Assembly: GCA_963422365.1 (NCBI GenBank)
Contig: OY729426.1
Coordinates: forward strand, 512,001-576,000
Direction of reading: 5' to 3'
Length of the DNA: 64,000 nucleotides
Origin: Nitrospirales bacterium
GTDB lineage: Bacteria > Nitrospirota > Nitrospiria > Nitrospirales > UBA8639
The first letter of the stretch is position 1, and every line of letters starts with the position of its first letter. The notes beneath the pieces are model-generated. The model was not told the origin of the DNA, did not search any database, and saw nothing but the letters and a program-made list of their open reading frames with translations. Positions 1 to 64,000 of the stretch are shown one piece after another. The translations under genes and the position numbers were made by a program.

Positions 1-1
1 C

Positions 2-634
2 ATGGCACGGCTGCAATGGAACCTGTTCGGTCGGGAGCTCAAATGGCGACAAAGTGACGTCTCGTTCCATAAGAAACCCACGGGAAGTCTCTCGCTTGCA
101 GGGTATACCACCACCGGCAAATGTACGCGATGGTCGTCAGGCGGGTGTGGAAATCTCGATAATGGTGTTACCAAATTTACCGAGCCAAATGAGGCCAAAA
201 CTGGCCAATTCCGCGTCGAAGGGGTTCAGGTCGGGTCGGCTTTCAAGTATCGCGGGTTTGCCTGGCAACATGAAACACATTGGAAACAGATCAAGGATGC
301 GGGTAATTCTAAGTTGGCAGAGGGAGAGAACCGATCAGGAGGAAAAACGAACATGTTCGGGGGATATGCCATGGCCGGCTACTTTCCACACGATATCTTT
401 CCGGCCATTCCCAAACCATTGGAAGTGGCATTCCGATATGCACACGTAGACCCGAACATCAGTCAATCCGGAGATTTCCGCCAAGAATATACCGCCGGTT
501 TGAATTGGTTCTTCGCCGGCCATCGAAACAAACTGACGCTTGACGCCTCCCACCTCACGCTCGCGAATGAAAAGGAAGGCCACGAAGACTACAGCGAACA
601 ACGCGTCCGCCTCCAGTGGGACGTGTCATTCTGA
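2..634 (+). CDS. Phosphate-selective porin OprO/OprP-like outer-membrane protein, C-terminal part (5' end outside window)
   Basis: Amphipathic beta strands, 'EYTAGLNWFFAGHRNKLTLD' and C-terminal 'RVRLQWDVSF' beta-signal; lies in a phosphate-uptake neighbourhood. Confidence 0.7.
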   Translation: MARLQWNLFGRELKWRQSDVSFHKKPTGSLSLAGYTTTGKCTRWSSGGCGNLDNGVTKFTEPNEAKTGQFRVEGVQVGSAFKYRGFAWQHETHWKQIKDAGNSKLAEGENRSGGKTNMFGGYAMAGYFPHDIFPAIPKPLEVAFRYAHVDPNISQSGDFRQEYTAGLNWFFAGHRNKLTLDASHLTLANEKEGHEDYSEQRVRLQWDVSF

Positions 635-1000
635 TCCTCCTGTCGGGAAGCGCCGTGGAACGTGACGTTCCAAGGAGCTTCCTCCCTCTTTTCTTCTCGG
701 CCACTCATGGCCGCATGAGATGCGGCCCTACACATACAACAGCTACGAATGTGAAATGCTGCTGCAACAGAACTCATCAGGATGTAGCGGCGACATCCCT
801 GCTCGAAGGCAGAGCCTGCCCCGTACCCTGATACGGAGGACAGGCCTTATCGCGCTTCATTGTGGGCGGCAGCCGGCATGTTCCGGGCTGGGAACCAGGA
901 TGCCACGCTACACAAATGACAAAATTCGGCCGCGACAGCACGCCGGCGGTCGCATGGAAAGCGAGAAAAAAACAACGGACATGATGATGCGCCCCCGCCC

Positions 1001-1214
1001 GTCATTCCCGCGAAAGCGGGAATCCAGACTCTTTCGGCTTCCCGCTTTCGTGAGGACAAACACAGAAAAGACGGGCTGGATTCTCGCTCACAGCCGGCGA
1101 GAACGACAGGGGACTGATACCATGGCTTTCATGAAATGGGCTTCCACTGGATTCTCGCCCCGTCCCCGACCTGCTCGGGGATCGTGGACGAGGTCAAGCT
1201 TGCGCGGGCATGAC
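1001..1214. repeat. Cluster of short palindromic REP/dRS3-like elements (ATTCCC-N8-GGGAAT type)
   Basis: GTCATTCCCGCGAAAGCGGGAATCCAG at 1001-1027, a degenerate inverted copy at ~1035-1061, and CTGGATTCTCGC... variants at 1076-1107 and 1147-1214. Confidence 0.75.
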
Positions 1215-1306
1215 GTCGGCCCTGCATTGTGACGGTTGTTTTGTCAAAATCACTCATCCATCAAAAGAAAGTTGACAGCCTACTAGGCTGAGACGGCCAA
1301 CCCGTT

Positions 1307-1966
1307 TTACCGTAATTCTTTGAATCGTATCCCGACTTGCCACGGCTTCCCTGTGGCGAAGGGTACGAATGTTTCTCTTTGCGGTGGAACCATGAAGCGG
1401 GCTGGATGAAACACCAGTCGCCCGGGTTGGGGCTCCATTTGTTTGAGAGGCTGGTGTCTGACTGGTGACCGGTATTCTTCGATATCCTGCCAAATTTCAG
1501 TCTGGGCCCCATGATTACTCAGGATCACGTACAGCACGTTCCCCTGAATAAACATTCCTCCTGAAGTCATCAATTCGTACACGTCGGAAATCTCTCCGCG
1601 CTCATAAAAGGTGACGACTTCGTTCGGCTGCGCCAGACTGAGCCCTCTGGCAAGCAGCGGCGCAAAAAAATCGATTTCTTTTTGATTAAAGGCCAGAGAA
1701 CGTTCTGATTCGCCCCCGCCTAACAACGGCAAGGAGATAGCGGAGCTTCGTTCGACGTACAGTCCTTTCATCACATTGGCAATATCGGCCTTCTTGAGAT
1801 CAGCCGGATGCGAAAACCCTCTCCCCTGGCTCCTCTCGGAAACAGGCTGAAGCCCGACCACCCGATTGGAGTCCTCATAGACCATCTGGGTCACAACTGG
1901 TGAGATGCCGCTGCAAGCGGCGAGCAGCCAAACCATACTGAATCCGAGTCCCGTCAAGACTTTCAT
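1307..1966 (-). CDS. Hypothetical lipoprotein
   Basis: ORF with likely start MKVLTG at 1966, hydrophobic stretch and lipobox LAAC. Confidence 0.75.
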   Translation of the reverse strand: MKVLTGLGFSMVWLLAACSGISPVVTQMVYEDSNRVVGLQPVSERSQGRGFSHPADLKKADIANVMKGLYVERSSAISLPLLGGGESERSLAFNQKEIDFFAPLLARGLSLAQPNEVVTFYERGEISDVYELMTSGGMFIQGNVLYVILSNHGAQTEIWQDIEEYRSPVRHQPLKQMEPQPGRLVFHPARFMVPPQRETFVPFATGKPWQVGIRFKELR

Positions 1967-2024
1967 CCTTCTTCTCACTCCTTTCTTACGATATACGCGG
2001 CATCGAGTCATCACTATTGGCTAA

Positions 2025-2042
2025 CGGTCATGTCACTGTCAT
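2025..2042 (+). promoter_or_regulatory. Candidate PHO box
   Basis: CGGTCAT-GTCA-CTGTCAT: two half-sites 11 bp apart resembling the PhoB consensus, upstream of the CBS/psiE genes. Confidence 0.4.
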
Positions 2043-2216
2043 ACGAAGGGAAAGCAACGTACGCGTACATCCATTTTATAGCATAACGTCACGATTGACT
2101 TCACTGATTCCGTAGAGCATTCCGGCGATTGCAACGCGTGTTTACTCGACTTTAACTTCAGGGACATCGTCTCTTTACATTGCGTGGATACGCTATCAAC
2201 AATCAGAAGGAGGACG

Positions 2217-2600
2217 ATGCTTCGCATCCAAGAACTCATGAAACGAGATCTGATTGCCGTTCAGAGCGATGAAACCGCGTTCGGGGCTTGCTTGCTCATG
2301 CGCATCCTGAGCATCGGCAGCGTGTTTGTGAAAGAGCAGGGCACCATCATCGGCATCGTCACCGAAGCCGACATCGTCAAAAAAGTGGTGTCGATGAGCC
2401 GAATTCCCGAACAGACACCGGTCAAACAGGTCATGAGTGCGACGGTCATCGGGATCGGGCAAGATCGGCCATTGTTTGAAGCCGCCGACATGATGGAACA
2501 ACATGGCACGCGCCACTTGGCAGTCACGCAGGAAAACGAAATTATCGAGGTCCTGTCTGTTCGAGACATGCTGCATCCCGTAGCCATTGATGACCTCTAA
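2217..2600 (+). CDS. CBS-domain protein
   Basis: Tandem CBS pair (IIGIVTEADIVKKVV ... RHLAV ... VLSVRD); AGGAGG RBS before ATG 2217. Confidence 0.9.
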   Translation: MLRIQELMKRDLIAVQSDETAFGACLLMRILSIGSVFVKEQGTIIGIVTEADIVKKVVSMSRIPEQTPVKQVMSATVIGIGQDRPLFEAADMMEQHGTRHLAVTQENEIIEVLSVRDMLHPVAIDDL

Positions 2601-2676
2601 TAGTCAGACTTCCGCCTTCACGAACTCCAACTCAGACCATACTCGTCTGTCTTGTCTTTCACGCGCACGCGCCGAT

Positions 2677-3103
2677 ATGACCACGATCTGGACGTACGGT
2701 ACGAAAGTCTTGCTGAGTTTGTTAATTCTGACTCTCTTGATGGCGCTGACGGGTGGAGCGGTGAAAAACTTGGCCGAGCTTTATCTCTTTGATATCCGAA
2801 CCGCTGGAAGTGGGGTGCCGAAAGATCATTGTGAATACCTTCCTGCTCCTTGCGATTGTTGCAGTGTCCAAAGCCACCGTCACGTCTTTTTCCGAAGGAC
2901 GAGTCAAAGTGACTTGTATTGTCGATAAGATTTTGGGGGTCATGCTGACCGAAGTCATTTCGCAGTGGGTTCAAGACGCTTCGCTTACGCAATGGCTGAC
3001 CCTTGGAGGTATCCTTCTGGCACTTGCCGTCACCCGAATCGTCGCGGTTCAGTGGTCTCCGACGAAATCTCCCCATCAGGGGTCTGATCGCGAACAGGAA
3101 TGA
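2677..3103 (+). pseudogene. Phosphate-starvation-inducible PsiE-family membrane protein, frameshifted near 2785
   Basis: MTTIWTYGTKVLLSLLILTLLMAL... in one frame continues as ...IIVNTFLLLAIV..FSEGRVKVT.IVD.IL.VMLTEVI in another frame. Confidence 0.65.
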
Positions 3104-4230
3104 GACCGGACGCGAATTCTCTTGTTGTGCAGGGGAAGATCTTGTTGCCATTCAATAGACAAAGGTGGCTTCGTCATCATCTGGCCCCGACGGGCGTCGC
3201 CGTCGCCTGTCGGGGTGGCTCCTGAGGGCGAGCCGGCTTTCCGCACGACGGGTCCTGCCGGGGTGGGTTAGAAGCGGAAGGCCCCGGTCAACCCGACGCG
3301 GGACTCGGCGGGGGCGCCGGGGCGACGCGTCTGCTCGGTGAAGAGCGCCGCCTCCAGCCCGTGGGCCCAGCCCGGCACTGCCAGCCGCAGGCCCCCGTGC
3401 AGCCGCTGGGCCTGCCCGTCCCCCAGACTCAGTTCTCCGTAGGGCGTCAGCCGGCCCCACCCGTCCCAGACCCTCAGGCCGTAGCCCAACTCCACGTCCA
3501 GCCGATCCGGCACCGCCCCCGGGCCCGCCCGTCCCCCACTCACCCCGCCCGGCAGGGCCCCCGGCTCGCTCTCCCACATCGCCTCCAGCCCGCTCCCCGC
3601 CTGACCCCAGACCGGCGTCAGGGAAAAGGCCGGCCCCAGCCCCGCCTCGCCCGGCGCAACCCGCGCGCTGACACTCGCCCCCCCACGCTTCAAAGCCCGC
3701 CGCCTGGTGGGCCACCAGCCAGCGCCCCTGCCCCGTCACCGAGACCCCCAACGCCGGCTGCTCATACGCTAGCCCCGCCCCCACCTCGAGGCCCACACCC
3801 GTCTCCGCATCACCCCCGTCCAGCCGCCCGCCGATCTCCAGGCTCGGCTGCAGCCGGTGCCCCGCCGCCCACGCCCAGGCCGTCTGCCCCGTCAGCATGA
3901 GTCGCAGCCGCTGCACCGCCGCGTCCGCCGCCGGAAGGCCCGGGACTGCCTCCGAGTCCATCCAGACTCCGACAGCGTCGGTTTTGAGCGACAGGGCCAC
4001 AGCCCCGGGCCCCCCGTGCCCCCACCGCCCCCATCCGCATCCCTACGTCGGTCTCCACCTCACCCCGCTTGTCCTTGAGCTGCAACTCGCCCCAGCCCAC
4101 CCCGACCACGCCCCAGACTTCCATGTCTTCGTCCACTGCCCAGCGCAGGTAGGGATACAGGCTGGTTACTGCTGACCGCACATCGCCCCGGCCGGCCTCT
4201 GGCCCAACCGCGAACCGGCCCCGGCCTACG

Positions 4231-6606
4231 CTATGCGAAACGGCCAGGCCGGCCAGGCCCCAGGGATCGGCGTAGTCCACCCCCACCCAGCCGAACACCA
4301 CATCCCCCTCCAGCGCCAGCCGGTCCCCCCGGAATCCCCCCGCCGGCGCCGCCCAGGCCCGCCCCGCTACCGGCCAGCTCATCGCCCCGGCCCCCACCGC
4401 CCCACTCGCCACGGGCTCCCGGCCCCGCCGTGTCGTCCCCCGCCGCCGCCCTGAGCGTCACCGGCCGCCCGCCCAGCGTCACCCGCGTGCCCAGCCCCGC
4501 CGGCCCCCCCATAAGCCGCTCCCCGATGACTGCCACCGCCTGGCTCGCCATCGTGCGCCCAAACCGCCCTAGCCAGTGCGTCGAGACCTCGGCTCGAGCC
4601 GTGTCGCTGACAATGGGGACAAACGCCTGGAATGGCGAAAACTTGCTGGTCGCGCCGCAGACCGCGCTAGGCTGCGCCCCGCCCACAAGCGGCAACGCCG
4701 CCCAGCGGGCAGTACCCGCCTCATAGTGGTACACCGCCACTCCGTCGGCCGGCTCGCCCAGGGGCAGACACACCGTCGCAGTGGCTCCCCCAGGGAACGC
4801 GGAGAGCCGACCCTTGTTCAGGCTGATGTCCACAGCCGGCGAGACCCGTCGGTAGCCCGGCTGGGCCGGCAAATCCGTTGGGGCTCGCTTCACCGTGATC
4901 GTGGTAATCGCCTCACCCCCCAGCTGCTCTAGCGGCAGCGTGAGCCCGAGACCCGCCGGCGCCCCCTGCTCTACCTCCAGCGTGATCCGCTGGCCACGGC
5001 TCACAACAACCTCACCCGCCCGCAGGGGCGCAAACCTCACGTGCCCATCCTGCTCAGCAACCGACACCAACACCCTGATCGTTACCGCCGCCGCCGCCGA
5101 ACGCTCGCCGTGCGTATCCGTGACCGTCAGGGCAAAGGTCAGGGCAATGGTCTTAGCCAGATCGCTCGGCGCCGTGAAGCTCGGGCGGACCGTCTCCGCA
5201 CCCTCCAGCTTGATCTTCGGCGCGGCAGCCGCCTCGACCGGCTCCCAGGCATAGCTCAGCCCCTCGCCCTCCGGGTCGCGGCTCCCCGAGCCGTCAAGCG
5301 TGACCCGCACACCCTGGGCCACCGTCAAGCCCTCCCCGGCATGCGCGACCGGCGGGTCGTTCCCATCGGTCACCGTGACCACAATGGTCTGTTCAAGCGT
5401 CTTCTCTCCCTCCCCCGTTTGGACAACGGCGGTCACGCCCACAATGTACTGGTTGTTGCCCGCGTCGTTCACAGGGTCCGTACTGGCCTCGTCGGCCGGA
5501 GTCTCGAAGTCGGGCACAGCCCTGAAGGTCAGCACCCCCGTGGCAGGGTCCACCTCGAACTGCTCACGATCAACCCCGCCGACAATGGCATAGGTCACAG
5601 CCTCGCCCCCCACGGCCAGCACCGTGCCAACAGCACCCTGGTTCTCCGGCACCTCGAACACGGCAGGGCTGACAATCGCCGCCTCGTCGTCGTCAATATT
5701 GGTGACGGCAACGTCACTCGCGTCAAGCCCGTTGTAGGTGGCATCCGAACTCGCAGCCGCGGCCAGTACGATCCTGTAGGCCTGGTCGCCATCGTCCACC
5801 TCGTCATCCACGCCGGTGACCGTGACCGGGGTCGGCTGGTTCCAGGTGGAAGGGGTGAAGGTCAGTGAGGCCGGGAAAACCGTGCCTTCGCCAGTGTCGG
5901 AACTGGTGACGGTGATGCTGACCTGCTCCCTCGGCTGGCTGTCCAAAACGACGCTGATGGTGTCACTACCGCCACCTTCCGTGGTGGCGGTGCCGCCACC
6001 AGTCTCGGACACCGTGACGCCGGCAGTGTCGTTATCGGTCAGGGTCACACTGACGCCGGTAATGCCCACCGAACCGTAGCCGCCCCCGGAGACTGCATGG
6101 GTGATGGTCGTGCTTCTCTCCCCATCGGTCTCGTCATCCACCCCGGTGACGGTGATGGTTTGTACGGTGTTCCAGTTGGCGCTGGTGAAGGTCAGGGAGG
6201 CCGGGGACACCGTGCCTTCACTGGTATCGCTACTGCTGACAGCGATCGTCACGTCCGCCGTCGGTTGGCTGTCCAACACCACTCTGACGGTGTCCGTCCC
6301 GCCGCTCTCCGTGGTCACCGTGCTGCCACCACTCTCGGTAACCCTCACGCTAAAGACCCCAATCACCTGCACCGCTACGTGCACCCCACTGAGACCTTGG
6401 TAGCCCCCACCGGTTACCGCATGGGTAATTGTGGCAATCCCCTCCTCATCGGTGTCATCATACACGCCGGTGACGATCACGGTCTGAGGCCGATCCCAGT
6501 TCCCCCTGTTAAAGGTCAGCTCGGACGGCGAGACCGTGGCCACGCCCGTCGCGCGACTGACAGGGGTGATGATGACCTTCCCAGTCGGCTGGCCGCCTAA
6601 TACCAC
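4231..6606 (-). CDS. Adhesin fragment: Calx-beta-like repeats, cadherin-like domain, PKD-like domain and linker to barrel
   Basis: VPENQ..VG...PDFETP.D...NNQY..V.VTD.N (cadherin-like); NDPPVAHAG...VTLDGSGSRDPEGEGLSYAW (PKD-like); WLGRFGRT linker helix. Confidence 0.75.
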   Translation of the reverse strand: MVLGGQPTGKVIITPVSRATGVATVSPSELTFNRGNWDRPQTVIVTGVYDDTDEEGIATITHAVTGGGYQGLSGVHVAVQVIGVFSVRVTESGGSTVTTESGGTDTVRVVLDSQPTADVTIAVSSSDTSEGTVSPASLTFTSANWNTVQTITVTGVDDETDGERSTTITHAVSGGGYGSVGITGVSVTLTDNDTAGVTVSETGGGTATTEGGGSDTISVVLDSQPREQVSITVTSSDTGEGTVFPASLTFTPSTWNQPTPVTVTGVDDEVDDGDQAYRIVLAAAASSDATYNGLDASDVAVTNIDDDEAAIVSPAVFEVPENQGAVGTVLAVGGEAVTYAIVGGVDREQFEVDPATGVLTFRAVPDFETPADEASTDPVNDAGNNQYIVGVTAVVQTGEGEKTLEQTIVVTVTDGNDPPVAHAGEGLTVAQGVRVTLDGSGSRDPEGEGLSYAWEPVEAAAAPKIKLEGAETVRPSFTAPSDLAKTIALTFALTVTDTHGERSAAAAVTIRVLVSVAEQDGHVRFAPLRAGEVVVSRGQRITLEVEQGAPAGLGLTLPLEQLGGEAITTITVKRAPTDLPAQPGYRRVSPAVDISLNKGRLSAFPGGATATVCLPLGEPADGVAVYHYEAGTARWAALPLVGGAQPSAVCGATSKFSPFQAFVPIVSDTARAEVSTHWLGRFGRTMASQAVAVIGERLMGGPAGLGTRVTLGGRPVTLRAAAGDDTAGPGARGEWGGGGRGDELAGSGAGLGGAGGGIPGGPAGAGGGCGVRLGGGGLRRSLGPGRPGRFA

Positions 6607-7161
6607 GGTGTAGGTGGCCGTGTTGCCTACGCCACTCGCCTCCGGTCACGGTCACGCTGCCCCTGGAGACAGTGAGACCTCTACCGTCATTATCTATGAG
6701 GTTCACGGCGACGTCCGGGATCGAGACCGGTCCGTAGCCGCCTCCCCTTGCCGTATGACTGATGCTGGTGCTCCTATCTACATCCGTGTCATCATCCACC
6801 CCCGTCACCGTCACGAGCTGCGGAGTGTCCCAGTTACTCGGGGTAAAGGTCAGCTCGGACGGCGAGACCGTGGCCACGCCCGTCGCGCGACTGACAGGGT
6901 GATGATGACCTTCCCAGTCGGCTGGTAGTCTAATACCACGGTGTAGGTGGCCGTGTTACCCGCACCACTTGCCTCCGTCACGGTCACGCTACTCGTGGAG
7001 AACGTCACGCCCGCCTCGTCATCATCGGTCACCGTGACCGCGACATCCGGGATCGAGACCCGCCGATACCCACTTCCCCTTGCCGTATGACGGATACTGG
7101 TGCTCCTATCTACTTCGGTGTCATCATCCACCCCCGTCACCGTCACCGTCTGCGCGGTAGC

Positions 7162-9624
7162 TCAGTTGCTCGGGGTAAAGGTTAAGGCCGCAGAGACCGT
7201 GGCCACGCCAGGGTCACTACTGACAGGGGTGATGATGACCTTCCCAGTCGGCTGGCTGGTTAACACCACCGTGTAGTCCGCCGTGTTGCCTACACCACTC
7301 GCCTCCGTCACGGTCACGCTACTCTCGGAAACCGTCACGCCCGCCTCATCGTCATCCGTCCACTTCACGCTTACAAAAAGACGATTACTATCCAGCTTGT
7401 CGTAGCTCCCGCCTGATGCTTTATGGGTGATCAGTAACGCTCTCAAATTCTTCCGCCGGTCAATGTCATCCGTCACGCACGCCACAATCACCTTCTGCGG
7501 CTGATCCCAGTTGGCAGAAGTAAAAACCAAACGCAGCGGGCTGATGGCGAGCATGTCGGTGTGCTCGGTGGTCGGCGTGATGGTCACCGGCTCACCAGGA
7601 TCCTTACCCAATACGATGCTGTAGCTGTCGCTTTGATGCTCTCCGAGAGCTTCGTCAACGCGCAGGGTGCGCTTGGATATGAGAATCCCACTATCGGTGT
7701 CGTGCACGATTACGCCTACTTCCGCAACGTCATCCGCATCATAGCCCCCGCCCGATGGCGTATGGGTAATGGTGGTGTCACGACCCCCTACGCTGCCGTC
7801 ATCCACCCCAGTGACCGTCACGCGCTGCCCACGCTCCCAGTTGCTCGGGGTAAAGGTCAGACGGGACGGCGTGACCGTGGCCACGCCCCTGTCTTCACTC
7901 CGAATCCCTACCGTCACCTTCCCACTCGGCCGTGCACTTAAACTGACTTCGTAGTTCGCGCTGTTTGTATCCCCACTCTCGTCCACATTGATGCTACTCG
8001 TGCTGGTCATGACACGAATATCGTCGTCTTGCACGGTCACTGCTACACTCGGAACTCGTATGGAGGCATAGCCCCCACCACTGATGCTATGCCTGACCAC
8101 GGCGCGGCGATCTTCTCCCTCGTCATCCTCCACGCCCGTCACGATAACGGGCTGAGCCTGATCCCAGTTCCCCCTGGTAAAGGTCAGACGGGACGGGGAA
8201 ACCGTCGCAATATCCGAGTCGCTACTGACAGGCGTGATGGTGACCTCCCCACTCGGCTGGGTGTTGAGCACTAGGGTGTAGATGGTGCTGCGCCCAGCGC
8301 CACCGGCTTCGGTGACGGTGACCGCATTCTTGGAGACCGTCACGCCGGCAGTATCGTCATCGGTCAGCGTGACGCTCACGTCGGCCACGCTCACGCCACC
8401 ATACCCACCACCACTGGCGTTGTGGCTGATGGTCGTGGTCCGTTCCCAATCGGTGCTGTCATCCACCCCGGTGACGGTGATGGTCTGTGCCGTATCCCAG
8501 TTGCTGGTAGTAAACGTCAGGGACGCCGGCGACACGGTAGCCACGCCAGTATCACTGCTGGTAGGCGTGATGGTCACGTCGCCACCCGGCTGGACATCGA
8601 GCACTACGGTGTAGGTCGTGCTGCGCCCACTACCAATGGCTTCGGTTACCGTGACACTGCTCTTGGATAACGTGACGCTGGCGATGTCATCATCCGCGTT
8701 GGTGACGGCGACGTCGTCGGCATCCTCGCCGCTGTAGTTGGAATCGGTGCTCACCGCCGCAGCCAGTACGATGTTATAGGATTGATCCCCGTCGGTCAGG
8801 TTGTCATCCACACCCGTCACGGTGATCTCCTGGGCCATGTCCCAGTTGCTCGTGGTAAAGGTCAGGGACGCCGGCGTCACCGTGCCTTCACTGGCATCGC
8901 TACTGCTAACCCCAATGACCACGTTCGCCGTCGGTTGGCTGTCCAACACCACGCTGACGGTGTCACTACCGCCACTCTCCGTGGTCGCAGTGCTGCCCTC
9001 ACTCTCGGTAACCATCACGCCGGCAGCGTCATCATCGGTCACCGTGACGCTCACGTCGGCCACGCTCACGCCACCATACCTACCACCACTGGCGTTGTGG
9101 CTGATGGTCGTGGTCCGATCTGCACTATCTACGGCATCGTCCACCCCCGTCACGGTCACCGCCTGCGCGGTGTTCCAATTGCTCGTGGTAAACGTCAGGG
9201 CCGCAGACACGGTGGCCACGCCGGTATCACTGCTGGTAGGCGTGATGGTCACGTCCCCACTCGGCTGGACATCGAGCACTAGGGTGTAGGTGGCGGTATT
9301 GCCACTGCCACTGGCTTCGGTGACCGTGACACTGCTCTTGGATAACGTGACGCCGGCGACCGAAGAAGTAGCCGCAGAGGTGAGAGTCTCCGCTTTCCCA
9401 CCAGTGTCCGTCCAAGTCACAGCGACGGTGATGGCCTTACCGACGTCGGCTCGTGTCAGGGTGTACTTGCTACTGGTGGCCCCGCTGATGGCAATGCCAT
9501 CGCACATGACTGGTGGTGCTCGCACTACTATGCGAAATGCTAGTCCATCGCGCACTCGATAATCCATTAGCTTCGAGCGCATACTGGATCTCGTACCCAA
9601 TGATGTCGGAGCTATCAGGATCAT
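7162..9624 (-). CDS. Adhesin fragment: Calx-beta-like / Ig-like repeats
   Basis: ~110-aa repeats with LTFT.SNW..AQ.VTVTGVDD and V.V.DDD; the N-terminal ~40 aa are probably out of frame. Confidence 0.75.
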   Translation of the reverse strand: MILIAPTSLGTRSSMRSKLMDYRVRDGLAFRIVVRAPPVMCDGIAISGATSSKYTLTRADVGKAITVAVTWTDTGGKAETLTSAATSSVAGVTLSKSSVTVTEASGSGNTATYTLVLDVQPSGDVTITPTSSDTGVATVSAALTFTTSNWNTAQAVTVTGVDDAVDSADRTTTISHNASGGRYGGVSVADVSVTVTDDDAAGVMVTESEGSTATTESGGSDTVSVVLDSQPTANVVIGVSSSDASEGTVTPASLTFTTSNWDMAQEITVTGVDDNLTDGDQSYNIVLAAAVSTDSNYSGEDADDVAVTNADDDIASVTLSKSSVTVTEAIGSGRSTTYTVVLDVQPGGDVTITPTSSDTGVATVSPASLTFTTSNWDTAQTITVTGVDDSTDWERTTTISHNASGGGYGGVSVADVSVTLTDDDTAGVTVSKNAVTVTEAGGAGRSTIYTLVLNTQPSGEVTITPVSSDSDIATVSPSRLTFTRGNWDQAQPVIVTGVEDDEGEDRRAVVRHSISGGGYASIRVPSVAVTVQDDDIRVMTSTSSINVDESGDTNSANYEVSLSARPSGKVTVGIRSEDRGVATVTPSRLTFTPSNWERGQRVTVTGVDDGSVGGRDTTITHTPSGGGYDADDVAEVGVIVHDTDSGILISKRTLRVDEALGEHQSDSYSIVLGKDPGEPVTITPTTEHTDMLAISPLRLVFTSANWDQPQKVIVACVTDDIDRRKNLRALLITHKASGGSYDKLDSNRLFVSVKWTDDDEAGVTVSESSVTVTEASGVGNTADYTVVLTSQPTGKVIITPVSSDPGVATVSAALTFTPSN

Positions 9625-10294
9625 TCCAACTCAGCGTAACCGGTGGGCGATGTTTGCCCGGCGTCGCCGTAAGCCCAGTGGGCGCGGCCAAGCCTTTGGC
9701 CGGCGTTGCGTTGACGGCATTGGATTGTATCCCCACCGCAGTACCAGCCACCGCACGGATGCGGAAGCCATACTCGACGCCATTGGTCAGCCCCGTTACA
9801 ACTTGACTGGTGGTGCTCGCTCCGCTGTTCGGAATGTCAATCCAGCCCCCGGATTCTCTTGCCCCCCTCCAATACTTCACCTGGTACTTCGTGATGTACG
9901 GGTTACGAGGATTAGTCCATCTCAGCGGTATCTGACGGCTACCTATCGTCAGCCTGATTCCAGTAGGCGCGGCAGGGGGACCTACCGGGGTTGCCTTGAC
10001 GACATCGGATTGTCTCCCTTCAGCAGTGCCAGCCATCGCACGGACGCGGAAGTAATATATGGCGCCATTGGTCAGCCCCGTTACAACGTGGCTGGTGGTG
10101 CTCGCTCTACTACCCGAAATGTCAGTCCAGCCGGGCTCGCTCCCGTTGATCAGCCACCACTTCACCTGATACTTCGTTATGCCTGCATTATTCGGATTAT
10201 TCCAGATCAACGTCACCTCACCGTCGCCCGCCACCGCCTTGAGTCCGGTAGGCTTAGGGACGGCTACCTGCGCTTGAACAACGGTGGGCAGCAA
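9470..10294 (-). CDS. Adhesin fragment: fibronectin type III repeats
   Basis: P.GL.A..G...V.L.W.NP....ITKYQV ... V.GLTNG..Y.FR.RA motif twice, plus a truncated third copy. Confidence 0.75.
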   Translation of the reverse strand: MLPTVVQAQVAVPKPTGLKAVAGDGEVTLIWNNPNNAGITKYQVKWWLINGSEPGWTDISGSRASTTSHVVTGLTNGAIYYFRVRAMAGTAEGRQSDVVKATPVGPPAAPTGIRLTIGSRQIPLRWTNPRNPYITKYQVKYWRGARESGGWIDIPNSGASTTSQVVTGLTNGVEYGFRIRAVAGTAVGIQSNAVNATPAKGLAAPTGLTATPGKHRPPVTLSWNDPDSSDIIGYEIQYALEANGLSSARWTSISHSSASTTSHVRWHCHQRGHQ

Positions 10295-10937
10295 TAGAAA
10301 CAGAGCGACAGCAACACCAAGTAAAGAGAAAAGAAGACATTGCGTCCTATCTCTTTTTTTGGGGGGGGGTAAGGTAAGGCATTCTGGAGCCTAGGCGTGC
10401 CCGGTTCCGCGAGTCCTGCCCTCACGGATTCCTTTCCGACACTCTCAGGTTTTCTCTGGGTGACCAGCGTTAACACGTGTTGCCCCTCCTTCGTTTATCT
10501 CGAAGCAACAAGCATGGCAGACAGTCATGTGGTTTTCCACAACTCTTTCCTGTTTGCAAGCGACGGGTGCGTTGCCCCATACCTTGGCGGCCGCGTGCCG
10601 TGGCATCTCTGCTCGCCCGCCGGCACGTCTTCCCACACCCCCCGTTGCTTGTCAGATTGACGGACAGGGGAACAACGCCTGCAGGGGGAGCCATGGAAAC
10701 AGGCGGCGTGGAGATTTATTGCTCCAAATCCAGGCATTTTTCGGCCACCGGTTTGATTGTGTGCTGACCGTGTGCGACCAAGCCCCAAAACGCTGCCCGA
10801 CTTTCCCAGCCTCTTCCCACTCCCTGTATTGGGGTGTTCCTGATTCTGCCAACGATCAAGGACCCCATGAAGAACAAAACGCCCTCTTCTGCCATGTCCG
10901 TGATCACATTCGGAAGCGGGGCGAAGCCTTTGTTCAT

Positions 10938-11092
10938 GTAGGGCTCGTTTCGGCTGTCGGCTTACGCCTCCCCCCTCGTCCGCAGGCTCCCCCTACGACC
11001 GACCATGCTGGTCATGCCCGCTTGTTTTTAGTGGGAATCCACAACCGCGTGCGCCTGTCGATTCTCTGGATTCCCGCCTGCGCGGGCATGAC
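10938..11092. repeat. GTAG-type REP-like hairpin plus an inverted pair of ATTCCC/GGGAAT palindromic elements
   Basis: GTAGGGC...CCCCCTAC at 10938-10996; GTCATGCCCGC...GGGAATCCA and CTGGATTCCCGCCTGCGCGGGCATGAC at 11011-11092, same family as 1001-1214. Confidence 0.65.
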
Positions 11093-11190
11093 CACGTTAC
11101 GTTCCCTCACCCGAACGGGTTGATTCGTCTCATCGTCTTTTCTCCTTCCCCCCGCTCTGTTAAAATTTCGCTTTGTCCGAGGACCCACCG

Positions 11191-11460
11191 ATGGACTGTC
11201 TTTTCTTGCGACACGGGATCGCCGTTGAATGGACCGATTGGCACGATGATGATCAATCACGTCCCCTGACCAATGCAGGCATTCACAAAACACGAAAGGC
11301 CACCGGCACCCTGCTGTTCGGCCAGCCCGTGCGGGGTCTGTCGTTCAACACAGCAGGCGCGTGCTGTATCCGGTTTGAGGGAAAGCCTCAAGGCAGGAGC
11401 GGGACGATCCAATGGATAATGGAAAAGTGGCTTCGATCCATCCGCAAGACGCACCGTCTA
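11191..11460 (+). pseudogene. sixA: SixA-like phosphohistidine phosphatase with internal deletion
   Basis: MDCLFLRHGIA...D..RPLT..G (RHG motif) joined directly to the C-terminal AG.CCI.F......GTIQW segment; the central part is missing and the frame runs into the opposing gene. Confidence 0.6.
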
Positions 11461-12243
11461 AAAGTGCAGGACCGACACCAATTGTTCGACCAGCTTGGGG
11501 GCTCCAAACAGTGCATCGATTTTGTTTTCCTCGCGAGACTGACGAGTGACGACCGTCCCACCGGCCTCTTCAACCAAGACCTGCGTGGCCACGGCATCCC
11601 AGGGACTGAGTGCCGGATCGATCATGGCCCCGACTGAGCCGCTGATGACCAGCGTATGGCCGAAACAATCGGGGTAGCCTCGAAGATACCGGCACGCCCC
11701 AGCGAGTCGTTGAAACGTCTCTTCGCAGCCGGCACTGATAAACTGTGCGAGATCTCCCGTTGCAATGATACTGGTCTCTAATGCTGCTTCCTGAGAAACC
11801 GAAACCGCTGTTCCGTTACAGAAACACCCCAATCCTCGAGCGGCGCTATAGGTCAGATTCAGCACGGGCAAATGGATCACCCCAATGAGCGCCTTGCCTG
11901 CCTCTCGATCCTCTAACGCCACAATCGTTCCAAACAAAGGGATCCGATTCACGAATGATCGCGTGCCGTCGATGGGATCGATCAACCATCGATAGCGAGT
12001 CGTGTTTCCTTGCGGTCCAAACTCTTCTCCCAAGACATCAAATGCCGCTGCGACCGGATCACCCTGCAACATGGTCCGAACCGTGGTTTCGGCCTCGCGG
12101 TCCGCAATGCTCACCGGAGAGCCGTCACCCTTCCGTTCGACGCAGAGCGCACGATCCGTAAAATAGTTGAGAAGAATCCCGCTGGGAGTTCGGGCCGCGC
12201 GGATCGAAAGAGCCAGAAGGCGTTCTAGGCTCGTGGCCTCCAT
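11458..12243 (-). CDS. Inositol monophosphatase family protein (HisN-like histidinol-phosphatase)
   Basis: K.DGSPVSIADREAE, LGEE, WLIDPIDGTRSF and WD.VA...LVEEAGG motifs. Confidence 0.9.
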   Translation of the reverse strand: MEATSLERLLALSIRAARTPSGILLNYFTDRALCVERKGDGSPVSIADREAETTVRTMLQGDPVAAAFDVLGEEFGPQGNTTRYRWLIDPIDGTRSFVNRIPLFGTIVALEDREAGKALIGVIHLPVLNLTYSAARGLGCFCNGTAVSVSQEAALETSIIATGDLAQFISAGCEETFQRLAGACRYLRGYPDCFGHTLVISGSVGAMIDPALSPWDAVATQVLVEEAGGTVVTRQSREENKIDALFGAPKLVEQLVSVLHF

Positions 12244-12503
12244 GAGACATTCACTTTCCTCAGAGGCGTTCCCCCCCTGACACGTGACAGGTTCATACTA
12301 GGACGGCGACAACATCACACTCCGCTACCACATCGTCCTGAGAAAACAGGCCTCAATCCTGTCCTTCCACACTTGCGTTGTCGCTGGCTCCCGAATCCAA
12401 CGACGTCTGGGGACATCACCGGATTCGCTTCCCTCGGCGAACGTTTCACGACACCCGGCTCGGAACACTGCCTGGTCAACGCGACGCGCGCGCGGAGGAA
12501 CGC

Positions 12504-13172
12504 TCAGACCCCTTGCGGTGGAAGGGTATGGCGGATGATTGTTCCTTCAACCATATACACCACCAGTTCCGCGATATTCGTCGCATGATCGGCAATCCGT
12601 TCAATGTACTTTGAAATAAAGGAGAGCCGAATGGCTCGGCTGATCGTCTGAGGATTTTCGAGCATGAAGGACAACAGTTCTCGAAATAACTGTTCCGTCA
12701 AATTATCGATACCATCATCATCCTGAATGACTTTTCTGGCCAGCGCCGAATCCGTTCCGACAAACGCGTCCAACGATTCCTTCACCATGATACGGGCATG
12801 CTCGGCCATATGAGGAATGTCGATATAGGGCTTTAACTGCGGTTCTTCGTTCAGTTCGACCACTCGCTCGCAGATATTTTCGGCTAAATCGCTCATCCGC
12901 TCTAATTCAGATGAAATCTTCATGGCCGTCGTCACAAAGCGTAAATCTTTGGCGGCTGGCTGATATCGGGCTAAACATTCGAGAGCCATTTCATCAATTT
13001 CCACGTCGAACGTATTCACCCTTCGATCGTTTTCGATGACCTGACGCGCCAAGACCTCATTCCGTTCAACCAGAGCGTTCAGGGCATTTCTGAGCTGGTC
13101 TTCGACCAGGGATCCCATCTCGAGCACTTTGCTTTTGATTTTGCCGAACTCTTCTTCGAAGTGACGTTCCAC
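12504..13172 (-). CDS. phoU: Phosphate signalling complex protein PhoU
   Basis: QPAAKDLR, ELERMSDLAENI and IERIADHATNIAE motifs; follows pstB. Confidence 0.97.
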   Translation of the reverse strand: MERHFEEEFGKIKSKVLEMGSLVEDQLRNALNALVERNEVLARQVIENDRRVNTFDVEIDEMALECLARYQPAAKDLRFVTTAMKISSELERMSDLAENICERVVELNEEPQLKPYIDIPHMAEHARIMVKESLDAFVGTDSALARKVIQDDDGIDNLTEQLFRELLSFMLENPQTISRAIRLSFISKYIERIADHATNIAELVVYMVEGTIIRHTLPPQGV

Positions 13173-13204
13173 GTGTCCTCATTTCCTCTTCAAACCCAGT
13201 CCCA

Positions 13205-14098
13205 TCATCCAAACCGTCCGGTCACGTAATCTTCGGTTCGACTGTCCGATGGATTGGTAAAGATGACTTTGGTCGCAGCGTATTCAATGAGTTCTCCCAT
13301 GAGAAAGAACCCCGTCAGATCGGAGATACGTGCGGCCTGCTGCATATTATGCGTCACGATCACCACGGTAAGCTGTTCTTTCAAGGCATGCAACAACTCT
13401 TCAATCTTGGCGGTTGAAATGGGATCAAGCGCCGAACAGGGCTCATCCATGAGTAAGACTTCAGGGTTGACGGCCAACGCACGAGCAATACATAACCGTT
13501 GTTGCTGTCCCCCGGAAAGGCTCAGCGCACTGTGATGCAAGCGATCTTTGACTTCTTCCCAGAGTCCCGCGCCCTGAAGACTCTTTTCGACAAGCGCATC
13601 GAGCCAAGAACGGCGCCGCATGCCCTGTAACCTCGGCCCATACGCCACGTTTTGGTAAATCGACTTGGGAAACGGATTCACTTTCTGGAAGACCATCCCG
13701 ACCCGGGTTCGGAGATCAGTGACATCCACGGAAGGATCGTACATATCCTGGCCATCAAGACGAATCTTTCCGATGAGGCGTGCCCCTTCAACTAAGTCGT
13801 TTAACCGATTCAAGCACCGCAATAACGTCGATTTCCCACAACCGGACGGACCGATCAAGGCCGTGACTTGATGTCTTGGGACGGCAAGGTCGATTTTGAA
13901 GAGGGCTTGCCTCTCACCATAAAAGAAGCTGGCAGCCTCGACCGTGATTTTGGGATCGGGTTCCTTGTCTTGAGAAGATGCAGAAGACGCCATGGGTGTT
14001 TCCGTCGTTTGCCTGTGGTGGTTAGCCGTTTGAGAAGGTTGGGTCAACGCGTCAATGAGGGAACTCATCAGGATGACCTTCTTGAGCGCGTCACGCAC
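13205..14098 (-). CDS. pstB: Phosphate ABC transporter ATP-binding protein (start may be 14068 or 13993)
   Basis: [50 protein letters not shown]. Confidence 0.97.
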
Positions 14099-14103
14099 TC
14101 AGA

Positions 14104-15738
14104 TTACACCGACGACGATCTGAACTTTTTCCGCATAGCATGGCGGATGGCCACGGCGCTGAGATTTAACAGAATGACCACCATGACCAGGATCAAGGCC
14201 GTGACGTACACCATCGGCTTCGCCGCCTCCACGTTCGGGGATTGAAACCCCACGTCGAAGATATGAAAGCCTAAATGCATAAACTTGCGTTCAACGTGCA
14301 GAAATGGAAAATGGTGATCTAAGGGAAGCGCCGGAGCCAATTTGACCACCCCGGTCAACATCAAGGGGGCCACTTCGCCCGTCGCGCGCGCCACCGCTAA
14401 GATTAACCCCGTCAAAATGCCCGGCAAAGCGCAGGGAAGGATCACGCGAATCATACTTTCAAGCTTGGTGGCCCCTAACGCTAAGGAACCTTCACGGTAT
14501 TCTCGAGGAACGGCTGAAAGCCCTTCTTCCGTCGACACGATCACCACCGGAACCGTCAAGAGGGCTAAGGTGAATGACGCCCACAGAATACCGCCCGTTC
14601 CAAACGTCGGGGTCGGTAAGGCTTCGGGATAGAACAGGGTATCAATGGTCCCGCCGACCGCGTAGACAAAGAACCCCAGCCCAAAGACGCCGAACACAAT
14701 CGACGGCACGCCGGCCAAATTATTCACGGCAATGCGGATCATCCGAACGATCACTCCCTGTCGCGCATATTCCCGCAAGTAGAAGGCGGCCAAGACACCA
14801 AAGGGCACGACGGCCACGCTCATGATCAACACCATCATGACGGTGCCGAAGATTGCCGGGAAAATGCCTCCTTCGGTGTTGGCTTCCCGCGGTTCTTGAC
14901 TCAGCACGGACCAAAAATTGGTGAAGTACGTGAGAATTTTTTCAAAGGCGTCCATGGTATTGGGACGAAGGGCGTTCACGATGTGTCCAACGGCAAGGTG
15001 TTGCTCCCGGCCATTTGTCTCGACGAGGACCACGGAGGACTCGTTGAGTTGCTCGCTCAATTTCCGAAGGGTCTCGACATGTTTTTGGTATTGGGTTTCT
15101 AATTGCTTCGTGGAAGCTTGAAGGGCAACAACCTCAGAAGCCTGGGGTTGATCCTGTAATGCCAACTCCCGGATTCTCAACCGAATTTCTTCGATTTCAT
15201 AATTCACGTCGCCGATGACGTCTTTTTGAAGACGTTCAATCTCGTCATGTAACTCATTGGCATGCTCAATCAGCGGCTGTAACGCCTTCCACCCTTCAAG
15301 ATTGCCCGAGGCCACGACTTGTCCGTCCCGCGTGACCTCACGAATCCGGCCATAAAAGTTCCCCCATTCTCTGCGTTCAACGGCGATCACGTCTTGCGGC
15401 GTTTCCACCGACGCGATTTGATCGGTCTCCACCCACCTGAAGTCCAAGCCATACAGATCACGATTTCCGATTTTCAGCCTGACCCGGGTTTTCCCTTCGG
15501 GGAATGCCGGCGTCTCCGAATAGGGGATGACTTCTTCCTCTTTGAGTTCTCCCAGCACGTGCGTGCCGTCCTTGAGTGTCATTTCCACAAGAGCGTGGGG
15601 CCAGAAAAACCCGAGGCCATTGATCATGATCAGGAGAAGGAGGCCACCCACCATGAGGAGCAAGGCGGCTACGGCCGTACCGCAACACCACACGAACAGC
15701 GTCCCTGAATCGAGTATTTTTTTCATCTTGCCAGGCAT
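14104..15738 (-). CDS. pstA: Phosphate ABC transporter permease PstA (long form with periplasmic coiled coil)
   Basis: EPREANTEGGIFPAIFGT, NLAGVPSIVFG, ARATGEVAPL. Confidence 0.95.
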   Translation of the reverse strand: MPGKMKKILDSGTLFVWCCGTAVAALLLMVGGLLLLIMINGLGFFWPHALVEMTLKDGTHVLGELKEEEVIPYSETPAFPEGKTRVRLKIGNRDLYGLDFRWVETDQIASVETPQDVIAVERREWGNFYGRIREVTRDGQVVASGNLEGWKALQPLIEHANELHDEIERLQKDVIGDVNYEIEEIRLRIRELALQDQPQASEVVALQASTKQLETQYQKHVETLRKLSEQLNESSVVLVETNGREQHLAVGHIVNALRPNTMDAFEKILTYFTNFWSVLSQEPREANTEGGIFPAIFGTVMMVLIMSVAVVPFGVLAAFYLREYARQGVIVRMIRIAVNNLAGVPSIVFGVFGLGFFVYAVGGTIDTLFYPEALPTPTFGTGGILWASFTLALLTVPVVIVSTEEGLSAVPREYREGSLALGATKLESMIRVILPCALPGILTGLILAVARATGEVAPLMLTGVVKLAPALPLDHHFPFLHVERKFMHLGFHIFDVGFQSPNVEAAKPMVYVTALILVMVVILLNLSAVAIRHAMRKKFRSSSV

Positions 15739-15748
15739 AGAACCCGTT

Positions 15749-18049
15749 TCAAAATTGGCTGTATCGTGCCCGAAGCCGCTGCCGAACAATTTCTGCAAGG
15801 GTGTTGACGATGGACGTAAACACAAACAACAGCAGGCCGGCCAAGAATAACAAGCGATACAGCGTGCCTCCATGCGGGGCTTCAGGCATTTCCACGGCAA
15901 TATTCGCTGATAAGGTTCGGAATCCATTGAAGAGGTTCATATCCAAGACTGGGGTGTTTCCCGTGGCCATCAGGACAATCATGGTTTCTCCGACCACCCG
16001 TCCTAACCCAATCATGAGAGCGGAGAACAACCCGGGACTCGCCGAGACAATGACCAATTTCGTCAAGGTCTGCCACGGAGTCGCACCGAGGGCCAATGAT
16101 CCGGCAATCAGATGGGGCGGCACGTTGCTCAGCGAATCCTCGCTGATGCTGAAAATGGTGGGGATGACGGCGATGCCCATGGCAAAGGCAATGACCAACG
16201 CGTTGCGCTGGTCATACGCCAAGCCAAACGTTGATTGCAGCCAGTGTTTATAGTCCCCATCAAAGAGCCAGAACTCAAATTGGTGGTTGAACTGAAGACA
16301 GAACCACACCGTTCCGCCGAGGATGAGAAACAATGCCGCCAATTCCGTGACATTCCCTGATTGACCTTTCAGTCCAGCGGGAAGAAAGTGCCATCCGATG
16401 CAGCCCACCACAACAACCAGCGGCAACACAATCACCATGACCACCATGGCCGGAAAGATTGTCTCCAGCAACGGCGCGAACCACAATCCGGCCAGGAATC
16501 CCAGGACCACCGTGGGGAGGGCCGCCATGGTCTCCACAACCGGTTTGACCACGGCGCGTACACTCGGATTCATGAACATCGAGGTATAGATCGCTCCCAG
16601 CACGGCGAGGGGCGTCGCCAGCAACATCGCATACATCGTCCCTTTCAGCGTGCCGAACATGAGCGGCCATATGCTAAATTTCGGCTCGAACGCATCGGAC
16701 CCACCGGTTGATTGCCAAATATGGAGGGGCTCTTCATAGCCTTCATAGAGCACGGGCAAGAACAGCGACGAGAACGTGGATTCGGGATGTTCATTTTCAA
16801 CGTCATAGGCGATCAGCTGTCCCGAGTCATTGAGCACCAAGGCGCCATCGGTCTTCGGTGCAAACATCGCCGCCAAAATGGGGTGTCCGTTCCCCGGGAA
16901 CTTGATGAGCGTCTGCTCGGAGGTCGAATGATGCACCGCCACCCCTCCGGAGGCATCGGCCGTGAGAAATCCTTTATCTCGAAGCGAGGGTGAAATCGCT
17001 GTCACGGCCCCGTCATGCGGAGCAAGGTCCCGAATTTTTTCAAGACGCGGATCACCCCCCACATCAGGGTCGAGCACGGACATCCAGACGGCAATCTTTC
17101 CGCTTGCCGTGCCGACCACGATGGACCGATCGCCAATGAGATAGGAAAGGGCGGTGATGGAGGTCCCGGCCGAGTAACTCCCCATCAGTCTCGGGCTTTG
17201 GATATCCCGAATATCCCAATACATCAATCTGCCGTCTTTTGTGCCCCCTAACAGGGTTTCTCCCAACTCATCCAGAAGCAGCACAGAGATCGTCTCCACA
17301 CCTTCCTCGGAGATCTCAGTCTGAAACAGTTCCAATTCCGTGTCGAGCGCAAACAGCCCCTCCGACTCTGATTCTTGAATCTTTGTGAGAAACAATCGCC
17401 CTGACTCGGTCAAGGCAGCGGCTATCGTTCCACTATCCGTCTTGCGGTAGGCAACTCGCGCAATGGGCTCAGCGGTTGGGACTGCCTCAAGCGGCTCGCC
17501 CGAGGTCACAACCGGTTCAATTGTTCGTACGTCATCTTCGAATGTGACTCGAAAAGTGACGTACAAGGGAATGACTCGCCCGGTTACTGTCCCGAGTCCA
17601 TAAATATGGTCTTTCCCCGGAGAGCGGGCTAACGCGGTAACGTTCCCGTTTTCAAACGTCGGCACAGACTTGAGACTCATCGGGGTCCCGGCAGGAAACG
17701 CATAGAACGAAATGTCCCTCTTTCGGAGCACATACCCCACTTCCCTGTATTCATCGATCCCCACACCGACATTCCCCGGCTTCAGACCGGCTTCATCGAA
17801 TGTGTCGATGTGCACGGAAGTCGCTTGAGTCCAAGAAGCGGTATAAAACAAGGGGACGACTTCGATAAACAGATAGGCAAAAATTCCAAAGATGCTGAGA
17901 ATGGTCGCCCATCCTCCAAGGGTAATCACACCCGCTGCGCCCCGATCGGCCCAACGCCGCCACGTCCTTGAAGTCACCTTTGAGAAAAACGATGGCGAGG
18001 GAGGAGTTGCCATCTCAACCTGATCCGCTCTTGGGTCAGCCTGATTCAT
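15749..18049 (-). CDS. pstC: Phosphate ABC transporter permease PstC (long form with WD40-like periplasmic domain)
   Basis: WQSTGGSDAFEPKFS, GTLKG, GR..GETMIVLMATGNTP, RTLSANIAVEMPEA. Confidence 0.95.
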   Translation of the reverse strand: MNQADPRADQVEMATPPSPSFFSKVTSRTWRRWADRGAAGVITLGGWATILSIFGIFAYLFIEVVPLFYTASWTQATSVHIDTFDEAGLKPGNVGVGIDEYREVGYVLRKRDISFYAFPAGTPMSLKSVPTFENGNVTALARSPGKDHIYGLGTVTGRVIPLYVTFRVTFEDDVRTIEPVVTSGEPLEAVPTAEPIARVAYRKTDSGTIAAALTESGRLFLTKIQESESEGLFALDTELELFQTEISEEGVETISVLLLDELGETLLGGTKDGRLMYWDIRDIQSPRLMGSYSAGTSITALSYLIGDRSIVVGTASGKIAVWMSVLDPDVGGDPRLEKIRDLAPHDGAVTAISPSLRDKGFLTADASGGVAVHHSTSEQTLIKFPGNGHPILAAMFAPKTDGALVLNDSGQLIAYDVENEHPESTFSSLFLPVLYEGYEEPLHIWQSTGGSDAFEPKFSIWPLMFGTLKGTMYAMLLATPLAVLGAIYTSMFMNPSVRAVVKPVVETMAALPTVVLGFLAGLWFAPLLETIFPAMVVMVIVLPLVVVVGCIGWHFLPAGLKGQSGNVTELAALFLILGGTVWFCLQFNHQFEFWLFDGDYKHWLQSTFGLAYDQRNALVIAFAMGIAVIPTIFSISEDSLSNVPPHLIAGSLALGATPWQTLTKLVIVSASPGLFSALMIGLGRVVGETMIVLMATGNTPVLDMNLFNGFRTLSANIAVEMPEAPHGGTLYRLLFLAGLLLFVFTSIVNTLAEIVRQRLRARYSQF

Positions 18050-18186
18050 GAGATGTGGAGAGTTGTTGGCAGGTACATAACAAAGCCACATCCTGCAAAG
18101 CCTTGACTTTCGGGCATGGCTTTGTCACAAATTTCCCGCGCCACGGTAGTACGCTTTGGCTTTCTCGTCAAGCACAAGACGACCAA

Positions 18187-19221
18187 CTATTGCATGTCAC
18201 CCAATTTCTTACTGATTAAGCTTTGCGGCAATGGGAAATAGCCGTCCTTGATCACGATATGCTGGCCCGCTTTGCTATAGACATATTTAAAGAACTCTCC
18301 GACTAAAGGCGGTAACGGTTTTCCCGGCGCTTTATTCACATACAGGTAGAGAAAACGAGCTAACGGATACTTGCCGGCGGAGGCATTGGCAAACGTCGGC
18401 TCATAACATGCTTCGCCGCTTTTGGCCGACAACGGAATCGCTCGGACCCCTGAGGTTCGATAACCAATACCACTGTACCCAAGACCACCCCGATCTTCAG
18501 CCACGCCCTGCACCACGGACGCCGACCCCGGTTGTTCCTTAACCTCATCTCTATAATCACCTTTTTTCAACACCGCTTTCTTAAAAAACCCATAGGTCCC
18601 CGAGGCTGAATTTCGACCGTACAGACTCACTCTTGTGCTTTGCCAGTTCCCATCAAGGCCCGCCTTCCCCCACGTGTCAATCTCCACAGAATGCCTGCGC
18701 CTCCGGGTTTTTGAAAAGGCAGCATCCACTTCTTCCATACTCAGACACTTGATTGGATTGTCTTTATTGACATACACGGCCAGCGCATCAACGGCAACAG
18801 GAACACTGGTGGGTTTATAGCCGAATTTCGCCTCAAACTTGTCCATCTCTTTCGCTTTCATTTGCCTCGACATCGGGGCGACTTCCGCTGTCCCTTCAAT
18901 TAAGGCCGGAGGAGCCGTGCTGGATCCTTTCCCTTCAATTTGAATCTTCACATTGGGATATTCTTTTCTGAACCCTTCCGCCCACAGAGTCATAAGATTG
19001 TTGAGGGTATCGGATCCGATGCTATTCAGATTCCCGGAGACCCCACTAACCCGACTATAGGCTTTCCAATCTGGATCCACCATCACGTCGGATGCCGCCC
19101 AACTCTGGACTGCACTGCCCATGCCGACTGCCAGGAGAACGAAACCGAGGGATCCAGCCCTCTTCCCGAAAAATCCGGTTGATCGATTTGTGGCACTTGC
19201 CAATACGAACCGTCTCATCAT
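18187..19221 (-). CDS. pstS: Phosphate ABC transporter substrate-binding protein PstS
   Basis: GSDTLNNLM, GKGSSTAPPAL, GRNSASGTY, YPLARFLY; signal peptide. Confidence 0.96.
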   Translation of the reverse strand: MMRRFVLASATNRSTGFFGKRAGSLGFVLLAVGMGSAVQSWAASDVMVDPDWKAYSRVSGVSGNLNSIGSDTLNNLMTLWAEGFRKEYPNVKIQIEGKGSSTAPPALIEGTAEVAPMSRQMKAKEMDKFEAKFGYKPTSVPVAVDALAVYVNKDNPIKCLSMEEVDAAFSKTRRRRHSVEIDTWGKAGLDGNWQSTRVSLYGRNSASGTYGFFKKAVLKKGDYRDEVKEQPGSASVVQGVAEDRGGLGYSGIGYRTSGVRAIPLSAKSGEACYEPTFANASAGKYPLARFLYLYVNKAPGKPLPPLVGEFFKYVYSKAGQHIVIKDGYFPLPQSLISKKLGDMQ

Positions 19222-19289
19222 GTGTGAACCTTCCTTCTGCAACATTCGTTCAATCATATGACCCTTTCTGATAGTGGCTTCACTCTAAG

Positions 19290-19340
19290 CGTTGTATATT
19301 ACTCCGGTGTAAAAAACAGGTTACGAAATTGTTACGACAC
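19290..19340 (-). promoter_or_regulatory. Candidate PHO-box array and -10 element of pstS
   Basis: On the minus strand GTAAC, GTAAC, TTTAC at exact 11-bp spacing, followed by TAATAT. Confidence 0.55.
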
Positions 19341-19545
19341 AAGAGGATTTCCTCATTTTTGGGGTCAGATTCTTGTTCTCTGGCATTGCCGGCGTGCCAA
19401 AGGGGCCAAACCAATTCCCCTCAGAATCGACATGCGCACTATACGAGGAGCGTATTGCAGTCACGTATCAGGACGGTGACACGTCAGTTAATTTTGCTTT
19501 GGAATTTTCTGAAATCGGCTCCTGGCGGCAGAGTGCGGGAAGCCA

Positions 19546-20955
19546 CTAAGGAGTAGAAACGTCGGAGTTAGGAGTAGGTTGGAGTTGCACGGCCGGAAGC
19601 AGAAATTCAATAGTCGTGCCTTTGCCGTATTGACTCTCAACGTGAAGCGTCCCGCCATGCAATTGCACTAAATGTTTCACGATGGCGAGACCAAGGCCGG
19701 TGCCGCCTTCCGTACGGGAACGCGCTTTATCGACTCTGTAAAATCGTTCCGTCACGCGAGGCAAATCGTTTTGCGGAATACCTTGTCCCGTATCCCGGAT
19801 CGTGATGCGGATTTGATCGGTGTTTGTTTTCGCTGCCCCAAAATTCACCGTTCCCCCTTTCGACGTATACTTCACCGCATTGTCAACCACATTCACAAAA
19901 ATCTGAGAGAGCCGATCACGATCGGCCTGCACACACAAATCGGGAGGAACCTGGTTGACAAGCCGCACTTCTTTTTTCGCAGCATCCTTCTCAAACATCG
20001 CCGAGACTTCGTGCACGAAGGCGCCAAGACTCACGGGAGTGGGATTCAGAACCACTTTTCCCGTCTCGATATCGGAAAGATTCAGAAGGTCATTAATTAA
20101 GCGCCCCATCCGTTCCGCGTGGCTCTTCGCGACCTCCAGAAATCGTCGGTGCGTGGTCGATTTCAGCGGGGCTTCATCGAGCACGGTTTCCACGTATCCC
20201 TTGATGGCGGTCAGCGGCGTACGTAACTCATGTGAGACGTTTGCGACAAATTCAGCGCGGACTTTTTCCAACCGCCGGAGCTCGGTGATGTCATGCAAGA
20301 CGAGTAAGATACCCTGGCGCTGTGACGAAAAAGGCACGGACCGGGCATTGACCTCGATAATTCTCAGAGCAGGTAAATGACGCTCAATTTCCCGCTTGCA
20401 CTGCTCCGTGGCATCGAGTGCTTGACACGTCTCGACCCAATCAGCCAATCCTCGATCCCTGACAATTTCCAATAAGGTGCGGCCTTGTCCATCCTCCTGA
20501 TTAAAATCAAGAATCCTTCGCGCAGCGGGATTCATGAGCACCACATGCCCTTGCCCATCCAAAGCGATCACGCCTTCGGTCATACTGTCGAGGATAGCAG
20601 TGCCTTTGGCTCGTTCGGACTCCAATACTTGAACATGGGCTTGGGAGTGAGCCGTGATGTACGTCAACGCCTTTCTCAAGCCGCTCAAGTCATCTCCGTC
20701 TGGTTTCTTCTCCTGCTCCCTCCATCCTTGCAACAGCCGCTCGGCGCCGGTTTGAATTTCATAGACCGGCCTCAAAAGCCATCGACCGACACACAGGCCA
20801 AAAGGAAAAACCAACACGACCACGACCAGGACCCCAACCCATAATGCCCTGCCGGTCGCCCCAGAAGCGGCCAACAGCCACATCGCCGCCATGCCCACCA
20901 ATGTCATGACGCTCAAGAACAATCCGAAACGGGGAATCAACCGGCCCTTCAACAT
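19546..20955 (-). CDS. phoR: Sensor histidine kinase PhoR (TM, PAS, HisKA, HATPase)
   Basis: EFVANVSHELRTPLT, NAVKYT, DTGQGI, ERFYRVDKARSR..GGTGLGL. Confidence 0.93.
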   Translation of the reverse strand: MLKGRLIPRFGLFLSVMTLVGMAAMWLLAASGATGRALWVGVLVVVVLVFPFGLCVGRWLLRPVYEIQTGAERLLQGWREQEKKPDGDDLSGLRKALTYITAHSQAHVQVLESERAKGTAILDSMTEGVIALDGQGHVVLMNPAARRILDFNQEDGQGRTLLEIVRDRGLADWVETCQALDATEQCKREIERHLPALRIIEVNARSVPFSSQRQGILLVLHDITELRRLEKVRAEFVANVSHELRTPLTAIKGYVETVLDEAPLKSTTHRRFLEVAKSHAERMGRLINDLLNLSDIETGKVVLNPTPVSLGAFVHEVSAMFEKDAAKKEVRLVNQVPPDLCVQADRDRLSQIFVNVVDNAVKYTSKGGTVNFGAAKTNTDQIRITIRDTGQGIPQNDLPRVTERFYRVDKARSRTEGGTGLGLAIVKHLVQLHGGTLHVESQYGKGTTIEFLLPAVQLQPTPNSDVSTP

Positions 20956-20969
20956 CGGTGTGTCCTCAT

Positions 20970-21665
20970 TTATCCTTCTGCCTCGAAGCGATAGCCCACA
21001 CCCTTGACCGTCACGATTCGGTGACTTTCCTCTTTGAGTTTTTCTCGAAGGCGTCTGATGTGCACATCGACTGTTCTCGATTCAATTTCCACGGCATTGG
21101 CATACCCCCAGACCATTTCCAAAATTTGCTCCCGATTCAACACCCGCCCGTTGGCGTGTATCAACGCACAGAGCAGATCGAATTCCTTCACCGTGAGTTC
21201 GACAACACTGTCTGCCACGCGGACTTGATGCTTCGCCTCGTCAATTTCAAGAGCCCCGATTCGTCTCATGCCGTCCGTTTGAGGATCGCGCCCCCGCCGT
21301 AACACCGCTTTGATTCGAGCCACCAACTCTCTGGGGGAAAACGGCTTGACGAGGTAGTCGTCCGCTCCTATCTCCAATCCCACCACTCGATCGACTTCTT
21401 CCGCTTTGGCCGTCAACATGATAATCGCCATATTGGCAGTGGTCCGCTCACGACGAAGCAACCGGCAAATTTCCAACCCGTCAATACCCTGCAGCATGAG
21501 ATCCAGCACAAGCAAATCAGGGGATTCGGTCCGTGCGAGTTGCAGCGCCGTTTCTCCTTCATGCGCCTCCAGGCAATGCAGGCCTTCTTTTTCCAAGTGG
21601 TGGCGAACGAGATCAACGATCGCTTGTTCGTCATCCACGATTAAGACTTTCAGAGCCATGGGCAC
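20970..21665 (-). CDS. phoB: OmpR-family response regulator PhoB/PhoP
   Basis: REC + winged helix, SRTVDVHIRRLREKL, TVKGVGY; adjacent to phoR and pst genes. Confidence 0.92.
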   Translation of the reverse strand: MPMALKVLIVDDEQAIVDLVRHHLEKEGLHCLEAHEGETALQLARTESPDLLVLDLMLQGIDGLEICRLLRRERTTANMAIIMLTAKAEEVDRVVGLEIGADDYLVKPFSPRELVARIKAVLRRGRDPQTDGMRRIGALEIDEAKHQVRVADSVVELTVKEFDLLCALIHANGRVLNREQILEMVWGYANAVEIESRTVDVHIRRLREKLKEESHRIVTVKGVGYRFEAEG

Positions 21666-21744
21666 CCGTCTCTTTTGTGAATCCCCTACACCGGAGTTCA
21701 GGGAAACAGGGCGTGCGCGTCTGCCTTGTATTCGAACAATCGCT

Positions 21745-21996
21745 TCACCGCAACCGTGGCAAGACCCTCATCTTCATGAGAGTGGAATCTTCGCTTGAGT
21801 CCACCTTCATGCTTTGCAGGATTCGCCAGAGAGTCGTTGTACCAAGCAATGGAGTTGGCTTCGGAAGGATCGGCATCACGCCAGTGAAAGCCGATGGGCC
21901 GTGGCGTCCTGCGCCGACATTGCTGCCCCTCGACTTTGCTGCTATACCCGATTGTACAGCCTCAAAAACAATTTCTTCGGTTGAAGAGGTCTTCAT
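21745..21996 (-). CDS. Small hypothetical protein upstream of phoB
   Basis: ORF with plausible ATG at 21996, co-oriented with phoB; no recognised domain. Confidence 0.3.
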   Translation of the reverse strand: MKTSSTEEIVFEAVQSGIAAKSRGSNVGAGRHGPSAFTGVMPILPKPTPLLGTTTLWRILQSMKVDSSEDSTLMKMRVLPRLR

Positions 21997-22464
21997 CAAT
22001 TTCCGGTGATCATTAACAACCCTTTGACATGTAAGGATTTTGTCGTCACAGTCTGTCGTCACAGTCTCGTGGAAATGAGATGACATGACGGTTTCCGCGC
22101 ACAGGGTGAGTTTATCATAAAAAGTGAGAGAAGAACCAAAAACCCATGACCCCCTCCATCAAACAGGCTTTCGAGAAACTGATGAGACACGGTGCCGCCG
22201 ACCAGCCTCCGGCCGAACAGCCGAAAAAGAAACCATCAGCAAAAGCAACTCGTCGAACGTCTCGACAATGACTGTCAACTCTTCTACGGAAAACCCCTTC
22301 CAAAGGAGGAAAGGCGGGAATAGTCAACGCCTGTCCCTGACCCGTTCGAGGATCGAATCGGGGAAATGAGTGAACCCATACAATGCTGAGCCACGCGAAG
22401 CATCTTTCCCTCAATAGGTAGCAACACCAGATTCACCAGACACGGTCCGTACAGTACAAGAAAA

Positions 22465-22653
22465 ATGGAACAACGCATCATCGGCTTCCACCAAGACGAA
22501 CGCGGTGATTGGGTCGCTGATCTTGACTGCGGCCACGGGCAACATGTCCGCCACACTCCACCCTGGAGCGAAAGACCATGGGTTGTGACTCAACACGGGA
22601 GAGAACAGAAGTTAGGCGAAACGCTTTTCTGCAAGAAATGCGATGAGGAATGA
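22465..22653 (+). CDS. DUF3565-family small protein
   Basis: IIGFHQDE.GDWVA.L.CGH.QHVRH.PPW..RPWV....GR...LG..L.CKKC pattern. Confidence 0.85.
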   Translation: MEQRIIGFHQDERGDWVADLDCGHGQHVRHTPPWSERPWVVTQHGREQKLGETLFCKKCDEE

Positions 22654-22660
22654 CCGTGAA

Positions 22661-23071
22661 TCAGTTGTGACTCGCCTCGGGTGGCCCATCAACCGGTGGA
22701 GGATTCGCCGGGTCCCAATACTGTAAGCGATCAATCAGAGGCTGAGCATCCGGGCTGGTGGATTGGGTGGGCTCACTGGGGCCATGATCCCAGGTCATTT
22801 GAGCGTAGCCCTGCGCATTCAGTGTGCTGCGGATGACTTCGACGAGCGCATCGAGGGCAACCTCATCCCCCTCTCGGAGATCCAGCACGCGTTGTTTTTT
22901 CTCCGTTGGCGGGGGCGCGTCGTGCAGCAACGCCCAGCAGCGATCAAAGACCACCCGGCGCACGTCTTCCGGCACATTCAAGGTCGGGATTTCTGCCGTG
23001 CACAAGGCCGACACCATGAGCACGAATTGCAAATCGGGAAGCTCGGAATGATTGATATCGAGGATTTGCAT
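22661..23071 (-). CDS. Hypothetical protein
   Basis: Globular-looking ORF with likely start MQILDINH at 23071. Confidence 0.7.
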   Translation of the reverse strand: MQILDINHSELPDLQFVLMVSALCTAEIPTLNVPEDVRRVVFDRCWALLHDAPPPTEKKQRVLDLREGDEVALDALVEVIRSTLNAQGYAQMTWDHGPSEPTQSTSPDAQPLIDRLQYWDPANPPPVDGPPEASHN

Positions 23072-23202
23072 GAGCAGCGGGTATCTTAAGATTGTCGAGG
23101 ATCGCATGGCAAGGCATGACTTCTCAAAGACTTCGCACGTCTCGACGTCAGTCACTTATCCCTATGCCAAGACATAGACGGATTTGCTGAAGCGTATCAA
23201 AC

Positions 23203-23321
23203 GGAGGGTGTGATGGAATCTTTTCGATGCCACGGGGCTGGAGACACCGGACATTTCGATTCTCTCCGACGAGTTTCTCGCCGAGATGCGCGGCATGCCC
23301 CAGCGCAATCCGGCAACGGAC
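23203..23321 (+). pseudogene. hsdR: Relic of a type I restriction enzyme R subunit C-terminal domain (DUF3387-like)
   Basis: Hand translation from 23223 gives [31 protein letters not shown], matching the conserved HsdR '[12 protein letters not shown]' segment; no start codon or remainder of gene. Confidence 0.7.
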
Positions 23322-23373
23322 ACACGTACGCGAACCGTGGTGCACATCTCGCAACACCAAACCCTTGGTTCGA

Positions 23374-24585
23374 TCAAGATTCTTCGATCAGCTGGTACTT
23401 TCGGATCCGGTAGGCGATTTGACGTGGAGTCATGCCCAACAGCCTGGCCGCCTTCGCCTTGACCCATCCGGCTTTCTTGAGAGCTTCTCGAAGACGATCC
23501 CGTTCGATCGCATTCAACCGTGCAGAGAGCGTGTGTTGGGATGCAGGACTGCTCGACTTGGTGGTGGACTGAGATTGCACCGTTTGCATGTCATCAAAAT
23601 AGGGCGCGAGTGATTCAGGAATGGACTGTACCTCGATCAGCGACGTCTCTGCCAAGACGACCAACCGTTCAATGCAATTTTGCAATTCGCGAATGTTTCC
23701 AGGCCAATGGTAGACGCTCATCACATGAACGAGGTCTTTCCCTAATTGGACGCGCCGGTTATTGTCGCGAGTGAATTTGTCGAGAAAATGCGTCATGAGC
23801 AAATGCACGTCGTCCCCTCGGGCACGTAAGGGGGGAAGCGTGAATGGCACAACGTTCAGCCGATAATACAAATCTTCTCGAAACTCACCTGTATGGATCA
23901 TGGCTTCGAGGTGACGATGCGTCGCGGCAATCACCCGAACATCGACCGAGAGTGTCTCCCCACCTCCGACTCGCTCAAATTCTTTGTCTTGAAGCACGCG
24001 AAGGAGCTTGACCTGGGTTGAGAGGGGAATATCTCCGACCTCATCAAGAAACAACGTTCCGCCGGCTGCCTGTTCCAGTCGTCCTTTTCTCGCCTGACTC
24101 GCTCCCGTGAAGGCTCCCCGTTCATGCCCGAACAGGGTGGTTTCAATGAGGGTCTCCGGAACCGCCGCGCAATGCACCACCACAAATGGTTGTTCGGCAC
24201 GCACACTCGAGTGGTGAATTGATTGCGCCACTAACTCTTTTCCCGTTCCACTTTCGCCGCGGAGCAACACCGTTGCCGAGGTGTTCGAGACCCGCTGAAT
24301 GGCAGCCTGCACCGCCTGCATCGCCGTGCTCTTTCCAATAAGAACCGGCGACTGTTTCTTTTTCCTCTGGAAACTTGAAGATTTCGGTGAATCACCTGAT
24401 GGCTTGAGGCATGGGGATGACTCGGAATTCTCAGAAGAACGGTCTGGAGCCTTTCCTGTTTCAGCTTCTTGACTCAGCAAGGCTAGGGCTTGGCGAATCC
24501 GTGTTTCAGGAGAATCCTTTCCCTCTAAAATCGTACCCAGTCGGGTGATGAGATTGTCATCGTCCTTTGAAAGGTCGTGTTGCAT
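23374..24585 (-). CDS. Sigma54-dependent transcriptional activator (NifA-like AAA+/HTH) without an intact sensory domain
   Basis: [57 protein letters not shown]. Confidence 0.92.
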
Positions 24586-25074
24586 TGCGCCGCCCACGTC
24601 TTCAGAAAACAAAAGGCACCGGGATAGCCACATGCAAAAACGTTTCTCGTTTTCACAGGGTCGCCCCGGCGCCTTTGCCTCGGTACGCTTATCGACTGAC
24701 TGAACAAGAAATCGACTGATTTCTCTTACTGACGTGATGCTCGACGAATGTACAGCACCCGTGCCTCTAATAATAAAAAAACGCCCTTTCCCAACCTTCG
24801 TTGGGGAAGGACGTTCATTGTCCTCACAGCTTGTCTCTTGCAGCAAAATGACGACTTTGTCATTCTCAGATTGAAGTTAACCGCACTTTCCTCTGTTTGT
24901 CAATGGTAGTTGTTAAGACACGGTCTCAACCCACATCATGTAAAGTGTTGGAAGAAACGACGAGAGGTTGGCCGTCAGGACTCATCTCGAGCAAACGGAG
25001 GACCATCGAGTCCATCCAGCCACAGCCCACGGGCAAGATGGTCTCATGAAGATTTTTCCAGCAGGGGTCAGGAA

Positions 25075-27189
25075 ATGCAGAAGGTCTTCTCCAGATTAAT
25101 GAGAACGTTTCCCTTAACCATCGGGCACCGCCTGCTTGCCATCATTGTCGTATTGATTGGGTCGCTCGGCACTATCATGGCCATGATCCTCACCACGGGT
25201 TACAACGTCGAACCGGACGCCGTGGTGGATATCGCCGGCCGCCAACGCATGATGGTTCAACGGTATTTCAACGAAACCATCTTGGCTTCCCGTGGCATTG
25301 ACAAAGATCGTTACGCCACGCAGCAGGTGTTGTTGCACTCCGTCGATGCCTTACAAAACGGGGGAGCAGTCATCGTCAATCTGGATACTGAGGAACGCCG
25401 CTCGATTCCCCCGGCGCCGACCGCCCAGGTCCGTGACCTCTTGACGCAACAGCGTGCCTTGCTGGAACGATTCTTTTCCACCACCCAAACCCTGCTGCTC
25501 GAATCCGCGGATCGTGCTCCGTCGTCTGAAGCCTTTTCCGTCCTCAATGAACGGCAAGACGAGCTTCTCCGGAACACCGACGAGGTCGTGAAATTGCTGA
25601 GCACCCATTCTCCTCAAAACACGCAGTGGTGGTTACGAAGCGAGCCGATCATCGGACTCCTGGTAATCGTCTTCAGCGTGGTGCTGGCCCGCCAAGTGGT
25701 GGCCACGAGCAGCAGGCTCGAACAAGAAATCGAACAGCGCAAAAAAGCCGAGGATGAACGCAACCGCTTCTTTGCGCTCTCTCCGGACTTGTTCTGCATC
25801 GCGCAACGGGATGGCAGCGTCAACACGTGCAATCCGGCCTGGGAACGCGAACTGGGCTATTCCACGGCAGAACTTCACAACCACTCCCTCACGGAATTCG
25901 TGCATGCGGAGGATCGCCCCGCCATGATTCAAGAGTTGGCCGTCTTGAAGCAGGGCACCCTTTCGGCTCAATTTGAAAATCGATTCGTGGGAAAAGACGG
26001 CTCGGTGAAATGGCTGCTGTGGAACATCGCCGTCAGCCAAGGGGAGCCCCTGTTGTATGCCACGGCACGTAATATCAATGAACGCAAGTTATACGAGGAG
26101 GAACTCGCCTTGCGCGATCGTTCCATCAATTCGGCGACCAGCGGTATTCTGATCGCGGATGCCCGCCGACCCGATATGCCCACGGTGTATTGCAACGCCG
26201 CCTTTGAAAAAATCACGGGCTATGCCACGGAAGAAGTGTTGGGCCGGAATTGCCGCTTCCTGCAGGGACGCGATCATGATCAACCCGGCCTAGACGCCAT
26301 CCGTCAAGCGATCCGGGACGGCACGGAGGGCAAAGCCGAGTTGCGCAATTACCGGAAGGACGGCAGGTTGTTTTGGAATGAGTTCTACATCGCCCCGGTC
26401 CGCGATCCGCAGGGAACGCTCACGCATTTCATCGGGGTGCAAACGGACGTCACCCAACGCAAGCAGCAGGAAGCCGAATTGGCCCAGAAGACGGAAGCCC
26501 TGGCTCAATCCAACGCCGAGCTTCAACAATTTGCCTACGTGGCCTCCCACGACCTCCAGGAACCGCTCCGCATGGTGGCGAGCTATACCCAGTTGCTCGG
26601 AAAACGCTATAAAGGCAAACTGGACGACGATGCGGATGACTTCATCGGGTACGCCGTGGATGGAGCTGAACGGATGCAGTGGCTCATTCGTGATCTGCTG
26701 GAATATTCACGAGTGGGCTCGGAGAACAAATCCTTCGAATCCACCGAATGTGAACGGATCTTGCAGCAGGTCATGAAGAATCTGTCGGCGGCGATCCGAG
26801 AGCATCAGGCCGAGATCACCCATGATCCACTGCCCGTCATCCAGGCCAACCCGACGCTGCTCACCCAAGTCTTCCAAAACGTGATCGCGAACGCGCTAAA
26901 GTTCCAAGGAGAATCCCCTGCAACCATTCACGTGGGTGCCAGGCCCCTGTTCGACGGATGGGAATTCTTCGTTCAGGATAACGGGATCGGCATCCCGCAG
27001 GATCAACTGGATCGCGTCTTTGCCATCTTTCAACGATTACACCTCCGGAGCGACTACCCAGGAACGGGAATCGGATTGGCCATCTGCAAGCGAATTGTGG
27101 AAAAACACGACGGAAAAATTTGGGTGGAATCCGAACCGGGGAAGGGATCCACCTTCTATTTCACCATTAAGACCTCACGGACCGCATGA
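25075..27189 (+). CDS. Membrane sensor histidine kinase: PilJ/NarX-like extracytoplasmic domain + PAS + LOV + phytochrome-type HisKA/HATPase
   Basis: TM1, VDIAGRQRMMVQR, TM2, PAS, LOV motif GRNCRFLQG with NYRKDG..FWN and FIGVQTDVT, then FAYVASHDLQEPLR and GTGIGLAIC. Confidence 0.93.
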   Translation: MQKVFSRLMRTFPLTIGHRLLAIIVVLIGSLGTIMAMILTTGYNVEPDAVVDIAGRQRMMVQRYFNETILASRGIDKDRYATQQVLLHSVDALQNGGAVIVNLDTEERRSIPPAPTAQVRDLLTQQRALLERFFSTTQTLLLESADRAPSSEAFSVLNERQDELLRNTDEVVKLLSTHSPQNTQWWLRSEPIIGLLVIVFSVVLARQVVATSSRLEQEIEQRKKAEDERNRFFALSPDLFCIAQRDGSVNTCNPAWERELGYSTAELHNHSLTEFVHAEDRPAMIQELAVLKQGTLSAQFENRFVGKDGSVKWLLWNIAVSQGEPLLYATARNINERKLYEEELALRDRSINSATSGILIADARRPDMPTVYCNAAFEKITGYATEEVLGRNCRFLQGRDHDQPGLDAIRQAIRDGTEGKAELRNYRKDGRLFWNEFYIAPVRDPQGTLTHFIGVQTDVTQRKQQEAELAQKTEALAQSNAELQQFAYVASHDLQEPLRMVASYTQLLGKRYKGKLDDDADDFIGYAVDGAERMQWLIRDLLEYSRVGSENKSFESTECERILQQVMKNLSAAIREHQAEITHDPLPVIQANPTLLTQVFQNVIANALKFQGESPATIHVGARPLFDGWEFFVQDNGIGIPQDQLDRVFAIFQRLHLRSDYPGTGIGLAICKRIVEKHDGKIWVESEPGKGSTFYFTIKTSRTA

Positions 27190-28967
27190 ACACAACCACC
27201 ATTCTCTTGCTTGAAGACAACCCGGGGGACGCTCGCCTGATTCGGGCACTCTTTCGAGACATCTCAGGTCGCTCCGTCACCATTCTCAACGCCGAGTCGT
27301 TAAAACAAGCACGCGAGCGCCTGTTCGAAACTCCGGTGGATGTGGCCCTGGTGGACCTCTCGTTACCCGATAGCCAGGGGTTGGCCACTTTTCGAAAACT
27401 AGCCGAGAGTCACCCCTGGCTGCCGCAAGTCTTGCTCACGGGCCTCAACGACCAGGAGATTGCCATCCACGCGGTTCGTGAAGGCGCGCAGGACTACTTC
27501 GTCAAGGGAGAAGTCGACGTCCAGATCCTCATGCGAGCCATCGAATACGGCATCGAAAGAAAACGCATCCAGGCAGAATTAGAAGCCGTAAACGCCCAAG
27601 TCCAACAAAGCGCCGACGATCTCCATTCGATTTTGAATCAACTGCACATCGGGACGATTCTGACCAATTCCCAAGGGCGCATTCTCCACATGAGCGTGTC
27701 CGCCCTCCGATTATTGGGCAAAAGCGAGCAGAACCTGGACTGTCAAACGTGGCGGGACGCCATGGGGCTACCGGACCACGATGTCCAAGCCCTGGAACAA
27801 CTCATGGACCAAGCCCCGGAGGAACGGAAAAAGGTCCTCATCCAGTGTGCCACACCGGAACAGGCCCAACGGTGGTTGGAAATCGATGTTCAAGACGACC
27901 CGCGCGACATCCGAGCCAAGATGTTCTTTCTTTACGATGTCACCGAGGTTCATACCCTCAGGAAACAACTGGATGAACAATCCCAATTTTACGATTTTAT
28001 TGGAAAGTGCCAGCCCATGCAGAACGTGTACCGGCAGATCCAAAACCTCGCGCCGGTGGACTCAACGGTCTTAATCGAAGGGGAAACCGGCACGGGCAAA
28101 GAACTCGTGGCCCGTGCCCTGCACGCGGCCAGCCCCAGAAAGGAGAAGACCTTTCTCGCGGTGCATTGTGCCGGACTGACCGAATCCCTACTGGGAAGCC
28201 AATTATTCGGACACAAAAAAGGTGCGTTTACCGGGGCCAGCACCGATCACCGGGGATTTTTTGAATCCGCCCACGGGGGGACCATCTTGCTGGATGAAAT
28301 CGGCGACATGCCGCATAGCGTGCAGACGAGTTTGCTCAGAGTGTTGCAAGAGAAAGAAATTACCCGCCTAGGCGAATCCCAACCGAGAAAGGTGGACGTT
28401 CGCATTATCTGCGCCACCCATCGCAACTTACATGAGCAGGTCTCCCAACAGACCTTTCGAGCCGACCTGCTGTATCGCATTCGGGTTGGCCGCATCCGCT
28501 TGCCGGCGCTTCGGGAACGCAAAGAAGATATTCCGGCATTGGTAGCGACCTTTCTCAGTCAATGCCGTCAAGCAGTGGGCAAACGGTTCGTGCAAGACAT
28601 CAGCCCGGAAGGGTTGCACCTGCTTTCCCAATACCCCTGGCCCGGGAACGTGCGGGAACTGAAAAATGTCATCGAATACGTTGTGCTGCAATGCGAGGGA
28701 TCCACCATCCACCCGCATCATTTTCCAACCGAGTTGCTGGAACAACCTCGCGAGACCGTCCAGCAGGAACAGCCTGTAGCACACATTCCCCGGGACAAAG
28801 ACAGGAACCAGATCCTCGCCGCCCTGCAACGCACCAAGGGCCATCGAACACAAGCGGCCAGTCTACTCGGAATTAGCCGAGCGACTCTCTACCGGTGGTT
28901 GGACGATTTGGGCATCACCCCCGAGGATCTCACGCAACGGCCCCACGCGAGTTCCGATTCGCCCTGA
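27186..28967 (+). CDS. Sigma54-dependent response regulator (REC-PAS-AAA+-Fis HTH)
   Basis: LLEDN..D / VDLSLPDSQG receiver, GETGTGKE, GAFTGA, LGISRATLYR; ATGA overlap with the kinase. Confidence 0.93.
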   Translation: MNTTTILLLEDNPGDARLIRALFRDISGRSVTILNAESLKQARERLFETPVDVALVDLSLPDSQGLATFRKLAESHPWLPQVLLTGLNDQEIAIHAVREGAQDYFVKGEVDVQILMRAIEYGIERKRIQAELEAVNAQVQQSADDLHSILNQLHIGTILTNSQGRILHMSVSALRLLGKSEQNLDCQTWRDAMGLPDHDVQALEQLMDQAPEERKKVLIQCATPEQAQRWLEIDVQDDPRDIRAKMFFLYDVTEVHTLRKQLDEQSQFYDFIGKCQPMQNVYRQIQNLAPVDSTVLIEGETGTGKELVARALHAASPRKEKTFLAVHCAGLTESLLGSQLFGHKKGAFTGASTDHRGFFESAHGGTILLDEIGDMPHSVQTSLLRVLQEKEITRLGESQPRKVDVRIICATHRNLHEQVSQQTFRADLLYRIRVGRIRLPALRERKEDIPALVATFLSQCRQAVGKRFVQDISPEGLHLLSQYPWPGNVRELKNVIEYVVLQCEGSTIHPHHFPTELLEQPRETVQQEQPVAHIPRDKDRNQILAALQRTKGHRTQAASLLGISRATLYRWLDDLGITPEDLTQRPHASSDSP

Positions 28968-29021
28968 AAGCACGGCGATGAAACGTCCGAACTCGCCGTT
29001 CGCTCCCCCTTGCCAACAGTA

Positions 29022-29173
29022 TGTCTTTCAGGCGTGAGACATAAATGAGACATTTTATTGTCTTTCGGAAACCATTGCGGCTGCATTCGCTATTTGTAAG
29101 CACTTGATTTGAAAAGCCTTTCAATAATTCAGCCGGCATGGCGCATGGCTGGCATAATGGCACACTCTTTGAA
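29022..29173 (+). promoter_or_regulatory. Sigma54 promoter 1: enhancer repeats + IHF site + -24/-12
   Basis: TGAGACA at 29035 and 29046; IHF consensus AATCAAGTGCTTA on minus strand 29097-29109; TGGCAC-ACTCT-TTGAA at 29158-29173. Confidence 0.75.
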
Positions 29174-29212
29174 TATTTTTAAAAGACAACAAGCTGGCGA
29201 GGAGAGCCCACA

Positions 29213-29680
29213 ATGGATTCAGGCACGACAAAGCCTACTGTGATTTTGGTGATTGAAGATAATCCGGTCGACGTGCGGCTCATCAAAGAAGCTTTAAAAG
29301 AATCCTCGCTGCAGGCCACATTGTCCTTTGTACATGATGGATTGGCTGCCACTCGTTTTCTTCATGAAGCCAAACACGCACCTGGTGAAAACCTCCCCCA
29401 GCTGATCGTGCTCGATCTGAATCTTCCGAAAAAAAGCGGGTTTGAACTACTTAAAGAGATCAAATGGGATGAGATTTTGAAGCGAATTCCTCTGATTGTA
29501 CTGAGTTCTTCGTATAACCCCGCGGATATTGCCAGAGCCTATGATCTCCATGCGAACTGCTATCTCACTAAACCCGTCAACTTTGAATCCTTCCGCAACA
29601 TTGTAAAAGGCGTGGAATACTTTTGGCTGCGAGTCGCCAAGCTTCCCTGTGCCGCAAACGCTGAATCCCCTTCGCCGTAA
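29213..29680 (+). CDS. Single-domain response regulator (Rcp1-like, phytochrome-associated type)
   Basis: ILVIEDNPVD, LIVLDLNLPKKSG.E.L.EIK, AYDLHANCYLTKPV, FWL. Confidence 0.92.
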   Translation: MDSGTTKPTVILVIEDNPVDVRLIKEALKESSLQATLSFVHDGLAATRFLHEAKHAPGENLPQLIVLDLNLPKKSGFELLKEIKWDEILKRIPLIVLSSSYNPADIARAYDLHANCYLTKPVNFESFRNIVKGVEYFWLRVAKLPCAANAESPSP

Positions 29681-29706
29681 CCTAGGCCGAAAAATACTCT
29701 CGAAAC

Positions 29707-29830
29707 TGTCTCATTCGATTTTTATGAGACAAAAATATGTCTCATCTGCAATGGATCATCCAGGTATCTTAACAAAATAATTCATAACACATTGAAATAA
29801 AAAGTAATGCATTTTGGCACACAAGTTGAA
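29707..29830 (+). promoter_or_regulatory. Sigma54 promoter 2: enhancer repeats + IHF-like site + -24/-12
   Basis: TGTCTCA at 29707, TGAGACA at 29725, TGTCTCA at 29738; IHF-like TTTCAATGTGTTA on minus strand 29785-29797; TGGCAC-ACAAG-TTGAA at 29815-29830. Confidence 0.75.
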
Positions 29831-29886
29831 AGGGAAAGGGTGCAGGATCGGAAACCGATAACATTCTTTAAGTAGACGAAACCATC

Positions 29887-30204
29887 ATGGCCGGTTCACA
29901 AACATCTGGTCAAACAAGTGCCGAGAGCCAAGTATCCAGTCAGAGATGTTTCCGATGTGGGGGGCTGTTAGTGCGGGAAAGTCTCTTCGATCTTTTCGAT
30001 CATGCAGGGCAAATGTGGTATTGGGCCTTACGGTGCGTCCAATGCGGCAATGTCGTGGACTCTCTCATCCTCAAGCATCGGACAAGCGCCGACCGTCAGG
30101 ACCCCCAACCCGCCGCACCAACGCCGCTGGTCATGGGTCCAGACGGTCAAGAGTCAATGATGACCATCCACTCACATCTTCTAAAAGGAGGAGACGAATC
30201 ATGA
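29887..30204 (+). CDS. Small zinc-ribbon-like protein (CxxCGG...CxxCG)
   Basis: CFRCGGLLV...RCVQCGNVVD; ATGA-coupled to the next gene. Confidence 0.7.
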   Translation: MAGSQTSGQTSAESQVSSQRCFRCGGLLVRESLFDLFDHAGQMWYWALRCVQCGNVVDSLILKHRTSADRQDPQPAAPTPLVMGPDGQESMMTIHSHLLKGGDES

Positions 30205-31145
30205 AGAAACTTCTACCAGCCACCCCGACGGTCGTTCTGTCCGGGATATTGATCCTGATCCCCTGGACCGCAGCCCTGGGCGCAGACTCTGCGGACATGA
30301 TCATGATCCCGCAAGGGGAATTTACCATGGGCGGCAAAGACCACCGTGATGAAACCCCTCACCAAGTCGTGCTCGATGCCTACTATATTGATACGTACGA
30401 GGTCTCGAACGCCAAATATCGAGAATTCATGAAGGCTACCCAGCACTCTGCACCAGCCTACTGGGATGACCCGCGCCTCAATAAACCGGCACAGCCCGTG
30501 GTGGGAGTGAGCTGGTATGACGCCAATGCCTATTGTGAATGGGAAGGCAAACGACTGCCCACGGAAGCGGAATGGGAACGCGCGGCCAAGGGTCTCGAGA
30601 ACGCTCATTTTCCCTGGGGGCACAAAATCGAACCCGCCAGAGCGAACTACGGCCAAAATGTAGGAAAAACCATGCCGGTGGACTCCTACCCGAATGGGGT
30701 AAGCAGCTTCGGTGTATACAATATGGCCGGTAACGTCTTTGAATGGGTCAGCGATTGGTATTCACCGACGTATTTCCAGGTCAGTCAGGCGCTCAATCCT
30801 CAAGGGCCTTCTAGCGGCTTTAACTTTGCGAACCAAGGTCCGGTCAAGGTGCTCAAAGGTGGTTCCTGGCTTGCTCCTCAGACCTCCCTGCACACCAGCC
30901 ATCGTTTCTGGAATCAACCGGACAACAATTCCTATGGGGTGGGCCTTGGGTTTCGATGTGCACGGTCGGCTGGGGACAACACCTTGGAACCGATACGATA
31001 CGACTTCATACACGCCCTCATCAGCATGGGCAAAGAACAATGGGAGGATGCCTTGCATGCCATTGACAAGGCCATCAAAAACAATCCGGACAACATGGAA
31101 TACCGGCAAACCCGAGAAATCATCGTAAAACAACTGCAAGGGTAA
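30201..31145 (+). CDS. Exported formylglycine-generating enzyme (FGE/SUMF1) family protein with C-terminal TPR-like helices
   Basis: Signal peptide, IPQGEFTMG, RLPTEAEWERAA, NMAGNVFEWVSDWY, KGGSW, GFRCA; AAAGGAGG RBS. Confidence 0.9.
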   Translation: MKKLLPATPTVVLSGILILIPWTAALGADSADMIMIPQGEFTMGGKDHRDETPHQVVLDAYYIDTYEVSNAKYREFMKATQHSAPAYWDDPRLNKPAQPVVGVSWYDANAYCEWEGKRLPTEAEWERAAKGLENAHFPWGHKIEPARANYGQNVGKTMPVDSYPNGVSSFGVYNMAGNVFEWVSDWYSPTYFQVSQALNPQGPSSGFNFANQGPVKVLKGGSWLAPQTSLHTSHRFWNQPDNNSYGVGLGFRCARSAGDNTLEPIRYDFIHALISMGKEQWEDALHAIDKAIKNNPDNMEYRQTREIIVKQLQG

Positions 31146-31191
31146 GAGGTGCGAGATCTTTGGTGGTCATTGGGAAAACCGGAGGTGAATC

Positions 31192-31563
31192 ATGAAGAAA
31201 ATAAATCTTATCACGATGATCTTCATTGCGTGGAGTCTCACCTGGGGAATCGGGCTGGTATGGGCCAGGACTTCAGGAAAACATTTTCAGCCACGGAACC
31301 CTGTCCAAGCATCCCTCTACCTGGCCGGCAAAAGCGTGGATGAGGCCTGGGAGGCCTTTCATCATTCGGCACTCGGAGGGACCCTGGCCTCCCCTTCCAT
31401 CCAGACGAAGATCGAGCAAGCCTTACATGATTCTCGACTGCTGTTAGTCGAGGCTCGAGTAGCGGCAAACGCCGATGACGACAGTGCGGTCTTGGAACTC
31501 ACGGAACGGATTGGGAGAATCGCTCGCCAAATCAAAAAAGACAGCCAACGGCGAAAACCATGA
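31192..31563 (+). CDS. Exported hypothetical helical protein
   Basis: GGAGG RBS, signal peptide, ATGA-coupled to the next gene. Confidence 0.75.
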   Translation: MKKINLITMIFIAWSLTWGIGLVWARTSGKHFQPRNPVQASLYLAGKSVDEAWEAFHHSALGGTLASPSIQTKIEQALHDSRLLLVEARVAANADDDSAVLELTERIGRIARQIKKDSQRRKP

Positions 31564-32348
31564 AGCTCAGAGTTATCACACTACTGGCACTGCTCCTTTG
31601 GTATCTTCCAGTTGTTGCGGAACCCATGAAAAGGGATCCGGCCCCGATGGTGGCAATTCCTGCCGGAAGTTTTATTCGAGGAAGCAGCCAGAACGGGGGG
31701 CGGACCGATGAACAGCCTCGTCGGAAGATCTATCTCGGTGCCTTTATGATCGACAAATACGAGGTGACCAATGCGCAATACCTCGACTTTCTTTCCGCCA
31801 CGGGGCATCAGGAACCGCTTAACGTGTATGGCGACGGATCGTTGTTCGAGGTGAAGGGCATTGCCCACTTACCCGTGGTCCAGGTCACATGGCATGATGC
31901 TGCGGATTATTGCCAATGGCTCGGCAAACGTTTGCCATCTGAAGCCGAATGGGAAAAAGCCGCTCGAGGCACCGATGGAAGGGTCTACCCATGGGGAAAT
32001 GAGGGACCCTCGTCTCAATACGTGAACTTCAATCGTGATTGGGTCGCTCCGCACGCACTCGTACCGGTCGGCGCGTTACCCGACGGCGCCTCGCCCTACG
32101 GCGTCCATGAGATGGCAGGGAACGTGAGAGAGTGGGTCCAGGACTGGTATAGTAAAGACTACTATCACGTGGCACCGAATCGAAACCCCAAAGGCCCTGA
32201 GACGGGGCTGCTGAAAGTCATTCGCGGCGGCTCCTGGCACAGCTTCGAGTCCGACATTCGGATAGCTGCCCGTGGAAAAGGAGGGTTCGCGTTGAAAACC
32301 CATGGGACCGGCTTCCGTTGTGCCAGAGGCATTCCTGACTCACCGTAA
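31560..32348 (+). CDS. Exported FGE/SUMF1-family protein
   Basis: RLPSEAEWEKAARG, MAGNVREWVQDWY, RGGSW, GFRCA; signal peptide. Confidence 0.9.
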   Translation: MKLRVITLLALLLWYLPVVAEPMKRDPAPMVAIPAGSFIRGSSQNGGRTDEQPRRKIYLGAFMIDKYEVTNAQYLDFLSATGHQEPLNVYGDGSLFEVKGIAHLPVVQVTWHDAADYCQWLGKRLPSEAEWEKAARGTDGRVYPWGNEGPSSQYVNFNRDWVAPHALVPVGALPDGASPYGVHEMAGNVREWVQDWYSKDYYHVAPNRNPKGPETGLLKVIRGGSWHSFESDIRIAARGKGGFALKTHGTGFRCARGIPDSP

Positions 32349-32368
32349 CCCGTGGCACGAGGCCAACG

Positions 32369-33298
32369 ATGAACATTGCTATTGTGGGGGGCACAGGATT
32401 TATCGGCAGGAATATCGAACCCGTGCTCACTGCCGGTGGACACCGGGTGACGATCGTGACTCGAGACCCCGACAAGGCTTCTGGGGTGGTTGGAGCCAAG
32501 ACTCACGTGCGCGGATGGGATCCGTCGAATGCGGAGACGCTGGACCAGACCTTTCACGAGCAGGACGCCCTTATCAACCTGGCGGGCGCTTCTATTGCCG
32601 AAGGCCGATGGACGCAAGTGCGCAAAAACCTGCTTCGGACCAGCCGGATCGAGACCACTCGGATACTGGTGAAGGCGTTGTCGAATCTCCCGGAAGCCAG
32701 TCGACCACACATCTTTATCAGCGCATCAGGCATCGGGTATTATGGACTCGAGACCACCAATGGTGTCGATGAAACGACGGGACCGGGAAATGGGTTTTTG
32801 GCTGACCTATGCGTGGAATGGGAACGCGAAGCCTTCAGGGCAACGGCCTATGGCATTCGGACCGTGTGTCTGAGAATCAGTATGGTGTTAGGGAAAGACG
32901 ACGGCGCCCTGCAAAAAATGCTTCTCCCCTTCAAATTCTTTCTTGGGGGTCCCATCGGCACAGGCACGCAGCCCGTGAGCTGGATCCACGTTGAAGATCT
33001 GGGACGGCTTGTCGTAGCCATGCTTGAACAGCCCTCTTGCAAAGGCGCTATCAATGCGGCTTCTCCCCATCCAGTCACGATGAAAGAATTTTGTCTGCAA
33101 CTGGGGAAGGCCTTGGGGAGACCTGCTTGGCTTCCTGTTCCGGCGTTGGCGCTTAAAATCGGATTAGGAGAAATGGCTACGCTCATGACTCATGGTCAAT
33201 TGGTGAATCCCCGCATGGCTCAACAACTGGGATTTACTTACAAATATCCGAACCTGGAATCGGCTTTTTCTGCGATACTAAGGAGAGGTCATGAATAG
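32369..33298 (+). CDS. TIGR01777-family NAD-dependent epimerase/oxidoreductase
   Basis: GGTGFIG, INLAGASI, SASGIGYYG, FLADLCVEWE, SWIHVED. Confidence 0.92.
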   Translation: MNIAIVGGTGFIGRNIEPVLTAGGHRVTIVTRDPDKASGVVGAKTHVRGWDPSNAETLDQTFHEQDALINLAGASIAEGRWTQVRKNLLRTSRIETTRILVKALSNLPEASRPHIFISASGIGYYGLETTNGVDETTGPGNGFLADLCVEWEREAFRATAYGIRTVCLRISMVLGKDDGALQKMLLPFKFFLGGPIGTGTQPVSWIHVEDLGRLVVAMLEQPSCKGAINAASPHPVTMKEFCLQLGKALGRPAWLPVPALALKIGLGEMATLMTHGQLVNPRMAQQLGFTYKYPNLESAFSAILRRGHE

Positions 33299-33355
33299 CT
33301 CGGACGGTGTTTCATCGGATTGCTCCAGCATGTTCGCATAAAGAAGGAGGGAAGC

Positions 33356-33838
33356 ATGAAACCATTGGCGACTCCATCGGCGAGCCAGTTCCCCATGTGC
33401 GTCGAACGGTGGATTTTCCTTGTCATTTTACTAGGACTCATGTTGTGTATCCCAATCCAGAGCCATGCACAGCAAGGGAATCCTCACGGTGACACGTCAG
33501 ACCCCATGCTCCCTCCGCCAGGAGTCATTGGAGTCGCGCTGCATCTCACTGCCGAACGCATCGGCGATCCCGCCGGCCTGTTTATTCGAGCAACCCATCC
33601 CTTGGGACCGGCCGTCAAAGCAGGACTGACACACGGACAGGAAATTCTGGCCGTGGACGGCCAGTCTATCAAAGGGAAAACGTATCGAGAGGTCGTGTCC
33701 ATGATACGAGGAGAGGTCGGGGCATCGGTCACACTCCTTGTCAAAACCTTTTCCGACGTCAGGGAAGTGAAGATCGTTCGCGTCAATGAGACACGGTTAG
33801 CTGAAGAACAACGAATCGGTACGGACAACTCCCTGTAG
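33356..33838 (+). CDS. Exported PDZ-domain protein
   Basis: GVIGV...GPAVKAGL..G.EILAVDG....IRG..G.SV.L; N-terminal hydrophobic segment. Confidence 0.85.
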   Translation: MKPLATPSASQFPMCVERWIFLVILLGLMLCIPIQSHAQQGNPHGDTSDPMLPPPGVIGVALHLTAERIGDPAGLFIRATHPLGPAVKAGLTHGQEILAVDGQSIKGKTYREVVSMIRGEVGASVTLLVKTFSDVREVKIVRVNETRLAEEQRIGTDNSL

Positions 33839-33863
33839 TTGTCCGTCAACCCCAAGGCTTCTC

Positions 33864-34877
33864 ATGACCGCCCGGGCAACGCCTACGCACTCACCTATGC
33901 TCCCTGAAGAAACACCCCACGCATCAGGTCTTCCTGTACGGTTGGGCATCAGCCGTTGCTTGTTGGGTGAACCCGTTCGGTACGACGGGGGCCATAAACG
34001 GGATCAGTTTCTGGCGGACGTGCTCGGGCAGCACGTGGAGTGGATTCCGGTTTGTCCCGAAGTGGAAGCAGGATTCGGCACACCGAGAGAATCGATGCGT
34101 TTAGTCGATGACGTGGATGAACCGCACTTGATGACGGTTCGTTCTCATCACGATCACACTGAACGGATGCGCCGTTACACCAAAAAACGGTTGCGCGACT
34201 TACAAGCTTTGAACCTGTCCGGATATGTCTTTAAAAAAGATTCCCCCAGTTGCGGAACCCAGCGCGTTCGAGTGTATACCCGCGAAGGCCATCTCCTGCG
34301 AAAAGGGAAGGGAACGTTTGCCGATGCATTCCAACACCTGTTTCCCTTAACGCCTATCGAGGAAGAAGGACGACTGCGGGACCAAGGCCTTCGGGAACAT
34401 TTTATCGAACGCGTGTTTGGCTATCACCGGTGGCAATCCCACCTTCTCCATACACGACTCACCCGCGGGAGGCTGGTTGCCTTTCATACGGCCCACAAAT
34501 ATCTCTTATTGGCCCACAGCCGACGGCATTACCAAGAGCTTGGTCGATTAGTGGCCAATGCCCGACAGTGTTCCGCTCGAACGTTGGCCCAGGCCTACGG
34601 TCAACGGTTTATGGAGGCCTTGGCCGTCAAAGGAACCATTCGCAAACACGTCAACGTGCTCCAACACGTGGCCGGTCATTTCAAGGACGACTTAAGTTCC
34701 AGGGCGCGCGGGGAACTACACGCGGTGATTGCCGATTACCAGAAAGGGTTTAAGCCGCTGAGCGTCCCCATCACCTTGATCAGACACTATGTCCGGGTGT
34801 TGGACATGCCTTACCTGAGGGATCAGGTGTATCTTGCACCCCATCCCAAGGAACTCATGTTGAGAAACCACGTCTGA
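33864..34877 (+). CDS. YbgA-family DUF523+DUF1722 protein (TudS/RudS-like Fe-S thiouridine desulfidase)
   Basis: GISRCLLGEPVRYDGGHK, CPEVE, KKDSPSCG, FHTAHKYLLLAH, YL.PHP.ELMLRNHV. Confidence 0.92.
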   Translation: MTARATPTHSPMLPEETPHASGLPVRLGISRCLLGEPVRYDGGHKRDQFLADVLGQHVEWIPVCPEVEAGFGTPRESMRLVDDVDEPHLMTVRSHHDHTERMRRYTKKRLRDLQALNLSGYVFKKDSPSCGTQRVRVYTREGHLLRKGKGTFADAFQHLFPLTPIEEEGRLRDQGLREHFIERVFGYHRWQSHLLHTRLTRGRLVAFHTAHKYLLLAHSRRHYQELGRLVANARQCSARTLAQAYGQRFMEALAVKGTIRKHVNVLQHVAGHFKDDLSSRARGELHAVIADYQKGFKPLSVPITLIRHYVRVLDMPYLRDQVYLAPHPKELMLRNHV

Positions 34878-34891
34878 TTGTTAGATCATTC

Positions 34892-34917
34892 GGGACGGCA
34901 CGGGGGCCGTCCCCTAC
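34892..34917. repeat. GTAG-type REP hairpin
   Basis: GGGACGGC-ACGGGG-GCCGTCCC followed by CTAC. Confidence 0.6.
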
Positions 34918-34970
34918 AACAACAATGCACCCCCCCCCGTGGTTGTCCGTCAACTGAAAGAGAGGCAAAC

Positions 34971-35501
34971 ATGAGCGATTCAACAAAAGGCGTGGTACTC
35001 GTGGGGCATGGAGGCATTCCGAAAGGCTACCCTGGGGAACTGGTCACGAAGCTCAAACGACTTGAAGCCCAACGACGCGCCGCAGGAGTCCCGATGTCTG
35101 AAGAGGAATATGAACTCGACCAAAAAATCAGGCTGTGGCCTCGAACCCCGGAAACCGACCCCTATCAAGCCGGGCTTGAAGTATTGGCCACCCGCCTCAG
35201 GCCCCTCCTGCGCGGCGCACGGTTTTCCACGGCCTATAACGAATTTTGCACGCCCACGCTCAGCGAAGCCATTCAACAACAGATCGTCGACGGAGCCACA
35301 GACATTACCGTGATCTCCACCATGTTCACACCGGGCGGCTCGCACTCGGAATATGAGATTCCCGAGGAAATGGACGACCTGCGCAAGAAGTATCCCGATG
35401 TGACCTTGACCTACGCCTGGCCCTTCGATCTGGATAAGGTGGCGGAAATGCTCTCAGATCATCTCCATCGATTTCAGGGCCAACCGTTCGGAGAGGATTG
35501 A
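34971..35501 (+). CDS. CbiX/SirB-type chelatase-domain protein
   Basis: VVLVGHGG, AYNEFC.PT, GGSHSE.EIP, TYAWPFD. Confidence 0.8.
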   Translation: MSDSTKGVVLVGHGGIPKGYPGELVTKLKRLEAQRRAAGVPMSEEEYELDQKIRLWPRTPETDPYQAGLEVLATRLRPLLRGARFSTAYNEFCTPTLSEAIQQQIVDGATDITVISTMFTPGGSHSEYEIPEEMDDLRKKYPDVTLTYAWPFDLDKVAEMLSDHLHRFQGQPFGED

Positions 35502-35716
35502 TTGAGGGATTCATGAATGTCCTTTGCGACTGATGTCGTCATTGTGTTGGATTTTTCAATGAACTTGGCCGAAAGACGTCCGTATCCGTCTTGGCCTTGC
35601 GAATGGACTCGGCCAAACTGTCGGTGGTTTTCTTGTTGGATGTCTTGCAGACAGACTGCACAAATTTCGCCGTGTTCTTCGGTTTCGGCTAGTTCTCCAC
35701 GGCGAACACAGATCAT
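35474..35716 (-). CDS. Possible small hypothetical protein coupled to lspA
   Basis: ATG overlaps the lspA stop (ATGA); contains ICAVC; overlaps the convergent gene end. Confidence 0.25.
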   Translation of the reverse strand: MICVRRGELAETEEHGEICAVCLQDIQQENHRQFGRVHSQGQDGYGRLSAKFIEKSNTMTTSVAKDIHESLNQSSPNGWP

Positions 35717-36279
35717 GGCTTGTCCTCCCAACCATCGTCCAACTCTTTCCTCCTCACGGCGACTTCTTCCGTAGGAGAACCCAGAGAAGGATTGTCTCTT
35801 TTATCCATTGCAAACACAATCAGCAGAGACACGACACCCACGCTAATGGCACTATCCGCCACGTTAAATGCCGGCCAGTGATAGCCCCCCATATACAAGT
35901 CGAGAAAGTCCACGACTTCACCATATTGCAACCGGTCCAGAAGATTCCCGATCGCCCCTCCAAAAATACTGGAGACGCTCAGTTGGCCCCACACATCATC
36001 CGGATGCATTCGGTAAAAAATCGTCCCCAACAGCCCAAGGGCAAAGATGGAAGTCCCGACAAAAAAGATGAGCCGGAAGGCACTGTTGGTCGTGGCAAAA
36101 ATGCCAAAGGCCGCGCCGGGATTCCGAATATAGGTCAGGTTGAAAAATCCGGCTATGATGGGAATCGATTCATGCAAGTCCATGGTATGCGTGATGAGGA
36201 CTTTCGTGACTTGATCCAGGACCACAATGACGAGGCTGACGCCAAGCAGGATGCCCCACCGATGAAATCCGTGGTTCAC
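35713..36279 (-). CDS. lspA: Lipoprotein signal peptidase II
   Basis: LDQVTK, NPGAAFG, GAIGNLLDR, VVDFL, WPAFNVADSAI; coupled to ileS. Confidence 0.96.
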   Translation of the reverse strand: MNHGFHRWGILLGVSLVIVVLDQVTKVLITHTMDLHESIPIIAGFFNLTYIRNPGAAFGIFATTNSAFRLIFFVGTSIFALGLLGTIFYRMHPDDVWGQLSVSSIFGGAIGNLLDRLQYGEVVDFLDLYMGGYHWPAFNVADSAISVGVVSLLIVFAMDKRDNPSLGSPTEEVAVRRKELDDGWEDKP

Positions 36280-39161
36280 GTCACGGCCTCGATGCAACGA
36301 TCACAGAGCATCGGATGCCCGGGGGCGCTCCCCACGGAGGCACGATAATTCCAACACCGCTCACACTTTTCCCCTTCCGCCTTCACAACGTTCACGCTTA
36401 TTCCTAACGTATCGTCACTCCCCAGGTGTCTTTCGCCGGACGGTCGTTCGGTGGGACGGACGACAACTTGGGACACGATCAAGAGCGTCGGCAACTCTTT
36501 TTCATAGGCTTGAAGAAACCGGTGCACGGCCGGAACCACGTTTAGCACCACGCGCGCCTCGAGCGAAGACCCGATGACTTTTTCTCGCCGCTGTTGCTCC
36601 AAAGCCGCAAGAACGACGGTACGGATGGCCAGTAATTGTTTCCATTTGGCTTCCAGTTCGGCCTCATCGGGTAACGCCGTGGGCTCCGGAAAGGTCGAGA
36701 GGTGTACCGAGTCAACGGTTGCCAAAGACGTGTCTCTTCCCGGCATGACGTCCCACACGTCTTCCGCTGTAAAGCTCAGGACGGGGGCCATGAGTTGAGC
36801 CAATCCTGTGACGATGTGAAACAGCACCATTTGTGATCCCCGTCGCACGGGTGAGTTTTGCGGAAAGGTGTAGAGCCGGTCTTTCAACATATCCAAATAG
36901 GTCGCGCTCATGTCCACGGAACAAAAGTAGTCCAGTTCATGCATGATCTGCCGAAAATCGAATTCCTCGTATCCTTTCCGAACGTGACGAATGACGTGAT
37001 TGAACCGCAACAGCGCCCAACGATCCAACTCCGGCAATTGATGGATTGCAATCCGATGAGCCGGATTGTGTGGATCGAAGTCATAGATATTGCTGAGGAG
37101 ATACCGGCAGGTATTGCGAATTTTCCGGTAGGCTTCTACCAATTGCTTGAGAATTTGCGATGAAATGCGCAGATCTTCTTGATAATCTTGGGCCGCGACC
37201 CACAAACGAAGAATTTCCGCACCATGCTGGTTGATGACATCCTGCGGAGCCACCACGTTTCCGGCTGACTTGGACATCTTTTTGCCCTGACCATCCACGA
37301 CAAACCCGTGGGTCAAGACGGCCCGATAGGGCGCTCGTCCCTCCGTGGTCACGGATGACAAGAGCGCGCTATGGAACCAACCCCGGTGTTGATCCGATCC
37401 TTCCAGATACAAGCTCGCCGGCCACCAGTCTTCGCCACGTTGTTTCACGACCGCAGCGTGACTCACGCCTGACTCCAACCACACGTCCAGAATATCTTGT
37501 TCCTTGTTAAACTCGGTTGCCCCGCATGCCGCACAGGCTGTCCCGTCGGAGAGTAATTCCTGCGCCGATCGTTCGAACCACGCATCCGCGCCATGTTCGC
37601 TCACCAAGTCGGCAATACGATCAATGATCTGCGAGTCGATCAACGGGGTTTGGCATGTCGCACAGGTAAATCCTGGAATCGGCGTTCCCCAGATTCGTTG
37701 ACGGGACAAACACCAGTCCGGCCGATTCGCAATCATGCCATAGATGCGCTCACGGCCTCGCTCCGGAATCCATTGCACGCGGTCAATTTCTTGGAGCGCC
37801 CGCTCACGTAATCGGCCTTTTTCCATGGAGACAAACCATTGTTGCGTGGCTCGAAAAATCACCGGCTTCTTGCAGCGCCAACAATGGGGATAGGAATGTT
37901 TCAATGATCCATGGCCGAGTAGCACGTCCCGTTGCCGAAGTTGTTCCACAAGCGCCGGATCGGCTTTGAAGACGTGCTGCCCGGCAAACCCGGGAACTTC
38001 ATCGGTCAAGCATCCACGATCATCGACCGGCACCACCACTCGAAGCGGTTCAGGCAGCATTCTTTCGGGTGGGCTGGCCGATGCACGTGCGTTATATTTC
38101 AACGCCAGCAGATAGTCCTCCATGCCATGACCCGGAGCAATATGCACACACCCCGCTCCTTGTTCCAACGTCACAAAATCCGCCAACAAAATCGGCGAAA
38201 GGCCGTCGGCTTGTTCCAAACCTCGAAGGAGGAGCGGGCGCCGGCATAACAACCCTTCGAATCCGTCCTTGCCCTTCTTGGTGCCGAGGAGAGTCACATT
38301 TTTCAACTCACATGCTTTGGTCACCTCGTCGACCAACTGCTCGGCGAGCACCAAGACCTCTTGGCCCACGCGCAGGAAGGCATAGTCAAGATCCGGATGA
38401 AGGGCAACGGCCTGATTGGCTGGAAGCGTCCAGGGCGTCGTCGTCCAAATGACGATGGAGACCATCTCGACTCCTTCAAGGCCGGCAAGGCCAAGCCGTT
38501 CCTTGGGGTTCGCCTTGAACGGAAATTTCACGTAGACGGAGGGAGAGGTATGGTCCATGTATTCGACCTCGGCCTCGGCTAATGCGGTCTGATCCTGCGT
38601 GCACCATAACACCGGTTTCAACCCTTTATAGACCCCGCCGTGCTCCACAAACTTCCCGAACTCTCGAATGATAGTCGCTTCGTAGGCTTTGTCCATCGTG
38701 AGGTAGGGGTGTTCCCAATCACCCAATACGCCTAACCGTTGAAACTCCTCTCGTTGGATGTTGTGAAATGTGTCCGCGTACTCGCGACACAGCCGGCGCA
38801 ATTCCGTGGCGCTCATGTCTTTTTTCTTCTCGCCGAGCTGCTTCGTGACCTGATGTTCAATGGGCAACCCATGGCAATCCCAGCCTGGAACGTACGGCGC
38901 CTGCAGGCCTTCCATGGTGCGAGACTTGATGATGATGTCTTTGAGTATTTTATTGAGCGCGTGGCCAATGTGAATATGACCATTGGCGTACGGCGGGCCG
39001 TCATGAAGGATATACAGCGGCTTGCCGGCTCGGGATGCTTGAATGCGTTGATAGAGCCGCTGCTTCACCCATCGGGCCACAAACTCCAGCTCGCGGTTCG
39101 GCAGGTTCCCTTTCATAGGGAAGGCCGTTTGGGGCAAGTTGAGGGTCGATTTATAATCCAT
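36276..39161 (-). CDS. ileS: Isoleucine--tRNA ligase
   Basis: HDGPPYANG.IHIGH, GWDCHGLPIE, KMSKS, C-terminal CERCW...CDRC. Confidence 0.98.
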   Translation of the reverse strand: MDYKSTLNLPQTAFPMKGNLPNRELEFVARWVKQRLYQRIQASRAGKPLYILHDGPPYANGHIHIGHALNKILKDIIIKSRTMEGLQAPYVPGWDCHGLPIEHQVTKQLGEKKKDMSATELRRLCREYADTFHNIQREEFQRLGVLGDWEHPYLTMDKAYEATIIREFGKFVEHGGVYKGLKPVLWCTQDQTALAEAEVEYMDHTSPSVYVKFPFKANPKERLGLAGLEGVEMVSIVIWTTTPWTLPANQAVALHPDLDYAFLRVGQEVLVLAEQLVDEVTKACELKNVTLLGTKKGKDGFEGLLCRRPLLLRGLEQADGLSPILLADFVTLEQGAGCVHIAPGHGMEDYLLALKYNARASASPPERMLPEPLRVVVPVDDRGCLTDEVPGFAGQHVFKADPALVEQLRQRDVLLGHGSLKHSYPHCWRCKKPVIFRATQQWFVSMEKGRLRERALQEIDRVQWIPERGRERIYGMIANRPDWCLSRQRIWGTPIPGFTCATCQTPLIDSQIIDRIADLVSEHGADAWFERSAQELLSDGTACAACGATEFNKEQDILDVWLESGVSHAAVVKQRGEDWWPASLYLEGSDQHRGWFHSALLSSVTTEGRAPYRAVLTHGFVVDGQGKKMSKSAGNVVAPQDVINQHGAEILRLWVAAQDYQEDLRISSQILKQLVEAYRKIRNTCRYLLSNIYDFDPHNPAHRIAIHQLPELDRWALLRFNHVIRHVRKGYEEFDFRQIMHELDYFCSVDMSATYLDMLKDRLYTFPQNSPVRRGSQMVLFHIVTGLAQLMAPVLSFTAEDVWDVMPGRDTSLATVDSVHLSTFPEPTALPDEAELEAKWKQLLAIRTVVLAALEQQRREKVIGSSLEARVVLNVVPAVHRFLQAYEKELPTLLIVSQVVVRPTERPSGERHLGSDDTLGISVNVVKAEGEKCERCWNYRASVGSAPGHPMLCDRCIEAVT

Positions 39162-39292
39162 CGTTCAAACAGGCAAGCTTCTAAAAGGTAGGGAGCAAGG
39201 GCGACGCCTGCCTCTGCGTGGCAGTTATTCCCCAATTAAAAACAGCTTGTCCCCGACGTGAGTCATCGGGGATCTGGGACATGCTCTGCTCG

Positions 39293-40396
39293 TTAGCTGA
39301 CTGCCATCATTCGATCAAGCGCCATCCAAGCCAAGACCTTGTCATCGCTCGGTACGGAAATCTGATTCACCACACAGCCTTGCACGAGATTTTCCATGCT
39401 CCAACACAGGTGAGCGGCATCGATACGAAACATGGTCGCGCAACGGCAGACAGTGGGGGAAAGGAAAAACACCTGTTTGTCGGTTTCTTCATTTTTCAGC
39501 CGGTTGACCAAATTCAACTCCGTTCCCACCGCCCACAGCGTCCCCGGTTGAGCCTGTTTGACCGTACGAATAATCAATTCGGTGGACCCCACCGCATCGG
39601 CTTGCTTGACCACGTCTTCGTGGCATTCCGGATGCACGATGACCTGAATGCCCGGATAGGTTTTTCGAAAGTACTCCACGTGCGCGGGGTGGAACATCTG
39701 ATGGACGCTGCAGTGGCCTTTCCATAAAATCAGGCTGGCTTTCCGGATAGCCTCTTTCGTGTTCCCCCCGTAAGGCATGAACGGATCCCATACAATCATC
39801 CGTTCTCGCGGGATCCCCATCTTATTGGCCACATTGCGTCCAAGATGCTCGTCTGGGAAGAACAGAATTTTTTCTCTTCGGGCCCAGCACCATTCCATGA
39901 CGGCCTTGGCATTGGACGACGTACAGGTGATGCCCCCATGCTCCCCGCAAAAGCCTTTGAGGGTCGCAGCAGAGTTCACGTACACCGCCGGCATGACTTC
40001 TTTTTCCACGGAAAGCACCCGCCCCAGTTCCTCCCAACACTGATCTACCTGCTCAATGGCCGCCATATCCGCCATGGAACACCCCGCGGCTAAATCCGGC
40101 AAAATCACGGCCTGATTCGAACGGCTCAAAATATCAGCGGTTTCCGCCATAAAGTGGACGCCACAAAATACCACGTAGGGGTGCTGAGACCGTTCCGCCG
40201 CCAACTTGGACAGCAATAAAGAGTCCCCTCTGAGATCGGCATGCACAATGACTTCATCCCGCTGATAGTTGTGGCCCAACACGAGCACGTGATCGCCAAG
40301 CGCCTGCTTGGCCTCGACGATCCGGCCATGCAGTTCCTCGGTTGAGATTGAGTCATACTCGGTTATGGGTACGGCCCTCGTTTCAACGGTCTTCAC
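39293..40396 (-). CDS. nadA: Quinolinate synthase
   Basis: GHNYQRDEV, FCGVHFMAE, AGCSMA, CTSSNA, CSVH, VHPEC. Confidence 0.97.
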   Translation of the reverse strand: MKTVETRAVPITEYDSISTEELHGRIVEAKQALGDHVLVLGHNYQRDEVIVHADLRGDSLLLSKLAAERSQHPYVVFCGVHFMAETADILSRSNQAVILPDLAAGCSMADMAAIEQVDQCWEELGRVLSVEKEVMPAVYVNSAATLKGFCGEHGGITCTSSNAKAVMEWCWARREKILFFPDEHLGRNVANKMGIPRERMIVWDPFMPYGGNTKEAIRKASLILWKGHCSVHQMFHPAHVEYFRKTYPGIQVIVHPECHEDVVKQADAVGSTELIIRTVKQAQPGTLWAVGTELNLVNRLKNEETDKQVFFLSPTVCRCATMFRIDAAHLCWSMENLVQGCVVNQISVPSDDKVLAWMALDRMMAVS

Positions 40397-40495
40397 ACCT
40401 GCACCTCTAATCTTGTCCTTTAATTTTTAATTTTAGAAGACGAGATCGTTGATCCCAAGTTTGTTGGACAGAAATACAAGAAAGTTCTGATTTTA

Positions 40496-41403
40496 TCAGA
40501 TCCTTGGGTGCATGCAACACCCATTTGGGGGCATGGAAGGAGGGAGGAGGCATCTCTGAGAATTTTTAGATGGGCGCAAAAAGCGTGTTTGAGGAAAGCC
40601 TGTCCTCATTTGCTCAAGCTCAATACGTGCTTCCGCCTGGAGACCAAGACAACGCCTGATGCCCTTAGTATCAGTACTCAGACGAGACTGAAGGGAAAGT
40701 TTATATGAGGAGTCCTTTTGCTTTTCCATGCTATAAGGATGAAAGTACATAGAGTCTCCCAACACGGCAGGGCGTTTAAGATGTTCGACGTTAAATTCGC
40801 GGCGCATGTAGGCAATCAGTTTATCCTGGGTGACTAAGACGAGTTTTTTATTAACATGCTCAAATGTCTGAATTTTATGATGCATTTGAATCAGGATTGT
40901 TTTTGCTGTCATCTTCCAATTTATTCCGTAAGTTCTTTCTGAATCTTCAGCCTTGTCACTTCGAGGGAGTCCAAACTCCTTCAACTGTCGTTGTCGTTCA
41001 GGCCATACCGTCCCCGTGGTATCAAGCGTTCGCAGTTCAATACCGACACAATCCTTAACCTTACCTTTTCTAGCTGATACGAAACAGTAATCAACGCTCC
41101 CACCAGGAACGGAGATTTCAGAGACAACATGAAGCTCATTTCCGGGCTCATGTGTCGTGAGTAAATGAAGACATTCCGTAAAGATTTGCTGGCGATCGAT
41201 TAGACGGGTTGGGCCAATAATAATTGGCTCAGAATGCCTCCCGTAGAGCACGGCACATGACCCAATGGCCGCACTTGGATCACTTTTACGAACTTTGTAA
41301 CATCTCTTTCCTAAAAATGGACACTGCTGTTCATTGACGGTTTTACGCCAATCTTTTTTCCACTTTCTGTCGCATATCCAAAAAGTTCTGTAACTCTGCT
41401 CAT
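40496..41403 (-). pseudogene. NotI-family type II restriction endonuclease, frameshifted near the 5' end with altered C-terminus
   Basis: CPFLGKRC.KVRKS, GGSVDY, GIEL.TLDTTG, NWKMTAKTIL.Q..HK; likely start MSRVTELFG at 41403 is out of frame with the body. Confidence 0.75.
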
Positions 41404-42536
41404 AGCAGTGATGCACATCTATGATAGGCAAGGTGAAGGTAATCCAAGAACACGTCTATTCCTATCGACTTGCGGCCGAGGTTACGAGCAGCAAACAGGG
41501 TTGTTCCCGTACCTGAAAATGGATCTAATACCACTCCACCTTCTGGACATGTGGCCAGGATAGGTATTCAGCAAAGATCAATGAAGTATGAAGCAAAGTG
41601 GCCTTCCCTGTTTTGTGTATCCTCAGGAAGAATATCCCAAACATCGCTTGGTTTACTTCCATAAGGATGATAACGCAAAAAGTAGAAACCCTTATCCTGA
41701 AGTTCTTTTGCTCGGCCTGAGACCCTTTCCCTATCGGAATGGGTTGCACGTTGTTGCCCACGAATGATCATGCGAAAGTCTGAAATTTGCCCTTCCCTTA
41801 CAGCGGTCAGCATTCGGCTAAGCTCGCGAAGAGCATCTCTTGTTTCTTCGGGAGAGAGAGCCGTTGACAACGCAATCTGGCGTTTAGTTTATATCGAACA
41901 CCTGAAACGCCTGTCGCCGAACCCACGGCACCCTTTACGATTTTGGCAGTACGCGATTTCGAACGTATCGAATCGGCATCATAGTAATACTGCGATTGTT
42001 TCACAAAGTGAAAACTATTCTCATGAGCGTTACCCAGACGATCTTTTGTGCTATCCATTCCACTCTTGACTTTGTTCCATATTACGCTGTTACGAAGTAT
42101 CCAACCTTGTTGCTCTGTGAGGTGGAAAACAACACGCCAAGGAATACCAACAAGCCTCTTCCCTTTATACGTATCCCCTATATTGAGCCAAAATGAACCC
42201 TGAGATTTCAGAACCCGTTTTAATTCGAAGAAGATAGCGGCTAAGTGACGAACGAAGTCACGATGGTTGGGTTCGAGTCCAATCCCGCCGTGCTAGTACT
42301 CACGTTTCCCGCAATATGGAGGAAGTCATTCCCCAATCTCCAGACGAATCTGGCAACTCGGAAAGCACCAACAGAGCATCACCAAGCATTAAAAGAGGCT
42401 GAATCCGATCATTTCCGAGGTAAGAGGAAAATGCCATTTGAAATTCGCGGGTGACGACAGGCACGAAATCGGCAAAAGAAATAGGGAGAACGTTACCTTT
42501 TGGACTTTTATTGGATTTTATACTGTTGCGTGGCAA
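41400..42536 (-). pseudogene. Amino-DNA methyltransferase (SPPY-type, beta class) with several stops and frameshifts
   Basis: Hand translation: GDALLVLSELPDSS..MTS/PPY, RVLKSQGSFWLNIGDTY, WILRNSVIWNK, HFA, VVLDPFSGTGTT, spread over several frames with internal stops. Confidence 0.85.
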
Positions 42537-43425
42537 CCTTCAGGGAGGACATTCCCATCTGGTGGATTGCCATAAAGCTTTAACCAACATTGCACGATCA
42601 ATCTCTGAACCAAAAGCACCTTCGACGGCATCTAAACAAGCCCCCCCTGTCCATCGAACGTAGGATAGGAATGGAGACTTATTTAAAAGAGACTGGTTGC
42701 TTATCGATGCAGGAAGGGAGAGCTAACCCCATTTATTTTACAGGTTAGCTATTCAGGAACTCGACTAGACGACTTTTAAGTCATGTTTTTCGGAAAGGGT
42801 TTTACCTTTATTGGATGATCCCTCCATTCTCTCCATTAGAGCGGGTTTGTCCCGCACTGACAATAGCCTCCTTAGTTCTCTTTTTTTGCTCCAGTTTTTC
42901 TAGGGCGTGCTTTGTCTTTTTGTCCATTTTATGTGCTAGCGCCATTGCTGCTATCTCCATTGGAGGTTGTTTTATCATCAGATAAAAAAAGTATAAATGG
43001 CTCTTCTTCACGCTCAGAGCAAACAAGCGCACCCAAGCATTCTGCTAATTTCTTTTCATGATCATTCGGATGCCTAAGACTTGCAAATAGGTCCTTTTTA
43101 GAATCCTTTTTTCATCGAGTACAGACAGCTTTTCTGGCTATTTTGCTTCGCATTGTCGGAGCGAGTTTTCAGCTTTGGCCTCTTTCCGCCCTTTTCCCTC
43201 AAAGCTTTCCACGAGCCACTGCGACAGAGTTCTGTTCAGGGATTTCTCTTTTTTGTTTGGTTTCTTGTTTTTCAGAAGGCTTGATGACTGCGTCTACAAT
43301 TGAATCGGTGTGGCAAGTAGGTTTATATCGACAGACCCATTGTTGCCTGAATGTTTAGGCACATCATAATATGTCTGGATTACACCAGACAACACGACAG
43401 AACGGGTATAGGGAGGAACCCATCA

Positions 43426-43454
43426 TTGACAAGGCGAACTGGCAAGCGTACTAT
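43426..43454 (+). promoter_or_regulatory. Sigma70 promoter of the thi operon
   Basis: TTGACA-N17-TACTAT just upstream of the riboswitch. Confidence 0.75.
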
Positions 43455-43470
43455 GTTTTCGTATGTGATG

Positions 43471-43558
43471 AGCTAGGGGAGCCGAACGCGGCTGAGAGTC
43501 TTTGTGACGAAGACAACCCTTAGGACCTGATCTGGGTAATGCCAGCGTGGGGAAGCGG
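43471..43558 (+). ncRNA. TPP riboswitch
   Basis: GGGGAGCC...GGCTGAGA...ACCCT...ACCTGATCTGGGTAATGCCAGCGTGGGGAA consensus upstream of thiC. Confidence 0.95.
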
Positions 43559-43585
43559 AGAGACAGTCTTGCTTCCTTGTGTGTG

Positions 43586-45572
<1,987 letters not shown>

Positions 45573-45619
45573 CCGCCCGAACGGAGTCGTTTTTCAATAG
45601 CCTGCTAGGAGTTTTCGCC

Positions 45620-46420
45620 ATGGACCATCTCCGGCCAGCGCCGCTGCGTGAACGAGACGTGACGCGCCACATCGCGCGCGAATTCTATAAAGCGTTTGAT
45701 CAACTCATTGAGAGTGACGTGATTATTGTGGGAGGCGGTCCGTCCGGTCTGGTCTGCGCCCATGACCTCGCAACACAAGGATTTCGTACCCTTTTACTAG
45801 AACAAAGTCTCGCGCTCGGTGGAGGCTTTTGGTCTGGTGGGTACCTCATGAATAAAGCCACCTTGTGCGAACCGGCTCACACCATCCTTGAAAGCATGGG
45901 CGTTCCGTGTCCACCCATTAAGGAATGTGCGGGTATGAGGATCGTGGACCCTCCGCATGCCACCGCCCGCTTAATTGCCTCGGCGTATGAAGCAGGGGCA
46001 AAAGTGCTCAACCTGACCAAAGTAGTGGACCTGATCCTTCGCGGCGAAGGCGTGCTCGAAGGCGTCGTCGTCAATAACTCGACAACGGAGATGGCAGGAC
46101 ACGATATGATCCACGTTGATCCTATCGCGCTCGAGTCGAAAGTTGTGGTTGATGCCACTGGACATGATGCGGTCATTGTCGGATTGCTCAACCAACGCGG
46201 TCTCTATCACACGGTTCCGGGAAATGGTGCCATGTGGGTGGCACGCTCCGAGGCCTTGGTTGTAGAAAATACCCGTGAGGTCTTTCCGAACTGTTTTGTC
46301 ACCGGGTTGGCCGTGGCTGCCGTCGATGGGTCTCCCCGTATGGGGCCGGCTTTTGGGGCAATGCTGTTGTCGGGAAAACGTGCAGCCGACCTCGTTCGCC
46401 ACAACCTGAAAGGTGAATAG
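45620..46420 (+). CDS. thi4: Thi4-family thiazole synthase (His-type, sulfide-dependent)
   Basis: GGGPSG, GGGFWSGG, HVDP, DATGHDA, PRMGP.FG.MLLSG. Confidence 0.93.
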   Translation: MDHLRPAPLRERDVTRHIAREFYKAFDQLIESDVIIVGGGPSGLVCAHDLATQGFRTLLLEQSLALGGGFWSGGYLMNKATLCEPAHTILESMGVPCPPIKECAGMRIVDPPHATARLIASAYEAGAKVLNLTKVVDLILRGEGVLEGVVVNNSTTEMAGHDMIHVDPIALESKVVVDATGHDAVIVGLLNQRGLYHTVPGNGAMWVARSEALVVENTREVFPNCFVTGLAVAAVDGSPRMGPAFGAMLLSGKRAADLVRHNLKGE

Positions 46421-46459
46421 GATTTCTCATTCACGGCACGATTGATCCTTCTTGAATCA

Positions 46460-46975
46460 ATGAATCAGCAAGATTTCATTCAACAAGGTGAAGGGCGGGA
46501 AGACGACAAGCTGACCGCCTGGGATTTATTCCAGCAAGCCTACGAATGTCAGATGAAAGGTAATCTGGATAACGCCGTCAAATTATACCGAAACTCCATC
46601 GACCTCTTTCCGACGGCCGAAGCGCATACCTTCCTCGGATGGACCTACAGCTTTATGGGTCAATTGGATGAAGCCATTGAAGAATGTCATCGGGCCATCC
46701 GGACGGACCCGGACTTTGGGAATCCGTATAATGACATTGGGGCCTATCTCATTGAACTGAACCAGTTAGATGAAGCGATCCCCTGGCTCGAACGCGCCAC
46801 CAAAGCCAAACGGTATGAAAGTCCGGCCTTTCCGCACATGAATCTTGGGCGAGTCTATGAACGAAAAGGCAACTGGGTCCTTGCCATCGAAGCGTACAAA
46901 ACCGCTGTAACGCTCAATTCCAAGTATACGCCGGCCAAGAGAGCGATGATGCGGCTGATCACCTTGATGAATTAG
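46460..46975 (+). CDS. TPR-repeat protein
   Basis: PTAEAHTFLGW, DPDFGNPYNDIGAYL and further TPR repeats. Confidence 0.88.
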   Translation: MNQQDFIQQGEGREDDKLTAWDLFQQAYECQMKGNLDNAVKLYRNSIDLFPTAEAHTFLGWTYSFMGQLDEAIEECHRAIRTDPDFGNPYNDIGAYLIELNQLDEAIPWLERATKAKRYESPAFPHMNLGRVYERKGNWVLAIEAYKTAVTLNSKYTPAKRAMMRLITLMN

Positions 46976-47026
46976 AGATTACTCAATTTTGTTCGTCGAT
47001 CGATTTTCATAAGAAAGGTATCACTC

Positions 47027-47410
47027 GTGGAACAAGAAAAAATGGTTTTCGTGGGCGTGACCGATATTTTTTTCTATACGAAAATTCGTGATGCCTTTCA
47101 ACCCGCCGGCTATGCGCTCAAGCGCATCACCTCTCCTGATGAGATCCTCGAAAAGGCCAAGACCCATGCACCAACTGCCATTGTGCTGAACATGAATGAC
47201 CCCGGGCTCGATGCCACCACCATGCTGAAGACCGCGAAAAGCGAGACGGCATTGAACTCTATCCCGATTTTGGCTTTTGCCAATCATGAAGAAGTCGACA
47301 CGTGGCGTCAGGCCAAAGAACTCGGCATCAACAAAATTGTCTCACGCAACGAATTTTCTGCCAGAACCCTGGCCCTCCTTGAAGAAGTGACCCAACCCCG
47401 CACGGCATGA
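47027..47410 (+). CDS. Atypical receiver-domain protein
   Basis: REC-like fold lacking the canonical acidic residues (VLNMND). Confidence 0.7.
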   Translation: MEQEKMVFVGVTDIFFYTKIRDAFQPAGYALKRITSPDEILEKAKTHAPTAIVLNMNDPGLDATTMLKTAKSETALNSIPILAFANHEEVDTWRQAKELGINKIVSRNEFSARTLALLEEVTQPRTA

Positions 47411-48504
47411 AACAGTCTTCCCTTCATACCGCCCATCAACAACTGGGGGCGCACTTTGGCCTTGCCGGAGAGTGGGAGATGCCACGCCATTATGGTGATC
47501 CCACTGCCGAACATCATGCGGTCAGAAAGGGCGTAGGGGTTGCCGATGTCTCGCATCGCGGAACACTGCAGGTCACGGGAGACGATCGCGTCACGTGGCT
47601 CCAAAGCATTATCAGTAACGACATTCTTCCACTCCAGTCCGGGCACTGGTTGCATTCGAGTTTCATGTCGCACAAAGGCAAGATGCTGAGCTACTTTCGG
47701 GTCTATCGGCTTGCGGAGTATCTGTTTGTGGAGGATATGGGCGAATTAGGGGCTGTCACCTACGAGGCCTTTCGAAAGTTTCTTCTCTACGGCACCAAAG
47801 CCAAAATGAAGAATTGCGGAGACACCTGGGGTATTCTTTTGGTCAGTGGCCCCAAGGCCCCACTTCTTATTCAGCAAGCCTGGGGAGTCGATGCCACCGA
47901 TTTGAGCCCGGATTCCTTCCTGACCCACGACCTGAATGGGCAGTCAGCCCTGATTGCCAACACTCAGGAAACCGGTGAGTGCGACAGAGAAATTCTGATG
48001 CCGAATGACGCCATGGACCAAGCCTGGAGACAGTTGTGGGAGGTTGGGGAAGCCTTGGCCCTACGAGCCATTGGCACGGAAGCACGAGAATCCCTGCGCA
48101 TCGAAGCGGGCATCCCCAAACTGGGACCGGATTTGAATGAACAGATTGTCCCGCCAGAAGCCAACCTCGAAGGGAAAGCCTTTAGCTTGAATAAAGGGTG
48201 CTACCCCGGACAAGAAGTCGTCGCACGCATGGACACGTACGGTTCAGTCAAACGGCGACTGGTAGGCTTGGTGATTGATTCACCGGAGAACATGGTTCCC
48301 CTTCCCCATGCCAAAGTGTTCAGCGAAGGGCGAGAGGTCGGGTGGATCAGCAGCGCGATTCACTCTCCCACCTTGAATAAAACCCTCGCATTCGGGTTTC
48401 CTCTACGAGACTTCACCGCTCCAGGCACGGCCCTCGACGTGGACATCAACGGACAACGTCAGGCCGCCATTGTACAGGCTCTTCCGTTTTACCATTCAAG
48501 TTAG
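47407..48504 (+). CDS. GcvT/YgfZ-family folate-binding aminomethyltransferase-like protein
   Basis: DVSHRG, LRIEAGIP, KGCYPGQEVVAR (YgfZ signature). Confidence 0.9.
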   Translation: MKQSSLHTAHQQLGAHFGLAGEWEMPRHYGDPTAEHHAVRKGVGVADVSHRGTLQVTGDDRVTWLQSIISNDILPLQSGHWLHSSFMSHKGKMLSYFRVYRLAEYLFVEDMGELGAVTYEAFRKFLLYGTKAKMKNCGDTWGILLVSGPKAPLLIQQAWGVDATDLSPDSFLTHDLNGQSALIANTQETGECDREILMPNDAMDQAWRQLWEVGEALALRAIGTEARESLRIEAGIPKLGPDLNEQIVPPEANLEGKAFSLNKGCYPGQEVVARMDTYGSVKRRLVGLVIDSPENMVPLPHAKVFSEGREVGWISSAIHSPTLNKTLAFGFPLRDFTAPGTALDVDINGQRQAAIVQALPFYHSS

Positions 48505-48604
48505 TCGTCATGTTGAGTTCAGTATTCTTGACTTGCTCTAGAATCTCGGGGTGAGTTATCTTGTTCACGAGGAAATCCTATCTCTCTGAATCATAGATTG
48601 ACGG

Positions 48605-49318
48605 GTGAAGATGAAGACCAGCCTTGAGTGGATGAATGTGACGTATGACGTGGATTTTGCCGCCCCGTCGTTTGATCTGCCGATTAGCAACACGAGCGTG
48701 CTCAAGGCTTTCTACGAGACGATTCATCCTCGTTTTCCAATCAACGCGCGTGACATGTACGTATCCGGGGGCAACTTGCTTTCGGACATTCATGTTCGCG
48801 TCACCCTGTTCAATGGGGATGGCGTTATCGATATATCCGTGGACAAAATGTCCCTTGTTTTCAATAACTTGAGGACGGAAAAAGACTTGAAAATCTGTAG
48901 GGACTGCATCTCGCTAAGCGAAGAGGCGTTGCAAAAATCGTTACCTGACGTGTCAGTTTGCACAGTAGCCATCAAACCTACGCTGTTTTTGGAACTGATA
49001 GGCGGAGAACAGGATGCCGGCAACCACCTGTCACGACTGCAGGGGTCAAGCATCCAACTTGACCTGAGTGCATTCGGCAACGCCACTCAGCATCCCGGAG
49101 TGAATCTTGAGGTCGAGAACTCCGAGGAAAAATGGGATGCCCTCTTTCACGCATTTCGGAATCAGATAAGGGCGTCCTCCTTGATTCTTTCTTGTCAGGC
49201 CTCCTATCGCGCAGACGGAACGGTGCGTGGACTCGAAAACCGTGCGAACCACCTGAAACAATTGCTGTTGGCGTTTCTCGACAGCATCGGCCTGAAACTG
49301 GAAAGATCGACGGAATGA
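48605..49318 (+). CDS. Hypothetical protein, first gene of the RES module
   Basis: 237-aa alpha/beta-looking ORF; its stop overlaps the next ATG (ATGA). Confidence 0.75.
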   Translation: MKMKTSLEWMNVTYDVDFAAPSFDLPISNTSVLKAFYETIHPRFPINARDMYVSGGNLLSDIHVRVTLFNGDGVIDISVDKMSLVFNNLRTEKDLKICRDCISLSEEALQKSLPDVSVCTVAIKPTLFLELIGGEQDAGNHLSRLQGSSIQLDLSAFGNATQHPGVNLEVENSEEKWDALFHAFRNQIRASSLILSCQASYRADGTVRGLENRANHLKQLLLAFLDSIGLKLERSTE

Positions 49319-50028
49319 TTGCAGCAAGAACTCTGGTTGGATCTCTCGGACAGGGACAGCTTGGAGCTTCGGGGCTGGTTCCGCGCGGCAGTTTGGTTCA
49401 GCCCGAATCACACGCACGCGCGGCAGAGACAGGTGTGGACTCACTAACATTGTCAAGGGGTAGGGCCGAGTGGAGAAAGGGCAGGGAATTTCGAAGATCG
49501 ACGCCAGCATCTGCAGCGAAGGCATCACCCTACACAGATGCACGCCCTCCCTTTCTTCCCGATCGTTTTGGACTATCGATGATCCCCTCGGACGTGGGTC
49601 TGCTCAGTAGTACCGAGTCACGAAAGGCCAGCGCATCAGCAGCATGGCCGGAAAAAGCATTCCCGTTTCGCGGCAGAATCACCGGTCCGGTCAAGTTCAT
49701 CAATCAACTCCTCGCCACGTGGCATTTGGAACCTGGGTCAGCCTGCGCCCTGCTTGGATTCGAGCCTTCTGATTCCAGATCCATCAATGACGTCCTTCAG
49801 GGTCACGTTACTCTTCGAGGGCGGGATGCAAAGGACCGAATCGCTCATCTCTTTCAAATCCGAAAGTTGTTGTCCGCGCTCTTTCGAGACGAGGCTGTTG
49901 AGAACGAGTGGCTGAGAGAACCCCGAGACATGTTGAAGGGCAAGACGCCTATGGAGCTGTTGCTAGAGGGTTCAATGGAGAATCTGCTCTTGGTGAGAGA
50001 GTACGTTGAGTTCGTAACGGGAAGGTAA
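49315..50028 (+). CDS. MbcA/ParS/Xre-type antitoxin with long N-terminal extension
   Basis: C-terminal DRIAHLFQIRKLLSALF.D....EWLREP...L.GKTPMELLLEG....L..VREYV. Confidence 0.8.
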   Translation: MIAARTLVGSLGQGQLGASGLVPRGSLVQPESHARAAETGVDSLTLSRGRAEWRKGREFRRSTPASAAKASPYTDARPPFLPDRFGLSMIPSDVGLLSSTESRKASASAAWPEKAFPFRGRITGPVKFINQLLATWHLEPGSACALLGFEPSDSRSINDVLQGHVTLRGRDAKDRIAHLFQIRKLLSALFRDEAVENEWLREPRDMLKGKTPMELLLEGSMENLLLVREYVEFVTGR

Positions 50029-50030
50029 GC

Positions 50031-50678
50031 TTGCTTGAATCGATCGCTACCGAATCGCTGCGGACGGATGTATTCCAGTTGGCGAGTCAGCTACAAGACG
50101 TAGACTTTCTTCGTGTCCAAGAATTTGATGACCAAAGCGTCGATGAGATGTCCGATTTGTTGGCATCTCTTGGTATTTCCGACACGCCTGAAGATCTGTG
50201 TGACGGACCATTCAGACCTAAACCACAACTTCAGAAAGCTGGACATCGCTCTCGTTTCTCAGACGGCTCCTTCCCCGTCTTTTATAGTTCATTGGAGCCC
50301 AAGACGGCTGAGGCTGAGATGCGATATCGGTTTCTGAAAAACGTGAGCAACCCAACACAACCTCGTACTGCCTACTATGCTCGTTTCTCATGCGACTTTG
50401 ACGGATCGATAAAGGATTTGAGGCCGAGGCATGCAGACTGGCCTGATCTCACTCACGACAGTGACTATCACTTCTGCAACAGTTTGGGAACCCAGGCAGT
50501 AGCCTCCGATCTTGATGGGCTGGTAACGCCATCCGCGCGAAGGGCCAATGGAACAAACCTTCCGGTGTTCAGGCGACGCGCCGTCAGCAATCCTGTGGTC
50601 CACGACCTTGTGGCAATGACGTTGGATCCTTCGAGCGGAGAGGTCACCGTTAGCGAGAGAGGCGTGAACGGTTCCTGA
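50031..50678 (+). CDS. RES-domain toxin (NAD+-consuming, MbcT/ParT-like)
   Basis: R-E-S triad context: SRFSDGSFPVFYSS, TAEAE, GLVTPSARR..GTN..VF. Confidence 0.88.
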   Translation: MLESIATESLRTDVFQLASQLQDVDFLRVQEFDDQSVDEMSDLLASLGISDTPEDLCDGPFRPKPQLQKAGHRSRFSDGSFPVFYSSLEPKTAEAEMRYRFLKNVSNPTQPRTAYYARFSCDFDGSIKDLRPRHADWPDLTHDSDYHFCNSLGTQAVASDLDGLVTPSARRANGTNLPVFRRRAVSNPVVHDLVAMTLDPSSGEVTVSERGVNGS

Positions 50679-50728
50679 ATCAAAATAGCAGCTTCCACGC
50701 TCTCAGCAGAAAAAATGTTTGAGGGTGG

Positions 50729-51199
50729 TTATTCCGGATGGCGTGCTAACGAAAGTTTTTGGCCAACAGCAAGGGCACTGGCTCGCTGGGCAGCATCTAA
50801 TCCCAACAAAATATGCGCTTCGTCTCCATGCTGGAGTCGCACACTTAAAAAGGAAATTTCTTCTCGCTTTTCCTCATCTTTATAGATGCCCTCAATAGTT
50901 TGAAATTTGGTGAGGTCGGCAGCGGAAAACATATCATAGCGAAAATATTGATCACCAATGACCATATCATATACCACGTTGCCTTCCGTCACGGCGATTG
51001 CATTGAAGTGTCCCTGGTCTTCATACCCTTCCGGTAAATATTGATTGATATGCAAGAAGGCGATCGGCCGTCTACCCAGAGCCAAGGCTATTTTCTTCTC
51101 CAAGGCGTCATAATCAATTTGCAAGGCGCGCTCATCTAGTCCGGTCGCCGCCAAGGCCGCCTCTTTCACTTTTTCAAAGACCTCTTTCGCTGTTGCCAC
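50729..51199 (-). CDS. Hypothetical protein
   Basis: Clean ORF with AAAGGAG RBS. Confidence 0.75.
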   Translation of the reverse strand: MATAKEVFEKVKEAALAATGLDERALQIDYDALEKKIALALGRRPIAFLHINQYLPEGYEDQGHFNAIAVTEGNVVYDMVIGDQYFRYDMFSAADLTKFQTIEGIYKDEEKREEISFLSVRLQHGDEAHILLGLDAAQRASALAVGQKLSLARHPE

Positions 51200-51369
51200 A
51201 AGTCACGCTCCTTTCTCAATCCGTTCAACACAGGCTTTTCGCCTCAATCACCCTGTCGGCTACGATAGCCAGATCGGCAGCAAGAATGCAAGTGTTTCGG
51301 CGTACCATTGCAACGCTGCATGACTGTTGGGCATACTAGGCTCAAGACTAGCACGAAGGAGTCAACAGA

Positions 51370-51585
51370 ATGAATGCTCAACATTGCATGATTGAGGGAT
51401 GTACAAACCAAGGCTATGCCCCAGCCGGAACGGGCATTGTGTGCAAAGACCATTTTTCTGATTTTGTGACCTGGCGACGAAAAAAGGGCGGCAAAGGGCT
51501 GTTTCGGAAATATAACGGCATGACGATGGTGGAACGGGATTCGATTGTCAAAGAATGGCAGAACACCCTTACCCTCCCTCACTAA
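51370..51585 (+). CDS. Small Cys-containing hypothetical protein
   Basis: AAGGAG RBS; C.IEGC...C..H pattern. Confidence 0.7.
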   Translation: MNAQHCMIEGCTNQGYAPAGTGIVCKDHFSDFVTWRRKKGGKGLFRKYNGMTMVERDSIVKEWQNTLTLPH

Positions 51586-51696
51586 CACCGTAACACCGCC
51601 CGCTAAAAGCGCTAGTCAGTAACGGCGGCATCAGATGCCGCAGCGACAATGTTGACCGGAAGAAGACGAGACTCTCACCCGCCCGTACAACTTGTT

Positions 51697-52089
51697 TTAT
51701 TCCATTAACGGTGAGCCATGATGATGGATAATCTTCCAGCCTTCATCCATCCGCTCATACAGATTGGTCGCAACGACTCGACTCTCTTGGGTCGTATCCG
51801 CATGCCGACTCGTAATATTCTCCGTACAAATCACCCATGCCAGGTCACCGGCGACTTGAACCTGTAACTCCGTGAGTGAAAAGCCCATGGAAAAAATATT
51901 ATTAAAAATCACGACCCATGAATCTCGAACCATCGGCCAGCCGACCCGCATACTCCAGCCTGGATGGATGCACGTCACATATTCCTGATGTGCCCAAATC
52001 TTATCCATTTTTCCAATATCCAAACTTTCAAAGGCACCATAAAATTCCTCGTTGGCTAATGTCACTTCCTCGATTCGCTCTTTCAGCAT
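51697..52089 (-). CDS. NTF2/SnoaL-like domain protein
   Basis: ANEEFY.AFE..D, CIHPGW, ATN.YE, WKIIHHHGSP. Confidence 0.88.
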   Translation of the reverse strand: MLKERIEEVTLANEEFYGAFESLDIGKMDKIWAHQEYVTCIHPGWSMRVGWPMVRDSWVVIFNNIFSMGFSLTELQVQVAGDLAWVICTENITSRHADTTQESRVVATNLYERMDEGWKIIHHHGSPLME

Positions 52090-52208
52090 TCAGCTTTACC
52101 TTTCTCCACTATTCAACGCGTTACGCACCGACAGCCAGTCGATTTTTGTCGTGAAACGATCATCCCATTTGAACAAATTTTGAGCAACCCTCTTCCAGAA
52201 AAGCCTCC

Positions 52209-53120
52209 TCATGAGGTGTTTGAAGATCGGTTGACTAACCAGACCCCGCCTAAAACGAATCCAATGCCCAGCACTTTGATCAGATCGAAGGATTCCCCGA
52301 GAATGACAAAAGACAAGACAAGCGCAGACACGGGAATCAAATTGGTAAACACCCCCGCACGAGAAGGGCCAATACCGGACACTCCGTAGAGCCAGGCTTG
52401 CTGACCGAGTGCGGTGGCAAAGACAATGACATACACCAACGCCACCCAACCAGAGGAAGGAATACTCCCGATGCCTGCCGCTAACACTTGAGGATCTATC
52501 CACAGCAACGGAACTTGAAAGACGATTGAGATGAAGAGCGTCGTCCAATTCACCGTCAACGGCGACAGCCCCTCCATCATCCAACGGCTCCCGATGGTGT
52601 AGAAGGCCCAGCTTATCAGAGCCAGAACAACCAAACTGCCGCCTAGAATAGGGTTCGCTCCGCCATCCGCCGTCGCCTGTCCACCTGAGACTAACGCCAC
52701 CCCAATAAATGACACCGCACACCCAACCCAGACTTGGCGAAACGGGATATCTCGCAGCATCAATGAGGAAAGAAAGGCTATCATGGCTGGGCTAGCCCCG
52801 ATCATCACGCCAGCTGCCCCAGCCCCGATGTACTGAAGTCCATACAAAATCAGAAGGTGATTCCCCAGAACGGCGAGCCCCAAGGCCGTGAGCACCCCGA
52901 GATCCCGCACAGTCAAACGAGTCGTGGACTGGCCTTGCCACCACCACAACGGCACAAGAATCCCCAACGCGCCGATTCCTCGAAACACCGACACTTCCAC
53001 CGCAGAGAAGGCACCCAAGGCCACTTTTTGTGCCACGATTGACCCGCCCCACACCACCGAGGCGGTGATTAATGCAGCATAAGCCGCTGATTCTTTGGAC
53101 TGACTCAACGCTCGCCTCAC
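52209..53120 (-). CDS. DMT/EamA-family transporter
   Basis: About ten TM helices in two EamA repeats. Confidence 0.9.
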   Translation of the reverse strand: MRRALSQSKESAAYAALITASVVWGGSIVAQKVALGAFSAVEVSVFRGIGALGILVPLWWWQGQSTTRLTVRDLGVLTALGLAVLGNHLLILYGLQYIGAGAAGVMIGASPAMIAFLSSLMLRDIPFRQVWVGCAVSFIGVALVSGGQATADGGANPILGGSLVVLALISWAFYTIGSRWMMEGLSPLTVNWTTLFISIVFQVPLLWIDPQVLAAGIGSIPSSGWVALVYVIVFATALGQQAWLYGVSGIGPSRAGVFTNLIPVSALVLSFVILGESFDLIKVLGIGFVLGGVWLVNRSSNTS

Positions 53121-53213
53121 GAATACGTTTCTCTGTATAATACGTCTTAGCCCATTCCACCGCCGGAGAATTCACGCAGAGAAATTTTCCTGCTGTCTTC
53201 CTATGAATCAGAC

Positions 53214-53990
53214 ATGCGTCACGATCGTTCCCTGACCCCATCCTCCTCCCCATTTTCTTTCTTTGCGAACATTCCTGAGGGCGAGCCCCTGCTTTCGGCG
53301 GGCCATACCCACGTGTGGCGCGCGATTGTAGACGTACCCCTCGCACGCCTTCAAGTGTATCAAGACTCCCTGAGTCCCGACGAACAGGAACGCGCGCAGC
53401 GTTTTAACATACCTCAACACCGACGACGCTTTATGGCGGCACGGGGGATCCTGCGACACATTCTTGCTCGCTACCTCAAGACACCTCCTAAGAACATCCG
53501 TTTTGAATTGGGTCCCTTTGGAAAACCGTTTCTGCAAGACCCCGTGAGTCAAACTCTTCATTTTAATGTCGCTCATTCGCAACAGTTGGCTGTGTATGCG
53601 GTTTCCCATGATGTTGAAGTCGGCATTGATCTTGAGGGGGACAGGGATCCCTTGGATTACATGAGGCTTGCCGAACGCATTTGTAGCCCTGAAGAATTCA
53701 TGGTTTTTCAGAAGCTCTCGCAGACCAAACAAAAGGCCGCATTCTTCCGTTGCTGGACCAGAAAAGAGGCATTTGTCAAAGCAGTGGGAAAAGGACTCGC
53801 GTTTCCCCTGAGACATCTGACGGTTTCCTTTGCCCCAGACCACCCTCCTCGAATCCTCAGCGTTCTGGGACAATCCCCTGATGGTTGGTCCCTTTTCAAT
53901 CTCCCTGTTGGAAAAGAGTTCTGGGGAGCATTGGCGGTCACAGGACAGCCAGGCCTTGTCCAAGGCTGGGACTATGACCTTGAAGATTGA
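53214..53990 (+). CDS. Sfp-type 4'-phosphopantetheinyl transferase
   Basis: GKP, FNVAHS, VGIDLE, FFRCWTRKEAFVKAVGKG. Confidence 0.92.
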   Translation: MRHDRSLTPSSSPFSFFANIPEGEPLLSAGHTHVWRAIVDVPLARLQVYQDSLSPDEQERAQRFNIPQHRRRFMAARGILRHILARYLKTPPKNIRFELGPFGKPFLQDPVSQTLHFNVAHSQQLAVYAVSHDVEVGIDLEGDRDPLDYMRLAERICSPEEFMVFQKLSQTKQKAAFFRCWTRKEAFVKAVGKGLAFPLRHLTVSFAPDHPPRILSVLGQSPDGWSLFNLPVGKEFWGALAVTGQPGLVQGWDYDLED

Positions 53991-54108
53991 CGGGCTGTTG
54001 GAAAAACCTGCCCTGGGGAAATCGAACAAAACGGAGGCGAAGGATCTACTCGTATCAGGAGAAAAGCATACAGTCCAAATGGCTTAGGGCTCTAGGCCTT
54101 CTGTCCCG

Positions 54109-54137
54109 TTGACTCAACATTTGCGGCTGCATAGAAT
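54109..54137 (+). promoter_or_regulatory. Sigma70 promoter of the ferredoxin gene
   Basis: TTGACT-N17-TAGAAT. Confidence 0.6.
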
Positions 54138-54200
54138 ATACAATGTCTTACATTGATTGTATTCCCCCCAGACTCTTGCTTGCTCGATAAAGGAGGCTTT

Positions 54201-54548
54201 ATGTCGTTATTGATAACTGAAGAATGTATTAATTGTGGAGCCTGTTTACCGGAATGCCCGAATGAGGCCATCTTCGAAACTCGGAGTGCCGCAGAAGAAA
54301 AAGGGTATGCGGTGGGCGAAGGACAAGGCGAAGGGGATACGGTGTATGTGATTACTCATGAACGCTGTACCGAATGCGTCGGGCATTTTGATGAACCCCA
54401 ATGTGCGGCTGTCTGCCCGGTCGACGACTGTTGCATCTCCGACCCGGAAGTCCCTGAACACACCGAGGTCTTACTCAACAAAGCGAGAACCTTGAACCCT
54501 GACAAAGAAATCGACCCTGAAAAAGTGTGGAGTGGCGTACGAAACTAG
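54201..54548 (+). CDS. YfhL-family 2[4Fe-4S] ferredoxin
   Basis: CINCGACLPECPNEAI and CTECVGHFDEPQCAAVCPVDDC; AAAGGAGG RBS. Confidence 0.93.
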   Translation: MSLLITEECINCGACLPECPNEAIFETRSAAEEKGYAVGEGQGEGDTVYVITHERCTECVGHFDEPQCAAVCPVDDCCISDPEVPEHTEVLLNKARTLNPDKEIDPEKVWSGVRN

Positions 54549-54571
54549 ATTAGTCTCACACGCGAGACAAC

Positions 54572-54620
54572 AAAACCACGAAGCCCCATTTTCGTATGAA
54601 GATGGGGCTTCGTGGTTTCT
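54572..54620. terminator. Bidirectional terminator-like hairpin between ferredoxin and smc
   Basis: AAACCACGAAGCCCCAT...ATGGGGCTTCGTGGTTT long perfect stem between convergent genes. Confidence 0.8.
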
Positions 54621-54653
54621 CACTCTGGGCAAAAATCGCTTGCCCCCTCGCCA

Positions 54654-57600
54654 TTACACTTTCTCGAAATCCGCGATTCGCACGGAAACAAATTTTGAGA
54701 CACCAGGCTCCTCCATGGTCACCCCAAACAGGGAATCGGCGACTTCCATCGTGCGTTTATTGTGCGTGATCACAAGAAACTGCGAAAGCGGGGCTAACTG
54801 AGGCAGGAATCGAGCAAACCGAACCACGTTTGGTTCATCCAAGGGGGCATCGACCTCATCTAAAATACAAAACGGCGACGGCTTCGTCAGAAAACTGGCA
54901 AACAGCAGGGCCAACACGGTCAGGGTTTTTTCTCCGCCGGATAACATCGTCAAGTTTTTGAGACGTTTTCCAGGAGGCTGCGCGATGATATCGACGCCGG
55001 GCTCCATCCCTATCTCTTCCTCTTGTTCTTCCGGATCCGGCTGGACTAACACCAACTCCGCCTGTCCGCCGGCAAAAAAGGCCGAAAAGACTCCTCCAAA
55101 TTTTTCCTGGAGCGCCTCAAATGTCTGCTGAAACATTTGATTGGTCGTCCGATTGAGGCGTCCGATGATTTCTTGAAGCGAGTGTATCGATTCCGACAAA
55201 TCCTCCTCCTGTTTGTTGAGAAACTGATACCGCTGCTCTAATGCTCGATGCTCGTCAATCGCGGCTAGATTCAATGCCCCCATGCGATCGATCCTAGTCC
55301 GAATGGTCTGCAGCCTTTCCCTCCAAGCCTCAGGCTCTTCGCCTTCGGCCCCAGGGTCTTGGGAAGCCTCAGACTTCAGCCTGCCTTCGCCACGTTCGTC
55401 GATGGATTCCCCATAGGTGCCGGTCAAGGTTTCCTCAACGGTTTGCATTCGCGTCCGGATTTCAGCAAGCTGAACGTCTGATTCTCGCCGCGTTTCCCTG
55501 GCCGAGGAAAAATGGTTTCGATTCTCATTCAGACCGTGTTCATATTCCCGAGTCTGTTCAAGGCCGTTGGCATGTCGCTCCTCGACGGCACGAAGCTGAC
55601 CCTGCAAGATCGTCTTCTTTGCATCCAATTCCCGAAACCCTGCATCCGCTCGCTGATGTTCTTCCTGGCTCTGCCTGATTTGAGTCTGAAGACACTCAAT
55701 TTGCTCAGCAAGACTCTGGAGCCGTGCTCGTCGGCCGCGATCCTCCTCTTGTAATCGGTCTAAATCCGCCCGCGATCGATCATGCCGTTCTCGATACGTG
55801 GTTAAGGTTAACCGCGTCTCCGTCAATCGGTCATAGAGAACTCGTGTGGCTTCTTCTACTGCTTGAAGTTGCGTGGTCAGCGCCTCAAGCCGTTGTGTTT
55901 CTTTGCCCTGCTGTTGCGTGATCTCTCCAAGTCGCGTTTGAGCCAGGCCTTCCTGTTTTCGAACCCGAGCGAGTTCCACCTGACACGAATCAAGTTCTGC
56001 TTGATTCGCATTCAACTGTTTCTCTAAATCTTGCAGGCGACTCGCACTGGTGGACATTTCTTGCTCAACCACGCGTTGCCTCATGTCAGATTCTTTAAGG
56101 GCAGCTTCAAGGGTCTCAAGTTGTTGCTTATTCGTCTCGAACCGTTCCTGCATCGTCTGACGTTGACGGTCAGACTCGGCAATGCGTTGGTCCATTGAGG
56201 ACAATTCCTGTTCTAACGAATGAACTTCACGCCGTCGTTGAAGCAGCCCGCTTGCCTCACCAGAGGAACCACCGGTCACGATGCCTCGGGGATCAATCAC
56301 CTCTCCGGTTCGTGTCACCAACAGCAAGAACCCAAGATCGGCTTGAGAGACGCGTTGGATCGCCGACAAACCGTCTTTGAGAGTCTCCACCAGCACCACC
56401 CGTCCCAAAAGACAATGCAACACCCTCTTCAGATCTTCAGGGATGGTAATCAGGTCGACCGCCAGGCCCAAGACCCCTTTTGCCTTCTGCAGGGTAGGCC
56501 ACGACTCAAGGCTCGGCTCGGCAGAGGAGACAGGAGGCTGCGCAATCACAAAGGTTCCACGACCCCAACCATGTTCCGTAACAAACTCAAGCGCTTGCAG
56601 AATATCATCAACCCCATGCACAACCCAAGCGCGAAGATGCTCTCCTAATGCTGCCTCGATTGCGACTTCATACTCTTGGGGAACCTTCAAGCGTTCAGCC
56701 AACACTTCCTGGACCCCCTGACAAACCTGTCGTAAGGAGGGTTCGTTCCCTTCTTGGCCTTGCCGATACCCCAACTCTTCCTGAAGCACGGCTTGAAGGG
56801 CTCGAAGCCGCGATTCGGCTGCCGCACGTGCGGTTCGTTCCTGAATCCGTTGTTGATCGACCTCCTGAATGCGTTCTTCGAGTTCCAACGTAGCGGCTGA
56901 CAGCGTTTCGTGATTTTCACGATCGACTGCCATGTGTTGGGTGACGCGTTGCATACGAATGTTTTGCTCGGCCAATGTCGCCTCGACGTTTGATCGTTCC
57001 TGCCGACAATGGACTTGATCATCTTGAACATCTTGGCTGCGCCTCAGCAGTTCTTGTTGCTTGACATCGAGGTTTGTCCGCTGAGATTCGGTTTGCGAAC
57101 GCTCGACGGCGAGGTCGAACAGTCCTTGTCTGCTTTGCTCGGTCTGGGTCTGTAAAGCAGTCCGACGCTCACCTCGCTGATGCGCTTCCCTCTCCAGTTC
57201 CGTCAATTGTCCGGTCACGTGAGCCCTGTCTCCTTCAGAGCGTTGAACCTGAGCCTGAAGGCCCTCGATGCTCGTTGTGGCTTGCTCGGAAACCGTGACG
57301 AGACGAGTCTGTTCTTCCAACACTTGCGTGCGTTGCTGGTCAAACAAGCCGGCGCGATTCCGTTCAACTTCCATGGTCGTGAGCGCTTGCCCGATTCCAT
57401 GTTCCAATTGTCGAAGCTCGTCTTGCATGTGTCCGACGAGTTCTCCATCACGTAAAAGCGTCGACTTGGCTCCCTCATACGAAGCCATCAGGCGTGCTTC
57501 TTCGGCCATGAGCTCAGCCTCGCGCAGCGCCAACAGAACGAGGTGGGATTCAATTTTCGTCCGCTGCTGATGCAGGCTTTGAAAATCGTTTTTCAGGAGC

Positions 57601-58310
57601 CGAATTTCGAGGGTACGAAATTCTTCCTTCAGTTTCCGATAGTGCTCGGCCTGTTGCGCTTGTCGTGTTAAGGTCCGCCGTTGTTTTTGCACTTCAGCAA
57701 TAATATCTCGCACTCGGGTCAAGTTTTGCTGCGTGATTTTGAGTTTCTGCAGCGCTTCCGTCTTTTGTTTCTTAAAGCGACCGATTCCCGCCGCTTCCTC
57801 TATAAAAGTACGGCGGTCTTGGGGAGACCCGGAAAGGATTTGATCGATATTGCCCTGTTCGATCACCGTATGCCCCTTGGTGCCGGCCCTCGCTTCTAAA
57901 AAGAGGTTGCGAATATCTTTAAGCCGGCAAGGGATTTTATTGATGGAATATTCGCTTTCTCCATCACGATATAACCGACGAGTGATCATTAACTCTTTGT
58001 TCCCCGGCAATTCCTCCACCACACCGGCTACAGACTCGAGACCTTGACTCGTCACATCGCTGACGACCAGCGAGACTTCCGCCATGCCTAATGGCTTACG
58101 GGATTCCGTCCCATTAAAGATGACGTCTTCCATGCGTTCACTACGCAGCGCTTTGGTACTTTGCTCACCCAATACCCATAAAATGGCATCCACGATATTA
58201 CTTTTCCCTACCCCGTTAGGCCCCACCACCGCCGTAATGCCTTGGGGAAAATCAAGTCGAGCTTCAGGAAAGGATTTGAATCCGGAAACCAGGAGGGCTT
58301 TTAATTTCAC
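54654..58310 (-). CDS. smc: Chromosome segregation protein SMC
   Basis: GFKSF, GPNGVGKSN, coiled coils, hinge, LSGGEK, LDEVDAPLD. Confidence 0.97.
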   Translation of the reverse strand: MKLKALLVSGFKSFPEARLDFPQGITAVVGPNGVGKSNIVDAILWVLGEQSTKALRSERMEDVIFNGTESRKPLGMAEVSLVVSDVTSQGLESVAGVVEELPGNKELMITRRLYRDGESEYSINKIPCRLKDIRNLFLEARAGTKGHTVIEQGNIDQILSGSPQDRRTFIEEAAGIGRFKKQKTEALQKLKITQQNLTRVRDIIAEVQKQRRTLTRQAQQAEHYRKLKEEFRTLEIRLLKNDFQSLHQQRTKIESHLVLLALREAELMAEEARLMASYEGAKSTLLRDGELVGHMQDELRQLEHGIGQALTTMEVERNRAGLFDQQRTQVLEEQTRLVTVSEQATTSIEGLQAQVQRSEGDRAHVTGQLTELEREAHQRGERRTALQTQTEQSRQGLFDLAVERSQTESQRTNLDVKQQELLRRSQDVQDDQVHCRQERSNVEATLAEQNIRMQRVTQHMAVDRENHETLSAATLELEERIQEVDQQRIQERTARAAAESRLRALQAVLQEELGYRQGQEGNEPSLRQVCQGVQEVLAERLKVPQEYEVAIEAALGEHLRAWVVHGVDDILQALEFVTEHGWGRGTFVIAQPPVSSAEPSLESWPTLQKAKGVLGLAVDLITIPEDLKRVLHCLLGRVVLVETLKDGLSAIQRVSQADLGFLLLVTRTGEVIDPRGIVTGGSSGEASGLLQRRREVHSLEQELSSMDQRIAESDRQRQTMQERFETNKQQLETLEAALKESDMRQRVVEQEMSTSASRLQDLEKQLNANQAELDSCQVELARVRKQEGLAQTRLGEITQQQGKETQRLEALTTQLQAVEEATRVLYDRLTETRLTLTTYRERHDRSRADLDRLQEEDRGRRARLQSLAEQIECLQTQIRQSQEEHQRADAGFRELDAKKTILQGQLRAVEERHANGLEQTREYEHGLNENRNHFSSARETRRESDVQLAEIRTRMQTVEETLTGTYGESIDERGEGRLKSEASQDPGAEGEEPEAWRERLQTIRTRIDRMGALNLAAIDEHRALEQRYQFLNKQEEDLSESIHSLQEIIGRLNRTTNQMFQQTFEALQEKFGGVFSAFFAGGQAELVLVQPDPEEQEEEIGMEPGVDIIAQPPGKRLKNLTMLSGGEKTLTVLALLFASFLTKPSPFCILDEVDAPLDEPNVVRFARFLPQLAPLSQFLVITHNKRTMEVADSLFGVTMEEPGVSKFVSVRIADFEKV

Positions 58311-58479
58311 AGGAAACTCTCAGCGGGATGAAGGTGATGGAACAACACGGACTCGTGTTGAAACTGTACCACAGAAGACAAAAAAATAAAACTTTTATAC
58401 TAAATAGTGTAGAGTGATTGGAACGGTCCCATACATCTTGTGGGTCTTCCGTAGAGACGGAAAACGGCTGGAATCGAGA

Positions 58480-59445
58480 CTAGACGACAGCCTTAGTCTT
58501 TTGGTTTCGCTTTTGGCCAGGCATGACCAATTCTTTGGGAAGCAGAAATTCGACATCTTCCGCGATGACGGTCAGTTCTTCGACCTCTGTGGCCCCAACT
58601 CCTTTGAGGTACGACACCACTTCAGTAACGAGAATTTCCGGCGCAGAGGCTCCAGCCGTGATACCGATGGCTTCCACCCCCTTGAGCCACTCATGCCGGA
58701 TGTCTTGATAGGAATCAATGAGATAGGCGGGGATCGAACATCGTTCGGCCAATTCACGAAGCCTATTGGAGTTTGAACTATTGGGAGATCCAATGACCAA
58801 GATCAAATCGACAAATTTGGCCAACTCTTTCACGGCATTTTGCCGATTTTGCGTGGCATAACAAATATCTTCTTGATGCGGACCTTTGATGCCCGGAAAT
58901 CGCCGATTGAGCGCTTCGACAATTTCACGGCATTCATCCACACTTAACGTCGTTTGTGTGACATAGGACAAATGGGCGGTATTTTCAACCTCAAGTTTTG
59001 TGACATCTTCGACGGAAGACACTAAATGAAATTTATCCGGAATTTGTCCCAGTGTTCCAACAACCTCAGGATGGCCGGAATGGCCGATGAGAATGAGCTC
59101 GTAGTTATTGGTGTAATCGCGATTGACTTCATTGTGGACTTTGATCACCAAGGGACACGTCGCATCGATGACTTTCAAATGGCGGCGGCGCGCCTCTTCC
59201 CACACCTGTTGGGCCACCCCATGGGCGCTGAAAATCACCAACGCGCCATCCGGCACTTCATCCAGTTCCTCTACAAACACCGCGCCTCGTTCACGAAGAG
59301 AATTGACGACGTGCCGGCTGTGCACGATTTCATGTCGCACGTAAATCGGAGCGCCATACCGTTTCAGCGACCATTCTACGATCTCAATGGCCCTATCAAC
59401 GCCGGCACAAAAGCCCCGTGGATTGGCGAGATAGATCTTTTTCAC
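58480..59445 (-). CDS. ispH: 4-hydroxy-3-methylbut-2-enyl diphosphate reductase
   Basis: [44 protein letters not shown]. Confidence 0.97.
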
Positions 59446-59597
59446 TCTGACCCCCTCAGAGTCTATCGGAAATCGGGCTAGTGAAGGACTCATGTCACAT
59501 CCCCTGCTCCAACAAGCAGGATTGTGAAAGCTGATTGACATTATGGCATGAATTGAGGATTCGTCAACTAGGCAATGGACCGGCCCGTACAGACGCA

Positions 59598-60617
59598 TTA
59601 CCATTGAATTAAGGCCGTGCCCCACGTGAATCCTCCACCAAACGCTCCAAGAAGAATGAGATCGCCTTCACCAAATTTCCCCTGCCGGCGAGCCCAATCC
59701 AAGGCCATCGGCAAAGAGGCCGACGAGGTGTTCCCAACTTGGTCAAGGATAGAGACCATTTGGTCGGGGCGTACCCCCAACCGTTTCGCAATGGTGTGGA
59801 GCATGCGGCCATTGGCTTGATGCGTAATCATTTGCTTCACTTCAGGCAAGGTCGTTCGGGTCTCACGAAGGATCGCTTCAATAGCCTCTGTTAACCGTTT
59901 GACTGCCACGCGATAGACCGCCCCCCCCTGCAATCGAATACTGTGTTCATGACCTCGAATCGTTTCCTGACTCGTGGGGCGTCTCGATCCTCCCGCCGGA
60001 ATCGTAATCAGATCGTGATAGGCTCCCTCTGAATATAATCGAATATCAATAATCCCAGGGACCTTTGGGTTCGCAGCCGGATTGGTACTCGATACGTCTT
60101 CTCGGGTCACCACCGCTGCCCCAGCTCCATCTCCAAAGAGTATTCCACTCGCAGGCTCGGAACGATGGAGAGATCGAGATTTGACTTCAGCGGCAACCAC
60201 CAAACAGTTTCGAAACTGTCCTGACCGGATAAAGGCATTGGCCATGGATAAGCCGTACAGAAAGCCACTGCAAGACGCCGCAAGATCAAAAGCCGCAACT
60301 CGGCGCATTTCTAGCCGTTTCTGAAGAGCACAGGCTGTCGACGGAAACGGGGTATCCGGGGAAGTGGTCGACACCAAGATGGCATCCATTGCTTCACTCG
60401 AAAGGCCCGAGGATTCCAAGGCCTGCCGGGCCGCACGCTCAGCCAATTGCGAACAGGTTTCGTTGGCGTGGCTCCAATGCCGGGCCTGTATCCCAGTGAG
60501 CCGAAAGACATGTTGACCATGGAGCGCAAATTCCGTTGCAATCTCCTCATTGGTCACTTGGCGTTCCGGAACGTACGAACCGGTTCCACAGATTCGACTG
60601 GTATAGTAATGAGCCAT
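59598..60617 (-). CDS. fabH: 3-oxoacyl-ACP synthase III
   Basis: [35 protein letters not shown]. Confidence 0.93.
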
Positions 60618-60749
60618 TGACTGTTACCTGTTTGGGTTAGATCACAGAGAGCAGGCTCCCCTGCTCATCAAGCCACAAATCTTGTCTTCATGGTCAGAAC
60701 TTTGCTATGGTTCATCCCTAGATTTACCTTTCTAAGTATTTCAACTCAT

Positions 60750-61727
60750 ATGCTTACGCACGTGTTTCGCCATCCAATCACGATATTCATCATATCCATT
60801 ACCGGGTTCCTCACCCTAGGCTGTTCACTGTTCTCAGATAAAGAGTCGCCTTCTCCTACGGCCGGTGCCGAGAGAACCGATGCTCAGATTTTTGTTGGGG
60901 ACACCATCGAAATGAACTATGACCCCAATGTCATCATGAAACGAGCGGAATCGTTCCATGAAAAAGAGGGCTACGCGGAAGCAATCGTTGAATATCAACA
61001 TTTTTTGGACCTGCATCGCAATCACGTCCTTGCTCCGTACGCGCAATACCGATTGGCCCTCAGCCATTTTAAGATGATTCGAACGATTGACCGGGACGTG
61101 ACTCCCGTCAAAAAGGCTCGCGAAGAATTTTTGGAACTCATGACCGTCTTTCAGGGGAGTCAATACGAAGCAGAGGCACGGGTCAAAGTTAAAGAATGTG
61201 AACGCCACCTCGCCCAAAACCATTTGTTGGTAGGAACGTTCTATTATCGAAAAGAACAGTACTTGGCTGCGGCAAAACGATTCGAGAAAACGATTGACAG
61301 CTACCCCGACATGGAGGAGGCCATCCAGGCCAAACTGCAGTTGGCAAAATCGTACAAGAAGTTAGGTGCGCTGGAATGGGCACGCGATTGGGCCGTGGCC
61401 TTGGTCCAACAACATCCCCAACATACCTTACGGGACGCTGGGCTCAAGTTTCTTGCGGCGCTTCAAGACGAAAACCCCGACCTCGTCGTGGCCCAACCTC
61501 GTGATTTCTCAAACCAAAATGTGCTGACGCCCAGTTTCTTCCCCACAACGAACAACACCGCACCTCATGGGACCATCCACCCTTCGCTGGTCTCGCAAGC
61601 CCCTTCAACGGGGACCGATTGTCAACTTGGATCTTGGTGCGGAGAAACAGGAACATTTCCTTCCAGTCCCCTTCCTCCAAATCCTTCCGCATCTGTGACG
61701 TGTCGTCCCGGGACTTGGTGCGAATAA
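60750..61727 (+). CDS. bamD: Outer-membrane assembly lipoprotein BamD with C-terminal extension
   Basis: Lipobox LGC, APYAQY, IDRD.T, FYYRKEQYLAAAKRF TPR motifs. Confidence 0.88.
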   Translation: MLTHVFRHPITIFIISITGFLTLGCSLFSDKESPSPTAGAERTDAQIFVGDTIEMNYDPNVIMKRAESFHEKEGYAEAIVEYQHFLDLHRNHVLAPYAQYRLALSHFKMIRTIDRDVTPVKKAREEFLELMTVFQGSQYEAEARVKVKECERHLAQNHLLVGTFYYRKEQYLAAAKRFEKTIDSYPDMEEAIQAKLQLAKSYKKLGALEWARDWAVALVQQHPQHTLRDAGLKFLAALQDENPDLVVAQPRDFSNQNVLTPSFFPTTNNTAPHGTIHPSLVSQAPSTGTDCQLGSWCGETGTFPSSPLPPNPSASVTCRPGTWCE

Positions 61728-61740
61728 CAACAACAGCGCG

Positions 61741-62490
61741 CTACTGCCCAATATACCACCCAATTCCATTACGTTCGAGAAAACTGGTGAAGCGTGCCAA
61801 GGAATCGACATAAATCATCACACCGACCAAGATCAAGCAGACGCCACTGGCCAGAGAAACTCCGTGAAGGTAGAGCCGAGCCTTTTGAAAATAGTTGAGA
61901 AACCGATCAACGCTGAAGGCGGTTAACAAAAACGGCAGCCCTAACCCTAAGGAATAAGAAGCCAGGAGCATAATTCCTAACTGCATGGATTCCGTGGTAC
62001 TGGCATAGGCCAGAATCGCGCCAAGAATAGGCCCGACGCAGGGCGTCCACGCGGCGGCGAAGGCCGTCCCAATAAGGAACGATCCGACATACCCAACCGG
62101 CCGACTCCTAAAAGAGAAGAGTCGACGTTCGGTCATCACCACATTCCACTTTATCAACCCCAACAAGTAAAGTCCGAAGACAATAATCAACACGGCTCCG
62201 ATTTTTCGAATGATATCCTGATATTCATACAGCACCTGCCCCACAAAACTTGCGGAGGCCCCGAATGCAATGAACACGGAAGAAAACCCTGCCACAAATA
62301 AGAGTGAATTCAGGATAATCGCTTTGCGAAAGTGCTGCCGCTCGGACGCATCCACCAACTGCTCCAAGGAGAGCCCCGTAATATAGGAGACATAGGAAGG
62401 AACCAACGGTAAAACGCACGGCGAGATGAAGGACAAGAAGCCTGCGCTGAAGGCCGCAAACAGGGAGACATGACTCATAGCGTTGATCAT
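61741..62490 (-). CDS. ccdA: Cytochrome c biogenesis protein CcdA
   Basis: AGFLSFISPCVLPLVP and WTPCVGPIL. Confidence 0.93.
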   Translation of the reverse strand: MINAMSHVSLFAAFSAGFLSFISPCVLPLVPSYVSYITGLSLEQLVDASERQHFRKAIILNSLLFVAGFSSVFIAFGASASFVGQVLYEYQDIIRKIGAVLIIVFGLYLLGLIKWNVVMTERRLFSFRSRPVGYVGSFLIGTAFAAAWTPCVGPILGAILAYASTTESMQLGIMLLASYSLGLGLPFLLTAFSVDRFLNYFQKARLYLHGVSLASGVCLILVGVMIYVDSLARFTSFLERNGIGWYIGQ

Positions 62491-62494
62491 CGCG

Positions 62495-63049
62495 TTACGA
62501 ATCCTGGAGAAGGCTTTGAATCAACTCACGAGCCTCAGGACTATTCCAGTCCCGCGCCCCAAACACTCGATGAGTCAACGTGCCGTTTCGATCGATTAAA
62601 AAGCTCATGGGGAGCGTTCGTACTCCATAATTCCCACTCACTCGGTAGTCCGAATCATGTAAGATCGGAAAGGTCAAGCCTTTGGATGTCACAAACGGTC
62701 GAGTCACGAGACTCCCTTGCGGGTCGGAAGAGATCGCGAGAATGGCAAATCCTTCGTTCTTGAGATCCTGATACAAGATGTCCATACTCGGCATTTCGAC
62801 ACGGCACGGGCCACACCACGTAGCCCAAAAGTTCAGGAGAACGACCTTGCCGTGATAGGCTGGAAGCGTGTGCCATGTTCCCTGTAAGTCAATGAGTTGA
62901 AAATCGGGAGCCAGGGACCCGATTTCCGGTCTGGACCGGAGGACAACGGTATTTCCAGAGGGTGCGTCTTGACTCCCATCTGAATACCCTGAATCACAGG
63001 TTCCTCCCAACAGAACAACCAGTGCCAGAGCTAACCTGTAGCGGCGCAT
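62495..63049 (-). CDS. TlpA/ResA-family thiol-disulfide reductase (lipoprotein)
   Basis: APDF.L, NFWATWCGPCRVEMP; adjacent to ccdA. Confidence 0.92.
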   Translation of the reverse strand: MRRYRLALALVVLLGGTCDSGYSDGSQDAPSGNTVVLRSRPEIGSLAPDFQLIDLQGTWHTLPAYHGKVVLLNFWATWCGPCRVEMPSMDILYQDLKNEGFAILAISSDPQGSLVTRPFVTSKGLTFPILHDSDYRVSGNYGVRTLPMSFLIDRNGTLTHRVFGARDWNSPEARELIQSLLQDS

Positions 63050-63687
63050 CCCTGCTCGACGGCAGGGACATGCCTCATGCGCCGACCCTGGATCACAGGC
63101 TACCCCCAACAGAACAACCCACCTCCTGTGGTACACATTATTGACCCATGCAGTCACCGTGATCCCATTCCCAACTCTTCTACACTGAAACCACTTGCTT
63201 CTTTAACGGAATCTCTGATTTATTCCATTATCAGGCGCATGGCGGCGTGGTGTCCTCGCTCAACCCTCACCTATCTCTGTGATAAGCCTCGGGTTTCGCA
63301 GCAGGATGCCTTGCCCTGCACCCCGCTCTCACCATAAATCAGAGATTCCTAACGTGTGCGTCTGCGCGACTGGATTGCATCTTATTCAGGAATTCCTGAT
63401 ACCGTCAACCGGCAAAGGGGAAACCTGTCCTGCTTGTCGTAAATGTTCACTCATTTGTTGACAGAATAAGGGGCTATCTATTCTCCTTCTATTGTAGCGG
63501 CGCCATCCCCTCACATGCTTCATGTCGCCGGTTCTCCGTATTTATGGACACAGACGTGCCTATCCAGTATAGTGCCTCGTTGAGACAATCTAGGCACACG
63601 ACGGTTGCCCTACATTTTCACTAACCGACTAGGCACATCCTTTCCCTGATTCTCCTGTAACCGACATCAAAAACCTACTCCCTCTCC

Positions 63688-64000
63688 ATGATTGCTCTCT
63701 CGTGTCACGATATCAGTAAGTCCTATGGGCACTTTCAGGTGTTACATCATATTCATTTGACCCTCGTTGAGGGTGAATGTTTTGCCCTGTTTGGACCCAA
63801 CGGTGCAGGCAAAACCACGTTGTTGAAAATATTGGCCACCCTTCAACGGCCCAGTACGGGACATTATGAAATTCTTGGCCTGAATGGGCTCAAGGAAAAA
63901 GACGCTATTCGAGCCGACCTCATTTTTTTAGCCCATGGCACGCATTTGTACGATGAGTTAAATGCCAAAGAAAATCTGGAGTTTGCCCTCGCCCTACGGG
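63688..64000 (+). CDS. ccmA: ABC ATP-binding protein, CcmA-like (runs off the window; absent from the ORF track)
   Basis: Hand translation MIALSCHDISKSYG...LFGPNGAGKTTLLKILATLQRP...LYDELNAKENLEF; divergent from ccdA/TlpA. Confidence 0.7.
   Translation, partial: MIALSCHDISKSYGHFQVLHHIHLTLVEGECFALFGPNGAGKTTLLKILATLQRPSTGHYEILGLNGLKEKDAIRADLIFLAHGTHLYDELNAKENLEFALALR

Follow-up and report, generated by a model that had tools for sequence, protein, structure and literature searches.

The window, that is the whole analyzed stretch of 64,000 nucleotides, contains at positions 25075–27189 a stop-free reading frame which encodes a membrane histidine kinase of 704 amino acids. All features described here are located on the plus strand unless stated otherwise. 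Two hydropathy peaks mark the transmembrane helices TM1 (residues 20–39, positions 25132–25191) and TM2 (residues 191–210, 25645–25704), which enclose a PilJ/McpN-type bundle. TM2 is followed by a first PAS domain (25765–26079; Pfam PAS_3 at residues 251–321), which lacks the LOV cysteine and is deleted from most relatives of the genus, by a LOV domain (26113–26457; Pfam PAS_9 at residues 365–461) and by HisKA and HATPase_c modules of the bacteriophytochrome type (26521–27174; Pfam matches at residues 483–549 and 592–700). The HisKA motif SHDLQEPLR begins at residue 491 and includes His492. The kinase part matches bacteriophytochrome kinases with a best E value of 3e-35, in agreement with a previous sequence-only reading of this DNA, which had called the HisKA phytochrome-type. 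The Pfam scan of the kinase assigned HisKA to PF00512 and returned a match to neither HAMP nor HisKA_3. The kinase DNA is identical to contigs of X2, perhaps its source, and X6, two runs which stem from different studies.

The stop of the kinase gene is overlapped by 4 nt by the gene of an activator composed of REC, PAS, sigma54 AAA+ (GAFTGA) and Fis HTH domains (27186–28967). Further downstream an enhancer-like TGAGACA direct repeat (29035–29052) and a sigma54 -24/-12-like element of the form TGGCAC-N5-TTGA (29158–29172) precede the gene rcp (29213–29680) for an Rcp1/RcpA-type single-domain response regulator (1I3C, E 2e-38). A second group of enhancer-like sites (29707–29744) includes TGAGACA-N6-TGTCTCA, the sole such palindrome in the genome, and is followed by a second TGGCAC-N5-TTGA element (29815–29829) and a run of eight co-oriented genes with gaps of -4 to about 90 bp. 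The first gene of this putative target operon is a small CxxC-CxxC zinc-ribbon-like ORF (29887–30204) with weak matches only and a conserved position. It is followed by the genes for FGE-sulfatase-domain protein 1 (30201–31145), a small protein (31192–31563) which is possibly an SmbP-like metal binder (Atlas score 0.85, a lead only), FGE-sulfatase-domain protein 2 (31560–32348), an oxidoreductase of the TIGR01777 (YfcH) family (32369–33298; 317 bits, cut-off 207), a PDZ-domain protein (33356–33838), a predicted RudS-type tRNA 4-thiouridine desulfidase (33864–34877; TudS/DUF523 and DUF1722, both above the Pfam cut-off) and, as the last co-oriented gene, a CbiX-like chelatase-fold protein (34971–35501; Pfam).

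On the minus strand a phoB-phoR-pstSCAB-phoU phosphate cluster (12507–21665), recognized from the translations, lies just upstream. Three long, GC-rich, skewed ORFs at 4234–10294, also on the minus strand, resemble repeat-rich surface proteins.

Host organism and light inhibition

The host genome is a single contig of 2.50 Mb with 53% GC. It encodes NxrA, which we take to be of the Nitrospira type, and a following nxrB-like ORF; the host thus appears as the nitrite oxidizer that had been assumed. No flagellin was found in the genome. Named homologues of the kinase belong to Nitrospira sp. SB06xx bins, Nitrospirae MAGs and Ca. Nitronereus thalassa, whose kinase (P0183) likewise comprises 704 amino acids and matches at 63% over residues 15–470. 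Ca. Nitronereus thalassa is the cultured member of the marine lineage IVb, which comprises free-living as well as sponge-associated forms (PMC10579370, excerpt). Together with the genome size, these names suggest that the host genus is perhaps the sponge-associated one described in PMC11812461 (excerpt), for which a mean GC content of 56.9% is given versus 53% here.

That light inhibits nitrite oxidation, most strongly in the blue, has been amply documented, and this inhibition is treated as damage; in N. inopinata blue-green light delays nitrification, the more sensitive step reportedly being nitrite oxidation (PMC9797979, excerpt). This photoinhibition provides a motive for light sensing, not a proof of it. 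Photoreceptor terms occur in neither PMC9797979 nor the Ca. Nitronereus genome paper.

The periplasmic bundle

Hydropathy, fold model and structural search describe the PilJ/NarX-like domain (residues 44–181, 25204–25617) as an extracytoplasmic four-helix bundle between the two TM helices, with McpN as its best structural and profile match. The N-box-like stretch VDIAGRQRMMVQR (residues 51–63) is located between the hydropathy peaks, as previously noted. In the motif itself (residues 51–62, 25225–25260) G55, R58 and M59 align with G58, R61 and M62 of McpN. The published N-box reads [IVL]-[ND]-x-A-G-x-Q-R-M-L-[ST]-Q (PMC6381276). The kinase agrees with it at 10 of 12 positions and departs at positions 10 and 11, where M60-V61 stand for L-[ST]; the strict pattern fits only 12 of 150 homologues among the matches listed. 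The nitrate-contacting G-x-x-R and the next Met are kept, with G55, R58 and M59 invariant in 28 of 28 orthologues. The nine-position core of the N-box was obtained once in 200,000 shuffles of the kinase protein and, among the genome's 19,041 six-frame ORFs, only in the window kinase.

The HMM scan proposed together with the sequence-only reading detected PAS_3, PAS_9, HisKA and HATPase_c, but PilJ (PF13675; residues 49–140) reached 19.4 bits (E 0.0011; 24.5 bits in the genome search) and thus stayed under the Pfam gathering cut-off of 26.6 bits. The G007 orthologue passes this cut-off with 27.7 bits, and two other orthologues fail. With the bundle model, the best Foldseek E value was only 1.8e-3, and helical bundles reach high Z values easily. 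A single-sequence PDB search with the bundle matched designed helical proteins only, so that profile and fold searches were required. When the kinase was compared with the ESM Atlas, CHASE3-PAS clusters ranked first and a PilJ cluster scored 0.91. Profile, fold-model and structural comparisons nevertheless point to the NarX/McpN-type fold that had been proposed for the N-terminal domain.

The same reading had also cautioned that the ligand may differ, D being present where N is usual. N occupies this second N-box position in 99% of NarX/NarQ kinases (PMC8199190, excerpt). The doubt is nonetheless weak because D is allowed in the published pattern and present in 84 of 116 motif-bearing homologues. 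Bundles with a D-type N-box occur in 82 of the 114 genomes of the host family, and this subfamily is brought to attention here; the corresponding bundle counts are 16/160 in a second family and 5/21 and 0/5 in two others. Our searches turned up no subfamily member with a measured ligand, and some PilJ domains do not bind nitrate (PMC6381276). We consider it somewhat probable that the bundle binds nitrate or nitrite.

Alternatively, the protein may be a blue-light kinase whose bundle binds another small anion (bicarbonate, formate or sulfite) or no longer signals, the nitrate link being one of ancestry only. The PilJ score, the M-V pair in the N-box and the binding of sulfite also by NarX/NarQ fit this explanation. 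Moreover, nar, nap, nir or nrt genes were found neither next to the window kinase nor in the 31 neighbours tested around related kinases. In one relative (G127, L193:8484–10076) the place of the membrane form ahead of the same activator and rcp is taken by a soluble GAF-LOV-HisKA kinase without bundle or TM helix, which drives this cassette. However, the invariant Gly, Arg and Met are equivalent to the nitrate contacts of McpN, the bundle is the sole sensor in three relatives which keep frame and cassette, and the host produces and consumes nitrate and nitrite in its periplasm. On balance we regard this alternative as rather unlikely.

The LOV domain

The canonical LOV domain announced in the earlier description is well borne out. 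GRNCRFLQG (from residue 390), NYRKDG (425), FWN (433) and GVQ (454) are all present in the cytoplasmic part behind the first PAS domain, and solved LOV proteins are matched down to an E value of 1e-36. The domain agrees with the published pattern [NS]-x2-[FPGHSA]-x4-[GEQR]-x(9,11)-C (PMC4844311, excerpt) and carries its Cys, Cys393 with its codon at 26251–26253, in G-x-N-C-R-F-L-Q. R394, N425, N435 and Q456 align with solved LOV domains and are, together with N392 and C393, unchanged in all 25 LOV-bearing rows of the 28-row genus alignment. R394, N425 and N435 are presumably the flavin-contacting Arg and two Asn, and Q456 the signalling Gln. Q397 is replaced by Tyr in 3 of the 25 LOV-bearing orthologues. 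The LOV Cys is present in all 120 listed matches, the region used for ranking this list having included LOV. The window kinase is the only ORF of the genome with the LOV motif, and searches of this genome, which is 98.6% complete, detected no member of the BLUF, PHY or photolyase families. FMN binding and a photocycle with a Cys393 adduct are predicted with high confidence, and light sensing by the kinase is likely.

It has to be weighed whether the kinase responds to N-oxyanions and light is minor in vivo, with a LOV domain which reports flavin redox state or oxygen, or which is a dispensable leftover in shaded hosts. The domain is deleted in 3 of 28 relatives whose genomes retain the sigma54 promoters and rudS, the Tyr exchange affects 3 of 25 orthologues, most related bundle kinases of the order lack LOV, and Caulobacter LovK is co-regulated by redox (PMC4844311, excerpt). 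Against this stand the retention of Cys393 in 25 of 25 orthologues and in the list mentioned above (with the stated ranking), and the target run, which contains RudS, a gene of light-responsive operons. A LOV domain with little role in light sensing is improbable.

Activator, promoters and downstream genes

The partner protein has the AAA+ domain with GAFTGA and the HTH of a sigma54 enhancer-binding protein, and both RpoN and ThiI are encoded in the genome. The activator orthologue has the same distribution as the kinase, namely 28 of 37 genus relatives, and lies directly 3' of it in 26 of the 27 relatives first examined. In G003 (L194, L028) the two genes, both intact, lie on opposite strands with about 40 kb between them, which is probably due to an inversion. 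The activator match is disrupted by an internal stop in G012 (L048) and G018 (L044) and by an interruption of about 1.1 kb in G032 (L023), where cassette decay is possible.

An alignment of the upstream regions revealed two conserved TGGCAC-N5-TTGA elements, each 70–105 bp 3' of TGAGACA/TGTCTCA repeats. The genome contains eight TGAGACA half-site clusters, of which two are accompanied by a sigma54 element, both in the kinase cassette. The composite pattern of enhancer and sigma54 element was found in 24 of 28 kinase-positive genus relatives and in 0 of 9 kinase-negative ones; the reversed control gave 0 of 115 genomes. Outside the genus the pattern occurs in 10 genomes, and in 7 of these, which belong to the host family, the kinase was not found. 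The match in G014 lies away from the cassette. Since the relatives are kin and not independent, such co-occurrence counts overstate the association. The cassette activator would with good probability act on the two adjacent sigma54 promoters.

A scan for sigma70 promoters and terminators yielded chance-level numbers (7 versus 6.1 and 13 versus 12.8), so the extent of the operon rests on spacing and synteny. The gene order of the eight-gene run is retained, with insertions, in G078, G183 and G100. A run whose RNA nature is only guessed showed scattered coverage of downstream genes and none over the sensor domains, which speaks neither for nor against expression. A single transcript extending to rudS appears fairly likely.

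RudS removes 4-thiouridine from tRNA, shortens the UVA growth delay and is often encoded in light-responsive operons (PMC11417400, excerpt). In the predicted tRNA s4U desulfidase of the window the Fe-S Cys and catalytic Glu/Ser (CPE and SPSC motifs) are found at residues 30–69 and 127–131, a positional match unaligned to an assayed RudS. Of 114 family genomes, 103 encode RudS, and among the 9 kinase-less relatives 5 have it intact; its link to the kinase is therefore positional, not exclusive. Four kinase-less relatives (G011, G013, G021 and G006; L186–L189) possess a RudS without the DUF1722 half. A decay of RudS tracking kinase loss was not counted as support, as it concerns only 4 of 9 genomes and probably one clade.

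The kinase probably switches on this neighbouring gene set including the UVA-protection enzyme. Its probable output is the sigma54 activator with two adjacent promoters, which the sequence-only reading had overlooked, and does not include nxr. Control of nxr, in which light and N-oxyanion status would throttle nxrAB via its sigma54 promoter and photoinhibition would be partly regulated, was kept as a minor and highly improbable alternative. For it speak a canonical sigma54 element which lies 155 bp upstream of nxrA, where the intergenic region is AT-rich (G000:C1:1033555, outside the window), sigma54 activators flanking nxrAB in Nitrospira (PMC6606698) and nxrB suppression by light reported in a review (PMC9797979, excerpt). 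However, nxrA has no TGAGACA enhancer cluster, no activator gene was seen beside its sigma54 element, six other sigma54 activators are encoded in the genome besides that of the cassette, and 9 of 37 relatives yielded no match to the cassette.

A NifA-like sigma54 activator in which no N-terminal sensor was recognized is encoded divergently at 23374–24846 (minus strand). Its occurrence among relatives is patchy, and two of the genomes from which the kinase cassette was lost have kept it. As a candidate enhancer binder it was rejected, because it is kept in G001 and G023 without cassette or sites and is locally absent in many site-bearing genomes.

Distribution and variants

Among the 28 orthologous kinases of the genus 25 have LOV: five contain PAS and LOV, 20 LOV only, and three (G002, G007 and G008) neither, the last being bundle-only proteins in frame and with the cassette kept. 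Single-input versions hence exist naturally, with the bundle only in these three and GAF-LOV only in G127. In a midpoint-rooted tree of 32 kinases (G100 on a long branch, G050 left out) the PAS+LOV forms stand outside, and the PAS-less and LOV-less forms are nested within a supported clade (98/94); the window form with PAS and LOV therefore looks ancestral. The deletions are in register: each of the 76 scored PAS-less matches has a linker of 17 or 24 residues, and each of the three LOV-less forms one of 44. Heptad periodicity is a mark of coiled-coil signalling (PMC6798134, excerpt). Recombination between repeated linker motifs, instead of selection, could give the same picture.

Outside the genus LOV was found in 3 of 60 bundle ORFs (G078, G183 and G100), the ORFs having been drawn from regions retrieved for 59 of 96 match rows. 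The searches for the fusion outside the host family (f1) were limited, so that their negative outcomes mean non-detection, not absence. A match spanning both domains outside this family was not found in 251 genomes of the phylum. The LOV Cys motif occurred in none of 79 long proteins from a distant-profile search outside the host family and in 2 of the best 150 of 347 representatives, both orthologues. No PilJ-LOV fusion was matched among proteins of more than 1232 amino acids, seven metagenome loci contained neither N-box nor LOV motif, the search of genome contigs gave one true locus and one chance match, and the ESM Atlas had no cluster with the full architecture of PilJ bundle and LOV kinase.

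A TM-dCache-TM-LOV-PAS-HisKA kinase with a different periplasmic sensor occurs in another Nitrospirales family (L223:1043–3607 in G059; L224 in G072); being a membrane LOV kinase does not in itself set the window protein apart. Behind the family's LOV-less bundle kinases one often finds genes for an OmpR-type regulator, a globin-receiver fusion and a cupredoxin-like protein (L102:4377–5276 and 10 similar; L141:3570–4025 and 19 similar), a neighbourhood which is a possible N-oxide response module. At L115, L118, L127 and L103 the same bundle continues directly into PAS and a sigma54 activator domain, giving a one-component membrane activator of about 696 amino acids. A eukaryotic protein from a Noctiluca transcriptome (P0320), with PilJ and PF01094, matches the bundle profile over a short stretch.

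Proposed function

The starting point consists of the domains, key residues, gene cassette, promoter-like elements and their co-occurrence, as observed in sequence, fold model and conservation. From these a model can be drawn in which two inputs act in series along one coiled coil of a kinase dimer. Outside, nitrate or nitrite, the product and substrate of the periplasmic nitrite oxidation of the host, would be bound between the two Arg58 at the dimer axis, like in McpN and NarX. Inside, blue light would generate the Cys393-FMN adduct in LOV. Both inputs would shift the kinase/phosphatase balance at His492, and the REC-sigma54 activator encoded by the overlapping gene would receive the phosphate, while the Rcp1-like receiver would serve as phosphate sink or feedback. 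Bound to TGAGACA sites, the activator would open two sigma54 promoters, one for rcp and one for the eight-gene run with RudS, which would strip UVA-sensitive thiouridine from tRNA. The output would be a light-stress response tuned by N-oxyanion status, with nxr not controlled.

Integration of N-oxyanions and light by the kinase is plausible, and for the whole chain from periplasmic nitrate or nitrite plus blue light to the light-stress gene set we see even chances. Against the full chain stand the PilJ score below the cut-off, the failed strict N-box, the absence of nitrate genes nearby and a target run without evident nitrate link. Still more tentative is the wider proposal that nitrite oxidizers of marine lineage IVb possess a natural two-input logic gate by which nitrate/nitrite and blue light govern a dedicated sigma54 photoprotection regulon of RudS and partners.

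If true, light-inhibited nitrite oxidizers would sense light actively and manage photoinhibition, by the first photoreceptor pathway described in a nitrite oxidizer. As the LOV kinase is conserved, its promoter motif defined and one carrier cultured, it can be tested directly whether abundant marine and sponge-associated nitrite oxidizers perceive light and weigh it against substrate or product. Work on signal integration should benefit from a natural membrane kinase in which a ligand input and a light input are placed in series and of which natural deletion variants exist.

All parts are known singly; their combination and the probable regulon appear undescribed. In the papers searched, neither a PilJ/NarX-LOV fusion nor a LOV pathway in Nitrospirales is described, so the impression that this architecture is unfamiliar among characterized proteins stands. 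An excerpt of the review on NarX-type kinases names no LOV form.

Comparison with known systems

McpN, the nitrate chemoreceptor of Pseudomonas aeruginosa (PDB 6GCV; PMC6381276), shares with the kinase the periplasmic PilJ-type four-helix bundle between two TM helices and the G-x-Q-R-M core. The bundles are 16–18% identical; that of the window has an N-box ending in M-V-Q and, in the model, a beta-hairpin insert. In contrast to the chemoreceptor McpN, the window protein has a kinase output and a LOV domain downstream.

NarX and NarQ have a subgroup-3 DHp, usually with HAMP, and N in the N-box (PMC8199190, excerpt), whereas the window kinase has HisKA without HAMP, D at that position and a LOV domain. 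Their partners are NarL/NarP instead of a sigma54 activator and an Rcp1-like receiver. According to the same excerpt NarX-type kinases adjoin genes of nitrate/nitrite metabolism; nar, nap or nir neighbours are missing here.

The kinase module and the single-domain receiver are of the same type as in Cph1/Rcp1 and bacteriophytochrome pairs, but these photoreceptors have a bilin-binding module, which the window kinase lacks, and a PHY domain was not found in the genome. RudS is likewise a target of blue-light regulation in the LitR-controlled, light-inducible phrB-litR-rudS operon of Pseudomonas (PMC11417400, excerpt). LitR is a B12-dependent MerR repressor, whereas control in the window would be exerted by a LOV kinase and a sigma54 activator, in a genome in which photolyase was not found.

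Finally, Brucella LOV-HK, Caulobacter LovK and the engineered YF1/YHF resemble the window kinase in a canonical LOV domain joined to the kinase via a coiled coil, and YHF uses tandem sensors to combine the signals of blue light and oxygen (PMC6798134, excerpt). As far as this excerpt goes, LOV histidine kinases are mostly soluble; the LOV domain of the window kinase, in contrast, sits beneath a membrane domain of the ligand-binding type.

Follow-up and report, generated by a model that had tools for sequence, protein, structure and literature searches.

A putative LOV kinase–sigma54 circuit heading a predicted UV-protection operon in a marine nitrifier of the Nitrospirales

In the window, that is, the whole 64,000-nt stretch of DNA analysed here, a LOV histidine kinase and a sigma54 activator stand ahead of two enhancer-bearing promoters. 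It is fairly likely, judged from their sequences, that together they form a blue-light switch which controls an inherited UV-protection operon and is probably modulated by nitrate or nitrite in the periplasm. The gene layout described in an earlier note proved accurate: all eleven reading frames lie where they had been placed, on the + strand throughout, kinase and activator are coupled by a 4-nt ATGA overlap, and the domain make-up proposed for the kinase, the activator, the regulator and the gene run agrees with profile searches against Pfam and NCBIfam (Table 1). The TIGR01777 match reaches 317 bits against an NCBIfam cut-off of 207, and the zinc-ribbon match is weak and under cut-off, its four cysteines being conserved in relatives. 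Overlooked earlier were the two membrane helices and the PilJ/McpN-like periplasmic domain of the kinase. The host was rightly called a nitrifier, because its genome encodes the alpha subunit of nitrite oxidoreductase (1550 bits to PDB 7b04). One sequencing run, presumed to come from RNA, yielded short pieces from several genes, which are no gauge of expression or gene rank; two further runs yielded none.

Table 1. Genes and predicted regulatory elements of the locus (positions in the window)
Feature	Position	Strand	Basis
Membrane sensor kinase, 704 aa: TM - PilJ/McpN-like periplasmic domain - TM - PAS - LOV - HisKA (H492) - HATPase	25075..27189	+	Pfam/NCBIfam, hydrophobic windows, motif positions
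N-box-like motif, kinase residues 51-62, Arg equivalent to McpN R61	25225..25260	+	10/12 positions of published pattern
LOV domain, residues about 350-465, Cys393 in GRNCRFLQ and later Asn, Asn, Gln	26122..26469	+	motif
Sigma54 enhancer-binding activator, 593 aa: REC (D57) - PAS - AAA+ (GAFTGA 346-351) - HTH	27186..28967	+	Pfam (Sigma54_activat, HTH_8), motifs
Promoter 1, predicted enhancer array: TGTCTTT 29022, TGAGACA 29035, TGAGACA 29046, TGTCTTT 29059	29022..29065		kept in relatives
IHF-like site, promoter 1 side of enhancer	29097..29109		match count vs shuffles
Promoter 1, predicted sigma54 -24/-12 element (single-domain regulator)	29158..29172	+	pattern scan, conservation
Single-domain receiver (D68), EDNPxD type as in activator receiver, predicted feedback modulator	29213..29680	+	Pfam, motif
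Promoter 2, predicted enhancer: TGTCTCA 29707, palindrome TGAGACA-N6-TGTCTCA 29725-29744	29707..29744		motif search
Promoter 2, predicted sigma54 -24/-12 element (output run)	29815..29829	+	pattern scan, conservation
Small four-Cys zinc-ribbon protein, first gene of run	29887..30204	+	Pfam (weak), Cys conservation
Exported FGE-sulfatase-domain protein 1 (predicted)	30201..31145	+	Pfam, motif
Exported helical 123-aa protein (predicted), no Pfam family	31192..31563	+	SmbP-like metal-binding lead, score 0.85
Exported FGE-sulfatase-domain protein 2 (predicted)	31560..32348	+	Pfam, motif
TIGR01777 family oxidoreductase	32369..33298	+	NCBIfam, over cut-off
Single-PDZ protein, exported or membrane-anchored (predicted)	33356..33838	+	Pfam, motif
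RudS-type TudS(DUF523)-DUF1722 fusion, predicted tRNA 4-thiouridine eraser	33864..34877	+	Pfam, residues
CbiX/SirB-like chelatase	34968..35501	+	Pfam

Activator, promoters and enhancers

Kinase, activator and promoters very probably constitute a sigma54 circuit. The activator is intact, with Walker motifs, GAFTGA in the AAA+ domain and a C-terminal HTH; rpoN is present in the genome, and the -24/-12 elements have upstream enhancers. Sigma54 promoters had been claimed before both the regulator and the gene run. The two TGGCAC-N5-TTGA sites stand and are conserved, but taken alone they are at chance level: a consensus scan tolerating two mismatches gave 66 matches in the window against 66 expected and was dropped as promoter evidence. 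The sites become significant because they are conserved among activator-headed loci and have enhancer 7-mers upstream. A sigma54 site occupies the same place in 24 of 27 such loci, and the remaining three have near matches. The -12 element is TTGA, not TTGC, at both sites, and TTGA in 41 of 50 sites; transcription is predicted to start 12-13 nt downstream of it. Only these two of the genome's 39 sigma54-like sites have TGAGACA/TGTCTCA 7-mers 60-170 bp upstream, where the chance of at least two in one such stretch is about 7e-5. The exact palindrome TGAGACA-N6-TGTCTCA was found in 23 of 28 activator-positive genomes of the genus versus 0/9 activator-negative ones. Activator-negative genera gave four matches. 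Three of them lie next to a paralogous activator that shares the present activator's SRxT(L/F)YR recognition helix, and are separated from a sigma54-like site by about 75-85 bp; the other six activators of the present genome have recognition helices that differ from it. As to a wider regulon, no other promoter with the exact 7-mers was found among 552 relaxed sites of this genome, and a genome search for the palindrome at one mismatch gave one match. IHF-like sites, called with the IHF consensus, accompany promoter 1 in 20 of 25 loci (1.1 expected from shuffles) and, weakly, promoter 2 in 6 of 23 (1.9 expected); the genome has three HU/IHF-family genes.

Across the genus, kinase, activator, promoters and enhancers are retained or lost jointly. 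The kinase is present in 25 of 33 genomes, always with the activator; the remaining eight have neither, and the enhancer-plus-promoter pair is gone from all eight loci. Synteny also shows the output genes linked to the kinase in relatives, a point on which the earlier note had let its reading depend. Within the genome, a motif census found the EDNPxD receiver only in the activator and the single-domain regulator. The latter consists of one REC domain with D68, has its own predicted promoter and is lost in one genome (G070). There is about an even chance that it acts as a phosphate sink, a role suggested by promoter logic only.

Blue light and a second input

Blue light is likely an input of the kinase. 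By motif test its LOV domain is canonical, with the GxNCRFLQ adduct cysteine and the flavin-binding Asn/Asn/Gln all present, and the motif is unique to it among real proteins of the genome, as is the ASHDLQEPLR H-box in a motif census. The LOV cysteine is retained in 30 of 33 orthologous kinases examined, the Gln following the Cys motif is replaced by Tyr in three genomes, and NCBIfam LOV-kinase models all score under cut-off on the present kinase. That light switches the circuit on rather than off is likely. Light is probably one input among others, because the kinase also has a nitrate-receptor-like domain.

The chance that this periplasmic domain takes nitrate or nitrite as an input is put slightly below even. 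The nitrate-contact Gly, Arg and Met are present, together with a McpN-like fold between the two membrane helices, and the best PDB fold match is McpN (6GCV; TM 0.63/0.77, E 2e-3). The PilJ match is 19.4 bits against a Pfam cut-off of 26.6, and the strict N-box, [IVL]-[ND]-x-A-G-x-Q-R-M-L-[ST]-Q, is departed from at two positions, where M replaces L and V replaces S/T. A profile search of the domain against the PDB placed McpN at E 0.088 only, and a single-sequence search against it found nothing relevant.

An unlikely alternative makes the main input chemical. It assumes periplasmic nitrate/nitrite sensing, with LOV only modulating or, in the dim interior of the sponge, reading oxygen or flavin redox, and takes the run for an oxidative/nitrosative stress and heme-maintenance operon. 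The N-box-like motif, found in 28 of 29 kinases, agrees with this. Against it, G120 has LOV and lacks the N-box domain, and its activator-headed run contains a photolyase gene. Three genomes (G025, G028 and G043) have a kinase without LOV and keep the circuit, with sensor, activator and promoters; nevertheless, the LOV domain is on average much better conserved than the periplasmic domain (84% versus 60% identity). The alternative is also favoured by the loss of photolyase across the genus (neither this genome nor the 33 genus genomes searched yielded one), by relatives in which the run includes a peroxiredoxin and NnrS is close by, and by the photolyase of Vibrio cholerae, which is induced by NO as well as by blue light (PMC11976125). 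Furthermore, in a sponge field study, expression in the Nitrospirae bin, which may or may not carry the kinase system, did not differ significantly between day and night (PMC12879404). In the supplement of this diel study Nitrospirae appears in 16S rows only. Against the chemical reading stands, finally, the ancestral head of the run, which we infer to have been of the B12 photoreceptor type.

Output genes and CarH-headed relatives

In nine sister-genus loci and ten outgroup-family loci the run is headed by a MerR+B12 (CarH-type) gene, whose photoreceptor family is unrelated to LOV, and 17 of these 19 stretches contain a photolyase gene. The CarH-type heads retain Wx9EH. Nine promoters were checked: eight have TnnACA repeats of 11 bp in tandem, and all nine lack a sigma54 site (motif definitions from PMC9304148). 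In the present genome neither a MerR-B12 regulator nor TnnACA repeats were found. In one activator-headed locus (G055) photolyase lies directly behind the run. It is likely that the LOV-sigma54 head replaced the B12 photoreceptor in a single swap. The swap counts once in evolution, weakly supported by the tree (49/0), not as many independent cases.

The DUF523-DUF1722 gene is predicted to encode a RudS-type 4-thiouridine eraser. The TudS(DUF523)-DUF1722 fusion has C32, C64, E66, R75, S127, S129 and C130, matched by spacing to the numbering of PMC11417400, and ThiI is present in the genome. RudS genes often lie within light-responsive operons, and RudS shortens the UVA growth delay (PMC11417400). 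This agrees with the recurrence in light clusters that had been asserted for DUF523-DUF1722; for TIGR01777, asserted likewise, it was not found in the passages of PMC9758184 and PMC5241685, and the light link of this family comes from synteny here only. The CbiX/SirB-like chelatase probably has a housekeeping role too; it is the only such chelatase found in the genome, where HemH and CbiD were not found. Its assignment to a B12 pathway was rejected for want of CbiD, and SmbP as the identity of the 123-aa protein was set aside as a lead only.

RudS is full-length in all 25 kinase-positive genomes of the genus and reduced to its DUF523 half in four of the eight kinase-negative ones. After kinase loss RudS, CbiX and often TIGR01777 or PDZ remain, which means that some genes of the run can do without the activator. 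To call the light-response system complete, as had been done, is therefore too strong, because photolyase is missing and tail genes stay without the kinase. An improbable alternative goes further: the activator would govern only the front (regulator, zinc ribbon, FGE proteins and 123-aa protein) as an exported module, the tail from TIGR01777 to CbiX being constitutive and its light link a relic. This would suit the sole chelatase of the genome and the 123-aa gene, which was not found in seven of the eight kinase-negative genomes, where RudS and CbiX remain. However, gaps in the run are just -4 to 90 nt, promoters inside it do not exceed chance in sigma70 and terminator scans (whose counts, at chance level, were set aside as evidence), and in G028, G043 and G108, where the front module is deleted, promoter 2 directly precedes TIGR01777-PDZ-RudS-CbiX. 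It is highly improbable that another activator, for instance the divergent NifA-like protein (23374-24846) adjoining the locus here and in several relatives, drives the promoters while the kinase signals via the single-domain receiver alone: the NifA-like gene occurs without the enhancer in G022, G092, G114 and G098, is missing from many loci that keep the enhancer, and its recognition helix differs.

In the preferred reading, the blue-light switch, the parts are present with intact motifs, and blue light would form a flavin-Cys393 adduct and alter H492 phosphorylation. Phosphate would then pass to D57 of the activator, which would bind the TGAGACA repeats and open both promoters with the aid of DNA bending by IHF. 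The outputs, as synteny suggests, would be the run that stands under CarH in relatives, trimmed here to RudS, the chelatase, TIGR01777 and exported proteins, and RudS would remove the UVA-absorbing tRNA base 4-thiouridine. Less securely, the induced single-domain receiver may drain phosphate and damp the response; least securely, the periplasmic domain may bind nitrate or nitrite. A speculative and rather unlikely extension makes the kinase a light-AND-nitrite gate, in which periplasmic substrate or product and cytoplasmic blue light would both be needed for sigma54-dependent photoprotection, their coincidence meaning harmful nitrite photochemistry. The gate would have displaced the B12 photoreceptor, freeing a lineage without B12 synthesis from dependence on this cofactor, and in some symbionts the promoter would have been copied before large adhesin genes, with light tuning host attachment.

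Comparison with known systems

Photoinhibition of nitrification is well documented, according to passages of PMC9239080 and PMC12879404, and the literature found describes no light-sensing pathway in nitrite oxidisers. The locus joins sensor, activator, binding site, promoter and predicted outputs, and the system can be tested because kinase and activator have named orthologues in the cultured Ca. Nitronereus thalassa; it may give access to the ways in which nitrifiers deal with sunlight. It also suggests that a photoprotection operon has passed from control by a B12 repressor to control by a LOV-sigma54 activator, its CarH-headed version being a likely light regulon across Nitrospirales. For optogenetics, a LOV kinase tightly paired with a sigma54 activator and a defined enhancer could prove useful.

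LOV chemistry and a single-domain receiver partner are shared with LovK-LovR, Brucella LOV-HK, the Pseudomonas syringae LOV kinases and Bacillus YtvA, and LovR acts as a phosphate sink. The alphaproteobacterial and P. syringae kinases and YtvA are soluble and feed general-stress sigma factors, whereas the present kinase sits in the membrane, has a periplasmic domain and pairs with a sigma54 activator. Its H-box and the receiver motifs are of the type of Cph1-Rcp1 pairs, and bacteriophytochrome kinases are among its top PDB matches; unlike in Cph1-Rcp1, there is no phytochrome module and an AAA+ activator carries one of the two receivers as a fused domain. With the PilJ nitrate binders of McpN/NarX type the kinase shares a four-helix periplasmic domain and the binding-site G, R and M, but it differs at two N-box positions, by a predicted beta-hairpin insert and by the fusion to a LOV kinase.

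In Pseudomonas aeruginosa BphP-AlgB, a photoreceptor histidine kinase likewise acts on an NtrC-type regulator with GAFTGA, but the receptor is a bacteriophytochrome and the pathway represses biofilm and virulence; neither a photoprotection operon nor a mapped sigma54 promoter was found in the passages of that source (PMC6932827). In the CarH/LitR operons of Pseudomonas (PplR/PmlR), Vibrio (VCA0056-phr) and Enterobacter, photolyase and RudS stand under a MerR-B12 regulator, according to passages of PMC11417400, PMC9758184 and PMC5241685. The head described here differs in being a sigma54 phosphorelay activator rather than a repressor, in a genome where no CarH or photolyase was found, and the CarH/LitR arrangement stands at the same locus in relatives.

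The locus, its linkage and its promoters

The earlier note described eleven genes, all of which were located where it had placed them, and domain assignments confirmed their families. The genome carrying them, G000, is a single contig of 2.50 Mb (98.6% complete) that encodes rpoN and nitrite oxidoreductase; its GTDB genus is mostly sponge-associated, with genomes of ~2.4 Mb (PMC11812461, in excerpt), and thus its lineage is likely that of a sponge symbiont.

Features of the locus and of related stretches (G, genome; L, fetched locus stretch, with local coordinates)
Feature	Stretch (genome)	Position
NifA-like sigma54 activator	window (G000)	23374-24846 (-)
Sigma70-like promoter before kinase	window (G000)	about 24905-24940
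LOV kinase	window (G000)	25075-27189
Coupled activator (REC-PAS-AAA+)	window (G000)	27186-28967
Promoter 1	window (G000)	29158
Single-domain receiver	window (G000)	29213-29680
Promoter 2	window (G000)	29815
Run (zinc ribbon, FGE 1, 123-aa protein, FGE 2, TIGR01777, PDZ, RudS, CbiX)	window (G000)	29887-35501
CbiX-like protein	window (G000)	34968-35501
PA0069-like radical SAM gene ahead of kinase; NnrS and photolyase behind CbiX	L115, L116 (G169)	L115:1890-2753, L116:5440-10001
Module copy, exported protein	L131, L125 (G072)	L131:6264-9131, L125:4027-8001
Module copy, exported protein	L130 (G100)	1-921
One-mismatch palindrome, oxidase cluster	L132 (G169)	4874-7355
One-mismatch palindrome, oxidase cluster	L133 (G055)	4553
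Sensor-activator fusion	L067 (G098)	2919-5024

The kinase is present in 25 of 33 genus genomes. Of 115 family genomes, 33 have the activator, and these belong to just three genera. A lack of linkage between kinase and output genes in relatives had been named as a possible refuter; the order kinase, activator, receiver, run is retained in most fetched loci. The locus is split by insertions in G146 and G018, the receiver is lost in G070, and two receivers occur in G084. In all eight genus genomes without the kinase, the activator is absent as well, and so is the enhancer-promoter pair, but the genus genomes are kin, so these counts of loss are not independent tests. The gene for the 123-aa protein, whose named relatives are Nitrospirales in 15 of 15 loci ('Nitrospira sp. 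bin75' among them), is missing from seven of the eight; a RudS match and CbiX are retained in all, RudS being cut to its DUF523 half in four. In G022, whose RudS is the closest to that of G000 (86%), a clean deletion spans the kinase through the second FGE gene. In G169, a PA0069-like radical SAM gene stands directly ahead of the kinase, and NnrS and photolyase lie ~7-11 kb behind CbiX.

The two sigma54 promoters claimed earlier match no better than chance when taken alone, but gain support from relatives. Where the activator heads the locus, 24 of 27 genomes (duplicates L085, L092 and L098 excluded) have a sigma54-type site before the run and the other three have near matches; TGAGACA or TGTCTCA lies upstream in every case. 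Within G000 these 7-mers are found upstream of only two of 39 sigma54-like sites, promoters 1 and 2. The exact palindrome, TGAGACA-N6-TGTCTCA, occurs in 23 of 28 activator-positive versus none of nine activator-negative genus genomes; in two of the 23 (G072, G100) the exact copy lies at a different gene. Activator-negative genomes gave four palindrome matches. Beside three of them lies an activator paralogue, 48-53% identical and with an unchanged recognition helix; the last sits in the same gene neighbourhood, with no activator recovered. The divergent NifA-like neighbour differs from the coupled activator in its recognition helix and is found also in genomes devoid of the enhancer element. 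This protein has no receiver domain, its start may lie near 24585, judging by relatives, and in them it often adjoins a formate/nitrite transporter, which G000 lacks. Across relatives, 41 of 50 sites have TTGA in place of TTGC as the -12 element (in the window, both promoters do), suggesting that the non-consensus base is under selection. A site resembling the IHF consensus separates the enhancer from promoter 1 in 20 of 25 loci (1.1 expected); at promoter 2, no more than 6 of 23 loci have one.

Large exported proteins, too, are preceded by copies of the enhancer-promoter module, complete with a sigma54-like site in L131 and L130 and interrupted in L125, whose protein carries a Calx-beta domain; some symbionts may have recruited adhesin genes into the regulon. 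A multicopper-oxidase/cytochrome c fusion cluster preceded by a one-mismatch palindrome is a possible extra member.

The kinase: LOV domain and predicted periplasmic sensor

The sole true LOV motif of G000 (15,556 six-frame ORFs scanned) sits in the kinase, which has Cys393 and, further along, Asn, Asn and Gln. The cysteine is conserved in 30 of 33 orthologous kinases and the domain is absent from three (G025, G028, G043); the Gln that follows the Cys is replaced by Tyr in three of the 30 LOV-bearing ones. The N-terminal half, overlooked in the earlier note, gives a sub-threshold PilJ match between two hydrophobic segments. When a model of this periplasmic domain, built on an alignment of 20 relatives (mean pLDDT 85), was compared with the PDB, the top three rows were the nitrate receptor McpN (E 2e-3, TM 0.63/0.77). 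Residues 51-62 agree with the published N-box at 10 of its 12 positions, including the nitrate-contacting Gly, Arg and Met (PMC6381276, in excerpt), but depart from the strict pattern, and nitrate binding is therefore treated as hypothetical. The score is 9-10 in 28 of 29 kinases; that of G120 has a GAF domain instead. Both motifs occur together in only two among the best 150 of 247,207 matches in a 50%-identity library.

The sigma70-like promoter before the kinase, conserved in relatives and with an altered -10 in G000, has a TGTCTC half-site overlapping it, a possible sign of autoregulation. The family has many N-box-like sensors that lack LOV (L061-L066, L068-L071), several scoring 11 of 12 positions; in L071 a kinase of this type is followed by a receiver and an activator paralogue, an arrangement from which the LOV module may have descended. 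In G098 an N-box/PilJ sensor, PAS and sigma54 activator are fused in one protein, predicted to be a one-component nitrate-type activator.

Output genes and the CarH-type head of sister lineages

The RudS-type fusion in G000 has intact catalytic residues, and ThiI is encoded in the same genome. RudS strips 4-thiouridine from tRNA, reduces the UVA growth delay of E. coli from about 105 to 60 min and is often contained in light-responsive operons (PMC11417400, in excerpt). Photolyase was detected neither in G000 nor in the 33 genus genomes searched, versus 11 of 16 other family genomes. Peroxiredoxin and DUF4149 are extra run genes in relatives. The run also encodes exported proteins, namely the FGE, PDZ and 123-aa ones. 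The CbiX-like protein is the sole such chelatase detected in G000, where neither HemH ferrochelatase nor CbiD was detected; it is likely housekeeping, and plausibly useful in light by removing free tetrapyrroles. An EB_dh heme-binding gene follows it in many relatives and c-type cytochromes in some, hinting at a contribution to heme supply.

A divergent MerR+B12 (CarH-type) gene heads the run in nine sister-genus and ten outgroup-family loci, and in none of the other eight outgroup-side loci fetched; 17 of the 19 stretches contain photolyase. The head proteins retain Wx9EH and a His motif with Gly or Ser/Ala. Eight of nine head promoters checked have TTGACA and tandem 11-bp TnnACA repeats, which match the CarH operator (PMC9304148, in excerpt), and none of the nine has a sigma54 site. 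Of 115 family genomes, 47 gave a match of at least 48% identity to the head protein (4 of the matches are partial, and the genome that supplied the query is counted). None of the 33 activator-positive genomes is among the 47; some of the 33 keep a second, internal CarH-like gene (about 30% identity). The second-FGE protein tree (49 rows) requires a single switch of head type, weakly supported. Since the outgroup carries the CarH head, the LOV-sigma54 arrangement is likely the derived one. That two unrelated photoreceptor families head one operon is the best evidence for light as its cue, yet it is a single event. The CarH-headed photolyase-RudS run, conserved across Nitrospirales families (outgroup family L135-L145), appears to be a separate light regulon, B12-dependent and as yet undescribed.

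Proposed mechanism and known systems

In the proposed mechanism, light would alter kinase output and phosphate would move to two receivers, the activator's REC and the single-domain protein; a motif census returned these as the only EDNPxD-type receivers, and the H-box of the kinase is unique among seven kinases. The activator would open both promoters, feedback from the induced receiver would be negative, and the periplasmic domain might add nitrate or nitrite input. Light is presumed to switch the run on because CarH de-represses in light. Against light control, light-dark differences were not significant for a sponge Nitrospirae bin (PMC12879404, in excerpt), in the supplements of which no gene-level rows for Nitrospirae were found. 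The light-switch claim is testable, since Ca. Nitronereus thalassa, the cultivated member of this lineage (PMC11812461), has a named activator orthologue and a kinase orthologue that shares 67% identity over 697 residues and retains both the LOV Cys and the N-box-like motif.

The locus is real, and its proposed joining of LOV kinase and sigma54 photoprotection operon is new; no report of such a kinase driving such an operon, or of this locus, was found in searches of an open-access library. The components are of known kinds: excerpted sources already describe a photoreceptor kinase whose target is a GAFTGA activator (BphP-AlgB; PMC6932827), LOV-LitR links (PMC9758184) and a photolyase under joint NO and light control (PMC11976125).
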